A DNA stretch of 59,879 bases, counting the filler, from Bipalium vagum (Eukaryota): NCBI GenBank assembly GCA_037834085.1. It is 3 parts of 3 records of this genome, joined end to end, with 100 filler letters (N's around TTAATTAATTAA, not from the genome) between each part and the next. Parts side by side here need not be neighbours in the genome. Positions count along the whole stretch, not along the records: positions 1 to 20,090 come from JBBMKC010260580.1; 2 more parts are not named here. One strand, written 5' to 3'. The position numbers were made by a program, and so were the translations under genes. The notes under the pieces are model-generated. The model made no database searches. It was not told where the DNA came from and saw only the letters and a list, made by a program, of their open reading frames with translations. Positions 1 through 59,879 of this stretch are shown here, piece by piece; the stretch's first letter is position 1, and each line of letters begins with the position of its first letter.

Positions 1-169
1 TATATATATATTTGAAATCTTGTTTCGTTTTTTCTTGCTTCCTCTTTACGAATATTGAATTTTTTAGTATATATTGAGTATGGGAATTAATTTCCATCGT
101 TTTATATGAAAATATAGTCGATTATTATTAAAAGTAACACAACATTTATTTCAGTCAAAATATTTTCCG

Positions 170-900
170 TTGGCAGCAACAATTCGGGTAAAGAATTGAT
201 TCTACAGTAAAAGAAATCTTGATCCTTTGAAGCAATTCATTTTTTCACATCTTCATAGGAATGGAAAGGCTGTATGGTCAGTTGGCGCTAAGTGTGATGC
301 GTACAGTTGGTGAGGTAAAACCTCTCAGCCAAGTCTTTTCTGTGTTTCTTTAACTGGTTTTGCAAGATGTGGTCTGGCGTTATCTTGTTGCAAGATTATC
401 TGATCATGTCTTAGTCCATATTTTGGTCTCTTGGTACATATTGATCAACTTAAATCGAGTACTTTCTGCTGATACCTATCACCAATTTTAGTTTCGGATG
501 ATTTGAGAACCTCGTGGTACAATACTTCTTTTTGGTCCCACCAGATATATAGCATCATTTTGCTTCTGTTAGTCCATAATTGTACTGTCGATTTTGGTGG
601 TTCTCTGGGCATTGCCCGTGATTTTCTGCTCTTGGGATTCTTATAACACACTCAATTTTCATCACCAGCTATAATTCGATGCAAAAATGAAACCCTTGTA
701 AGTAAAATTTCCGAAACAGATTTTTTTCTGCCTTTCGGTCAAATCATTTGGTATACATTTTTCATATTTCTGTATCATTCCCAATGCCTGCATCCGTTTC
801 CCTGTAGTTGACCTGTCAACATTCAAAGCCTGTGCCATTTATTCAAGCAGTTGTCATGGGTATTCTTAACATTAAAATTTAATTATTGACAATTGAACAT
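170..900 (-). mobile_element. Decayed mariner (DD34D) transposase remnant
   Basis: The minus strand gives KMMLYIWWDQKEVLYHEVLK (ORF 445-651) and a QDNARPH motif near 365-390. Frameshifted; boundaries approximate. Confidence 0.8.
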
Positions 901-1864
901 CAATAATCAACAACGCCAAAAATCTGTAGAAATTTACAATAATAACGTCTCTAGTTTCGTGCAAACTATACTAAAATGATGTACCTTCTTACATTACCAT
1001 AGACAAAATGTAAAACTCTGGTCGCACTAGTACGAATGAACTTATAACCTGTGAAATGTTAGACAAAATCTTTCAACATCCATTCGTAAGAATTTCTACC
1101 TCGAATTTTGGTGATAGATTTTCATTTGAATGCTTATAAAATGAAATTGACTCAAACATTAAAACAACAAAATTTTGTAATCCGTATAGAGTTCGGCAGA
1201 AATAATCTTATCACTTTCTCCTAACAGCTATAACAATAGGAAATTTTTCAATTTTGGATATATGCACAGTTATGGTACCTAAACAGTACCTAAATGAACT
1301 TCTAATGAATGCTGAGCTGGTCACAGTTTGGAGCGCATTTTAAGATAAATGATCTGAATTCCAGGCTTTTTGAAAATATAAGTGGAAAAGGAATTACCAT
1401 TTATAGAAATTAATATGAAGAGATGATTACCAAAATCATATGGTATGAAATTTGGAATATTGGTGAGAATGATATGTGCTTTCAATAAGACGAGGAAAGA
1501 TCTCACATTGTCAAGTATATCACGCAGTTATTACATGGAAACGTTAATAATCGTATTATAAACGATAGAGTTTTTCATTTGAACTTACCTTAAGGATTAA
1601 ATAAACATGAAATCATTGGTGATCTAAACAGAAGAATTGAATTACTGATATTGAAATTTATTACTGATATATTCCGGTAAATGCGCCAAATTTTAATCAT
1701 TGTCAACAATAATCATGTATGCCAGTGGTTTTGTTTTACAAATAATCTTAAAACCTGTAATTGCAAACAGCTGTAGTCATAAATATATATTTTTAATCAA
1801 TAAACATTCCAGTGTTTTTGAAACTTCCCAATAAGAGAATTCATAAATGATCAGCTTTTAAAAT

Positions 1865-2240
1865 ATTAGGCTGGGAAAAATATTGTCGCTTTTTCATCTC
1901 ACAAATCAAAAGTTGATAAGTCACTATTACAAAAAATGTTAATAATCAAAATATGAACAACCATTGGCATCTACAGTACTTTGCCAACGTCCCACAAGTT
2001 TCTTTATACCGCTTCTGAAAAAACTCCTGATCATGGGATTCAATTAAAGAAGCTAAGGTATGTTGAACATCATCCTGATTTTTTAACTGCTTATTACGTA
2101 GGAAATTGTCAATTGACAGGAATAGATGATAATATGAATTTTATTTTTTTTGGGACAGTCGAAATGGTCGCTTCTGTGACACATCATCATGCTATGGACA
2201 AGAGCGTTCTAGGGTGAATTTTTGAAAACATTGAAAATTA
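1865..2240 (-). mobile_element. Internally deleted mariner remnant
   Basis: TIR-like attaggctgggaaaaaatattgtcg at ~1865. The minus strand near 1960-2000 reads like a mariner C-terminus (LVGRWQSTVDANG). Confidence 0.5.
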
Positions 2241-3040
2241 TTATTTATTTTCTCTAAAATATCAAGTATAAATCTGAATAGTCTAACATTCTTTTTTTCA
2301 TTCTATTAAGATTTTTAAGTGGAAAAGGGGATCATTTTAACTGTGGATCAATTGCGAAAATTCCAATGACCCTCAAATTTTCAATCTCTAAAATGCCCGT
2401 TTTATTCCTAATCATTATTGTTGAATTTTGATATCGAATTTTTTTTATTAATTTACAAAAATATTACCAACTTCACTAACACTGATCCCAGAAGAGAAGA
2501 CACTTTGAAATGGAATATTGACAAGACATCAAAAATATGTTCTCCTTTCATTATCTTAGAGAACCTGTCAACTTGAAAAATATGCTTCTTCTCCTGTTTC
2601 TTCGATTTTAAGCAATTCAATTTATCTACAGTTTCTGTCTGGAAACCGAAATCGATGGAAAAATATCACCAAAATTTGATAATAAATGTTACAGTTTCAT
2701 AATATAATATGATTCGTGTATTTTTTTAAATTTCCAGACTATTTCTCTTACTTTTTTATCTTATCTGTTTTCCTATAAGAAAATATATTTTGCACTTGTT
2801 TTTTTATGAATAAAAAATCATAAAATCTGTTATGGATTGGGACAACTTGTCCAAAAATAAGGTTCTTGAAATTACCATCAATTATGTTCTACAAATTATG
2901 TGACTGTGGCTGAATGGTTTCGTTTTTGAGTAATATTTTGAATATACTCTCCTGTTTTAAAACCTTTTAGTGATGGTACTCATGCAAAATACAAATGATA
3001 CCCGAGAATTTGTAATCTGATCATTTTCCGAAAATTAATC

Positions 3041-3110
3041 GGAGATACCAGGAATCGAACCCGATCTATCACATGCCATTAGACTGCTCAGACCACTGAG
3101 CTACGTCCAC
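3041..3110 (-). pseudogene. tRNA-Ala-derived pseudogene / tRNA-SINE head
   Basis: The reverse complement gtggacgtagctcagtggtctgagcagtctaatggcatgtgatagatcgggttcgattcctggtatctcc has a Pol III A box (tagctcagtgg), a B box (ggttcgattcc) and tRNA-Ala-like ends. The anticodon arm does not fold cleanly. Confidence 0.6.
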
Positions 3111-4761
3111 AAACTAATTTTCAACTCATCTCACAAAATTATTGATATTATATGTGAAAATAAATTTGGAAAGTTTTTGTTATTTTAAATAATGTTTTTC
3201 CTTTCATAATTTGTAAAGATGAACCCTCGTACTTACTTTGGGTACGCACGACTTTCTCATATCAGGTATAGTGAAGAAAATTCTAAATCTGTCTTTTGCA
3301 AGTGTCCTAATTTGTTAATGAGATATTTATTATATTATTTTATTTCTAACATTACTAAAGACTTACTTGACATAAAAAAATTTAATAAATTTTACTTCCG
3401 AAAAAGAACAGTTGTTGATTATATATCATATGTCACCAGTTTCAGATCATATCGACATTACCAACCCAGAATTTTCCTAGGAAAAATTCTAATTTATTTC
3501 TGTAACATTATTATCGATATTTGTATATATAAATATATGACATAATATGTAAACTATTCGTTGTGATCATTCTTAAATATTGGCTCCATTATAGACAAAC
3601 ATGTCAAGTTGACGACGTTGATCTCAGGTTAGACGTCCATGGAATTGTCATTGATGTTTTTACGATTATGTTTTGTTGTTGTTTGCCATCCCTTTTCATT
3701 GCATGGTTTCTTATATTTTACAGACAGATGTGACTTCTCAATTAATTCTAATATAAACTTTTCTTGTTAAATCTGATTATGAGAAAAATAAAAATACTGC
3801 TTTGGAAATATTCATCTTAATTCACAGTTTAGTAATGAAAAATAATACAAAAATTAAATTTTATTTATTTTTATTATTTATAATTTTATACTGTGATTCT
3901 AGTCAAACAGTTCAGCACGTTTTTTGAAACTTGATATTTTCGGTTTATACTTCTTTGAGTTGAAAAACAATAATTAAAATCAAATTATTATTATTATTAT
4001 TATATATTATATTATTATTTTAAGGCCTAAATTTCAATTAATTTTAAATAAAAAATAATTTCAAAATATTATTCAGAAAAAATATTAAAGTTTAAACAAA
4101 AGTAATAAAATAAATAAATGTTTTAAATAATTAAAATAAATTTAAAGTTTTCTTAAAAGTTAATAATTATATTAATCTAATTACATTTTTAGATAATTAA
4201 TTTTCTTAAAGAAATAATAAAAAATCACTTTTTCAACAACCCGATTATTTTCATCAAATAAATATTATACTCAATCTTGACTTAACGAATTCCGAAAGTT
4301 CAGATAATTTGGCAGAAACTAACAATTACTATCATTGATTTTTATATGCAAAACAAATTATCTTCGTTATTTTTTTTTCTTAATATCACGGAAAAAAATT
4401 TAGAAAAAGTTTATGAATTGATGATAATGACAGGTATTATTATATATGATCTTAATTAACAGAAATCGATCTGAACTCAAATAAACAGTTTCCTGTCAAA
4501 TAATATTTATTAAAAGTTTTCACCATGAAAAATATTATTAACTATTATGGGTGCTTCGTTAGCTCTATTTGTAAATTAGGATATGGTTAAATGTGACGTA
4601 TCCATTATCCGTATTAATGTATAAATTAAAGGATATAAAATAAAAAATGATATTATTTTTTTCTAAAAAATTTAATATTTCAATTATTTGTCGAAAAAGA
4701 TTAGTTGACATAAGTAATAATAATAATTAAAAATAAATATAATAATAAAGATAATAACAAT

Positions 4762-4763
4762 AA

Positions 4764-4797
<34 letters not shown>
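4762..4797. repeat. (AAT)n microsatellite
   Basis: Run of aat repeats; produces the spurious poly-Tyr ORF 4684-4878. Confidence 0.85.
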
Positions 4798-4798
<1 letters not shown>

Positions 4799-4974
4799 TA
4801 ATTTCGATTGTGATTGCCAAAATACAACTCCATTTTTAGTAAACAGAAAGTGAGCACCTCCAATTTGTCAACAGACAACAGCTACAGTAAGACGACAACA
4901 GACACTTAACCAGTCTTAAAAATCATTAGTTACATAAAATTGCATCCATTGCAGTATATGTTTTGCTAGCAAGT

Positions 4975-5248
4975 GAAACCTGTTGAGCAGACGAAGAGAT
5001 ACTGGTATTGAGAAAATCGTTGACAATAGTGGACTTGGTAGATAAGTCCTGTTACAGTATTCACCTATATTTCAATATACACCTAAACATTGGTTTGCGT
5101 TTTGTCAGTATTCCCAAACAACTATTTTGAGACTTGTAAAGTACTTTTATTTTATCCATTGAATATTGCAACAAGATTTATCTATCAAGCCCACTAGTGT
5201 CAACAATTTTCCAATGGCAGTAACTCTTCGCTCGCTTAACAGGATTCA
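4975..5248. repeat. Imperfect ~90-bp inverted repeat (MITE/foldback-like)
   Basis: The left arm ~4975-5062 (cctgttgagcagacgaagagatactgg...gttgacaatagtggacttggtagataagtcctgttacagtattca) is the reverse complement of the right arm ~5159-5248, with scattered mismatches. Confidence 0.75.
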
Positions 5249-5399
5249 GACTATCATTCCATTTAGCAACATATGATATCATAATAATACTCACAATTTG
5301 AAAGCGATAGTTTTTCCAATTTCTGATGTATATGTATAATAAAATTAATATTTATAAATTGTTAAAACACTGCGATTTTATTTGGTTTTAGTCTATTAA

Positions 5400-6206
5400 A
5401 ACGATGATTTTACTGATTTAAAGTGATGATACAAACGACAGGTTCTGAACCTAACGATCAGATCAATCTTACTGTGAGTGATCGTAAAACCCAATCGATA
5501 ATGTCTACAGAATGAGAATATGGTGTAAATAATTTGCCAAACTATTCTGGTTACAATATACATTGTATAACTTTCGGAACATCGAAAAAGACTACCATAA
5601 TCAACAATAAGAATCTTTCGCTGTTAATTATGAATCTTTCGTTACATTACTTTTAAGGATTTCTGGTGTATGTTTCCCTAGAAAAGCTAATTAATATTTA
5701 TTTTTATTAATTAATGTTTAGTCACTGAAATTTTCGATTTATTTGATACAATCTTTGTTTTATTCCTGACGAATGAGTATTTATTAAATATATTTAAGTG
5801 GTTTCACGAAGGGTTATGTCATTACTCTATTGAACAAAATTAACTATCTCTGTTCATTATCATTTTCAATATCTTTGGACGTCCTGTACTTTTTCCAATT
5901 TCAATTCTATTTGTGTTCGAAATCGTTTACATATAGAAGCAGCAGTATTCCTCGAAATGTTTAAGGATTGGGCTATTGATGAATATGTTTTGTTTTGTTT
6001 ATAACTCTGGTTTATAATCACTTTTCGCATATCGTTTGAAACAAAATTTCGAGGCATTATAAATTATTTAATAATTTGAATTCCTATTAGCAAATTAATT
6101 AAGACAAACAAAGAAGTTCATTATCGACAATAAACTCTGGTCAACCTTTTTGAAAATGAGTTCATGATTTTTGAAAAAACGTTCAACATTAGTAAAATCA
6201 CTGTAT
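5400..6206 (-). mobile_element. Decayed IS630/Tc1-like element
   Basis: HTH N-terminus MPRNFVSNDMRKVII...YSSIAQSLNISRNTAASICKRF (5866-6057), a degenerate PYS..NxIE-like motif near 5490-5530, and a cactgta terminus at ~6200-6206. Confidence 0.6.
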
Positions 6207-6418
6207 ACTATTAAGGTTTTCTTTAGTACAGCTGCAAAATCCTGTACATTTCCTTTATTATTTGATCTGTTTTTTGTTTGGTATTGGGGATTGCACTTTG
6301 TTAATGTTGAAAAATAATTTTCCTAATTCTCCGATAAATAGGATAATGTCTATTTTTATAGTTTGTGTTTGTAAAATTGTAATATTTTAATTGATTAATG
6401 ACTGAATTTATATAACAG

Positions 6419-6454
6419 ACCAACTTTGTGGATGAGGCACGCTATAACCCACGA
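6419..6454 (+). CDS. par-1: MARK/PAR-1 kinase, 36-nt symmetric micro-exon (PTLWMRHAITHE)
   Basis: aacag acceptor and gtaagt donor. Phase 2-2; splices in frame into the exon at 6621. Confidence 0.55.
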
Positions 6455-6620
6455 GTAAGTATATGGTTTTGCTATAAACGACCTATTTTATACATGCATT
6501 GGTTTGGTTTATTAGGCTTAGAATTAGGTTTAGATTACTGATAGGTTTTCAATTTCCTTTATTTATTTAATTTATTTATGTGATTAATTCTTTTCGGTAA
6601 TCGCTTTTATAATTTTCTAG

Positions 6621-7122
6621 AAAACTAACCAATTTGTCGCCAAGTATAAATCGATCTCCATCAAATCATGATTCGGCATACCCAGGTCAAGGTTCGATAC
6701 AAAGATCACATGGTAATCAGACCCGCTATATTGAGAACAAAGAGCTGTCAAATATTCCAAATGACCCTTCTCCTATGCAGTCGCCATACTTTCCTGATCG
6801 ACCAGGTCGTTATGGACAGTCTAAGAAAGCTACTAATTTCGACACAGAAAATCTAATTAATAGTAGCTGTGCAACAAGTCTTGCCAGTAGTGGATCGTCT
6901 TTGGCAAATCAAAATACAATTAAAGTTCAGACAAAACCTAGAAACTTCAGATTTTCTTTTAGGACTGAAGTGACGAGTAAAAAATGTGCAGAGGAGCTTA
7001 TGACTGAAATCAAAAGGGTTTTAATTACATTTCATATTGATTATGAACAGAAAACAAATTTCTTATTGTTTTGTACATATGGAGAAAATAGTGGTGAAGC
7101 ACTCATGCAGTGGGAAATGGAG
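6621..7122 (+). CDS. par-1: MARK/PAR-1 serine/threonine kinase, penultimate exon (spacer + N-half of KA1 domain)
   Basis: ttctag acceptor at 6620; encodes KPRNFRFSFRTEVTS...MTEIKRVL...DYEQKTNFLLFCTYG...LMQWEME, matching MARK KPRSLRFTWSMKTTS...REIRKVLD...DYEQ..RFLLFCVHG...VQWEMEV; gtactt donor at 7123. Confidence 0.9.
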
Positions 7123-9223
7123 GTACTTTATTTCTATAGAGATATTCTTTTTAAAAGATTCCTTATTAAAAAAAATTTATTTAATCTGTTCAAACAAGAA
7201 AAATTAACATTTCATATTGTTATTTTCGTTATTTTATGAGAGTGCAATTATATATAACTTCTAGTGTTTATTTTAGTGGTTTCCAAACTTTAAACCAGTA
7301 TTGTATCAGATAAAAATTTATTATATGTAAGAAATGTAATTTTGATCTATTCATTTCTTGCGCCTTCTAAGTGTATAGTTAAACAAATACCATTCCTAAA
7401 CCTATAAAAACTAACATTAGATATTCCGATATTTAAAAGAAATTTTTATTTTGATTTTATTACAAATATAACTAATGTTATTGCTTTTTAATATTAGGCA
7501 AGAATTAACGCACCCTCCTAATAGTATATTAGATATAATATAATATAATTTATAATTTTATACAAAATTCATTCTATAATGATACTCATACATTCATCAA
7601 CTGTCTAAATGTTTTGATATTGTTTATGTCTAAAACTTTCTTAGTCTATCGCCTTTTAAGGTTATATTGCAAAGGCTATCTCAAAATTAATTAATTGAAC
7701 ATTAAATTATTTAATTAATTTTTATTGTTAACTCTAAAATAATTAAATATTTGTGCAGATTATTCAAATCTTATTTTTATCAAACTCCTGTCATGAAAAC
7801 TAGCCTATCACAAAAGTACATTAATATGTTTATTATTTTTGTTTTATTGATATTTTTAACAAAATTAATTTTTATTTCGAAAATTAATAATTTCCAGGTA
7901 CTAATTATAATTTGATTTAGAAAATTGATCAATTTATTATTTATATTATTTATTTTATTATGTTTTTTATATTTAAGATAATTATGTAATTTGTTTATCA
8001 TATTTATAAATGTCTCTTTAATATCAATTACATATATTATTTAATTAGTAATTATATTATATTAAAATTATAAAAAATAATATTTATATTTATCATTAAT
8101 TTTTATTTATAAAAATATCCCAATCTGGATATTGAGAAATGTATTACTAATAATAAAAATATTTTGCAGACAAAAATATTTTGCATTTTTGAATCATTTT
8201 CCAAAGCTGTTGCACAAATAGACCATACTAATTGGGAAATGATAAAGTTTAAAAGTTAAATTATATATTAATGAAAATCATAAAAATTATATTTCAATTT
8301 TAAAAACATAAAAATTTTTATATTGTTGACTGTAATGAATATTATGAAAAATTACTGAAATAAGTAGGGAAATAATAAGAAATAAATAATGTAAGAAATA
8401 AGTTGAAATAAATTTAATCATTTTAATTTTGAAAAATTGTTAAATATTTTTAGTTATATTAATATTAAAAAATATTTTCCAAATAATTCATTAATAAAAA
8501 GAATTTGGCTAACTTCAGTCATTTATCCACAATTGTTTAAAATGATTAAATTGATCAATATTATCATTTTAATACTTTAAATTTTAAAAATTCATTTGAT
8601 TAAAATAATTTTTATTTTATTAATTTTGAACTGTCCTCATTAGAACCATATTTCTGAATGTTCATTTTTATTTAACATAAATACTTTAAATAAATACTTT
8701 TTGTTTTTTTTATTGTTATAATAATTGTGTAAAAATAGAACTATTTTGCTCGACTCTAATTTTAATCTTTAATAAGTTGTTATTTATTTTTGTAATATAA
8801 ATGATCTGATTTTATAAGACAGAAATTATAAAAATAACCGATAAAATGTGATAGATTATCAATACATAAACAGCTGCAGCAGACTGCCCTTAATGAAATT
8901 CATATGAAATGCAGTGCTAAATAAAGACTGTCATTCATAGTTTCTATATCTAAAATATTAATTTTGAATATAGATTATTAATAGCTTAATAAAACAAACG
9001 GATAAAATGTTTAATTTTAAAAAAATTTACTAAAAGATAATTAATATTCAAGACTTCATTAAAGAAATATGTTTAATAAAACCATTTCAAAATGTATTTT
9101 TACACGTAATATTATTAAAACATTTAACAATTAAAAATGGGTTACCTTTCGACTTTCTGATAGTATTAATAATTAATCTTGATATATGTTTATTAATAAA
9201 ATTATATATATTTCTTTTATTAG

Positions 9224-9337
9224 GTTGTGCGGCTTAATTCAAAATCTATTAATGGGATAAGATTCAAACGGCTTTTCGGTCCTCAAATAAAGTTCAAAGA
9301 AATTTCTAAAAGAATCATAGAACGACTTCAATTGTGA
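9224..9337 (+). CDS. par-1: MARK/PAR-1 kinase, last coding exon (C-half of KA1 domain)
   Basis: ttttattag acceptor, phase 0; VVRLNSKSINGIRFKRLFGPQIKFKEISKRIIERLQL* aligns to MARK [37 protein letters not shown]. Too short for the ORF track. Confidence 0.9.
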   Translation, partial: VVRLNSKSINGIRFKRLFGPQIKFKEISKRIIERLQL

Positions 9338-12300
9338 TAAGGCGAAAAATCTATGAATGTTTCACAAAACAAAGTTTCACTTATTAGCCTTAATGTCTTT
9401 TCCTGTTATTTATACCACTCTTAATTCCAATTTTCTCATTAACAGACTGATGTGGAATAAATTTGATCAATGTACAGATTTTTATTGTTTATGGTGGTGA
9501 CTTTATTTTCGATTAAAATTGCAGCAATATATGTGGAGAAATATCTCAGCATTTCTGATCCTATCAACTTAATATTTGTATAATAAAAACCCTCTTGATA
9601 GATCTATCAAACTAATTGATGTATGACATTAATATTTCTTTTGGTAATGGAATGAAGCTTTTAGCAGAATCTTTTTATATCTATATCACTTCATGCTTTC
9701 ATATTTAACATGTATATGTAATTGGGATCAATTATAAGATTTCGTTTTTATGCAATTTTATATTTCTGGTCCGTAATATGTCCAAGACTAAAACCAAGCG
9801 ACCTTTCCCAAATACATTTTCACAGTTTCGATAACATCTCATATTTGTTAATACTTTATCAACAGAACAAACGATGATAATGGACGGACATTTTTATTCT
9901 GTATTCCTTCCATAACAATAATAATACTTTTTGAAATTTTACTTTTATTTTGCATGAAATCAGACTGAGTTTGTACAGATTGTTTTTTGTTGTTTAGTGT
10001 TCCTTTTAACGATGTATCCATAACCTTGAGGAGTTTACAGTGACATGAATAATCAGTTTAGTTCACCATATTTTATACAAAAAGGTTGTTTTGATCAATA
10101 AATTTATCATTAAGTCTTCTTTGTAAAGGTTCACAATTTTAAAGTGAGATGGGATTTCTTATTTTATACAATGGTTTCAAGTCATTCAATCAGATAAGAT
10201 ATTAACATTCATACCTGGAAAGGTTGTCATTAATTACATTAAGAATATGACGGTTATGGATATTCGCTGCCAAGCTATTATGTTATCAGTTTGTAAATTA
10301 TGATCAAAGGTTCTTTTGGTTTTATTTAATTTCATCTCTTAACTGAAAAAAAGTATTAGAATACTGAAAGATTGAAAGTTTACAATTCAAAAACAAGTGC
10401 GCTTTACCATTTTAAATTGTGTATTTGATCATATTGACTTATCTAATCCATGGAAGATGTGTGAATGTATGAATTGGATAATTTATTTGTCAAATTTCTC
10501 TGCAAGAACATGAGTTGATTATTGAGGGTTATACTAGATAAGAGACTTTTATTACACTGTTGTCAATGGCAGGTTATTAACTCGAAGGATTTTCATCTTA
10601 AAAACTTGTATGCCCAGAAAATTTTTTTTATACAAAACCGAGTATATCATTTTCTGGTGGAATTGGTTCCACACTCTGCACAGCCTCTGATGCATTTCTT
10701 TATAGTCTGTACTCCTACAATATGTATGTTCGAATTTTGATTGTTATGGCGTTTTATTACCTTTAAACATGACTAAATTGATGAAACTAAATTCTAGATT
10801 AACAAACATTTTCAAATTTTATTAAATTAAAACATCATTTAGACTGTATATTTTCTGTGACAATACGTTTCCTTCAACTTGAGAGTAATTCACGCTTCTG
10901 AATGATCAACAGAATTAGACCGAAAAACAAAATAATACGACAGAATCACGCACTGATCAGGCAGTAGCAATCATATATAAGCAGTTATAGTTTACAGAAA
11001 ATTAGTTCTGTTTATTAGTTCATTTATTCTCAACAGTAAGCTTTAGTTTTTATATTTAATACTATAGTTTATACTTTGTTATTTTTTTACAAGTATAAAC
11101 ATTTTTAAAAAATAATATTAATTTATATAATTACAATATTAAGATATTTTAAAAATTTGGTAATTCTTTAAAGTTGCACAATTGCAAAAATAATTTTTTT
11201 ATTTAGTTTTCTTTTTTCATTTCAGTGGCATTTCTTTTTTTTCGAGGTTCACATATCAATTACAGTAGTGAATTACAATTCATTGAGGGTCTTTGAGATA
11301 CTTTTATTTATATAAGTACGAAAGGATTTTAAACTTTAATAAATTTAAAAAATCTTTGAGGAATTTTTCTTAAGAGATTCTGATTCTTGTAAATTATTTA
11401 AATTTGCACATTATGTCATTTGATTTCGATATATTTTATAAAACTTATGTTTTAGTTATTTTTCATATGGTAATTAATCCATTACTTTTAACGCACAAAA
11501 CCTTTTACCGTTAAGCTCTTAAGATGCTTCACCTTTAATTAAAAAACTTAAAATTTGGTAAGCCGACGTGATAATACGTTCGAAGAGTTTAAAATTCTAA
11601 ATAATTAAAACTTTAAAAACAGCAACTGAAAATATTGATAGTACTTTTCCAATTTTTGAAAAAACTGATTCTGAAACTCAGTTTTTCTAAATTTAACTTT
11701 TTCTTATTTTCACTTTGTGACTAAAAACAGATGGTTTATATAGTCCCGTTTTCAGCTTTTAAGCATTCTGATTAATAATTATAGTAACAAGGATAATTTT
11801 AACCGTGGTAATAATGAACAGTACTAATAAAGATAAGATAAAAATATTAACAAAATATGAAATAATAAATTATTAAGAAATATAAAATTAACTTTAAATT
11901 TAAATTGATTTTCAAATTATTCAGAACCAGTGAAATTAGGAAAAGATGTTAAAGTGGTTTACCGTAAAAGGATATTTTATTATTTCTTTGATGATTGGTA
12001 AGAAATTGGAAATTTTCAAAGTTTCAAATTTGAGTCTCCATACTCACCCAGCATTTCAGCAGCAAAAATCTTCGAAATTTCGGCTAATGACGAGAATATA
12101 ATATGCACTCTGACTCTAAGTCTGAAGATGGTTTTCCCCTAAGTACGAAATCCAAAACCCACCATTAGCTTTATAAGGGAAGTCTACAATTCTGACTAAC
12201 TCTATGTACATCATTCATTCAATTTAATTTAAATTAAAGAGATATGATTGCAGAACGAATTCCCGAACAACTTTTAGTGAAAAGAGCCTCCAAATTTCAG

Positions 12301-12589
12301 AAGGACAAGTTGACAGAAAATTTTACAGAGGACCTGACGACGACTCAAAGTACTCATTTGTTTTTTTCAAGTGGATATGCTTTCGCAAGAGGATTTTACA
12401 GGGGGTCCTGTCGAGCTTGGGACTCCCTATGCAGGCATCTGTTGTCGCTCCGAGTAAGACTGACCAGTTTACGTTATTTTGTTTTTGTTTTCTTTATTTA
12501 ATCATTATTATTGATTATTGATTCGATTCTATTTTTTTATTACCATTGCCATTGAACTTTATTTCGTTTCATTTTACACATTGATAGTG

Positions 12590-14180
12590 TGGGGACTCCC
12601 AGGCAAAGGGCTACCAGGAAAGAAGAAACAAAATTAACTTTTGAACATTTTTGTGATTTTGTGATTCAAACTAATTCTTATTGTTGTGATCCCAATTTTA
12701 TTGTAAAAAACATTTTTATTTATACAATCCGTGTGTGTACAGAAACCTTTTATCTTTGCATGCGATTTATTATTAAATGACGAGTTCCGAAAAGTGAAAT
12801 TATAAATAAAAAAAATAATAATATAAAATAAATAAATAGAATAATAAGAAAATATAATAAGAAAAAATGTATATAAATTTAAAAAATACTAAATTTAGAA
12901 TAAGTAATAAAAATAATTACTTAAAATAAAAATAATTGCTTGAAATAAAAATAATTTAAAAAGTATAATTAGTAATTAAGAATTACTAATAATAATTTAA
13001 AAAGAAATTTAGAAATATAAATTAAGTCGCTGACAATTACGAGAACGACAACAAGAATTTTTAAAAAGCGACAAGACATTCCTCTGAGAGCAGCAGAAGA
13101 AAAATTTGATCTATTTAGATAAAATTAAATTATCTACAGCCACAACAATAATATATCGGATATCCTACCAGCCGTCAGATCAACCTGAAATCAGATATTC
13201 AGACACATTCAAGCGACTATAAAACCAGTTGAAAAAACGTTCGAAAAAAGAAGAAAAGAGGAAAAAACAAAACAATTCAAATCGTGTTCATCAACGATCA
13301 GGATCTCAAGGACATCAATATTTTGCCACAGAGCATAACAAGAACAACTGCACAGAGCCGACGACGAACAAGAACCTACTATTAAATAAGGATACCAGTA
13401 TCTCGCCGCTGATCAGATCAAAACCATCCTATTCAACATCAGGAGAAGGAGCCAAAGAGTAACAATATTCACTGCAAATCATTCAGTCATATCCGAACTG
13501 TTGTACGGATAACGGAGCCATCTAAGAAAGGAACCTTTATTTAAAGTTATTTTGTATGTTTTTAAATTTTATCAATTCAATTTGACTACAGATTGAAAAT
13601 TGTAAATATTTAATAATTGTAACCTCTTTAAAATCACATCTGAAATTAACAATTGGATAGCTTCCTAATTGTTATTTCATCATCAAAATCTTTTTTTATT
13701 ATCTCTCCTTTTAAACTTTTTTGCTTCCTCTACGTCAAGTACGGCGGAGGAGCGCATTTTAAATACCGAGGGATCTTTTAGCAAGGATTGCAAAGAGCAC
13801 ATCATAATCTTTTATGGGACTTATCATTAATAATTGTTTTATTGTTTTGAAATTTGATTTTGTTCTATAAAGAGTTTTGAATCGTTAAAAAATAAAAGTA
13901 TTTATAAAAAATTAAATTGTTTTGATTTGACTAAGTGAAACAAGTTTTTATATTTTTATCATCACGTTTATAATCTGTTTATATTTTTTGATCGCACATT
14001 CATAACCATTACCAAGTCGATTTAAAATAAACATATTCATAACGCAACCTTTTATAAAATCTGAACGTTACACTCTGTAAAATCCTTCTGATTTTAATAC
14101 GAGCCCCGTTAAGTTTCTGAAAGACAATTAAAAAATTGAAATTAATTAAACTATTACATTTATAACCCCAAAACTTAACA
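12590..14180 (+). repeat. Dispersed non-coding repeat, copy 1 (LTR-like, ends ...cttaaca)
   Basis: Blocks ggggactcccaggcaaa, gcaaagag..gacttatcattaataa and gaacgttacactct..aaaatccttctgat.ttaatacgagc recur in reverse orientation at 28181-29410. Left boundary uncertain. Confidence 0.65.
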
Positions 14181-14760
14181 ATAGATTCACAGTTTAGATT
14201 TTGAATTATGAATAAATTTCAATTTGTATTCGTTGTGATAAATTTAAAATAAAGTTTTATTCGTGGTGGTTTGATTTATTTTTGTTTTAAATTCGAAAAA
14301 CGAGCACAACACATTAAAGTGAGTTGTTGATATACTAATGCAAGTTACTATTAAGGTATAATAATAATAATGTATAATTTAAATAATTATTTTATTTATT
14401 TAAAAACATTTTTACTTTGAAAATTGATATCAATTGTTTTAAGAACTTAAGTTCCATTCTAATCCTGAACATAAAAATAAAAACTAAAATCACATTTTTA
14501 ATTCCTTTTTATCACATTCAACAATTTAAAATAATTTCTGAAGATTAAGATGGAAATCATAAAATTAAAATCAATGGAATTTTTATAATTCTTAATCCTA
14601 TAAATTTTAATATTTTCAATTACTAAAATTAATTTAAAATCAAAAGATCTAACTAAATTAACCTTTTATTAAATTGGTAAAAGATTATTTAGAAAAATAA
14701 AAATCATAAATATATATTCAATTCAATAAAAATTTGTTTGTTTATGTTAGCTGTTACATA

Positions 14761-15566
14761 ATGGATGAAAATTTAATTATTAAGTCCTATTGGGAAATAT
14801 GTGGATTTAATCAAGTACTAACATATTTTATTAGTCAGACTTATAGTTCTTTAGGAAGATATCAACAAATTTATTGAAGAAACCTCAATTAATAATAATG
14901 AAAGATACTTAATTAAAGTAAGATATTTCAAAAGAAGTGTAATTTCAGTTTTCCATTCAATTGTAAATCAATATAATAATTTTGATAAATATAATAATGT
15001 TTGTTTATGCAATTTAATTTTTCAGGAACATGAAACAGTTAATCATACGGAAAATGTCGCAGATGATATTTTATTAAAGGTTTATTTATTTAGTTCCACT
15101 AAACTTTCATAACCATAATTATTGTTTAGGAAAATGTTTTAGGTGAAGAAATGAATTTTCAAGAAATTCTTAAATGTGAAACCACTATTAAAGATGTCTT
15201 ATTGTATTTTTGTGTTTACGGATTATTATTTTCATTTGTTTTAATCTAGACCTTCCAAGATGCTGAAATCTAGCAAGATCTCATCCACAGATATTCTGAA
15301 GCTAGATTGCTTATTTAACAAATATTTCGAAATGGGCAAGAATAACTCTAATTCGACTTTTACGCTGGACAGTCAGAATGATTTAAACTGGGAGGGAGCA
15401 AAAGAATTGTCAGCAGTTTGGTCAAAGGCAGGTTATCACACTGGAGTCGTTTATGTAAGAATTGTTTTGATGAATTAAAAATATATCATTGAATAACCAG
15501 GGTATGTTAAATGGAACACACAATGAAGAGTCAGTACAGATGGAGTTATCAAAGTTGTGTCTATAA
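14761..15566 (+). CDS. smn: Divergent SMN-like (survival motor neuron) protein, 171 aa, 6 exons, no Tudor domain
   Basis: Exons 14761-14814, 14855-14917, 15026-15079, 15130-15203, 15250-15454 and 15501-15566 are all GT-AG and give one open frame. The N-terminus MDENLIIKSYW resembles SMN WDDTALIKAYD. The C-terminal WSKAGYHTGVVYG resembles the YG-box WYMSGYHTGYYMG. Two phase-0 introns sit at positions equivalent to human SMN1 K51| and M278|G279. Confidence 0.75.
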
Positions 15567-15687
15567 AATACAAAAGTGGACTGTGATATTTGTTTGTAAA
15601 TATGTTTTTAAATAAAAATCACGTAAAACAAAAGCGTAAATTATATTGTACATAAAAATACAGAAAAAACAAACAATTAATCGCGTT

Positions 15688-15973
15688 CTATGATCGTGTT
15701 TCTTGACTGCGGAACTCAGATTTTAGGCGAACAAACTCTCGGGCCACCTCATCATTGGTTCGCTGACTTAGAATTCTGAGAATTGTGCATCCAGTGTCAT
15801 CGATATGCAGCTTTGCACCGATGCTGCACCAGCATGCGCAACATGATTGGCTGAGTACATCTCGCAGTTGCAGAACTGTCAGTCCGATAAGCGAGTCCAG
15901 CCGACCGAAGCAGTAATCCTTTGCGCATATATGCAGCTCGTAATTGTCCGGATCCTCGTCCGAGCTTATGAGG
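15688..15973 (-). CDS. unc-13: UNC-13/Munc13, last coding exon (C2C domain end and C-terminus)
   Basis: [26 protein letters not shown]...[34 protein letters not shown] matches Munc13 YELQVCVKDYCFARED...[30 protein letters not shown]. Branch point ctaac and aaag acceptor at 15974. Confidence 0.95.
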
Positions 15974-17000
15974 CTTTGAATGAAATTAGTTAGGATCATG
16001 TAATGATTTTGTTCAAAAATATGGTTGTGACGTACGGAGATGATTTCTTTTAAAATGTTTGCACGGATCTTATTTTGGATTTAACACAGATATTGATTAG
16101 TGTAATACAAAATTCTGTATGGAAAAATATTTTTAGGTTTCTATTTATTATTAAATTCATTTTGTTGGTTTTCTATTATTTCGGATTTGTTTTATAATAT
16201 AAGAACTTGAATAAATATTTTAAGGTAAAAACGATCGAAAATTGAAAAAATTATCTGATTACGCTTTTTTAAATATACAAATATTTGGTATATTCAAAAT
16301 AAGTTATGTACTTCAGAACAAAAATATTAAGGAAGATTGTTTTCCAGATTTTCTTTTCAAGTTGTAGTCTCGGGTATCCTAATGAAAGATATTAAATTTT
16401 TCTGAAATTTATTTATTGGTTATTCTGAGTAAATGTTGATGTAATGAATATTGAATCAATAATTTTAAATGAACTCTAAGTATGAAAAATTAATTTTCTT
16501 CGCATTCATTAACATAATCAAACTTTTCAATAAATATTTTAGAAAAAAATTTAAGAAATATTTTTATCTAATGTATTGAGTTATCATTGAATAGTATTAT
16601 TTTTTAGGTCACAATTTTTATAAATAGGTAGAGTACATTTTATTTTAATTCTGATTAATTTAAATAAAATTTATTTAATTTCATTATTAATAAATTCCAA
16701 AGAAGCATTCAATAAACTATTTTGGTCTCAAAAATTGTCATTACATAAAAAAAAATCAATTAAAATGAAAAACATTTACTGATTAAAATCTGAAGTTGTA
16801 AGTGGTTTTGTTTGTTTAGTAAGAGCCTGTAGAGTTTTTGAAGAAATTTTATGTGATCAAAGCAAATATAATAAAAAAGAAAATTAAACGAAATGTTTTA
16901 AAATTAAAAACAAGTTTTTGAAAATAAAAATAAATGGAAATCAATTAAATACCAAGAAAGAATTTAATAAAATAATGCAACTTGAAATTATTTTACTTAC

Positions 17001-17740
17001 AATGTAAAAGTTTCGTTAAATTTTGGCGACCAGTTATTTGATTTGGTCTTTGTAGCAAACTTCCTGACTTTATCCTTCAAGGAAGGGCCAATTAAAACAA
17101 TTTCAATGAATGGTCTAAACATATTTGTGGTATTCCATTTTAATTCATTTGCAGCGACAACTAAAACGAAAACAATGAACATCTTCCTTGTTATTAATAA
17201 CCTTTCACAGTGACTTTATATTCGCCAGTATTGGGATGCTTCATAATATCTACCTGAATGGAAACTTCCCCAACTTGTTCTTCCACTGCTGGTTTATCTA
17301 AATAGTTACTCATGTTTACATGCTAATACTTTTTAGAGAAACAGGCGAAACCCAACCTTGGGATGTTTGAGTGCTAACAAAATTCTTTATCAAAGTATCT
17401 GTGGTCTCAGTATAGAGAGATAATGCGTATCTCAATGACTGCAATTCTGGACTTTTATCTAAATAGCTTTTCTTAAGTCCGATTCCTCCAGCATGAAAAT
17501 ATGTCTTGATTGTATCTAAGGCTACGTCAATAACTTGACACTGTCTGGGAGTTAAATTTTTTTCAACATCTTTGGACATATCCTGTTGACGTCATTAAAA
17601 TTAAAGGCATTGAAAACCCAAAAAAAAACTTGTAAAAAGTTGTTTGAAGGCATTTGATTACTAACATGATTGATGATGCTTTGGGACATTCCAACAATTT
17701 TAGCTTGAGCGTTAGTTGAAATATTAAGATTTAAGAATAG
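17001..17740 (-). CDS. unc-13: UNC-13/Munc13 exons 17630-17740, 17357-17582, 17202-17297, 17001-17160 (MUN/MHD2 end and C2C)
   Basis: LFLNLNIS...NNFLQ | [33 protein letters not shown]...[12 protein letters not shown] | [29 protein letters not shown] | [16 protein letters not shown]...[19 protein letters not shown]. Introns of 47, 59 and 41 nt with consistent phases. Upstream exons not found in the window. Confidence 0.93.
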
Positions 17741-18693
17741 CTTAAACAGAAGAGAAATGTCTTTTATATTTCAATATAACATAAAAATAAAAAATTTTTA
17801 AAAATACGTAATAAAATTCAATGTTAATTTAGTTTTAAGCACCACTGAAGTTTAATATATACAATAAAATTTCTCTGTTCAGAAGTAGATTGATTTTAAG
17901 AAAGGAAAACCTCTTCGAAAATTTGCTTCTTTTAAATAATAACATGAAAATTAATTTAAACAATTTCTTAAGTATGAATGAGTAATTTTAAAATATTTCT
18001 GAGGCTATTTAAACAATTTAATTTTATAAAAAATTATATAAGCAAATTAGTCTGAAGAAGTGTATTATTTGTGAAAATCTTTGTTCTTTGAGATTTAAGT
18101 GTAAGGTAGCATAATAATTATGACTATACTATAGTATATCCCTGGTTTTATTTTTGGAAATGTTTTTAACTTGGGATAGATATAAAGTTATATATTCATA
18201 AAAGTACCTAAAAATCAATATTAAAAAAGTTATCATGCCTGAGATTAAAGATCAAAGAACTGTTGAAAGAGTTAATTCAATACAAAGGTCAACTTCAATA
18301 ATAATTCATTAAAACCATATATAAATTATTGGTTGGAAACAAAATAATTCCGATGGCAAATGATATCCTTTTCATAGGCTTCATTGATACATCATTCTTA
18401 TTGATCACTATTTAGGCCCAACTTGAAATCGTACATCAACAATATGCGTTGATCTTTATGCCAGATATTCATTCTGTCGGCCATTATCATATTGTAAATA
18501 GCGCTTAAATGTAGTAAATATTTAAACAACAAAAAATAAAAATATCAAAATGTTACTTATATAATACCTTTACAGAAATGAATAAATATTAAGCAAATAA
18601 TTTTGCATTTTCCTTGTTTTCAACCAAATAGTATAAAATATTTATATAATAAAAACTATATATAAATAGTGTTAACATTATTATATTGGTAGT

Positions 18694-19835
18694 ATTAGGT
18701 CTATGAACAAGTTTTATTATTTTTTAAAAAGTCTAATAATTAATTATTTATACAATAAAGGTTTAAAAAATAGATAAACGATAAACGGCCCATTATTGTC
18801 TATCGCTGTTTGTCAATTTCAGATAATTGAGGAATTCCAGAACGATAGAAAGTTTTAAGTTTTGTAGCAAGAAAATTATCAAAAAATTCTCATATCTCTG
18901 AAACATTTTTGAACTGAAATCCGGCCAAAAAATCTTGAATTGAACAAAACAGATGATAATCTGTAGGAGTTAGGTCCGGAAAGTAACCCACATAGAACTT
19001 CTCACCCTAATTATAAAATTGTTTCTTACGTATTCTTAGGCACATGTGGTCTGGCATTATCATGCAGCAAAAAAATCTTATGCGACTCTTGCCCGAAAAA
19101 GTCTTTTTCCTCTGTTCTTTCAAACAAATTTTACTTTAACATTCGGCATTAATAGTTTCACTTATTTGAAAGGCCTCATAACGAATAAGACCTATCATAT
19201 CCCACCATATGCAAAATAACTTTTTTGTGATGAATGTGTTCTTTTGCGATCGAGGTAGTGGGCATACGAGTGTCACCTAAGATTGTCTGCGCTAAGATTA
19301 TCATCAATTTTTCGTCTGCAACAATAAAATAGCATAATAAGTCTTTTCTTAGCCTATTGATAAGCGACGCTCATATTGTTAACCGGTATAAAAGATTGCT
19401 TTCTAACAAAAAATGTCCAGGCTTCTGAACTTTTATTATTTTGTGTAACCGTCTGATAATAGTTGATTGGGTGATTTTCATTTGTTTGGTTAGCTCTTCA
19501 TGAGCCAAAGCAGTATTTTTACTCGGTTAACATCACGTGCGTTGCTTCTAACTAGGGTCAGAAAAGACAATGGAATATTTTCTTTTCAAGTTTTCATTCT
19601 TTCGAAGAAAAGAGTAAACTGATTTAAATGAATTAGCAACATTTTTGCCCTTCTTTAACTCACTAATGTAGTATTGAATGTATGCTTTTGTCATTCGTTT
19701 TCAACGATATTTTTGATATTATATAAAAAATTATATTACATTAAACATTTCATAAATTTTAATTTGGGTAGAATTGTTAGATTAATATTTGGATTAGTTA
19801 AATGATGCGCGTAAAAAGACAAGTTATTATTAATA
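18694..19835 (-). mobile_element. Decayed mariner element
   Basis: Minus-strand HDNARPH (19040-19065) and YFPDLTPTDY (18955-18990); tattaggtc TIR-like start at ~18694. Confidence 0.75.
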
Positions 19836-19839
19836 ATAT

Positions 19840-19915
19840 TAGGTCATTCAGAAAATAATAGCTCATTTTGGAAGCTTTAATTATTAAAAAAGGCCATTAC
19901 TTTTCGAATGACCTA
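19840..19915. mobile_element. ~76-bp mini-element made almost only of two mariner-type TIRs
   Basis: taggtcattcagaaaataatagc ... ggccattacttttcgaatgaccta form inverted termini. Confidence 0.55.
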
Positions 19916-20030
19916 CCCTAAAATCCCGTTTATAATGCGCACCTGTGCATAACACGCTGCTTCATTTTCAACCAAAAATTTTATTCTAATTTTTGTTGTA
20001 AAACACGCACCCGTGTATAACACGCATATT
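19916..20030. mobile_element. pogo/Tigger-type terminal fragment
   Basis: aaaatcccgtttataatgcgcacc and repeated gtgtataacacgca subterminal motifs resemble pogo/Tigger ends. Confidence 0.4.
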
Positions 20031-20090
20031 TGTTTTAATATTATATGTTTGTTTCATTTTCAAATTAGTCTAACTTTTTAGAATTCTTAA

Positions 20091-20190
20091 NNNNNNNNNN
20101 NNNNNNNNNNNNNNNNNNNNNNNNNNNNNNNNNNTTAATTAATTAANNNNNNNNNNNNNNNNNNNNNNNNNNNNNNNNNNNNNNNNNNNN
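20091..20190. other. Assembly gap with artificial six-frame-stop linker
   Basis: 44 N + ttaattaattaa + 44 N. Confidence 0.95.
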
Positions 20191-21313
20191 AAAATTTTTA
20201 AAAAAATTGTTTACATTGATTAGAATTGACATTTTAAGGGTGGTCAAAAAATTTGCTCATCACTATAGATCAGGCTACCATCCTCAAATTATATAATTCA
20301 TTACCTACACGCATCCATGACTATATTATAGTTCATGGTGGTCATACACGTTATTAATTTTGGATATACTTTTTTGTATTAAATAAAATCAATTATAATT
20401 AATTTTGGCCACAAGTATACTTTAGAAGTTTTAATAATATTTCATATTTTTGAAGCTAGTTAATTCCAAATAAACAATGGAAAATTTCATTTATGTCAAT
20501 AATTTCTACTACTGAAAAAATTCACAAGTCACATTAAAAGTTTACGAACTAAATGATTGAAGTGATTTATTTAATATTTTCTAATATAATCAAATTATGG
20601 CAAATTATTTGTTGAAGTTAATTTGGGAAAATCAATAAAATATTTTTGTTCTGATATTTTAATTTAACTATTTTTTTAATTAGCATAGTGAAACTAACTA
20701 TTATAGAAATGATATATGTTATCGTAAATCCTATGCTGTTTAGACACTTGGAAAATATGACTTACAAAAATTTAAATTCTTAATTGATAATTATATAATT
20801 ATATATAAAAGTTATAATTTTTCATGATCATAGTGAATTTTTAAGGCAGCTGTTAAACATTTAAGCAAATATATTTGGCAACTTATTTATAGGTTATTTC
20901 ATTTTCACATAAATTTCGTCTTAATTGATGTGTATCAAAAGGATTAGTTTCAGTAGATATACCCCCTTGTTAAAAATAACTAATTTAATCAATTTACTAA
21001 TAAAATATCAATAAAATTTAATCATATCGAAATTTTAAAGCATTTTAAAATGAACCAAATAATAATAAATAATTCATAATATAATTAATTAATTATCAAT
21101 GTTAACTTGCAAATTATTCTTTTCGTTGAATCAAAATGCATAAAATTCCTCTAAAATAAAAATTGTTACCTAAATTGGATTGTTTTTGTAACTTTTTAAC
21201 AAAGGTTAGAAACACAAAACAAGTTTTAGATGTTCAGTAAAAAAATTGCAGAAAAGCAATTTTAATTAAGAAAGATAATTTTTTACAATTTTAAATTAAA
21301 ATATTCTAAGTGT

Positions 21314-21412
21314 ATGCTTCTAGTATATTTTTGGTTGATAATAGTATCAATGAAGTTCATTATTAAATTAACAGAAACAATTTGCTCCATAAAGCAGCAA
21401 TTTCATGAGATT
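21314..21412 (+). CDS. Candidate first (signal-peptide) exon of the DSL-Ig receptor gene
   Basis: ATG, then hydrophobic MLLVYFWLIIVSMKFIIKLTET..., then a phase-0 gtaact donor compatible with the phase-0 acceptor at 25129. Inference only. Confidence 0.25.
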
Positions 21413-21894
21413 GTAACTGAAAACATTTACAGAATTAATAAAATAGCATATGAGGCCTAGAATAATAACTGTTGGGAAAGTCACAATAATATCTATGGAA
21501 AAGATTCGGTACATCACTCAGATGCGGAAACAGCGATTCATACAAACACCATAAAATGTTTGTGAAATTGGCTCAAATTACAACTAAGGCTTAGAAATAA
21601 TACAAAAAATGAGTCGATAAAGAAAATTTAATTGAATTTATTTTGAGGAGTCAATAAAAATACATATGAGAATCATTTAAGAGCGTTTTTAGTTTAATGT
21701 TAAAATTAAAAATATTGAAATTAGTTAAATTTCTTAATTAATTTAATTAAAATAGATAAACAAATGATATAACCTTCAAAATGGGGATATTTTTCACCAA
21801 ATTTCAACCTTGTCAATGATAATGACACGATAATTAAGTTTTTAATTACACTGTACATTAGTGATGATGATTTTTATGAATTCACAGTAAATAT

Positions 21895-22930
21895 GATGTT
21901 GGATGACCTAAAATGCTTCCACCGTTTTTTAAAATAAAAACAAACAAGTTTTTTCACATAAAAAATATACTTTATTAAATCAAATATGTTCCTTTTTGTT
22001 CTATAACATTTCTCCATTTATATAATAAAACCATAATTCCATCATTGTAAAATTTCTGAGATTTCTGATTGAAAAACATACAATATGCTTTTCTCGATCT
22101 TTTGAAGCAAATGTAACTCCATTAAGAAAGTTCTGTAGATAGCGAAAGAAATGGTATTTCGATGGTACCAGATTCAGGGTCGTAACTTCTCAATCAGATT
22201 ATCCAAATTTTTTATGTCATAAGAGGTGTATATGCTCGTGCTTTGTCCTGGTGGAACACATTGCCTTTTCTGTTGACTAATACTGGTCGCTTCTTTTGAA
22301 TCGATCGATTTAAAGTTGTTAATTGCACACAGTAGAATGCGGAATCAATTTTTTGGTCAGGTTCTAGGAGCTCAAAAATGCACGTTTTCTTTCCAATCTC
22401 ATCATATGGACATCATTAACTTTTTTGGAGTTAACCTTAGATTTTGTGGATTTTCACCGCTTTTTAATAGTAGTTTTTCTTCATGTTTTTGTCATATCTT
22501 ATCCATTTTTCATTATCTGTTAAGAAGTGATTCCATTTCATGATGTTTCAATAAATTTTAACAGACGGAAATGTAGTCACTTAAGTTTTGTCCCTATAAG
22601 TTATGAGGCACCAAATATCGAGCTTCTTTTTGTATCAGAGCTTTTCTAAATATTTTAATATAGTTTTTTGACAAATTCTAAGAGATTCTGTAATTTCATA
22701 ACTGCTTAAATGCTGATCTTTTTGAATTATTTTTCTGTATTTCGACGTTCTTATCTGCTATTCCATATCAAGGTACATCTGTCACATCGAGGTTGCCACT
22801 TCAAAACCGATCAAACTATTCACGGGCTACTCTCTGATACAATTTTAGCTTCATACAGAACACATATATTTTTGGCGGCTTGCGTTACATTTTTCCATTC
22901 AGGAAATAAATTTTAAGAATACCTAATTTC
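21895..22930 (-). mobile_element. Decayed mariner element
   Basis: Minus-strand FHQDKARA, DPESGTI/KYHFFRYLQNFLNG and PKKLMMSI-like mariner motifs with many stops. Confidence 0.65.
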
Positions 22931-23099
22931 TTACTTGTTTTGAATTTTTTGAGACAATTATTTAGTTTATTAAAATAATTGATATTAAGGATTTTTTTTC
23001 GAATAATTAAAATTAAGTAATTGATTCTATATTAATATTAATTAATTAATAATATTAATATTAATTAATAATATTGAATTTTGATATTACAGATTGCTT

Positions 23100-23620
23100 G
23101 TGATTTAACTTAACAGGACAGTGTACTCTTCCCACAGGACAAAATCTGTTCAGGACTAGTGTTGCGCTCGTGCACTCATTTCTCTAGAATTAAATCTAGA
23201 TAGAATTCTGTATTCAGTTTTGCTTCTTTAGGTATGAAAATGGTCAGTTTTCCCATCAATGCAAAGTTCTAACCAAACCATGACTGATTCACCCCATTAT
23301 AGTTTTCCTATAAATCCTTCTTTATTGCATGTGTCCTTGATAGAAACTGCAGAGGCATTTTGAGATACGGAGAGCGATTTTCCGGCACTTCATCATATAT
23401 TTTTTTCGGAGCAGTGGGTTTCGAATCACTTTGCCTGTTTGTTTATTTCTAATTCAGCATGTGCTTTCTTTTCGCGTTTTTGTTTTTTACATCGATTTAC
23501 TATTCTTGACACTGATGGTTCTATCATTTTGAGGCTTTTTGCAATGATCGATGTGGTCTTTCAATTTCAAACATTTTCTAAAATTAAGTTTCACGTTATC
23601 TTACTACCCCTACTGTCTAA
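23100..23620 (-). mobile_element. Tc1/Tc3-like transposase remnant
   Basis: Minus-strand GESVMVW..IDGK and a PEQILSCG (DLNPIE-like) region; heavily decayed. Confidence 0.45.
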
Positions 23621-23779
23621 AATATTAAATTTTTATAAAATTAGCAATAAAATTTGAATCAATACAAAATTAAATTCTTGGAAATAAATATGACTATTTT
23701 AAGAAAAAAAGCGTAGTATATATTGGATAACATGAAAATTCTAGTTACGCATAATCTACTGTTGTATATTATAAAATTT

Positions 23780-24900
23780 ATTTATGGTGTGTTTTAAATT
23801 TACCTGTTTTGGTTAACTGATTGAAATTGTCAATTTTCTCAGAAATTGCGTGGCAAAGCTACATAAATGTCTTCATCATTCGCTAAGAAATATAAAGATT
23901 TTATTACTACTTGTGGGAATAAAGCCCCATCATATACCACAGTCGCTTCATGGACTAAGCGGTTTCGAAAGGGCAGCAGGACATTAAATTCAACTTGCAT
24001 CCGTGTCGTCTTTTAGCCGTGGTAACGTCTGAAGATGTCAGGCCATATTCATAAACTATCATTTAAAATCCTTTTATTACCATCAATGATATTGAAGACA
24101 TAATTGACACTGGAATTGCAAGCATCCATAAAATACTGCAGTCAGTTACGACTTAGGAAGTTTTTTTCTGGCCCGTACGGTATTTGCTAACAGAGTCGCG
24201 AAAAGAGGAACTAATTTAATTTATCGATTATTGCTTAGTGGTTTCCGAAAATGAACAAAACTTCAATTATTCAAAGAGCCACAGGTGATGAAACTTAGGT
24301 ATATTATTTTGAACCCAAAAGAAATCAGCAAATAAGGTCTGAATTGCTGAAGGAAATCATCTCAGGTGGAAAATCAGGATAAAACACAGTTTAATGTTCT
24401 ATATGCAATATTTTTAAAATTTGATGGTACAAATTAAAACTTCTGGGAAAACAGTTACTGGCAATTATTATTGCAATACTGTTCTAACCTATGTGAAAGA
24501 TATGCATGCCGAAAAGTATCCAAAGGATCCGTTTCACCCTCATTATGATTAACCGCTGACTCATTATTTACAAATTATAGTGGATTTCTTGGAACACCAG
24601 GAAATATTTTTGATCTTTTACCTTCCTTGCAGTACTAATCTAGCTCCATGTGATTTTTCGTTACTTAGTAGACTTATAAATCACCTTCCAGGTATAGATA
24701 TGAAGGTTGAAGTCAGTTTTTAACAGTTATATACCAGTATTTAAAACGTGTACCTAAAGAAGATATTGTTTATTACTAAGAAAAATGGAATGATGTTTAA
24801 TAATTATAAATTCTGCTGGGGACTACTTTGAAAAAATGTAACAACTGTTTTAACTGTACTATGAATTTACATTTATTTTATTATTATTAAATTTTAGCAA
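23780..24900 (+). mobile_element. Decayed mariner element
   Basis: TGDET*VYYFEP (~24280), PCSTNLAPCDF (~24625) and GDYFEK (~24820). Confidence 0.8.
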
Positions 24901-25128
24901 GTGTGTGACAAAACTATAGCTTCCAATAATTTTCACTTCTAAATTTTTAGAATAAAAATTTTGATAAAGTGAAGGATGTTTAGAAAATTTTAATTATTCC
25001 GTTGAAAATAGAAAATTATTTTACATATTCATTTTCATATAATAATAATTTTGAATACTTATGAAGATTTATTTCTATTATTTTTTTGTTATCTTTTGAA
25101 AAATTTTTTAATTCACTTACGGTTTTAG

Positions 25129-25429
25129 GAAATAGTAGCTTTCATATATTCATACAAAAATTTTTGTTATAATGCGAAATTAGATCGATCTTGCTTATAT
25201 CTTGCGGAATACTTTTCATTTCCAATAATGTCAATTTTTGAAAAGAATCCATTTTATTTTACTATTTCAACAATTTATAATAATGAAAATAATTATACGA
25301 TATTACATTCATTAAGTTTCAGAGTTAAATTAATTTGTGATAATAAATATTTTGGTATATTGTGCTATCATCATTGTGAAAATGATATTCGTAGAAATTG
25401 TACATCTTTGGGTGAACAATGTAAAATAG
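25129..25429 (+). CDS. DSL-Ig receptor-like gene: exon with DSL-like domain
   Basis: ttttag acceptor; open frame EIVAFIYSY...LSFRVKLICDNKYFGILCYHHCENDIRRNCTSLGEQCKI(G); gtgtga donor. The C-x8-C-x3-C spacing with YFG is DSL-like. Confidence 0.7.
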
Positions 25430-25788
25430 GTGTGAATAAATTAAAAATTCCTTTTCTAAGTCTTTGGAAATTTAAAGTTTATGTTACATTTTTAAGAATT
25501 TGATTATATAAAAATAACTATTTATGTTATTATTTAGATTGTAGAATTATTGTTTATAAATTTAATTATCTAGATTTAGAAATATTTTAAAAATTATATT
25601 AATATAAATTTTATATTTTAAGCTACCATTTTTAATTCAAAATTAATTATTAATATACACTTAAAGAAAATGGTAGTTATTTTTTTTAAAAATTTAGTAT
25701 ATAGTATATTTTTTAATTATAAATTAATTTTTAAACGTATATTTAATTATAAAAATAATGAAACTAACTTTCTAATATCGCTATTCAG

Positions 25789-25941
25789 GATGGATTGGAA
25801 TAGTTAATAATATTGAATATCCAAGTAAATTAAATTTTATGAAAAAATATTTTTCACAATCATTTTCGTGCGTTATAAAATCGTCTTGTTCCAGAATATG
25901 TTTATTCTGTGTGTTACGGGGCAACAATACATTAAAATGTG
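25789..25941 (+). CDS. DSL-Ig receptor-like gene: GWIG + Cys-rich linker exon (phase 1-1)
   Basis: ctaac branch point and ttcag acceptor; GWIGIVNNIEY...CVIKSSCSRICLFCVLRGNNTLKC; gtaagc donor. Completes the DSL C-x2-GWxG motif. Confidence 0.65.
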
Positions 25942-26677
25942 GTAAGCTTATGACAACATTATTAAAAATAAAGTTTCCAAATTACTACAGTTTAAAAATA
26001 TTAATATTATTTTAAAAAATATTAAGTTTAATTATCTTATGGTTTTTAATTTCTAAAAACGTTTTACAGTAAATGAAAGTACATTAATGATAAGAATTTT
26101 GTAAAAAATTAAAATGAAAATAATAAAATGGCTTCTGATATTTGGTTATTTTATTATTCCTTTGTTTTGTACTAGTATGTGATTTTTTCATGTTTAGTAG
26201 TTTTAGTTTCTGAAAAATCAGATGTTATGCATTTGTTATTGTTTGGTTTTTCAGTCATCAGTGTTTTCTCATATATTAAAAGACTTTAAAAATAGCTAAA
26301 GCTTCATATAAAAATGATATGTTCAGATAAATACAAATATTTTATCAAAAATTAATATGTATCCATCATACTTAAGAGAAGTATTACAATTTACTAATAA
26401 AAATGTATTTAATTTTTTTATAATGTATAATAATTATACTTCAAATATTAAAATTATAATTCATCTCAAATCAAAACTAAAGAAAAAGTATGCAAAAAAA
26501 TGTTCAATTTGATTTTTTTAATTAAATTCTTTTGTAATCGTAAAAAAACAAATATCTTTTTAATCTTTTGGGTTTTGGAAAATTTTTAAATATTGTCTTT
26601 TAAATACAATAAATATTATCTGCTATCACTAATCGTGACTTATTAAAATATGTCTTAAAATAAATAATTTTTTTAAG

Positions 26678-26944
26678 GAATGAAAAATGATACTATTAAT
26701 ATACTCAATGTTTCAATAACAGAAATTGTTCCAGGTATACCAATTTCCTGTGAACTGAACTTAGCAATATCTTCTAAAGTTTATTGGGAAGTTGCGGTTT
26801 ATTCATTTTTATATATCGAATATAAAGAAAATATTATTAAGATTAATTACACAAATGTAAATGTCACAGAAATTGAAATGTTTTGCGTGGCTGAAATCAT
26901 GTTACAAGTTGTTATAAGGAGAAATTTTACTTTAAGACTATGCG
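26678..26944 (+). CDS. DSL-Ig receptor-like gene: Ig-like domain 1 (phase 1-1 exon)
   Basis: ttttaag acceptor, gtatgt donor; PISCELN...VYW...IEMFCVAEI...RRNFTLRL, with C...W...C and 44 residues between the Cys. Confidence 0.7.
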
Positions 26945-27433
26945 GTATGTTTTTTATAGGTTTGATTTTCATAGTAAAATTTAATTTATTAATTGAATAA
27001 TAATGCTTTATCATTTCACATTTTAAAAACATTATTTCTAGTCTTTTTAAAGAAATATAAATCTTTTTCAATTTTTTTACTTATAAAGAGTAATAAAATT
27101 CAAATGTAATTTTGATTGAACCAGCTCCCTTTCATAAGATTAAATGAATTACATGTTAATATTTTAGTAATTATAGAGCTTATTAATAGCTTATTATAAT
27201 AATTATTCGGTACTGGTTACTATATGAATTAAATTCCAACTCAAAGCTACTAATAGAAGTTATAATTTTTCTTACTTCATAGCACACTTAGTTCTATTCA
27301 TACAGTAAATTCTTATAATATTAACACCATAAAATACTCATATAGATCAATGATGCTAATTTATATTTAATAAAGATATTCCTTAAGAATATTAAAATAA
27401 GAATATTCATTATTTTGTACTTCAGTTTTACTC

Positions 27434-28180
27434 TTAACACTAGGTTACGTAAAATTATGTAAAATTTCGAAATAAACAAAATTGTTACCCAAATTCATAT
27501 ATTGTTCACGTCATTTATTATGTAAAAATAAATATTAATCATAATATATATTATTATGTAGAAAAGTAAATCAACAATAAAACTTTATTTTTGTAAGTAT
27601 TCCACACATTTTCTCCAAATGTTCATTGCACACATGGTTTTCACAAGTGTAAAAAATTTGTTTATATGCTTGAGCTTTTGATGATGGAAAGTTTCTGTAT
27701 TTCTATTTTTAACAATTTATTTAAGACTCATTTTAGAAATATTTTTAATAATTTAATTCTGGCACACGGTTATTAGAAAAATATTTATCTGTACAATAAG
27801 AGATTTAGTCAAGTTATATATATACTTTTGACTCAATATATTCAATTACAAGAATATATATATTCAATTACCAAGACTCTGTATACCAAATAATAGGTCA
27901 CTACTATTACTGTCATAGATCCACCAAATCTTAATTCAATATTTATCTCATATTGCCTCTAAATGGTATCAATTGCTTATAAATTGGAGTGTTTTTTTCC
28001 AATTTTTTGTTAAATAGGTCATGTTGATCTCTATTTTTAGATAAAATTTGACATGACGTCTTCGTATTGATTTTGATAATTGGTCGTCAAAGCGTAAATG
28101 TTGAAATATTGCTGCAATTTTATTTTTAGACACAGACGCGCAATACACAGCACATCCAGATAATGGATCATAGAAATTAT
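27434..28180 (-). mobile_element. piggyBac transposon remnant
   Basis: ttaa-cactagg terminus at ~27434. Minus-strand Cys-rich tail CENHVCNEHLEKMC and ASVSKNKIAAIFQHLRFDD (piggyBac MSRNRF...LRFDD). Confidence 0.7.
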
Positions 28181-29410
28181 TGTTAAGTTTTTAAAAGCGG
28201 GGTTTACTTTTAGTTGTTTTAAACCTTGGATATCCTTTCAAAAACTTAACGTAGCTCGTATTAATATCAGAAGGATTTTAAAGAGTGTAACGTTCGGTTT
28301 ATGTAAAAGGCTGAGTTTATAGATATTTGTATTTTAAATCGACTGGGTAGCTGTAATGTACTTGCGATTAATAATTATGAATCAAAACGTAAATATGATT
28401 ATACTCAATATAAAAATATAAAAGTGGTATTCACAAAGTCAAACCAGAACGATTGAATAATATTAATTTAAAAATTGTATTATTTATCGACTCAAAAACT
28501 TTTACACAACCTTGTTGAACAAATTTACAAATTTTAAAAACTATTATTAATGATAAGTCTCGGAAATGTCAGTTTATACTCTTTGCAAACTTAGCTTAAA
28601 GAGTCCTCGAAATTCAAAAAGCGCTCAGTTACCTTTTCAGTTGATCTATCAGTTGTTTGGTCAAACGTTCTTTCAGTTGCTTTTCAATCGTTTGTTCTGT
28701 TTTTTCGATTGTTCGATTGTTCGTCCAGTACCTTATATATGGCTAAAAATTTGTTTTACCGTATCCGATTTCTGTTTTGCTTGTCAACAGTTCTGATATT
28801 TGATCTTCGTGATATAAGAATATTGGTTGAAGATTTGATTGCTACTGACTGGCTAGGATCTAATTTCTATTTTGACTTTAACAGTATTTGACGTTGGATT
28901 TGTCGTCTAGGTACTCGTATAGTATTTTTTATGTCCTTTTTAACTATAAGCGACTTTATTTATAATAAAAAATTTCTCTTCTAATTATTTTTAGTAATCT
29001 GCAATTACTAATTTTAATTTTTTATATATTATTTTTTCATTATTTATTCGGTTATAGATTATTATTTTTATTTTTAGGAATTATTTTTACTGGACTTTTT
29101 AAATTTAGAATTATTCTAATTTATGTACCATTTTTACAAATATTATATTTTATTTATTTATTTTATATTTTTATAATTTTCGGGATTTATCAATAATAAT
29201 TTACATATATTTAATAATATTTCACACATATTTTACACCCATGCAAAAAATAAAAAGTTCTTTACAATATTTCCAAATGTTTTGTTCCGTGCACAAAAAA
29301 GGTTTAATGAATAACAAAAAATGTTTTTTAAAGGTTAATACAAAAATTTTTCTTAAAGGCTTAATTCTGTCTCATCTCGTGGAAGTCCTGGGAGTTTGCC
29401 TGGGAGTCCC
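28181..29410 (-). repeat. Dispersed non-coding repeat, copy 2 (begins tgttaag on +), interrupting piggyBac
   Basis: Reverse-complement similarity to 12590-14180. Confidence 0.65.
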
Positions 29411-30154
29411 CTCATCATTAAAAATCATCATTTCTATTAAAAACGTATCTGATGTAAGATTTCAGTTTCAAAATTTTCTTAATTTTAATTATTTTTTAAA
29501 GTTATTATATATATTTTTAAGTAGTATAGGCATTTGATTATAATGATCTCTATTACAATTCGATCGTTAGAGTGCGATTTATGTAGATATTCCTAAAAAC
29601 CAGATTGTTAAAAGTAATTAATTACACCGGGCTCTGGGTTTTTTACCCACGGGGATTTCCAGAAAATCAAATTAAAAAAATTACTAAGATTTATTTTACA
29701 ACAAATCCATGATTTTTCTGTTTGGGTTGAATTGAATTATCTTCATTTTCACAACTAATATTTTTTCTAATTTTGTTTAGCTATTGAAATAATTCGATAT
29801 CTATATTTTAAGGAGTATGTTAGAAGATTTCTCTATATGTTTAAGACTTTGCACAACTTGGTGTTTAGGTATTTTAACAATGAACTCTTCCTTATCTTCT
29901 TTGATATGTAAATCATCGGCAACTTAATCTTTGAGTCATATTTTCAGTAACTGTGACTTTTTCCTTTATGAATGACGAGTCAATGTCGACAGAGTTCACT
30001 AAAGGAGGAGATTGTATCAAAAATTTCTTGTAATTCTTAGATATCTTTGGTTGCTTGAATTGAGTTTATATTGAAAATTTTTGGAATTCATTCAAATAAC
30101 TAAAAATTCAAATAAAACGAGTATCCACTGTAATAATAATTTCTTACTTATATA

Positions 30155-31050
30155 TACGTGGTGTGGATGAAAAGTCCTTAGAATCGTGCACAAATAGAAT
30201 AACTAATGAAACGAAACTTTGTATTTAGGACAAGTAAATTACAAATATAAATAAAGTTAATCACTTTTCTATATAACCATCTTCGTCCATCGATTTATAA
30301 CAGAAGATTTTGAATTTTCGAAGAAAATAGTAGGCTTGTCATTCAAAAAATATTGAACTGTTCGTATGAGATCATCTTTAGACCCAATTCTCGCTTTTTC
30401 AGATCACTAAGCAGTACATAGTAGTAGTGAGAATTTCCTTGGATAAAATCAATTTTTATTACACATTTTGCACCCCAGAATACACTGAGAGTCAGAAATT
30501 TCCGGTGAGATATCAATGGACGAAGCAAAGTTTGGTGCATTTTCCTCAAGAAATACCCATTCACAAGACTCACGCCTACTGTATGGAATGCAAAGACTCA
30601 ATGGAATCTTATCCTCTGTTACAATATTCTTCAAAAAACTCTGTCCAAGAGAATGAAATAGACCTAGGTTTTCTTGACATGATTTCATTCGCTTTTATCG
30701 CATCTTCATTGTCAAAAATCGTGGGACAAATTTGTTACATAATTTCCTAACTCCGATACTCTATTATGTTCTGCACAGTCTTCGCTTAAATTAAGTTTAT
30801 TTGAAACCTCTCTGGGTAATACGCCTCTCTTTGACGATTATCTTCAATTTTTATAATTTTTGTTTCCCAATTTCTGTAGGTCGTCCAATTTTTTTCTTTG
30901 TCTAACACATTGTTCCTGTCATAAGGAAAATTCTGTGATCCAATTGTATACAGTCGCCTTGCATAGTGTTTCATTTGCATATGCTTCCTCCAGTTGAGAA
31001 ATAGTTTTCTTCTTTTCTGTCTTCTTCAAAACCGTTTGACGCCACCTAAT
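30155..31050 (-). mobile_element. Decayed mariner element
   Basis: tacgtggtgtggatgaaaagtcc terminus. Minus-strand TISQLEEAYANETLCKATVYNW, NIVTEDK and LSVFWG..IDF motifs. Confidence 0.75.
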
Positions 31051-31101
31051 GTCATCAAAAGCGTACAACTTAAAACAAATATAATAACACATATATACTC
31101 T

Positions 31102-32561
31102 CAGTAGCTCTCAAAAATTAGTTGACACTGAAAATATAAGTGTTTTATGAAGTTTCTTTTTTATTATGACTACCCAAACCAATATATAAATATGTTTTCG
31201 TAAAGGCTATTCAAGTCAATCAAACGAAAATTGTATTGAAATGGATATTAAATAAATGAAATATTCAAGAAAATATGCAACATTAAGAGTTCATAAATTT
31301 GACAATGTAACATGAAAATCTAGAAACCTTTTTAATATATTACACGAATTTTTAAAATTTATTATTAATACAAGTGATCCAAACTAATATTTATTAGCAT
31401 AACCATTGGAAGCGATAACAGCTGCACATCTGCGAGGTATAGAGTCAACAAGTTTAATCAATTTTTCTAAAGGAATTTTAATCCAACTTTCATGTAAATT
31501 TCTAAAGAAATCTTTTTTATTGGATATATTTTAACTCGGATGGTACGATCAAGCTCCTTCCATAAATGCTCAATCGGATTAAGGTCCGGACTCTGACTAG
31601 GCCACTTCATAACACGTATTTTTTTGCGTTCTATTGTTTGTTTAATAACGTTGGATGTGTGTTTGGGGTCGTTATCTTATTTAAATATCCAGCCTTCTTT
31701 CATGGTTTCATGTGCAAATGGAATCATTGTATCCTTAATTATGTTATCATATATTTGCATGTTCATGATGCCTTTTATTTGAATAAGAGTTCGACTCCAT
31801 CTCTGGAAAAACAACCCCACACCATGACATTTCCTCCACCGTTTTTAATAGTCGGAACAAGTCTCTTACATTAAATCTTTGGTTAACAGATCGACGAACA
31901 TATAGAATACCATCACTAAATAGCAAATTAGATTTGCTTTCGTCACTCCAGAGCACTTTAGACCAATCTTAGACACTGATTTTATTTGATGCGTTGGAAT
32001 TACTTTGATTAATTTCTGTGACAATATTGACAACAGTTTTTCGTGGATCATCTTTTGAGGAACGAATAATGATGCGATCTTGATGAGCAGTTGTTTTCCT
32101 TGGCCTTCCAGATATTGGTGCATTAAAAATATCTCCATTTCTGTTAAATTTCTTGACCCAATTGCTGATTACCTGTCGCTTAAGCCAAAAATCGAGCGAA
32201 ACACTTGCTTGTGTTCTTCCTCTTTTAACTGCCATAACAACTCGTTCCTTAATATAATTAACCATAATTTTTTGCTCTCACCATGATTGAAACTAAATAG
32301 TTTTAGACATTATTTTAAGAAAATAGTTTATAATCTTACTATAAATTGATTATAAATAAAATGACAAATAATTTTTGAGCGCTTTAATGGTTTATGCTTT
32401 TTTATTATTTAAAATTTATAAATATAAAATATTTTTAGAGTTTATTTCTTCGCATATGTAGGAAGATTTTTAACAAAAAATTAACATAATTATCTAGTAA
32501 CAGCTAAATTTACTTATGAAAACTTAAAATTCGCGTGTCAACTAACTTTTGAGCGCTACTA
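31102..32561 (-). mobile_element. Near full-length Tc1 (DD34E) element, frameshifted
   Basis: TIRs cagtagctctcaaaaattagttgacac / gtgtcaactaacttttgagcgctact. Motifs SGRPRKTT, LWSDESK, GGNVMVWGCFS and [15 protein letters not shown]. Confidence 0.9.
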
Positions 32562-32637
32562 TATATTTATTTTTGAAATTTCATAAGATTCTTAATTATA
32601 TTTATATAATTGTCTGTACTTTTAATCCACACACATA

Positions 32638-32990
32638 TATTAGGTGTGGGTTTCTTAAGAAATCAAAATATTTATTTTTTCACCATTTTCGGAAACTTAT
32701 GAATACCTTCGAAAAAAGTTTTCTTGGACGAAATCAATTCCTCCGGTAATTTTTTGATCTCTTCATAATTATGGTTCCCTCTTAGTTACACCAGTCACAC
32801 AAAGTTGCTGATTGTTCCCTTATAAACCTAAGATCTTTTGTGTCGACGATTTTCAGTTCAATAATGTATTTTTGTTAATTTAAAAAGTTAAAATATCAAA
32901 GTTTTAAAAATTAAATTCATCAAACAATCTGATGTTTGATATAAATATAAAACGAAGGAATCCACAGAATTAAATGATATACCTAATTTG
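32638..32990 (-). mobile_element. Short internally deleted mariner
   Basis: tattaggtgt ... atacctaat termini. Its end shares atcaa.ca.tctgatgtttgatataaatataaaa.gaaggaat with 41100-41170. Confidence 0.55.
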
Positions 32991-33313
32991 TTAAAAAATT
33001 TAACGTACCAATTTCGTTGAAATCAACTACAAATATTTTTACTAGACATTTAAATCAAAAACTGTGAAATATATTCTGGTAAGGGATATAAGATTATATA
33101 TATATATATCTTACTTTCTCCTTATTGAATTGATTTAATAGTTCAAAAGTGCGGTATGTCTTTAGGTTTTTTTCCAAGCTGAGGGTCATTACATATATTT
33201 CAGACGTAAATAAGAAGTATCATCATTTAATATAATAATAACTGTTTATCAATAGAAAATTTAATTTACATAGTGTAAAAATATTTTTGTGTTGATGTTT
33301 AATTAATTTGTAG

Positions 33314-33577
33314 ATATGCCAAATGATATAAAACTATATCCTGTCAAAGAATGGTACTTACCTTGTGACGAAATAAAATGTATTACTGATGATAATAAAT
33401 CCTACAAAACAATGATTAGGGTACTTAATAATAACGATTATTTCTATTACTCTGATAGTGGATCACTCATAATTGGTGAAATGGTTGTGAAAAATGTTTA
33501 CGATATTGAATGTAAAGTTGAGCAACAATGCAAAGTGGCACAATCAGTAAAGCGTACATTCAAAATTAAAATCTTAA
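33314..33577 (+). CDS. DSL-Ig receptor-like gene: Ig-like domain 2 (phase 1-1 exon)
   Basis: tttgtag acceptor, gtaata donor; DIKLYP...EIKCIT...SLIIG...YDIECKV...VKRTFKIKIL. Confidence 0.68.
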
Positions 33578-35214
33578 GTAATATTAGATCGTATATATTT
33601 TCAGATTGATATTGAAAATTCCTTTTTAAACGAGAAATTAACTAAGAAATTTACGAAACTTAAATAAATTTTATAAAATTTTGTTATATTATTTTATTAA
33701 ACTTCTTAATATTACAATTGAATATTACACTCAAAAATTGGAATTAACTTTATAATATATTAATATTTGAAAAAACTTAAACTACGTTTAAATTAATTTT
33801 TTAATCAAAGTACTTGTTATATTTTTAAAAATTTTGTCCACGTTTATCACCTTTTTAAAAAACCCACGAAAACCTTAAAAATTTATTTTCAATTTTCAAA
33901 TCTAATCTATTTTTCAGTGGATTTTACAAATCTTATTATTTAGAAATTTGTTTTTTTTTTGAATTTTAAAATATGTTAATATTTTATATTAACCAATTTC
34001 ATTCCAGAAGTTTGATTTACTTAGTGTATAATAGTTCATATAGGACCTATTAAGACTATATGTTTCATAAAAAAATTTTAAAAATTAAAATGAAATTTAG
34101 TACAGTAATTTATGTACAGTAAAAGTCTATCAATGCGCAATTAAAATATGTCTCTGTAGTGATTTAAATCAATTAATAAATCTTCAAATAAAATGTAAAT
34201 TTCACTCTAAAGGGACATCCCCAAATGTGGCTTATGGAATGAAATTGGTTAATCAAGTATCGTTAATTATCTGATTCCAAAATCTAATAATTATGTTTCA
34301 TAACTATTACCTTCCCTGCACTAAAATCAAATAAAACAAATTCTAAAACTTGATGAATTGAACACAGCTTTAATGTCTCGATAAGGTCTTAAAATCACCC
34401 CACGAAATATCAAAATGTTATAGTTCACAACTTCCTCGACTCTTGTTAATCAAAATAGTTTGGAGAAACCCCGGAAGAACGTAAATAATTAAAATATTAA
34501 TATCTTTTATTGGCTTCTGTATTAGAAAACAATAAATAACTAATTTAAATACTCACTGATAATTCAAATTAAAAGAAATTTTGAAATTTAAGTAAATTCC
34601 GTTTGAAATATTAAAGAATAATTCGTGGTTATCAAATTTATTTTCGAAAACAGTGAAAAACATTTAAAACTAATAATACGAATATAGATCTTTGAAAGAA
34701 GTCAATTTCTACAACTCGGAATGAAAAAAACTAGATAATTGAAGCCAGATTGAGAAAAGAATTTTGTTAGTATTAAAATAAAACTAAAAATTGTTTTTAT
34801 GATTCGATTATTTAATTACATTAGTTTTTATTAATTATTTTACATTCAGTCTGGCAAATTATATCTCTGGCATATTTGGGCGTAATTATATGTAGTTAAG
34901 CCCTTTCATGACAAAGTTCAATGTGGCAGTAATTCTGACGCTATAAATTATTGTATTATTATTATTTGAAATATTACCCTTATCATGGTGTATTTTAAAA
35001 CTCAACAAATATCAAATTATTTAGTTAATCACATTTTATCTACTGGTAGTTTTGAATTTTCTTTTTTCAAAGTAGCTGGTTTATTTTTTTTTTAAAATAT
35101 TTTTAGTCAATTTAGAATTTTATTAAATGTCAAACATATATTCCGCAGTATTAATCGATTTTTCTTAATTTTTGATATTTACTTGTCATGCCTTACACTA
35201 ATTATGAATATTAG

Positions 35215-35493
35215 GTGCTTATGAAACTTTGAATTTTTTACCAAATACGAACAATATTTTGGTTGGGAGAACTATTAAATGTTATTCAACGAGTACTTGT
35301 AAACGTTTACCACTTATGGTTTATCAAAACAAAGGATTAACCAATGTTGGAAGATCAAAGCGATATATTTACGGAATTAACCAAATTGTTATCAGAACTG
35401 ATGAGTTTTTTTTAAACGGAATTTATGAATTAACTTGTCGTATTCTGAATAGCAATTGTTCTACAAATGTTAGAAGATTCTTTCAAATTTGGA
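35215..35493 (+). CDS. DSL-Ig receptor-like gene: Ig-like domain 3 (phase 1-1 exon)
   Basis: ctaat branch point and attag acceptor, gttagt donor; LNFLP...VGRTIKCYS...NGIYELTCRIL...VRRFFQIW. Confidence 0.7.
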
Positions 35494-36576
35494 GTTAGTA
35501 TTTTTTATAGTTTTCTATGTACTGTTTATTTAATGCAAAATATTAGTGGTGTTATGAAATAAAATTTTGACTTACATCTGTTTTCTCTTACAATCATTTA
35601 AGCAATTATTTGATTAAATGGATTTGCATTTATATTAACAATATTTCAAGAATATTAAAATAACTTATTGTAAATGTGGAAAGAATTTTTTCTATTAACA
35701 TGAAAATTTCTCAAATCATGTTGAATATTAAAATATTATTTGTACTTCACACCTTCATAATATCATTTATAATTATACAGAATCCATTTTATATCGGTTG
35801 AACTTTTGCTATTTTATTATATCATTTACTAAGTAACAAGGTCATTATTTTTAAATAAAGATTAAATTATATTTTCACAAATACTTAAAATATGTTTTTA
35901 TAGCAATATAAATGCATGTAATCCAAAATTAATTGCAATTTTCTAGGTAAATTCGAATATGAGATGAAATGTTTGATGCCCTATTGCGTACCTAATTTTT
36001 TTTTATCCCTAACTATCAATAATAGTTCTATGGTCATAATTTTCAAGATTGAAAAAACGTAACGAATGTTTAATAACTCTGTTCCATCATAGTAATCAAT
36101 ACGTGATTAGTGTAGAAACCCTTCATTTATCACAGGTCTACATTAGTGTGACTTATCTTTTAGACTAAAATCTCCTTTTTGAAACTTTACACCAATTTGA
36201 TGATGTGCTCTAGGACACACTTACTTCAATATCACAAATAATCCTTATGGTAGCAATAGTAAATTCTCTTTTATTAATAATAACAGATCAAACCTCGAAT
36301 TGGAATATTCATTTTAAAATTATAAATTAAAATAAATGGGTTGATTTATCTATTTAAACAAAATTTAAAAATATACTTTGATAGTAAAATATCAATGATG
36401 TAAGATTTTAAAGAGTTGTTATTAAAAATATTTATTTTGATACAAGAAAATTAAATTATCAAAATCAGGAAAAACTTTTGGTACAACATAATATTATAAA
36501 GAAAATAACATCAAGTGGATTAAATTTTAAGAAAACATTCAAATTTTATTTAATGATAAAAATTAAATTGTTTTAG

Positions 36577-36852
36577 ATAAGCCGATTCGAGATCTACATA
36601 TTTTTCCATCTTCAGTTACCATTGGTAATCATATCTTTTGTAATTTTGGATTTTTAAAAAATAAATATACTTCCATAATCTTAATAATAAGAACTTTGGA
36701 CTTTAAGTATATAAAGACTTATTCAAATCCAAGTGTAAGAATCAGGTCAAAATACTTTTACAAAAAGCAAATTAATATCAATTGCACGATATACTTTATA
36801 TTCGATGGAAAATCTAATGTCTATAGTACGCAAAAGAAACTTTATGTTGGAG
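36577..36852 (+). CDS. DSL-Ig receptor-like gene: Ig-like domain 4 (phase 1-1 exon)
   Basis: ttttag acceptor, gtaagt donor; LHIFPSSVTIGNHIFCNF...ININCTIY...TQKKLYVG. Confidence 0.7.
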
Positions 36853-37559
36853 GTAAGTTGTTTAAAATTATTTTAAATGATTATTGTTTTTAATTATTGT
36901 ATCATTCTAATAGTTTTTTTTAAAATTTTAATAATTTTACTTAATGTTTATAAATATTTATGGTTATAAATCCAGTTATTCATAATCGCCTTGGAAATAG
37001 ACTGGTCATCAATTCGTAAAGCAGCACTTAGACTCGATGACGATTAATTATTTGTTTTAAGCTCCAGCCTTTTCCATAAAAGCTACATTAACAACGATTT
37101 GCTCTAGAAAAAAGGAGAACTTCTGGGAATAAGAAATTCCTTGTTACGCCTCTGATCTGTTTTTCTTTTAGGACAAACAACTCAGTTCATTAAACCAGTT
37201 TAATTGTTTTTCACATTGATGGTCAAAAATACTGATTTTTTAAATAATGGAATATTTTATTACTTCCAAAGTGACACAATTCCGAATGGATCTCCTTCAC
37301 AAATTCTTCTACGATACTTTCTGGAATAATTATTATGAGGAGGCTAATCAGACCTGAGGAATTTTTAATTATTTATTTTAATAATTTTAAAATACTTAAA
37401 AAGTATGAATGAAATTTTAAAGATAACTTATTTTTAAAATTTAATAAGAAAAGAAATTTTCAGGTCTGAGAAAATTTGTTTAAATATTATTTGTTTTATG
37501 ACTTAAAAAATCTATTCAAAAAATAATTTTTAATTCTGAGTATAAACCGATTGATATTA

Positions 37560-38165
37560 ATATGGCTGCCATCACCGACTCGGATCCGATCACTAAACAT
37601 CTCCAACCAAAAACGTTCAGTAAGGTTGACGATGTTGAAAAATTCATCGCGTAGTGCATAAGGTTTTTCACGGTGAAAGAGACACCAGTGAAAAGAAGGG
37701 AAACCTTGATCTATTATCTATTTTTCTTAGATTTAGTAGAGAAGAATGAAAGCACGGCCGGAAAAGTTAGGAAGGTTACGATTGGCCTTTTCCAAACCAA
37801 AAGATATGATGGGTAATTTGGAAAAGTTAATCAACTATTGTAGAGAACCCGATAGTGTGGAAAATTTCTCGAAAACGTCCATAAGATGGTGGAAGATGTC
37901 TTGTCACATGAAATGACAAAGGAAAGACTTTTGAAAAAAGTTCTAATTAGATGTATAAATGATCCAGAAATCTCGAAGGAGATCGAGCTGATAAAGTTAG
38001 GAAATATTGAAGAAATGGAAGATCTAATTAAATTAATGGGTGAAATCCGACAGAAACAGTCTGATCAGGTCAAAAGCATCAGGACCTACATAGACATAGC
38101 GAGGAACGGTAGATATCAAAACAGACGGGAAGCAGGATATAAGATTCGACCTGTTGTAGAGCAAA
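37560..38165 (+). mobile_element. Gypsy-like gag remnant
   Basis: MAAITDSDPITKHLQPKTFSKVDDVEKFIA*CIRFF (gag-like P..F...DDVE.F), followed by the helical ORF 37886-38215; stops and frameshifts. Confidence 0.45.
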
Positions 38166-38166
38166 G

Positions 38167-38400
38167 TTATTTAAATGACTTTGGTCTACAGTTGCTTGTC
38201 AAAACATCCATTTGACTACCAAATTCTTGTGTCCTTTCAATGATTTTAGAAGTCGCTTTTTCTTCCGAAATGCGTTTTTCCACACATGTTGAAATTGTTG
38301 TTTTTTTGAATCTTAAAAACCATTTTTGTGCTGTTCTTCTGCTAATTGCTGATTTCCCAAAAAATAATTCTACATTCAAATGAAGATTATATATGTCTCA
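38167..38400 (-). mobile_element. Mariner N-terminal HTH fragment
   Basis: FGKSAISRRTAQKWFLRFKK. Confidence 0.65.
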
Positions 38401-38689
38401 GTTTTAAAAATATTAGATTTTTAGATTCTTTAAGACTGTGTTCAAATATGTCTATTAAAATTATGAGAGAAATGTTATTGAAATCTAATAAATATAAAAT
38501 TTTAATGAATTAAAACCTAAGAAATCCTTATAATTAAACTTAAACTCAAGTTATTCATAAAATACCCAGATTTCATTTAATAAAATAAATATAGATTCAT
38601 TTCAATTTCATTATCTTAGATAATTTTTGCTACTAATGATCTTAGAATTTTCCAAATTTTATATTTTTAATAATTGCTTCTATTGATAA

Positions 38690-40320
38690 ATCAAATGCTG
38701 ACACTAGTAAAATATGATCAATGTACCAATATATACTGGTTTTCTCAATTCACATTTGTATCAAAATTCAATTCAATTTCTAACGAACCCAAAAGAACAT
38801 CTCAAATATTTCAATAATTTTTGTGATTTACCTTCTTTTAAAAGCCTTAAAATATTACTTTGAATATTATTTTTAAATCAAACTTCCAGGATTATTTTGA
38901 ACATAATTCTTTTGTCGTTCTAATTTTTTTCTATGATTTTCATAGTATATTGGATTTCTTATTATATTATTTATTAAATTTATTTTCACATTCTTTATAA
39001 ACTTTCATAAAAGTATTATTTTCATCTAAAAATTTTTGTTGGTTTATCTATATCACATTTTGTACAAATTTTGTTATCTAATAATGGAATAATTGTCATG
39101 TCTTGCAACTGTCCTTGTAGATATTTCATTTTCATTACGACAAGTGTTCACAATTCTTTTCTCTGATCACGATTAAGTCCTCGAAATTTAGTCAATAATA
39201 AAATTATAAAAATATGTACTAATCTATATTTACATTTTACAAACTGGGGGCTAATAGAAATTTACTGCAAAAGTTGTTTCCTTAATTTTCCATACAGTCT
39301 TTAGCATTTCAAAATTTATTAAACACATGGTTACAGTACTATTTTTATCTACACTTTCCTCCAACGAAACTGCTCTACTCATCATTTTTTTCTCCGGATA
39401 ATCATTGATAAAAATTCACTTGTTAATCTTCCCAGTTGCCTTTGTTCTCTTCATTTGCAATACTTAATTTTTCTGTTTCATGCTACTAAATCTCGAATCA
39501 TATTTTACTTTCCATTGCTTAATGCCATTTTTTTAACCATCTTAGGTAACACAACATATGTCCATACTGTTAGCGCTAAAAATGTTAATTTCTCCTCAAT
39601 ATTATTAACCACCCAAAAAATTCTTCTTTAAACTTCTTCTTTTATTGCAAAATCTACAAATTATTACTTTACATACTTTGCATAATGTCCTGTTTCATTA
39701 CAGTTTTTGCAAACCACATGTTTACTTGGATCTTAATCTCGTCCTCGACTGTATTGGTGCTCGACTTTGTCTCGCTATGTCCATCTTTTCATAATATAAT
39801 TTTTTTACCCAGCTGCTCATTATTTTTCCTTCGTTCATTTCTTGTCTTCCTTGATTTATACTAACAGACGTTCAAATTTTTTTAATTTTTATATCATTTT
39901 ATTATTTGTATTTTAAATATCAAATAAATTCAGATTTATTTTTTCAGATAAAAAATATTTTAATAATATTTTCTAATAAACACTTTGAATTGTAACAGTT
40001 ATATCTTCCTTGTCTAACATTTCATATACAACTATTAATAATTACTAAAATGCAAGTAACGTGTATTATTGTAACCTGTAGAGGTAACGTAAACTGAAGG
40101 GTTACTTTTATGGTTGATTGTTGTTTGATTTCCTTGGCCCATATAAACAGCAGTCTCGTACACAGCAATCATATTGGAAATTTCATATTTTGAAAAATTG
40201 ATAGCATCATCAAACTTTTTAAATACAATTGTACGTTTAATCACTTCAAGATCCAAGTTTAAATAGCTTTGTCGACCTTTGCAAAATTAACTCATAACAT
40301 AAAAATATCTAACTAATGCT
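38690..40320 (-). mobile_element. Decayed retroelement gag/protease-like region
   Basis: Minus-strand VVCKNCNETGHYAK zinc-knuckle-like motif at ~39670-39720; otherwise heavily decayed. Confidence 0.35.
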
Positions 40321-40329
40321 AATGATGAT

Positions 40330-41170
40330 TTAAAATCATTCCTGTATAAATGAAATTGTGAGGCGACTTGTAGCTCATAGATTTGAATATCAATTCTTCT
40401 AAAAATCAAAGAATATTGGTCTTTTCTCAGCAACTGAATCAAAAATCATATCTTAGAGTTCGGAAAACAATGACTTTCGCAATTTTCATTTTCCCTATTA
40501 CTCTCATTTGTTTGTTGAAAAATATCAAAGTATTTCTCTTCCAATTTTTGAACCATACACAGGTAATAGTTTCGTTTCGCAGAAAATCGTTAACTTTGAA
40601 GTATCTGTGGATTCTTCCACTCTGCTATTATTATAATCTGGAGAATAGTTTTTCCTTTTTTAGCCACTTCGTATATATTCTAAATCAAAGAATCATTCCA
40701 AATTAACTAAATGACAAAACACAAAATTAATAGGTGTATTATAAATAGGAAATGTCTTATAACAGGGGAAACACTGTAGATGATTGCAAATGGCATATTA
40801 AAAAAATTTAACTGCTTCTTTAGTTGTTTTTGTTTTTGGGTATTATCAACTGCTAAGATGACTTCCAATTCTGAATTGTCAAAAATTTTCTGTTTACCAT
40901 ATGCATTCAAAATAAAACAATAATCTTCAGCCAAAGTTTTCTTTAAGTTAAATAATAAAAGCATTAAATGCCGCTAATGTTCTTTAGTTTTTTCATATAT
41001 TGCCATATTCGATTGCTAAATTTATCAAATTATCAGTTTAATAATTTCTTTTTGTTAATTTAAAAGCTTAAATATCAGTTTAAAAATAAAAAAAATAATT
41101 CCATCAAGCAGTCTGATGTTTGATATAAATATAAAATGAAGGAATGGGAAGAATTAACTGCTAAATCCTA
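40330..41170 (-). mobile_element. Decayed mariner (Mos1-like) remnant
   Basis: LLLFNLKKT.AE...NAYG and FDNSELEVIL..DNTQKQKQL. Confidence 0.65.
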
Positions 41171-41458
41171 TATATCATAAATTTCATTGTACATTATGTA
41201 TTTTTAAAACAATTTTTATCATTTTTGTTATTTTAAAAGCAAAATATTTGAGCGTATTTCTGTTGAAACTTCCATAACTAAAATAAATGAGTTACTGTTA
41301 AATGCGATAATTGTTTACAAATATTTCAAATGATCCACATGTACGTGTTCTTAGTGCTAAAATATTGGAGTATTCAGACTTAGAACGAATTAAAAAGAGT
41401 TGCAATTTAATTATAATTTTGATTTCTAAATTTCATCTATAATTTAAATATATTTTAG

Positions 41459-41751
41459 GTTCACTCCGTAACTATCATTTTCTTAAATTTCCAATGCTTA
41501 GCGGAATCTTATTAGTGTACTTCTTACTGTCAACTCTTGCAATACAATATCTGTTGATTCTTTCGATTATAATTCTCTCGAAAATAAAAATTCCAAAGTT
41601 ATCTAATTTTAAACAGTTAAGTTTTCAATATCAGATAAGAAGCATAAGAAATCTGATGAATAGATTATTTCGAATTGCTCATGAAGAAATTTCTAACGCA
41701 AGAAATCCTGTTTATAGAAAATTAGTATCATATCAGTCTGTACCTGAATGA
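41459..41751 (+). CDS. DSL-Ig receptor-like gene: terminal exon (transmembrane helix + cytoplasmic tail)
   Basis: ttttag phase-1 acceptor. Hydrophobic MLSGILLVYFLLSTLAIQYLLILSIIILS, basic stop-transfer KIKIPK, tail ending ...RNPVYRKLVSYQSVPE*. Confidence 0.68.
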
Positions 41752-42131
41752 TTACAGTGGGTTGATTAATATAATACTTTGTTTGATGACTTTGTTTTAT
41801 AATTTGAAAAATTACAAAATATCAGTGGTTAACTTATAAACCGGGTAATTTTATCAAAAGAAACTTTTAATGATAAAATATTTTATTTTAATGAAATTGT
41901 GCAACTTAAATATAATTTTCCATTTATCAAAAATTGTAATCGCTTTGGGACCTGATGAAATTGATAACATTAACCGAATGATAGCAATATACGAATTTAC
42001 TAATTTTAATACTTAACTTATACGCCAATCTAAAATTATGTTAAAATAACAAAAGTAGTAACAATAACAAAGTTAAATCTTCTTTTAATTGCATAATAAC
42101 AAGTTGGATTTCAAAACTATTTATTTAATAT

Positions 42132-42570
42132 TCAAACAAAAAAATTTAGTCTAACTCGCCCTTCGGACAAGAAGAAGGTCATCTCTTCAGCCATTACATT
42201 CTTCTCTGCTTGATGCCATCTGAACATTTTAGTTCCACTTGATGAGAAGACAAGTAACGCAAAAGTTTTGTAGGGCCTTTCATATTGAAAATCATTCTTC
42301 TTCCTCTTGTGTGGTTCTATCCTGACAAACACTGAATCTCCAATCGAGAAAATTCGTTTGCGTTTTTTTCTTTCGAATTGACCTATTTTTTCGGCAGCTG
42401 TATCCAAATTTACTTTTGCTTCCTTTCTAATATCCGTCTCAACCCCGATAACTTCATCCAATACAGAATGAATATTCACTTTGTGACCGTAGACAATTTC
42501 AAACGGTGAGAATTTTGTTGAGCTTTGCTGGGTAGCATTAATGCTAAATTCGATCCTCGGTAGCAGGTGA
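42132..42570 (-). mobile_element. Gypsy-like integrase C-terminal remnant
   Basis: Minus-strand NATQQSSTKFSPFEIVYG, then FSIGDSVFVR...YERPYK (GPY/F-like). Confidence 0.7.
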
Positions 42571-42770
42571 TGATTTTTGTGTTTTTAATTTAATTTAATT
42601 TTTATTTTTTATGTAAGGATTTGTGGAAGATAAAAACCTTTTAATTAATTAAAATTAGTAATTATTAATTATTATTATTATCATTATTATTAGTAGTAGT
42701 AATACAGAAAGATAAGTAGATATTTTAGGAATTTAACAGAAAATTAAAATAAGAAACATGATATTTCTAA

Positions 42771-42870
42771 NNNNNNNNNNNNNNNNNNNNNNNNNNNNNN
42801 NNNNNNNNNNNNNNTTAATTAATTAANNNNNNNNNNNNNNNNNNNNNNNNNNNNNNNNNNNNNNNNNNNN
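42771..42870. other. Assembly gap with artificial six-frame-stop linker
   Basis: 44 N + ttaattaattaa + 44 N. Confidence 0.95.
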
Positions 42871-44915
42871 TCGAATTCTTATGAATAATTTTGATAATAA
42901 CGATGAACGGAAGATATGTGAATCGTTATTAATAAAAGAGCGGCAACTGGAGATCAATATTCAAATTGGAGAAAGTAAAAGCCAATGGTTGGTCAATGTT
43001 TTCTCAGATTAATTAATTTTAAAATTTTTTTTAAAAATGAATATTTTTTTTAAAAAGAGAAAAGAATTTTTTAAAGATTAAAAATAATAATTTCCCACAC
43101 TCAGAGTTTTACGAAATATTTTAATTAAAAATTAGACCGACGTTTAGATAAATAAAGTGTGTTGTTTTAAATATAAATGACTGGTGATGAACTGATAATA
43201 GTTCGAAACATGTTTCTTGATAATAAATGTTTAGAAAAAATTTGTTCAAAACTATTGAAATGCGTCTATTTAAAAAATATATATATATATGTATATATAA
43301 TTTTATAATCAATAATAATTAATTAGAAAATACAAACCTAATTGATAGTAAAAAAGATTAATTTATTTTTTTCTAAAAAAATCTAATCTTCACAGGGACG
43401 AAGCTAAATTGCCAAGATTAGATAAGGATCAGAAAGGAAGAACCGATTTAGAATTAATGATTTAAAAAGTGAATTGACATTCCCCATTAATCAAGCTGGT
43501 CTACGACTAATTAGTCTTCTGACAAGAATAGCATAAAATAAATTGGAATCCGCAGTTGGCCAGAAAATTTTGTTAAGAATTCTATTACAACGTTAGAAAA
43601 CTATTGGAAGCATCAGAAACTATTGGAAATGTCAAAAGATATCGAGTAAATTCGAGTTAAAAGATAAAAAATAATGGATACAAAACCAGAAATTGTTTAT
43701 ATTATAAAATAATTTTTATGAGAATATCATTTACAATTAATGTTTGGATGTATACAATTTTCTAATTGGGTTCTTTATAATATATAGGGAAAAATTACAT
43801 TTACAAGAACAATTTATATAAATGAAATATTTTATGAAACGAAGGAGATGCCAAATTGTAATTGGTAATTTAAAACTATTTATTGCAAAATTAACTCTAT
43901 ATCCAGTATTACCATTAAAATTATTAAAAAGAATTTAAGATGAGAAACGTGTAAATATAGCTTTTTTAGCAGTGAGAAGAAAGAAATTTAACAAAAGAAA
44001 AAAGTCAAATTTAACAATTATTTAATGTTCTTAATAAACCAACTGGTATTTTTTCATTTAAATAAAACAAGTGATTTGTTTATTCAAGATAAAATAAGAG
44101 TTCAAGTTAATAATTCATAATATCACATTTGAATACTGATAAATAACAAATATAATAATCTAAAATAAAACTATTAAATAAATAAATTCTAAATAGAATT
44201 TAAATCATATAAAAAGATATGCGAAAGATTTTGCAATAATTTTTTGGTATCAAGATGAAAATATAACATCTGATTTAATAAAATTTTATCAAAATATACG
44301 CAATTTTTTAAAAATAAAATTTATTTCAGAAATTCATAATGTTTAATTATTACCAAATAATGATAATAATAATAATAATAATTTTGAAAAAGATTTTATT
44401 GAAAAGATTATTTCTTTCAGATCTCTGAACAGTGGAGGCAAATTGACAAATTCGTCTTCTCAAAATCGCAACACCAAAATTCTTCTGCTGTTCTCCATCA
44501 AACTCGCTCTTTTGTCTGGTGTAACAATGGGTATGATGCAATTAAGCACCCTTATGGGTTGGAACATTGTCAACATGATCTTCATTGCTTTGAACTCAAG
44601 CTTGGGTCTATTGATAGGGTTATTCTTCAATTGTAACACTCGAGTATGGAGGTTATATCGACCCTTGAAGAATGAGAGCATTTTATCACAAACAAAGACA
44701 TCAAGCATGATTTGAACTAACTAATACTATCATTTCTTTTCAAACTTGTTCCTAAATTTTTGTTCTTTTATTTTTATAGCACTGGACATTGTTATTATTT
44801 TCATTACTTTCTTATTTCATTAAATATTGTTTTAAATAAATTTTAAGGGTAATTTTTGTTTCACAATGTTATGAAAAAAGAAAGTTTTGAGAGTCGATAG
44901 CTTTGAAAGTAGTTG

Positions 44916-45055
44916 NNNNNNNNNNNNNNNNNNNNNNNNNNNNNNNNNNNNNNNNNNNNNNNNNNNNNNNNNNNNNNNNNNNNNNNNNNNNNNNNNNNNN
45001 NNNNNNNNNNNNNNNNNNNNNNNNNNNNNNNNNNNNNNNNNNNNNNNNNNNNNNN
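44916..45055. other. Assembly gap (N run)
   Basis: 140 N. Confidence 0.95.
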
Positions 45056-45959
45056 AAATAAGAAAACAATCTAAGGAATATTAAAATTATAATGATTATA
45101 ATTCCTTATTTTACAATCGTCATTTGAGAGATTTCATTTGAATCCAAAAAATTCCATGAAATGAAAACATTATTTTTTTGTGATCTCATTCGAAATAGCG
45201 TCAGCATGTTGTTTTCGTTTTCAATGACTAATTTAATCTCAAAGTATTTTTTCAGCTATACTTTTGTATTTATATGGTATATTACTCTAATTTAACGAGA
45301 GTGATCGCTATTATAATCCCTGAGTTCACATAAAACCCTTTTAAATGCACACAAATTAAGTCTGGATTCAAAAAGATTGTATAACATAAGAAACATTAAA
45401 TTAACCTCGACAAAAGACCTTCAATTATATTGAAGTTAAACCTTTCTTTTAATATAAATAAAAGAGAGTGATAATAAATCTCCATGCCCAAGTTCGCAAA
45501 CACTAAAAAATCTTATTGAGAAATAAAAAACAGAAAAAGGTTTTTTTCAAAGCTTTTAATGAATACTCTTAAAAAAACCTGGTTTAATAGTCGTTTTAAT
45601 TATTATGAAGAACTATTGAAAAAGTGTGATTTGTTTTAATAAATCAATTATATCAATTTCTGTCTCGCCCAATTTTAAACTATATTGGATATATTGGTTG
45701 TGAGTGTAATTTATATATATTCGTAATTATAATGTTTTGGATATTTATCAAAGGTCAAACAAAGTTCTTTTATTTTGTTTTCTTCTCTTTTAATCCTGTA
45801 ACTCTTGTCTGTTCAGTTTCCGGCTACTTAGCGAAAAATATTGATGAATCTTTATAACTCTCTAAATTATATAATATAACAAAAATAAATAATGATATTA
45901 AAATAAGACAAAATAAGTGATTATATTTAACAAAAGAGAGGAAGTTTTTGACACGGTAA

Positions 45960-46300
45960 CATTTATTAACTAAAATTTAATATTTTTCTACAGGATGACC
46001 GATTATATACAGGTAAGCGATTATAACGTCATTCATCACATTTTGACATAGTTCTGGTGACATTCTAGCTGTCTCCATTTGAATACCATTTTCACTCCTT
46101 GAATATCTTTTGGTTTTCTTCTGTATATCTGTGTCTTCATAATTCTCCAAAGGAAGGTATCAAACCTGACTTTTTTGCATATTTTTCCAACTTCAATTTA
46201 TGGTCTTCCAGACTCCCAAGATTAAGAACACTCCCAGTTATTTTGAATTTTCCGCTTTATAGCTATCTTTTCCATTTAAAGCGTCGTAAACATATAATGA
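45960..46300 (-). mobile_element. Internally deleted Tc1/mariner-family remnant
   Basis: Minus-strand KFKITGSVLNLG (N-terminal) and a GHPVEK-like C-terminus. Confidence 0.35.
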
Positions 46301-47027
46301 TATAACACAATTTACACAATGATATAACACACAATTTAATAATTTAAGACAATTTACGTTTCACTTTATCTTAAACTGCAATTAATGCGTTTTACATAAA
46401 GTTTTTAATGTATTAAAGATCACTGCAAAGACAAATAAACAACAACAAATAAATAAACAACAAATTAAACAACTAACTGTTCTTCGATTTCAACTTTCCT
46501 TTCTCATACTATTGAATTTGTTTGTCCCACAACATGAAACCTATCGTTCTTTTGGAGATTATAACTGTAATTAAGAAGGTCTACATTATGTAAATAGGCC
46601 GAGAAAGCCATTTTCAATATAAAAATAAGACAAAAATGTTTCACCAATGTGTTGATCGAATTTATTATTCCTTTGAATAATGAACCTTGACTAAGATATA
46701 CGTTTATAATTGATTTCCAAAACTAATCCAAGTTTTAAGTATTTATTTAGTACAAATCATCATTGATCATGTTAGCAGCGATATCAACAAAATCAGTCAT
46801 AGTTTGAACAATATATTTTGAATGACTTTTTAAAACAATAATAATACTTAAACAATTTTCTATTCTTAATAAATAAATATATTGTGCCTTTTTAAATATT
46901 AAAATTCTTTCAATAAAAATTATTTTAAAATAAAAATTTAAATTGATTAAAAATTATAATTAGGCACAATATAAAAATTCAAAAATTAGAAATCAGTTTA
47001 AATACTCACAGGTCACATGTTACATAT

Positions 47028-47560
47028 TACAGTGAGGAGCATAAGGAAAAGAAATCCCATACTTTTTACAAGATCTATATGAACAACTTATGATCAGATT
47101 AATTTCTTTTCTGATGTGTTTTAATTATCATTTAATTAAAAAATAAAAACCCTATGATAAAAATAATTTTTCTTCGATTTGATTTTCAGTGGTGCAAATT
47201 GATAGGAGCATCTTATAAACTGCTAACATATTTTTTTTGTTTAAATGATAAAAAACACTTATCTTTCAAATGGGACGAAATATTTGTATAAATGAATTTG
47301 AAAAAGGCCAAATAAAATAACCTATAAGGCCATGGGAAAAAATGAAATTCCAAGACTCCTAAGCCAATCTGCAAATGTCATTCGACATTTCCTGCTAAAT
47401 CTGACGGAATATTGACTAACAAGAATTCTAGTCATCCTGAGAAGGTATCAGAACGATCTGAGAGCCGTGAACTATGCTTTCAATTCAGCAACTTTCCACA
47501 AACAAATTAACGAAGATTTAACGTCTCTAATTAAATTATCTAAAATTGCTTTGCTAATGT
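47028..47560 (+). mobile_element. Tc3-like 5' fragment
   Basis: tacagtgagg terminus; MGRNICINEFEKGQI. Confidence 0.5.
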
Positions 47561-47799
47561 TATGTTTTTAGAAATGTTTAAAGGCCTTTTTCAGCACTTT
47601 TCTAATGGGATTGTGCTTAATTTTCAACTTTTAGCAAAAGGCTTAGAAACTTATTTGTTTATTTCTTACATTTCCATATATAAGTAAATTTTTGGTTATC
47701 TCATTTTAGACTGAATAAAATTACAATTTTTAATATGAGTGAAAGGCCTATGGATTCAATTAAAGGTTTTGACCAACCTTTTTTAAAACCTTCATAACA

Positions 47800-48656
47800 T
47801 TATAAATCATCCAATTTTGTCTGGCAGACCACATCTATTTTCAAAGATAAGAATATGAAATATTTATGCTTTTGCTGGCACCCATTTTAATTAAATACTT
47901 TGTTAAAACAAAATTAGAAAATATCTTTATTGCAACATATTTAAATTTCAGAATGTTGATAACAGAAGGAATATCATACCAAAAAATCGGTCATCCTAGT
48001 TCAACGGTTTCCGCTTTTGTGAATCGTCAGAACTGCGTCATATGCTTAGCAAAATCCAAGAAATACTGCTGAAATTCCAAGAATATCAGCAAAAGTATAT
48101 GTTTGAAAAGCAATGTCTTCCAAAAGTTAATTGGTCCCTTCTTTTTTATATCGAACACTGTGAAATCAGAAAAGTATTTACAAATGCTCAAAGATTATTT
48201 TAAAAGTCATAGAATTTTGAGAAAATCCTTTTTTAACAAGATGCAGAACTTTCAAATTGAAGTATAGAAGTACGTCAATTTCTCAATGATTCAAGTGGTG
48301 GTTCAATTAACTAGACTCCCAGGAGTGCAGATCAACGCCATTGGATTTTTTCTTGTGGGGTTATCTAAAGAACATTGTCTATTGTAACCCTATATCCACC
48401 GTTGATGAATTGAAAAAAAGAATTGTTGACGCCTACCTTGAAATAAAAAAATCAATCCAGAACAGAGTAGTGGAAAACTGCATTTCTCGTTTCATGCTAT
48501 GCAGAGACAAAATGGACATCAATTTGAACACACATTATGACAATATAAACTGTAATTATTGATAATGTAAATAAACGAATTAAATGATTCTTATTTGTTT
48601 TTTTATAATATTTAAAATTTGTTACAATTATGAATAGACTTTTCGAACACCCTGCA
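47800..48656 (+). mobile_element. Tc1/mariner-family (DD41D/rosa-like) 3' remnant
   Basis: PRS.D..PLDFFLWGYLKNIVY...TVDELKKRI; terminus ttttcgaacaccctg. Confidence 0.75.
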
Positions 48657-50849
48657 TAATTCCATTAGTTCCCTTTTTAATTTAATAAAATAGTTGAAAC
48701 GAATAAATAAAAATAATTTCAAAAAATACATACGTTATGTGAAAACCACGAATTTTACAGGTGAGTACTTTTCATATTCATCGACTGGATCATTATTTAG
48801 GATCGGATTTTTATTGAAAGTTCAACTTAGCTTTATTTAAAGATCTTATTGTTATATTTGAATTTTAGATTGCTGAGGACTGTGAATTACGTTTTATTTG
48901 ACAAAAAAGAATCTTAGTTGTATTAATACATAAAATATGTGATATTTCCAGAAGTTGAATATATGTTGGATGATGGTGTTGAGATCTATAGAAAACAAGG
49001 TCTCAGCAATTATAAAACAGGAATTACAAAGGAGCCGGAACCCCAACAAACCAACCAAGAGCTGATGGACAGTGATTCCTCACAGCTCATAAATGACATG
49101 TAACAATTTATAAATTTTGGGGGATTTTCATGAAAAAGCCCTGTTAGGCTTATTTTCCTTTTATTATAGGCTCCTTGTGTAATTTTATGTTATATTATAT
49201 TTTATAAAAAATAATAATATTAAAATTATAAATTCTTTTAAAATTAAAAAAAATAAATATTATAATAATAATATAAATTGTGGGTTGAAGTTAATTAAAA
49301 CATAATCCACAAAATTAATAAAAATATGTAAAATGAATAATAATGAGTTAGAAAATGAAACTTACCATAAATACATTAATATGAGTGTATTAATATTAAT
49401 ATGTGGGGTTGATATATTTAGTAAGTTCTATAATATAAGAACTTTCCTAAAATAACAACAGCCCACATATTACTCTATTAATGGAAAGTTCTATTTTAAA
49501 CTAAACAAGAGATCAGGAATGTGAAAATTAGGAGTTTATCAGCTGTTGGTTTTCGCATTCAATTCGCACTTAACTTCGTCTAAACAAGTTACAGCCGGTA
49601 GTAAAAAAAGGTAAATAAAATACGCTTTTGCTTTTTTATAAATTGATCTCTATTGAGTCAAATAAATTAATTAACTATTACTTAACGCATTCAGAGCAAA
49701 TACTCTGCAATACGTTCTTTTTATTATATTTTCTTATTTCCATTTTTGTTCTCTTTGCAAATCGGTTCTGCTTCGCCCTAGGCGACAGGATATGTATTTT
49801 GACTTCAGGACTTTTTCGGTTATCAGAAAACCAAGAAGACATTATTAATGAAATATCAGATATTATTGTTCAGAAAGAGTTGTATTTTTTTGAAAATATA
49901 TTTTTCTAATAAAATCGTGTTATCTCAGTTGATTTTAGTTACATTTAGTTCCTATCTTAAAACACTTATTTGTTACACTACCTTTGAAGTTGGTGAGCCC
50001 ATATCAAACCTATATTTATAGAGTTTTATATTTTTTTTATATTATATTTTCAAAATTAGATCTCGCATTAGACGTCAAACCAAACACTTAAAATGGTTAG
50101 ACTTCTGTTATACGTTTAACAACGTTCCAAATATTGAGTTAGAAACGAATGTGAGACTAAGGAAAAGCAGACAATGTTAATAGAACAGTAGTAATACGGA
50201 CATACTTAGAAAAAAAATTCAACTGTTTGAGTCCAGTTAATGAAAATGAGTTTAATCTCAAACCAATCCCTGGGATAAAATTAATGGATTGATATATTCT
50301 ATAATTAACGCTGATACAAGTCAAGCTCTTTTGATAAGTTCTAAAACACTGAAAGGAATTAACCCCGATCAAGTAATTTTATTTTAAAGAATAATTTAAA
50401 AATAATAATGAAAGTTATTAAATAAAGATGAAAGGAAAACATTATTTTTAGGACATTTTACGAATTTTGAAAGACCTTTTAGGCTTTTGAGCTTATTTTA
50501 AAAATAATCTACTTGTCAAAATTACACTATCAAGACAAGCAAAAATGAATAAAAGAAGAAAGATTAAAAAAGCGTGCAAGTTTGTTATTGTTATGCAGAA
50601 AAATTAATAAGAATTTTCAATAATGTTTTCAGTACTGAGATTATGCTTAAATTCCCCATCAGAGAGCTATCGGGGAGCAACCGTAAGAGCCCAGCTGATA
50701 GTTTGGGAATAAAGATCGAAGAAGAATTGTAAGATTGTTTTGTTTTTAATTTTGATTAAATATACTTTTTTTTAATTAATTGATTTTAATTAGATTAATA
50801 TTCACGTTTTTATCTTTGAAATGCTTCTGAACCTTTTTTGTGTAATGAG

Positions 50850-51325
50850 ATGAAGCTAGATCAGGTCAAAATATATACTTTCTGTAACCGACGCTTAATG
50901 CATTCATTAAAGTACACATCTTTGTTAATTGCCTAGTTTGACGGCACAAAAATGGATTGGAAACACCTACAGATGAAAAAGCTATCCAATCCAATATTTT
51001 TTCTTCATATTTGGACTTTAATTAATGTTTAACACGATCCGGAGTGGTTTTCACTTCATTCGAATAATTGTAACAATTTACATCTAGTGTACTGTTGGAT
51101 AACGTAAATAAGATTTATCATATAAGACAAAATAAACAATTGGTAGTTATTGTAAAGATTTCGGAATTTAGGCCACATTTGTTTCAACTGTAATGGTGAT
51201 CGTTTTAGTTTTGTACTTTCCTTAAAACACCGGATCTCTATATGTCTTTTCAACATTATTGAAACGTATGGCTGTGAATATTCTATAGTCTTAGCAACCG
51301 ATTTTTGTTTAATTCCACAATAAAA
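50850..51325 (-). mobile_element. Tc1-like HTH remnant
   Basis: GIKQKSVAKTIEYSQPYVSIMLKRH. Confidence 0.4.
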
Positions 51326-53261
51326 ACTTTCTTGCATAAGACTGTGACAGGAGACGAGACATAGATTCTATATGACAACCTTAAACGCAAAGCATCTTTG
51401 GTGAAGCCTTGCGAACAAAGTCTTAGGTTGGTACATCAGTTCCCGCATTTTTTTATTGAAAGGTTTTTTCGTGAAAACCAAATATTATTTTATTAATATT
51501 ACAAATAATAAATCAATCAGTAATATAGTTTCCGTTATTGTTCACAATCTGCTCCCACCTCTCGACCAATTTGTTGATACCATTTCTTCAGAAATCGCCA
51601 GTCTGGGTCTCGAAGAATTTGTTGAGCCAGTTTTTGAGATCTTCCTCGTTCTTGAATGTCACACCCCTCGATTGATTAGACAATGAGCGGTAGAGGTAAA
51701 AGTCAGTTGGCGCGAGGTCAGGAGCGTACGGTGGATGTTGAAGAATCTCCCATTTGAGCTCTTGGAGTGCCATTTTGACTATATTCGCTGTGTGTGGCCG
51801 TGCGTTGTCATGAAGCAAAATGACATGACTGCGACGCTCTGAACTTTTCAGTTGGTTAGCTTCGTTCACTCTTTGCAATTGGGCTACATAGAGTTCTTTG
51901 TTAATAGTCTTATTTTTCTTAAGGGTATTTCCCAGTGCACTAAACCCTCTCAGTTCCACCACACAGATATCACTGTTTTCTTGGGATGAAGCTCTTTTTT
52001 TTACTCTTAGCTTAGGCGTGATTCCTTTAGCTACCCAATACTTCCTCTTTCTCATATTGACGTAGAGACACCATTTCTCATCTCCCATGACGATTCTCTG
52101 CAGAAATCATTCCGTGTCGCCGCATGTCGCTCGGTGCCAAGCAAGATGTTGTGTTGTGATTTTGAGACGATTTTTTTGTTTTGATCGCTGAGTTTATGAG
52201 GTATCCAAGCTCCAAATTTTTTTGCTCAAAGCCGATCGAATGAAGGTGTCTGAAGATTATCGGATGAGTGCAGCCAAATTTTTTCAGCAAGTTCTCTGGA
52301 TGTTTGGCAACCATTCTCCTTTAAAAGCTGCTGAAGACGTTCTTCGTAAAATTCAGATGGTCGTCCAGAGTGAAATTTATCTTCAAGATCAAAATTACCC
52401 TTTTTGAATTTGTTGTACCATTCTTAAGCGGTCCTCGCACCTATTGCATTAGGTCCATAGACAGCACAAATGTCTCGTGCTGCTTCTTTAGCTTTCTGAC
52501 CATGGTAAAAGGCAAAATATAATAAATGCCGAAAATGAATTTTTTCGCTGTCTGGAATATCCATTTGTAGACCAAAAAAATATATGTATAATTACGTTAT
52601 TGAATGAATAATGATTACATGCTTGTAGCTTAAAAAAGCACTTTCAAAATAATTATTTTTCTCAGCAAATCAAAGCTAAAAATAGCAAGAATGACAAATT
52701 TTAAAAAACGCGGGAACTTATGTAACAACCTAACACATCAACGTCCAAACAAGATATTCATTGGTATAAAGTGATGATGTGTATCTGGTGGTATCAAAGA
52801 GATGTGATGTATTATGAACTGTTGAAATCATCAAAAACAATGATTGGTGAACGTTATTGATTCCAATTAATTTCTTTTGAAGCAAGCCCTGAAGGAGAAA
52901 AGGTTAGAATTGGCGGACAGACATGATAACATAATAATTTTACTACACGATAACGTCAGATCGCATGTTCATTTATTGTACTTAGAAGGGACAAACTAGG
53001 AAATCTTACATCACATGCCATATTCACCATATATTGCTCCTTCGGATTTCCATTTGTTCTGCTCCATGCAATCCACGCTTTCTGTGAAGTTGTGCAGTTC
53101 CAATGAAGACCTTCAAAAACGGATTGATATTTGGATTTCTTCAAAAGAATCGAATTTTTTGTAAATGGAAAATATTTTGATTTAATGTTATTAAATAAAA
53201 AAAACTTTAAAATTTCCTTTTTTATTAAAAAAAAGCCGGAATCATACTAATACACCTAATA
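51326..53261 (+). mobile_element. Decayed mariner interrupted by a younger mariner
   Basis: FLHKTVTGDET*ILYDNLKRK..VKP (51326-51420) resumes at 52734 as TSTSKQDIH..KVMMCIWW and LLHDNVRSH; TIR-like tacacctaata at ~53250. Confidence 0.8.
51423..52733 (-). mobile_element. Near full-length mariner (DD34D), ~1.31 kb, frameshifted
   Basis: TIRs ttaggttggtacatcagttcccgcattttt / aaaaaacgcgggaacttatgtaacaacctaa. Motifs GDEKWCLY, HDNARPH and HPPYAPDLAPTDFYLYRSL. Confidence 0.93.
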
Positions 53262-53399
53262 CCATATCCATGATTCGGAAGTTACGGATATCCAATTAAT
53301 TCAATCAAAAGACGTTATAAAGTACAAAATGCTAGGAAAACCATCACAAAAAGAACTGGTTTATATTTACATTTAATATTATTAAGTTTTAATAAAAGA

Positions 53400-53908
53400 A
53401 ATACTTTATTTATCAGTTAAGTGAAAATCGTTTAATTGTGTTCCCTTCCGATTCTGTCTCCACCCAATTTCAGCTTTAAAGGAAATCAAGTTTTTCAATT
53501 GTCTCGCCTTATTTTGGTTATGTGTTCTGTATAAGGGTTTATGATATATGTTCCATGCCTCTTATTTCTGCTCTAACAGAGTCTGTTTTTTATATAATAC
53601 GTTCACATAAAAGTACCTAAAAATTATTTCTGAAAAAAATATTTCTTTCACTTGCGCTTCTTAAATGTAACTGTTTTTAAATTCGTATAAAAAAGATTTC
53701 GATTTGTCAACCCATTTGACATAATTTATAGAAGCTAAAAATAAATTCGAAAATAATTTAAACCAAATTTAAGAGCATTATCATATTAAACAAAATATAA
53801 GCTTCAAATTGATATAATGATTAATATTTATAAATCAATATATTTTTAAAACATTAGAAAAATGATAGATTATTATTAAACGGCAATTTCTTTTGCACCA
53901 ACCTAATA
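53400..53908 (-). mobile_element. Deleted mariner remnant
   Basis: Typical mariner TIR aaacggcaatttcttttgcaccaacctaata at 53878-53908. Confidence 0.5.
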
Positions 53909-55051
53909 TTTCAAACTGAAGTACTCCTATTACCATTAATTATGAAACTCAACGTCACTCATATGTCATCTTACAGCCCTTTTGCAGATGTCCATTCGTT
54001 GAATCGAAATCTCCTTTAGTTTCCTATACAAATCAGATGACATTTCAGCAATTGAGTGTTCGATATTGGTTTTGAGAAAATCCCAAAAGAAAAATTCAAT
54101 GGATCCATAACGTCTATAGCATGAAAACCGCACCAGAGATATACAGAGATATATATGTCTTTTATGAATTATAATTAAAACATTTCAATTTATAATAGGA
54201 ATTGCATAAAAAGTCTATATTGAAAATAAAATTTAAAGAAAACAAACAAAACAGAAAAAGAATGTCAATGTGCCACTTATTTGGTTATCATAAATATTTT
54301 TTAAATTTATCATTCTAATTTCAAACATTTTAAAAGATTTTTATAAGGATATGGCTCAAGGTAAAAATTCTGATTTTTTAAATACATTTTATTAGAAATA
54401 CATGTTTTCTATACATTCATTTTACAGATTACATCGGTCAGAGTGCATTTCCGGCCTTAGTTAATTTTAGTTAATGATTTAAACAAATAATTTTATATTT
54501 TAAATGTCATTATTTCTATTGGTTGAATCCGTTTCAGTATTAACAAGTGACAAATCATATTGAAGAAAATTCAAATATATATTTCACTATAAATAAAGAT
54601 ATTGTTTTTAATTTTAAAAAGCTGTCATTATTAAAATATTATTTTAATTATTATTTATTCTCCGGCAAATGACTGTCAAATTTATCATAGTTTTCTTCTG
54701 GATCATCATAGGTTAGAACTTTGGTTAAATATTTTCACTCTTTGCAATAGCAAAAACATTAAGAGCACACCAGTTTCAATATTGCCAGCACTTAGTTTTA
54801 TTTATTTTTAATTAGATTAATCGATTAATTGATTTATTATTTCAGTAAACCGTCTGCAGAGTGAGACTTTGACGTGCAAATATTCAGAATTAATGAAATA
54901 TTTGAGTATTTTCTTTTTTCTTTTTTTATATCAAAAATTTTATTAAAACTTATTTGGATTGATAATATTTTAAATTTTATTTTATTTTTATTAAATTAAA
55001 TTTTAACTTTACAATTTTTATTAATACTTTTACTAATAATTATAAGAAATT

Positions 55052-55190
55052 NNNNNNNNNNNNNNNNNNNNNNNNNNNNNNNNNNNNNNNNNNNNNNNNN
55101 NNNNNNNNNNNNNNNNNNNNNNNNNNNNNNNNNNNNNNNNNNNNNNNNNNNNNNNNNNNNNNNNNNNNNNNNNNNNNNNNNNNNNNNNNN
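55052..55190. other. Assembly gap (N run)
   Basis: 139 N. Confidence 0.95.
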
Positions 55191-55692
55191 ATCCAGAAAA
55201 AAGATAATTGGAATAACATTTGAAATCGAATCTATAAATATGCAAAAGATTTCAGAGTATGAAAATAAATTTGTAAAGGGATATGCAGCAATAACGAATC
55301 TATAAAAATGTGAGTTTCAAAAAGTTGTTTTATGGAACAAAGAAAAAATTAATTTTACCTGAGAAAAAATAAAAGTTGACTTCATTCAAGGGCTATCAAA
55401 TTTTGCTTCAACTTTGATTCACGAGGCAAAGTCGAATTCATAGAAGGATTTGTGCATGATCCATATTTTGGAAGATATTTAATTTTAAATATACTGATGG
55501 AAAATTTTTTTCGCAGTTACTCTTGTTTGTAAAATTGGTAACTGTGTGTGTGGAATGAAATCTATCCAGTTATAATCGACATATAGTAATATACATTAGT
55601 TAAATAAAATTTAAGTATCTAATCTTTAAATAATGTTTCTAAGGTACATGAACAACAATGAAAATATTGAAAATTAAGAAAGGAAAATTTTT

Positions 55693-56856
55693 GGATCTAT
55701 TAAATATCACGACAGGAATGCCGTCAGATTTAATTGGTCATAATTGTTATATAACCATGCCGTCAAATTTAATTGATTGGTTTATTTAATTAACAGATAT
55801 ATATTAACAGGTATATATTTAATATTTATGTATTTATATATTTATCTTTATTTAGAAAATGGAATATGATTTTAATGATGTACTCACACCTTTCAATTCT
55901 TTAGAACTTATTCAATGGCTTATCAAACATGAGTTGTTAAAGGAGTCCATGGAATGCTTAAAATATTAAAACATTATGCATATGCTACCAGATAAAAGCA
56001 CATCTAATGGATACAAATGGAGACACTTAGTATTTCTACAAGGTCGCGGATGTCAAATTTTAAAATTCCTCTATCAATAATAGTGAAATCAATTAATTTA
56101 TGGTCCAGAAATATGACTTTTGTAGAAATTAAGAAGGCAGTTAAAATATCTGCACCAGTTTATATCAGAATAAGAAAATTTTTAATTGGTAAAATCAAAG
56201 TATATTCTCCATCCAATTAAACTGGTGGGCCTAACGTAATAGCGCAAGTTGATGAGACTAAACTAAATCATAATGTGAAATCACATCGTGGACGTTGTCC
56301 TATTCATCCTGCATGGTGTTTATGTATTGTAGACACATCAAACAAACCGGCCTCGGGGCTTGCAACAATGTCAGCTGACAAAACAATGTCAAAAATTATC
56401 CCAATAATCGAAAATGTTATGCGTCCAGAAAGTATTATTGCTGATGATGAAGCCAAAGTATAGGGAAGTATAATCAAAACCGGAATATATAACCACAAAA
56501 CAGTCTGTCATAAATATAACTTTGTGGATCCGGTAACAGGCGTTCACGCCCAGCATATAGAGAGTTATAATAACAAAATTAAACATTCTATTAAATATTT
56601 TTGCGGTGTAGATGCAGATAAAAGAGATTACTTCTTGCAAGAATTTATGTTTATAGATCAATTCCAGAGGCTGGTATTTGAAAAGATTTTGGAATTGATT
56701 CGAGTGGATAATATATGTATCTAATAACATATGTTTTTGTATTTTTTGTTTTGATTTTTTTAAACATACCGTCAGATTTAATTGATCATAATTTTTATGT
56801 AATCATACCGTCAGATTTAACTGATATGTTTTTCTGCCGTCATATTTAATAGATCC
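55693..56856 (+). mobile_element. Merlin (IS1595/ISXO2-like) DNA transposon, pseudogenised
   Basis: TIRs ggatctattaaatat.acg.cag / ctgccgtcatatttaatagatcc. 8-bp flanks aaattttt / caattttt. Transposase motifs GGPNVIAQVDETKL..KSHRGR, RPESIIADD and HKTVCHKYNFVDPVTGVHAQHIES. Confidence 0.9.
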
Positions 56857-56869
56857 CAATTTTTTTCGC

Positions 56870-57900
56870 ACACCATTGAGTTATTAACAATTTATTGCAC
56901 ATTATACAAATTCCCTTTGGACATTAAAAATTTACAAAACCGAGGTCTTAGTGATTCATATAAATCAATGATATGTTGTCTTATTGTTTATTATATGGAT
57001 ACTATCTGTTACGCGTAATTGTAACTCGTGCATATTGGTAAATTGCGGTCCATCATATACCATATCTGATATCATTTTCCAGGCATCTTCCACTATGCTC
57101 AGATCTGGACTTCTAGATGACTACTGAATAGTCTGTATATTTGAATAATTTAGGTAATCTTGTACCAATTTTGAAGTATGCACCATACAATTGTCTTTTC
57201 GAAGTTCAACTGTAAAGTTGGTACAGTGTACTTCTGCAACATATTTACAAAATACTTTAAAGTAAATTTACCAATTATGGAATGGAAAGACAAGAGACCA
57301 TTTGGAAAAATTATCGACCACAGCATTAAACTACCACCGTGACATTGCCTTCTCTGGCAGATATATATCGATGTTTTTGCAATAAATGTCATCCAGTTGT
57401 CAGGCCCGTCAAACGTAAATCGTTTTTCGTCCGTAAATATTGTATTTTCCCATGGGTGATTAGTTGATATCCAAATGGAAATTATATCTAATCTTAGCTG
57501 CTTATGCTTCTTTGACAGAACTGTTTGGTTTGAGGCTTTCTTGTATTTATAATCAATTTTGTTAAGTGACGATGTACTGTCCTTCGAGAGACGTTAAGAT
57601 ATAAATTTCTGATCAGTTGAATTCAATTGAATTCATCTTTTCATGCTTTTCGGTTAAACGCACAATTTCACGTTTTATAGGCAAACTCGATCTCTTATTA
57701 ATTTTATTTTTTTGGGCCAACTTTCTTTTTATGATCATTCAATCTATATATGATTAAACGTCTAGCTGAAAACCGCGTTATTCCTAAAAGTTTCGCGATC
57801 TCACCATAAATATTCCATTCTTTGTTCAACCGTTGTGCAGTCAGTCTGAATTAATTTGTATTCATATGTTATCTCTAAAATGTAAGAAAAAAATCCACAT
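56870..57900 (-). mobile_element. Tc1/Tc3-like element, decayed
   Basis: WENTIFTDEKRFTFDGPD, RQCHGGSLMLW and SRSPDLSIVEDAWKMISDMVYDGPQF. Confidence 0.85.
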
Positions 57901-59811
57901 TTTATGAAACTCTTCATTCTTCGTCACTCCATTATATTTTTTAATTGTTATCCCCAGTTTCTTGTTATTAATTTTTTTTTCATCATCTTTTGTGTTCGCC
58001 TTTCATTGGCTCGTTGTTTCGCCAATCATCGGCCTGGTTGGGGTGCGCTGTGGATAAATTAGTGTGCAATTTTTTACTTAATTCCGCCACTCGTCGGCTG
58101 CGCAGATTTTCATTCCCGGTCTTCTTTCCTAATACATCATACCAAGACAAAGCAGCAAACCAAAGCGAAACAGCAAACACTTGATCCTATGTTACTCTAG
58201 AGGTTGTATTTCCCAACTCCCCCGCACATCACCCTTTCGTATATTCCGAGAAAAAACCTTATGCCTTAACTCAAACCAAACAAAACTATATCACAGAAAA
58301 ATAAACAAAGGACTTTATATTATTTCTCGTATTATACTAGGGGTGGCAATGTGTGCAGGGTTTTTAGGACCTACCCCCTCAGAAATTTATATAAAAAATA
58401 AAAAAGTACCAAATTACTATTTAAACACAATATTAATTAAACGCTAATAGAGAAAATCAAACACCAAGCACCAAAAAATAAACACAATATTTCCTAATCC
58501 TTATCGGTCTTTTTTCCCTCATACTATTGAGTCTTAGTATTCCAGGCTACTCAGGAGATAAAGATTAGGGATAAAGAACATTCATCAGAAGATTATTTCC
58601 TCCAATATACCGTGAGAAGTGGATATTGGATTATTTCTTCATCTTTGGTTTGCTCATGGGGCCCTTATATATCATTTTTGTTCTCGTCCTAACCCTAACC
58701 CTCGTTGGGATGTCAAACTACTCATGATAATATATAATGGTCTCGACACCAAATTACCTTGAGCCTTGATAATTTTGTAATTTGATCAGAAATTAAAAAT
58801 AAAATAAAGCATATAAAAGTATGTTAATATTAAAATTATTTAAAAAGTTAGCAGTTTTTTAAAAAGTTATATATAAAAGTTTTATTATAATACTTGGTTC
58901 CAAAATAGAAAAGTCATTTATGTTTCACTAATTCGAATATAAGATTTATGGGGTATTTAAGTTTATATTTTTTAGGTAATTTCCAGTTGATTAATGGAGT
59001 ATTTATATTATCTCTACAGGTTATCATAACATTTATTAATTTATCCTTAATATAATTTTTCTTCACATTATAATCAACCAATAATAATTATATTTAATTA
59101 AGTATTTTGTTTTTCATAAATACGAATTTTAAAAATTGTATTTTTATATATATTATTTAAACAATTACTTAAATATTAAGATTATATTAACATAAAAATT
59201 TTTGAAGTTTATCATTTATTACAGAAAGAATCATTTCTCTGACTCTTATCTATTTCGTTAATATTACATTTTACTTACTGTGCGAAAAATATTGACCATC
59301 AGTATAGTTCACAATATTAAAGAATTAGAAATTAAATAAAACAGATAAAAAAGAATTATTTCAGAAATTTTGTAAAATAAAATTAAAATAAGTGAACAAG
59401 GAAAAGAATTATATGTTAACCTTTTTGAAAAAATGAATACTTAAAATATATTTTGAGAATAATAAATGGATGTTAACAAGATTAAAGAGGTGAGACTGAT
59501 GATCAAAACAAAAAAAGATTTATTAATTTTTTCATGAAAATATGGAATTATTGTTAGGTTTATATAAAATAATAATAATTATGAGAATAAAATAAATTAT
59601 TATAATAAATTCCACAAAATAATAAAATAACTAAGAATAATTTAAGTAACTTTTTATTATAAGAATAAATCAAAATAATTGAGGAAAGACAGAAGATTTT
59701 TTCCATTTATTTGTGGCTGGAAAGGATTTTTAACGGATTGTTTTTGCAATAATGATCGGATGGATTTTTCATTATTGTTAGATGTGCCAAAGGCGCAAAC
59801 CATAAAGATTG

Positions 59812-59814
<3 letters not shown>

Positions 59815-59879
<65 letters not shown>
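59815..59879. repeat. (AAT)n microsatellite running off the window end
   Basis: More than 20 tandem aat units. Confidence 0.95.

What the first reader, a model, noticed from the sequence alone, without database searches (positions are those of the whole stretch)
14761..15566. Hidden, highly divergent Tudor-less SMN gene with intron positions identical to human SMN1
Seen: a six-exon open frame (introns of 40, 108, 50, 46 and 46 nt) encoding MDENLIIKSYWEICGFNQ|...AKELSAVWSKAGYHTGVVY|GMLNG...LSKLCL*. Established: human SMN has WDDTALIKAYDKAVASFK| (Gemin2-binding helix, intron after K51) and SWYMSGYHTGYYM|G (YG-box, exon 6/7 boundary between M278 and G279). Both phase-0 introns fall at the aligned positions here. 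The ~120-aa middle shows no Tudor aromatic cage or poly-proline, resembling the Tudor-less S. pombe Smn1 architecture rather than typical animal SMN. Inference: this animal has a reduced SMN complex, or this is a divergent paralog.
Basis: partly seen in the sequence, partly recalled or inferred. Interest (0 to 1): 0.75.

Follow-up and report, generated by a model that had tools for sequence, protein, structure and literature searches.

The report
Probable Tudor-less SMN gene in flatworm
A small six-exon gene in this AT-rich invertebrate genome most likely encodes a very divergent version of SMN, the snRNP-assembly protein lost in spinal muscular atrophy, that keeps only its two end motifs and has no Tudor domain.

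Summary
The six-exon frame is real: 14761-15566 (+), 516 coding bases, 171 aa, all five introns GT..AG. Codon periodicity and a coding score support it. No RNA data were available.

No profile or sequence search calls it SMN. Pfam found nothing exon by exon. PDB phmmer found no SMN chain. A 1.84-billion-protein search returned only repeat proteins.

Motif evidence does point to SMN:
- An N-terminal helix matches the published Gemin2-contact pattern.
- A C-terminal W...GYHTG...G segment gives GxxxGxxxG only after splicing.
- Two phase-0 introns sit at the published human exon 2a/2b and 6/7 boundaries.

The layout copies the 152-aa Tudor-less S. pombe SMN. The genome encodes Gemin2, Gemin6, Gemin8, PRMT5 and pICln. 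So the "reduced complex" inference fails, but an SMN partner is expected. The only SMN-type Tudor found is in an SPF30-like gene. No other YG-like site exists among 75 + 7 pattern hits.

Verdict: probable divergent Tudor-less SMN orthologue, about 0.6. Membership is provisional.

The parts
14761..14814 (+). Exon 1 (18 aa, starts at the first in-frame ATG; an in-frame stop lies at 14707). It encodes the Gemin2-binding-helix-like segment D2-Q18.
   Evidence: frame, GT donor at 14815; upstream stop, read directly; the motif D[DE]..[LIVMF].K[AGST]Y occurs once in the window and 0 times in 81 kb of control loci. Contact residues.
14815..14854 (+). Intron 1, 40 nt, phase 0. It lies 8 residues after the conserved Tyr, as the human exon 2a/2b boundary does (after aa 51).
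14855..14917 (+). Exon 2 (21 aa), start of the acidic, Asn- and Lys-rich middle region
14918..15025 (+). Intron 2, 108 nt, GTAAG...TTTTTCAG, phase 0
15026..15079 (+). Exon 3 (18 aa)
15080..15129 (+). Intron 3, 50 nt, phase 0
15130..15203 (+). Exon 4 (24 codons plus 2 bases of a split Leu codon)
15204..15249 (+). Intron 4, 46 nt, phase 2
15250..15454 (+). Exon 5 (1 base plus 68 codons; GC 0.385 against about 0.2 around it). This is the best-supported coding exon. It ends in the YG-box-like helix ...W..AGYHTGVVY.
   Evidence: +18.4 bits in frame; single copy
15398..15454 (+). YG-box-like segment, exon-5 part. Trp is at 15419-15421 and GYHTG at 15431-15445.
   Evidence: motif definitions
15455..15500 (+). 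Intron 5, 46 nt, GTAAG...CCAG, phase 0. It falls between the residue aligned to human Met278 and the third zipper Gly (human Gly279), which is the human exon 6/7 boundary.
15501..15566 (+). Exon 6 (21 aa plus TAA). Its first codon GGT supplies the third Gly of GxxxGxxxG. The short C-terminal tail compares with the 16 aa of human exon 7.
15611..15616 (+). AATAAA, 45 nt after the stop codon; a likely poly(A) signal
   Evidence: Read directly; function inferred

Best explanation
The locus is a real, single-copy, six-exon gene for a 171-aa protein. It is most likely this animal's SMN orthologue, reduced to the two modules that S. pombe SMN also has.

Proposed mechanism (inferred, not shown):
- The N-terminal amphipathic helix (residues about 2-18) docks into the hydrophobic pocket of Gemin2.
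- The C-terminal helix (residues about 134-153) self-associates through a GxxxGxxxG glycine zipper and gives the platform for Gemin8, Gemin6 and Gemin7.
- The roughly 115-residue acidic, Asn- and Lys-rich middle acts as a flexible linker in place of the Tudor domain and proline-rich region.
- Sm proteins would then reach the complex through Gemin2 and pICln rather than through Tudor reading of symmetric dimethyl-arginine tails.
For: (1) The gene is real.
- GT..AG introns of a size typical for this genome.
- Strong codon-position periodicity in exons 1-4.
- Positive coding score for exon 5.
- AATAAA 45 nt after the stop.

(2) N-terminal helix. With Tyr10 set on human Tyr43, the published residues align as follows. 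Identical: Asp35, Lys41 and Tyr43, the last being the residue whose Ala mutant binds >100-fold less well. Conservatively kept: Asp36->Glu, Leu39->Ile, Ala42->Ser, Val47->Cys. The motif built from these positions occurs 0 times in 81 kb of control loci in six frames.

(3) C-terminal helix. Present are Trp267, Gly271, Tyr272, His273, Thr274, Gly275 and Gly279, plus Ser270->Ala, from the published YxxGYxxGYxxG and SxxxSWxxSxxxT motifs. The third Gly appears only after removal of intron 5.

(4) Both aligned motifs are followed by a phase-0 intron at the human exon 2a/2b (51|52) and exon 6/7 (278|279) positions.

(5) Order, size and lack of a Tudor domain match S. pombe SMN: 152 aa, Gemin2-binding domain 10-35, unstructured 36-119, YG domain 120-147.

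(6) The partners exist in the genome: Gemin2 32.2 bits, Gemin8 34.1 and 35.8 bits, Gemin6 35 bits, PRMT5 206 bits, pICln 79.5 bits.

(7) No competitor was found.
- Of 75 GY[HY]TG sites in the 440-Mb assembly, only this one has Trp at -4 and an open upstream frame with an SMN-like context.
- All 7 of 7 WYxxGYxxG sites are non-SMN.
- The only PF06003 hit is an SPF30-like 175-aa ORF without a YG box.
Against: - No SMN Pfam model hits any exon piece at E<=10, though HMMER filters drop most matches above about 0.1.
- Genome scans with PF20635 and PF20636 found nothing, and their control genomes were silent too.
- PDB phmmer found no SMN chain with exon 5, the exon-1 read-through or the 24-aa YG piece.
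- The 1.84-billion-protein phmmer search gave 9 hits at E<=1e-3, all long repeat proteins that match the middle of exon 5, not the YG part.
- Word search and metagenome scan found nothing.
- The YG box keeps only 1 of 3 Tyr, and Ser262 and Ser266 are Glu and Val.
- Invariant Trp34 is the start Met, and conserved Asp44 is Trp.
- Genome-wide, one GY[HY]TG site with Trp at -4 is about what chance gives (75 sites x about 0.007).
- Other pathway proteins are easily recognised, so such extreme divergence of SMN alone is odd.
- There is no RNA evidence, no orthologue and no fold.
Confidence: 0.6

Rival explanations
1. A lineage-specific small protein, real gene, whose two short SMN-like motifs and intron positions are coincidence or convergence. 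Its function would be unrelated to snRNP assembly.
For: - Every profile and sequence search is negative for SMN.
- The key residues Trp34, Asp44, Tyr268, Tyr276, Ser262 and Ser266 are not kept.
- GY[HY]TG occurs 75 times in the genome against 81 for the reversed control.
- The finding was picked by eye from about a thousand windows of this genome (header).
Against: - Two collinear motifs sit at the correct ends of a protein of the right size.
- Each is followed by a phase-0 intron at the human position.
- The third zipper Gly is created by splicing.
- The N-terminal motif occurs 0 times in 81 kb of controls.
- Gemin2, Gemin6 and Gemin8 are present without any other SMN candidate.
Confidence: 0.2
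2. A truncated or divergent SMN paralogue. The canonical Tudor-containing SMN exists but lies in an unassembled or undetected part of this very fragmented genome.
For: - The assembly has 272,664 contigs for 440 Mb.
- Six-frame HMM scans see a gene only exon by exon, so a Tudor domain split by the 40-60-nt introns common here could be missed.
- My DNA patterns would miss a YG box with other residues or one interrupted by an intron.
Against: - All 6 other pathway genes looked for were found: SPF30-like, Gemin2, Gemin6, Gemin8, PRMT5 and pICln. Gene space therefore seems reasonably covered.
- The locus is single copy at DNA and protein level.
- There is no second YG-like site.
Confidence: 0.12
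3. Not a gene. The frame is a chance chain of short open stretches stitched with GT..AG pairs in AT-rich DNA.
For: - Exons 1-4 have GC of 0.19-0.30, hardly above the introns, and slightly negative codon scores.
- Short open stretches are common: 429 stop-free segments of 18-30 codons in the window.
- No RNA evidence.
Against: - G1 periodicity is reached by 5 of 5000 (chi2) and 0 of 5000 (G1 share) control sets.
- Exon 5 is a 68-codon open frame at GC 0.385 with +18.4 bits.
- A poly(A) signal follows the stop.
Confidence: 0.08

Closest known systems
Schizosaccharomyces pombe SMN (Smn1/Yab8), 152 aa
   Same: The architecture is the same: an N-terminal Gemin2-binding helix, a long non-Tudor middle and a C-terminal YG domain near the C-terminus. 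Sizes are similar (152 against 171 aa). Gemin2, Gemin6 and Gemin8 are partners present in the genome (passages).
   Different: This is an animal genome, with unc-13-like, PRMT5 and pICln genes. The YG box here keeps only one Tyr of the YxxG triplet. No sequence comparison with the yeast protein could be run, because no stored copy was available.
Human SMN1 (294 aa)
   Same: Residues aligned to Asp35, Lys41, Tyr43, Trp267, Gly271, Tyr272, His273, Thr274, Gly275 and Gly279 are identical. Phase-0 introns lie at the 51|52 and 278|279 boundaries. A short last coding exon follows the split glycine zipper.
   Different: There is no N-terminal extension (aa 1-33), no exon-2b basic region, no Tudor domain and no poly-proline stretch. 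Trp34, Asp44, Tyr268, Tyr276, Ser262 and Ser266 are not kept. No Pfam hit.
SPF30/SMNDC1 (the SMN-type Tudor protein found at L001 in this genome)
   Same: It belongs to the same wider SMN/SPF30 group, and it is the only carrier of an SMN-type Tudor domain in this assembly.
   Different: The window gene has no Tudor domain, and L001 has no Gemin2-binding or YG motif. They are different genes on different contigs. Naming L001 as SPF30 rests on my recall of that protein's N- and C-terminal regions; the PDB scores do not separate SPF30 (29.9 bits) from SMN (29.1 bits).

Membership tests
SMN (survival motor neuron) family | Match to the curated profiles SMN_G2-BD (PF20636) and SMN_YG-box (PF20635) | tested here: not met
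   hmmscan of 6 + 4 exon pieces at E<=10 gave no SMN family. Genome scans gave 0 matches, with controls silent. Only exon pieces were tested, never the joined protein, and HMMER filters hide weak matches.
SMN (survival motor neuron) family | YG-box G-motif GxxxGxxxG in a C-terminal helix | tested here: met
   G143, G147 and G151 in protein numbering. The third Gly is supplied by exon 6 after splicing. Motif definition.
SMN (survival motor neuron) family | YG-box Tyr triplet (YxxGYxxGYxxG) | tested here: not met
   The sequence reads SxxGYxxGVxxG, so only the central Tyr (human Tyr272) is present (motif).
SMN (survival motor neuron) family | Serine motif SxxxSWxxSxxxT overlapping the YG box | tested here: inconclusive
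   The sequence reads ExxxVWxxAxxxT. Trp and Thr are identical, one Ser is replaced by Ala, and two Ser are lost (motif).
SMN (survival motor neuron) family | N-terminal amphipathic Gemin2-binding helix with the conserved contact residues | tested here: inconclusive
   Asp35, Lys41 and Tyr43 are identical. Asp36, Leu39, Ala42 and Val47 are conservatively replaced. Ala46->Ile. Invariant Trp34->Met1 and conserved Asp44->Trp; both were reported as not needed for Gemin2 binding. Actual binding was not tested.
SMN (survival motor neuron) family | Tudor domain that binds symmetric dimethyl-arginine (present in SMN of 'higher eukaryotes', absent in S. pombe SMN) | tested here: not met
   No PF06003 hit on the exon pieces or on this contig. 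The middle region is acidic, Asn- and Lys-rich with few aromatic residues.
SMN (survival motor neuron) family | Shared intron positions with SMN1 (supporting, not defining) | tested here: met
   2 of 5 introns, both phase 0, fall at the aligned human 51|52 and 278|279 boundaries.
SMN (survival motor neuron) family | Self-oligomerisation and binding of Gemin2 and Gemin8 | not testable with these tools
The partner genes exist.

The most novel reading that the evidence does not exclude
A bilaterian animal, by other agents' notes a flatworm and possibly a planarian, whose only SMN has lost the Tudor domain, the basic region and the proline-rich region, and two of the three zipper tyrosines. The animal still keeps Gemin2, Gemin6, Gemin8, PRMT5 and pICln. 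Sm-core assembly in a metazoan would then run on a fission-yeast-style minimal SMN. Reading of methylated Sm tails by SMN would be dispensable or would have passed to another protein.
Probability: 0.45. Interest if true: 0.7.

Novelty: new variant of a known kind. Interest (0 to 1): 0.55.

Why it matters
In the papers read here, the Tudor domain is described as what separates SMN of 'higher eukaryotes' from fission-yeast SMN.

A natural animal SMN without a Tudor domain, in a genome that keeps the methylosome and Gemins 2, 6 and 8, would show which SMN functions are truly core: Gemin2 docking and YG oligomerisation.

It would also give a natural test of how many zipper tyrosines are needed for oligomerisation. 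And it would show that standard profile annotation can miss an essential gene.

If the animal is a planarian, RNAi would make the question directly testable.

My literature searches found no paper describing SMN in flatworms or a Tudor-less animal SMN.

Tried and rejected
Searches that gave nothing for SMN:
- Pfam scans of exon pieces. The only hits were DUF7662 at E 0.05-0.09 and zf-DNL at 0.28, which I read as chance.
- PDB phmmer with exon 5, the exon-1 read-through and the 24-aa YG piece. The hits were lysozyme and BABP at E 0.34-1.2, again chance.
- Word search with exon 5, which by design sees only proteins of 37-119 aa.
- Big phmmer search. Of the 9 hits I scanned 4 with Pfam and compared 1. 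They are repeat proteins that match the TFTLD..W part of exon 5. I rejected them as relatives.
- Metagenome scan: 336 pattern matches, none confirmed.
- Sequencing runs: one DNA-like run. Laying it gave two pieces of 18-19 bases only.
- Using the SPF30-like ORF to pull SMN proteins into the session for a profile. It gave only 2 close SPF30 relatives, so no SMN alignment could be built and no hhalign test could be run.
- Cluster look-up of those two: no names.

Considered and rejected:
- L001 as the true SMN. It has no YG or Gemin2-binding motif.
- An upstream extension of exon 1. An in-frame stop lies at 14707 and there is no earlier ATG.
- A Tudor exon hidden in intron 2. The intron is 108 nt, which is too short.

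'Flatworm' comes only from other agents' notes.

Full report
**1. Observation**

verifies the six-exon frame at 14761-15566 (+).
- Exon lengths are 54, 63, 54, 74, 205 and 66 nt.
- Intron lengths are 40, 108, 50, 46 and 46 nt, and all are GT..AG.
- Introns 1-3 and 5 are phase 0 and intron 4 is phase 2.
- The product is 171 codons plus TAA.

The ATG at 14761 is the first one in frame after an in-frame stop at 14707. AATAAA lies 45 nt after the stop.

The next gene is an unc-13-like gene on the minus strand. Its MUN domain scores 93.6 bits and its last open frame ends at 15688. Its introns of 41 and 59 nt show that short introns with weak donors are normal here.

**2. Is it coding?**

The window is AT-rich (GC 0.17-0.35 per kb), so short open stretches are cheap. 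I therefore tested periodicity.

In exons 1-4, G sits at codon position 1 in 26 of 82 codons, against 6 of 82 at each of positions 2 and 3 (chi2 29.3). Among 5000 random sets of four stop-free, low-GC segments from the same window, 5 reach that chi2 and 0 reach that G1 share.

A small codon model (517 training codons) gives the following:
- Exon 5 scores +18.4 bits in frame.
- Exons 1-4 score -0.5 to -5.7, each the best of six frames.
- Exon 6 scores -0.2.

I conclude that the gene is real with about 0.9 probability. Exons 5-6 are firmer than exons 1-4.

No RNA run holds the locus. The one run that does hold it gave nothing usable when laid.

**3. Homology searches, all run exon by exon**

That step is left out.
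- Pfam gave no family for 6 pieces at E<=10, and no SMN family for 4 shorter pieces.
- PDB phmmer gave no SMN chain.
- The word search gave nothing.
- The search of 1.84 billion representatives gave 9 hits at E<=1e-3. All are 404-4714-aa repeat proteins that match residues 11-65 of exon 5. The four I scanned carry bacterial-type repeat domains.
- The metagenome scan gave nothing.

So there is no profile-level support, and no orthologue is available.

**4. Motif-level comparison, using features taken from papers rather than memory**

*Gemin2-binding helix* (Sarachan 2012, PMC3462613, passages).
- SMN residues 26-51 suffice for nanomolar Gemin2 binding.
- Leu39, Ala42, Tyr43, Ala46 and Val47 are buried, and Asp36 points to Gemin2.
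- Y43A costs >100-fold in affinity, L39A 20-fold and A46N 10-fold.
- Trp34 and Asp35 are invariant, and Lys41 and Asp44 are strongly conserved, but these four are not needed for binding.

With Tyr10 aligned on Tyr43, the candidate compares as follows.

| Human residue | Candidate |
|---|---|
| Trp34 | Met1 (lost) |
| Asp35 | Asp2 (identical) |
| Asp36 | Glu3 |
| Leu39 | Ile6 |
| Lys41 | Lys8 (identical) |
| Ala42 | Ser9 |
| Tyr43 | Tyr10 (identical) |
| Asp44 | Trp11 (lost) |
| Ala46 | Ile13 |
| Val47 | Cys14 |

*YG domain* (Veepaschit 2021, PMC8287938, passages; Gupta 2021, PMC8287954, passages). The domain is defined by YxxGYxxGYxxG, SxxxSWxxSxxxT and GxxxGxxxG. The candidate reads ExxxVWSKAGYHTGVVY|G. 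It keeps all three Gly, the Trp, the central Tyr-His-Thr-Gly, and Ala in place of Ser270. It lacks two Tyr and two Ser.

*Human exon boundaries.* A 2026 review (PMC13529492, passages) gives them as 27|28, 51|52, 91|92, 278|279.
- Candidate intron 1 falls 8 residues after the Tyr, which corresponds to 51|52.
- Candidate intron 5 falls between the residue aligned to Met278 and the Gly aligned to Gly279.
- Both introns are phase 0. On the human side, c.834+2 and c.835-2 imply phase 0 at 278|279.

**5. Chance**

GY[HY]TG occurs 75 times in the 440-Mb assembly, against 81 for the reversed control. One site with Trp at -4 is about what chance gives, so the core motif alone proves little.

This site differs from the rest in several ways:
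- It is the only one of the 75 with that Trp in a long open, coding-like frame.
- The third Gly is delivered by a good GTAAG...AG intron.
- The N-terminal motif D[DE]..[LIVMF].K[AGST]Y occurs 0 times in 81 kb of control loci in six frames. A looser version occurs once. I defined this motif after seeing the candidate.
- The two motifs are collinear, sit at the two ends of a protein of yeast-SMN size, and each carries the human intron.

My rough product of these factors is far below one expected case per genome. This is an estimate, not a computed P value.

**6. Genomic context of the pathway**

Found in the genome:

| Component | Score |
|---|---|
| Gemin2 | 32.2 bits |
| Gemin8 | 34.1 and 35.8 bits |
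| Gemin6 | 35 bits |
| PRMT5 | 206 bits |
| pICln | 79.5 bits |

Gemin8 binds the SMN YG platform and Gemin2 binds the SMN N-terminus, so an SMN is expected.

The only SMN-type Tudor domain is in a 175-aa ORF on another contig. It has no YG or Gemin2 motif. I call it SPF30-like from recall of that protein's flanks; the PDB scores do not discriminate (29.9 against 29.1 bits).

A second scan for WYxxGYxxG gave 7 sites, none SMN-like. The locus is single copy.

Hence the 'reduced complex' inference is not supported, and the 'paralogue of a canonical SMN' reading has no positive evidence. The fragmented assembly (272,664 contigs) leaves room for it.

**7. Mechanism (inferred)**

This would be a minimal SMN of the fission-yeast type:
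- Helix 1 docks into Gemin2.
- The C-terminal glycine zipper oligomerises and carries Gemin8, Gemin6 and Gemin7.
- The acidic middle is a linker.

Without a Tudor domain, SMN would not read methylated Sm tails. Sm loading would depend on Gemin2 and pICln.

The loss of two zipper tyrosines predicts weaker or altered oligomerisation, or compensation by Val148, Val149 and Tyr150.

**8. Novelty**

The literature searches found no flatworm SMN description and no Tudor-less animal SMN. A 2025 survey of Tudor genes (PMC12147562, passages) reports a median of 2 SMN-type 'T1' genes in endoparasitic flatworms against 3 overall, but it does not say which gene is missing.

The library is partial, and supplementary alignments were closed.

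Other agents' notes call this genome a flatworm, possibly a planarian. I did not test that.

**9. Verdict**

This is a probable, highly divergent, Tudor-less SMN orthologue. Confidence is about 0.6 for the whole statement and about 0.7 for 'SMN homologue of some kind'. It is a new variant of a known kind. Family membership is provisional, because the profile test and the Tyr-triplet test were not met.

Noticed in passing
window 15688-17579 (-) and beyond: An unc-13/Munc13-like gene runs convergent to the candidate. Its MUN-domain exon at 17316-17579 scores 93.6 bits. Downstream exons are separated by introns of 59, 41 and about 1000 nt, and the last open frame ends at 15688, only 121 nt from the candidate's stop.
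   Followed up: partly
window about 18800-19130 (-): A decayed mariner-like transposase remnant, with an LLHDNARPH-type motif and stops and frameshifts after it, lies upstream of the MUN exon on the minus strand, probably inside an unc-13 intron. The identification is from recall. Pfam on a 34-aa piece gave nothing.
   Followed up: partly
L001:1357-1884 (G000:C150261): In the SPF30-like 175-aa single-exon ORF, the PDB alignment to the SMN Tudor domain puts Phe and His where SMN has the two tyrosines of the ...YTGYGN... stretch. The methyl-arginine cage of the genome's only SMN-type Tudor may therefore be altered as well.
   Followed up: no
window 14737-14760: A pyrimidine-rich run ending in TTAG lies 10 nt before the start ATG. 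It could be a 5'-UTR intron acceptor or a spliced-leader acceptor. This is speculation only.
   Followed up: no
L022, L024, L037, L049, L062, L063 (G000 contigs): At least six dispersed copies of an ORF family share ...IINYQN.NQKGIHWVGYYTGYYFDSYGLPPLE. They were picked up by the GY[HY]TG scan and probably belong to a repeated mobile element.
   Followed up: no
L010, L014, L044, L050, L051, L061, L073 (G000 contigs): A second dispersed repeat family, with stops upstream, shares ...NCGYHTGKRLC....
   Followed up: no
window 6634-7239 (+): A 201-aa open frame whose C-terminal half looks, from recall, like a kinase-associated KA1 domain of MARK/Par-1-type kinases. Pfam gave no family at E<=0.01.
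   Followed up: partly
L002, L089, L090, L079, L081 (G000 contigs C37848, C201415, C198140, C236800, C203536): These are the loci of Gemin2, Gemin8, Gemin6, PRMT5 and pICln in this genome. They would be useful for co-fold or co-expression tests with the candidate.
   Followed up: partly

Follow-up and report, generated by a model that had tools for sequence, protein, structure and literature searches.

A candidate DSL-like type I surface protein with four probable Ig-like modules in Bipalium vagum

Introduction

Canonical Delta/Jagged ligands carry a signal peptide, an MNNL and a DSL domain, at least 9 or 16 EGF repeats, a transmembrane (TM) segment and an ICD (Gazave, 2017), and all DSL domains identified by that time were stated to sit between the signal peptide and the EGF repeats (Komatsu et al., 2008; PMC2504490). 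A broad 'DSL-like' class, made up of proteins with a DSL domain and at least one extra conserved domain, has also been accepted (Gazave et al., 2017; PMC5356439). DOS motifs are absent from the DSL proteins of nematodes, which may also be without a TM segment, and contactins are listed among Notch ligands that have no DSL domain (PMC2504490). We found no description of a combination of DSL and Ig domains in the literature searched. Here we analyze a locus of Bipalium vagum (assembly GCA_037834085.1) that, on our best but unproven reading, encodes a type I surface protein of the 'DSL-like' kind that is specific to its lineage.

Results and discussion

The window, the whole stretch of DNA that was analyzed, comprises 59,879 nucleotides (three parts of three records of the genome, filler included), and the locus lies in the part taken from JBBMKC010219465.1 (positions 20,191–42,770 of the window). 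Seven plus-strand segments, each bounded by AG and GT (with TGA in place of GT for the last) and totalling 1833 nt, were found to join into a single stop-free frame of 610 codons with TGA at its end, which bears out the consistent-phase frame of about 610 residues proposed in the sequence-only reading; the remaining two frames of the joined segments contain 48 and 72 stops. Exons 2–7 share phase 1 at their starts. Their acceptors, in each case the first AG 0–5 codons into the stop-free segment, are all six forced by close upstream stops and fall in one phase, with two bases completing the split codon each time, and the best-consensus donors (GTAAGC, GTATGT, GTAATA, GTTAGT and GTAAGT) each leave one base over. 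In the predicted coding sequence, 58% of first codon positions are purines and 79% of third positions are A or T; the host genome is very AT-rich, and the GC content of the exons is 27% compared with 26% in the surroundings. Stop-free runs of at least 88 codons numbered 20 in this piece, as against 2.2 expected and a maximum of 7 in Markov-1 simulations, an excess that is due to the gene itself together with transposon remnants. Decayed Tc1 and mariner fragments occupy the introns and flanks, in line with the transposon-filled introns that had been proposed. We infer that the seven exons belong to a single transcript.

Exon 1 (25129–25429), which is internal and consists of 100 codons plus one base, encodes a beta-rich part with two Cys followed by a DSL-like framework. 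A soil-metagenome relative (P0001, on contig L001) aligns with it without gaps at 55% identity and keeps all seven of its Cys, with a dN/dS of around 0.19. Nucleotide identity between exon 1 and L001 drops to the background level of around 35% exactly at the acceptor AG and the donor GT that both have in common. By this comparison, exon 1 is truly coding and under purifying selection, and its splice sites are conserved in a second organism.

The DSL-like framework (25336–25429) has the spacing C-x8-C-x3-C-x7-C-x6-C-x2, with a YFG, and is completed by GWIG at 25789–25799; the exon 1/2 junction runs through the Gly codon of GWIG, and the motif arises only on the predicted joining of both exons. 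The combination C-x3-Y[YF]G-x2-C-x3-C ... G-x2-C-x2-GWxG is what we take to be the DSL signature, and we estimate that around 1e-7 chance occurrences of it would be expected in this piece. P0001 retains all five framework Cys as well as the second aromatic residue and the Gly of Y[YF]G; in it YYG takes the place of YFG and makes the C-x3-YYG-x2-C stretch more canonical. The sixth DSL Cys, which belongs to the third disulfide and is expected 2–3 residues past GWxG, is absent, the next Cys following 22 residues after GWIG, and the loop between Cys3 and Cys4 has 7 residues, of which just an RR pair is common to P0001. In canonical ligands this loop has about 11 residues and includes an RPRDD-x-FGH-type Notch-contact sequence; the conserved contact residues are reportedly those of Cordle et al. 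2008. No sequence of the RPRDD-x-FGH type was found in the loop of the Bipalium protein. The DSL signature claimed in the sequence-only reading is thus exact in its Cys spacing up to GWIG, but it lacks the sixth Cys, has a short loop and is without a Pfam or PDB match.

The HMMER comparison with the DSL, MNNL and Ig families did not support the earlier assignment, giving no Pfam match at E<=10, exon by exon. For DSL, separate searches with exon 1, its DSL part, exon 2, P0001 and L001 were all negative at this threshold, as were those for MNNL, EGF and Ig with any exon taken singly or with the relative. Exon-by-exon sequence searches of the PDB matched no Notch ligand or Ig protein, and phmmer against 1.84 billion representatives retrieved no Delta/Jagged protein at E<=0.001. 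In terms of language-model features (ESM-Atlas), the nearest clusters to exon 1 were exclusively DSL, with a score of 0.85 based on 160 shared features and a low 'recognition', which is within reach of chance or distant matches and below the tool's reliable level. All of the best ten Atlas neighbours with an assigned family were DSL, and none was EGF. Together with the framework, these neighbours suggest that the head encoded by exon 1 may be DSL by descent.

Exon 2 (25789–25941, phase 1-1) encodes GWIG and then a stretch of five Cys spaced x5, x3, x2 and x9, with no C-x-C, which fits neither the position of the sixth DSL Cys nor canonical EGF spacing. It had no Pfam match (E<=10) and no PDB match. 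The claim that EGF repeats do not follow the DSL-like part therefore held, there being no match to an EGF family and no EGF spacing in exon 2.

The next four exons are of Ig-domain size (264–279 nt each), start and end in phase 1 and show strand-like patterning. An Ig domain is a module of about 90 residues with Cys in strands B and F around 40–60 residues apart and an invariant Trp in strand C, and the encoding of one such domain by one phase 1-1 exon is typical of the superfamily, not defining. Exon 3 (26678–26944) has the pair Cys24–Cys69, five N-x-S/T sites and a Trp at residue 36, 12 residues past the first Cys. Exons 4 (33314–33577) and 5 (35215–35493) contain four Cys each, including pairs at 22/66 and 22/74, respectively, and exon 6 (36577–36852) has the pair Cys21–Cys69, so that the paired positions lie 44–52 residues apart throughout. 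Exons 4–6 have no strand-C Trp at about this distance from the first Cys, so three of the four modules lack it. Exons 4 and 5 resemble each other (z=4, with none of 500 shuffles scoring as high), and are the only two of the Ig-sized exons with detectable mutual similarity. None of exons 3–6 matched a Pfam family at E<=10, PDB searches with phmmer and hmmsearch retrieved no Ig protein, and homologue searches with exons 3 and 5 detected none.

Structure prediction gave, for exon 4, a single-sequence AF2 model that is all-beta with five strands but reaches a pLDDT of only 50; a second AF2 model had a pLDDT of 42, and both are too poor for use. It is for this reason that Foldseek and VIA-align returned nothing above noise with these low-pLDDT models. 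The Atlas features of exon 5 gave a weak match, with a top cluster without a family (0.81) followed in rank by bacterial Ig-like and Y_Y_Y sandwich families (0.77–0.79). N-glycosylation sites are clustered in the predicted ectodomain. The likeliest fold of the four modules is that of Ig-like beta sandwiches, and their membership of the Ig superfamily (IgSF) is putative, since no Ig family was detected by profile. Of the four one-exon Ig domains proposed earlier, size, phase, Cys pairs and patterning have thus been upheld, but not a profile match, and the Trp is present in one of the four.

Exon 7 (41459–41751) encodes the sole segment with a Kyte–Doolittle mean above 2 over 19 residues (2.45), a TM segment at around 41497–41580. 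A basic stop-transfer sequence, KIKIPK, follows, and then a 56-residue tail with the motifs NPVY (41704–41715), YRKL (41713–41724) and VSYQSV (41725–41742) ahead of the TGA (41749–41751). This unique hydrophobic segment and the three motifs confirm the TM segment and tyrosine-motif tail of the sequence-only reading. No homologue of exon 7 was found.

That the locus is a real multi-exon gene encoding a type I single-pass surface glycoprotein, with a diverged C2/DSL head on four probable Ig-like modules, has in our judgement about an even chance of being right. A real seven-exon gene could also have a head that is not DSL by descent but a Cys-rich module specific to the lineage, or else a generic EGF-like derivative, with the same spacing by coincidence; in that case the protein would be an orphan glycoprotein of the cell surface with no relation to Notch ligands. 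The absence of Pfam and PDB profile support, the missing sixth Cys, a Cys3–Cys4 loop of 7 instead of about 11 residues, an Atlas match under the tool's reliable level and the lack of any Delta/Jagged protein among the 1.84 billion representatives (phmmer, E<=0.001) all speak for such a head. We nevertheless regard it as unlikely in view of the estimated rarity by chance of the signature combination, the beta-rich stretch that precedes the framework, as in C2/MNNL, and the ten best family-bearing Atlas neighbours, all of which are DSL and not EGF.

The gap of 6369 bp that separates exon 3 from exon 4, with its Tc1 and mariner debris, would also suit a division into two genes. Exons 1–3 and the missing 5' exon would then encode a small ligand, secreted or lipid-anchored, with a DSL domain alone, similar to the soluble DSL proteins of C. 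elegans, and exons 4–7 a separate Ig-like membrane protein. Soluble DSL proteins do occur in nematodes (PMC2504490), and reading through the exon 3 donor yields 18 further codons, mostly hydrophobic, before a stop, which could serve as an alternative end; such a hydrophobic read-through is, however, expected by chance at this AT-richness. As exon 3 ends in a good phase-1 donor (GTATGT), exon 4 starts at the sole nearby AG of matching phase and lacks a signal peptide of its own, and the gap showed no candidate for a hydrophobic N-terminal exon, we consider two genes distinctly improbable. Most improbable of all would be a locus in which only exon 1, perhaps with exon 2, is functional and the downstream segments are unexpressed or decaying remnants chained by post hoc choice of splice sites. 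A relative is detectable for exon 1 only (none for exons 3, 5 and 7), exon GC does not differ from that of the surroundings, and AG and GT are frequent enough for chains to be built easily. Yet six same-strand, non-transposon stop-free runs of 79–124 codons are present where around two of at least 88 codons are expected over six frames, the forced acceptors all fall in one phase (around 0.4% by chance), the Cys pairs occupy matching positions from one exon to the next, and the only TM segment is encoded by the final exon, just ahead of the stop.

Taking the single gene with a diverged DSL head as our preferred reading, the membrane-distal end of the protein would derive, with strong divergence, from the C2/DSL head of the Delta/Serrate/LAG-2 ligands. 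Where those ligands have EGF repeats, a short linker rich in Cys and four modules, each about 90 residues long, would keep this head off the membrane. Since the short cytoplasmic tail has NPxY and YxxPhi sorting motifs, clathrin adaptors (PTB-domain proteins and AP-2) would probably internalise the protein once a partner on another cell is engaged. The shortened Cys3–Cys4 loop without an RPRDD-x-FGH-type sequence makes classical Notch activation less likely than a role in adhesion or recognition or a modulatory one; that the protein might be an immune receptor or a Notch modulator, as the sequence-only reading suggested, is pure conjecture.

Like Delta, Serrate (Jagged) and LAG-2, the predicted protein has a type I topology, an N-terminal beta-rich region followed by C-x8-C-x3-C...C...C-x2-GWxG with Y[YF]G, a short tail with sorting signals and, as in many ligand genes (PMC2504490), an intron at the end of the DSL part. 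Unlike them, it has no EGF repeats, DOS motif or sixth DSL Cys, its loop is 4 residues shorter and without the conserved Notch-contact residues, there is no Pfam DSL or MNNL match, and its stalk consists of four Ig-sized modules. It would share a DSL head in a non-canonical architecture with 'DSL-like' proteins and with the ten DSL proteins of C. elegans, which are divergent and in part secreted. The chain of Ig-sized modules, one per phase 1-1 exon, with a TM segment and tyrosine-based motifs after it, recalls the IgSF non-canonical Notch ligands F3/contactin and NB-3 and IgSF adhesion receptors with NPxY/YxxPhi tails. Contactins, in contrast, have no DSL domain, are GPI-anchored and contain FN3 domains, and profile searches with the exons of the present protein detected no Ig family.

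The fuller proposition, an undescribed architecture among relatives of Notch ligands (C2/DSL head, four-Ig stalk and NPxY endocytic tail) in an AT-rich lineage also present in forest soil, falls somewhat short of even prospects. If it is true, exon shuffling can place a DSL head on an IgSF scaffold, an exchange between two major metazoan surface-protein families, and the protein may act as a Notch ligand, or as a cis-inhibitor, with pulling or endocytosis that is independent of the usual ubiquitin route. A truly DSL head on a truly Ig stalk would break the published rule that places DSL between signal peptide and EGF repeats, and the protein would serve as a natural experiment on the contributions of the EGF stalk and the DOS motif to the function of Notch ligands. 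Should the head be a convergent Cys-rich module, the locus would add one more orphan surface glycoprotein from a fast-evolving AT-rich genome.

Exon 1 begins at a conserved acceptor, and one or more upstream exons are therefore absent from the model, which is 5'-incomplete and has the N-terminus, with any signal peptide, outside the modelled exons. A single candidate first exon (21314–21412, plus strand) passed a simple filter applied to positions 20191–25128: it combines an ATG and a hydrophobic start resembling a signal peptide with a GT donor that falls on a codon boundary, compatible with the phase-0 start of exon 1.

The seven-exon reading frame

Seven plus-strand segments (25129-25429, 25789-25941, 26678-26944, 33314-33577, 35215-35493, 36577-36852 and 41459-41751), each with AG before it and GT after it and the last closing with TGA, join into 1833 nt that read without interruption as 610 codons and a stop. 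Read in the two alternative frames, the joined segments contain 48 and 72 stops, which confirms the chain of seven GT-AG exons, about 610 residues long, put forward in the sequence-only reading. The translation of exon 1 reproduces the cysteine-rich end quoted there, and the GWIG motif exists solely in the joined reading, in which exon 1 gives its final base to the Gly codon split by the junction. The acceptors of exons 2-7 are each preceded, at a distance of 0-5 codons, by an in-frame stop; every open segment uses its earliest AG, and the six acceptors agree in phase. The strongest donors by consensus (GTAAGC, GTATGT, GTAATA, GTTAGT and GTAAGT) leave one base over in all cases. With the acceptors forced into one phase and the donors supplying the matching leftover base, arbitrary selection of splice sites does not by itself account for the chain. 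Of the sequencing runs, one DNA run (X1, probably the source sample) contains the locus and no RNA run does.

The piece carrying the gene (20191-42770) is around 25% GC throughout and contains 20 open stretches that reach 88 codons or more without a stop, compared with a mean of 2.2 and a maximum of 7 in Markov-1 simulations; the long open runs outside the gene are mostly transposon debris. Exons (27% GC) do not differ in composition from the rest (26%), and the introns, equally poor in GC, extend over kilobases. In the joined frame, purines make up 58% of first codon positions and A+T 79% of third positions, a weak coding signature. A local tblastn search of the piece with the exons as queries gave no further paralogous copies within the introns. 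Beyond the exon 3 donor the frame stays open (26945-27000, plus strand) for 18 codons, mostly hydrophobic, before a stop; this could conceivably yield a short isoform ending in a hydrophobic stretch, or be plain AT-rich intron.

Conservation of exon 1 in environmental metagenomes

A phmmer search of 1.84 billion representative proteins retrieved one true relative of exon 1 (P0001, E = 3.8e-28), a 130-residue open reading frame found on two short metagenome contigs, from JGI sample 3300031718, presumably a forest-soil metagenome, and from ENA ERZ27256860. The JGI contig (L001) is 939 bp long with 26% GC, and the exon 1 counterpart occupies positions 391-691. All 100 codons of exon 1 aligned with P0001 without gaps, at 55% identity and with seven of seven cysteines invariant. 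Nucleotide identity was 50-77% per 30-nt bin inside the exon and 23-43% in the bins immediately outside, and both sequences share the exon edges at the same positions (5' AG|GAAAT, 3' G|GT). The Nei-Gojobori dN/dS was about 0.19, with dS saturated. Taken together, the alignment, the drop in identity at the shared AG and GT and the dN/dS ratio indicate that exon 1 truly codes for protein, is internal to its gene and evolves under purifying selection. The contig carries an orthologous or paralogous exon 1 with identical splice sites, which shows that an organism related to the source occurs in the environmental sample. A Dictyostelium-like origin of the gene, suggested by the 25% GC and the relative from soil, was rejected: the introns are too long, at kilobases and with GC as low as in the exons, and dictyostelids have no DSL. 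Exon 2 was not seen in the 245 bp of L001 remaining downstream of exon 1.

Apart from P0001, the same search returned only P0002, an acidic four-fold repeat protein of 427 residues that matched 20 residues of exon 1 (residues 4-23, NFC..AKLD; E = 9.6e-4 summed over four repeats), probably by chance similarity. A metagenome scan with alignment A2 gave no matches, and a degenerate DNA pattern for Y[FY]G..CYHHC gave 11 (L002-L012), all of them unrelated chance hits.

The conserved acceptor of exon 1 implies that one or more exons upstream of it are missing from the model. Within the preceding 5 kb, an open segment at 21314-21412 (plus strand), with an ATG start and a GT donor at a codon boundary, is the sole signal-peptide-like candidate and a possible first exon.

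Relationship of the head to DSL domains

Joined as predicted, exons 1 and 2 form the framework C-x8-C-x3-C-x7-C-x6-C-x2-GWxG, in which the motif between the first two cysteines is YFG here and YYG in P0001; we take C-x8-C-x3-C...C...C-x2-GWxG with Y[YF]G to be the DSL signature. By a rough composition-based estimate, the part in exon 1 would by itself turn up by chance about 1e-7 times in this piece. In the protein-language-model search, exon 1 had no neighbours other than DSL clusters (score 0.85, 160 of 256 features), and the ten that bear a family name are all DSL; by the search tool's own calibration, this score with a low 'recognition' value is a lead only. The DSL domain proposed from the sequence alone thus finds agreement in the cysteine and GWxG spacing and in these neighbours, but not in profiles or structures. 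Exon 1, its DSL part, exon 2, P0001 and L001, each searched separately, gave no DSL or MNNL match in Pfam at E<=10, and a DUF4796_N match at E 0.04-0.08, from the exon-by-exon searches and the relative, is meaningless. Sequence searches of the PDB with the head, as a single sequence and as a two-row profile, gave no match, and the AF2 model of exon 1 from the two-row alignment reached a pLDDT of 42, with no meaningful Foldseek match in the PDB. The sixth DSL cysteine, after GWxG, is also absent, the next cysteine lying 22 residues later. On balance, we consider it probable that the head is DSL by descent.

The loop between Cys3 and Cys4 spans seven residues and is without those of the face that, as Cordle and colleagues reportedly described in 2008, forms the conserved Notch-binding surface of Jagged and Delta. 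Classical Notch binding by the head appears considerably less likely than its DSL descent.

Immunoglobulin-sized modules and C-terminal tail

Exons 3-6 encode 88-92 residues each in phase 1-1, and each opens with an x-I-x-[ILF]-x-P...G..I.C pattern. Their cysteine pairs lie 44-52 residues apart (Cys24/69, 22/66, 22/74 and 21/69), with a hydrophobic-alternating stretch ahead of the second cysteine, like the Ig E-F region. Exon 3 has a tryptophan 12 residues past the first cysteine and five N-glycosylation sites; the strand-C tryptophan is absent from exons 4-6. Exons 4 and 5 resemble each other above shuffles (z = 4.0, 0/500), exons 4 and 6 marginally (z = 1.75), and the remaining pairs are at background.

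Searched exon by exon, exons 3-6 had no Ig-clan match in Pfam at E<=10, and no Ig protein was among the PDB matches of the single exons and profiles; those to FimA, PsaE, a nuclease and a spike protein (single exons, profiles A1 and A2) were due to chance only. Atlas features of exon 5 matched weakly, the top cluster being unnamed (0.81) and followed by bacterial Ig-like and Y_Y_Y sandwich families (0.77-0.79). Exon 4 alone was modelled by AF2 as five strands at pLDDT 50, and fold searches with it (Foldseek against the PDB, VIA-align wide) returned noise only. No homologues of exons 3 and 5 were found in a word-indexed protein collection. The claim of four Ig-like domains therefore holds for exon size, phase and cysteine pairing but not for profile or structure matches. 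Size, phase, cysteine pairs and strand pattern make the Ig reading reasonable, and we lean moderately towards exons 3-6 being Ig domains.

The predicted membrane-spanning segment and tyrosine-motif tail are borne out in exon 7, which holds the only strongly hydrophobic stretch in the model (around 28 residues, Kyte-Doolittle mean 2.45), followed by KIKIPK and a 56-residue tail. The tail carries NPVY, which overlaps with the YxxPhi motif YRKL; its VSYQSV matches the ITIM-like consensus [SIVL]xYxx[IVL]. A homologous-protein search with exon 7 found nothing, and AATAAA is absent from the 550 bp after the stop.

Possible role and alternative explanations

NPxY acts with PTB-domain adaptors and YxxPhi with AP-2. 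The product is most likely a type I surface glycoprotein, in which a diverged C2/DSL-type head would be carried by a stalk comprising four sandwich modules and, given the established roles of NPxY and YxxPhi, the tail motifs would drive internalization. Unlike Delta and Jagged, the protein is without the EGF1-2/DOS region and has an altered Cys3-Cys4 contact loop, and these differences argue for a non-canonical role, which may be adhesion, recognition or modulation.

The DSL-Ig interpretation of the gene is partly supported by these data and has to be weighed against others. The head might be an orphan cysteine-rich module outside the DSL family, a reading that fits the empty profile searches and the missing cysteine; the spacing of the framework and the exclusively DSL neighbours point the other way. 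The model might also combine two genes that are separated by the 6.4-kb intron 3 with its transposase remnant, yet the common acceptor phase runs across that intron. Alternatively, exon 1, perhaps with exon 2, might be the only functional part: the metagenomic conservation concerns exon 1, whereas the forced acceptors in one phase and the recurring cysteine pairs extend beyond it.

Up to 2008, all identified DSL domains were placed after a signal peptide and ahead of EGF repeats; in many ligand genes an intron directly follows the DSL domain, and the ten DSL proteins of C. elegans, some of which are soluble, lack DOS motifs (Komatsu et al., 2008; PMC2504490). DSL proteins are structurally very diverse, and a 'DSL-like' class has been set aside for those with extra domains (Gazave et al., 2017; PMC5356439). 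By these published definitions, the protein described here is neither Delta nor Jagged, and at best a new variant inside the loose 'DSL-like' class. Full-text literature searches combining DSL with immunoglobulin or architecture found no DSL-Ig protein, which is not proof of absence.

Transposon remnants around the gene

Intron 3 contains a decayed Tc1-type transposase on the minus strand (31470-32277), broken into several frames, with HTH_28/HTH_32 at its N-terminal and DDE_3 at its C-terminal end (E = 1e-11). Also on the minus strand are a mariner remnant upstream of exon 1 (22004-22412, Transposase_1 at 22215-22412), a Mos1-like remnant in intron 6 (38170-38397, HTH_48) and fragments at 30346-31110 that are mariner-like by eye, with no Pfam match. 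Just downstream of the gene, a 150-codon open segment (42135-42584, minus strand) with no Pfam match at E<=0.01 resembles, by eye, the C-terminal region of a retroelement integrase.
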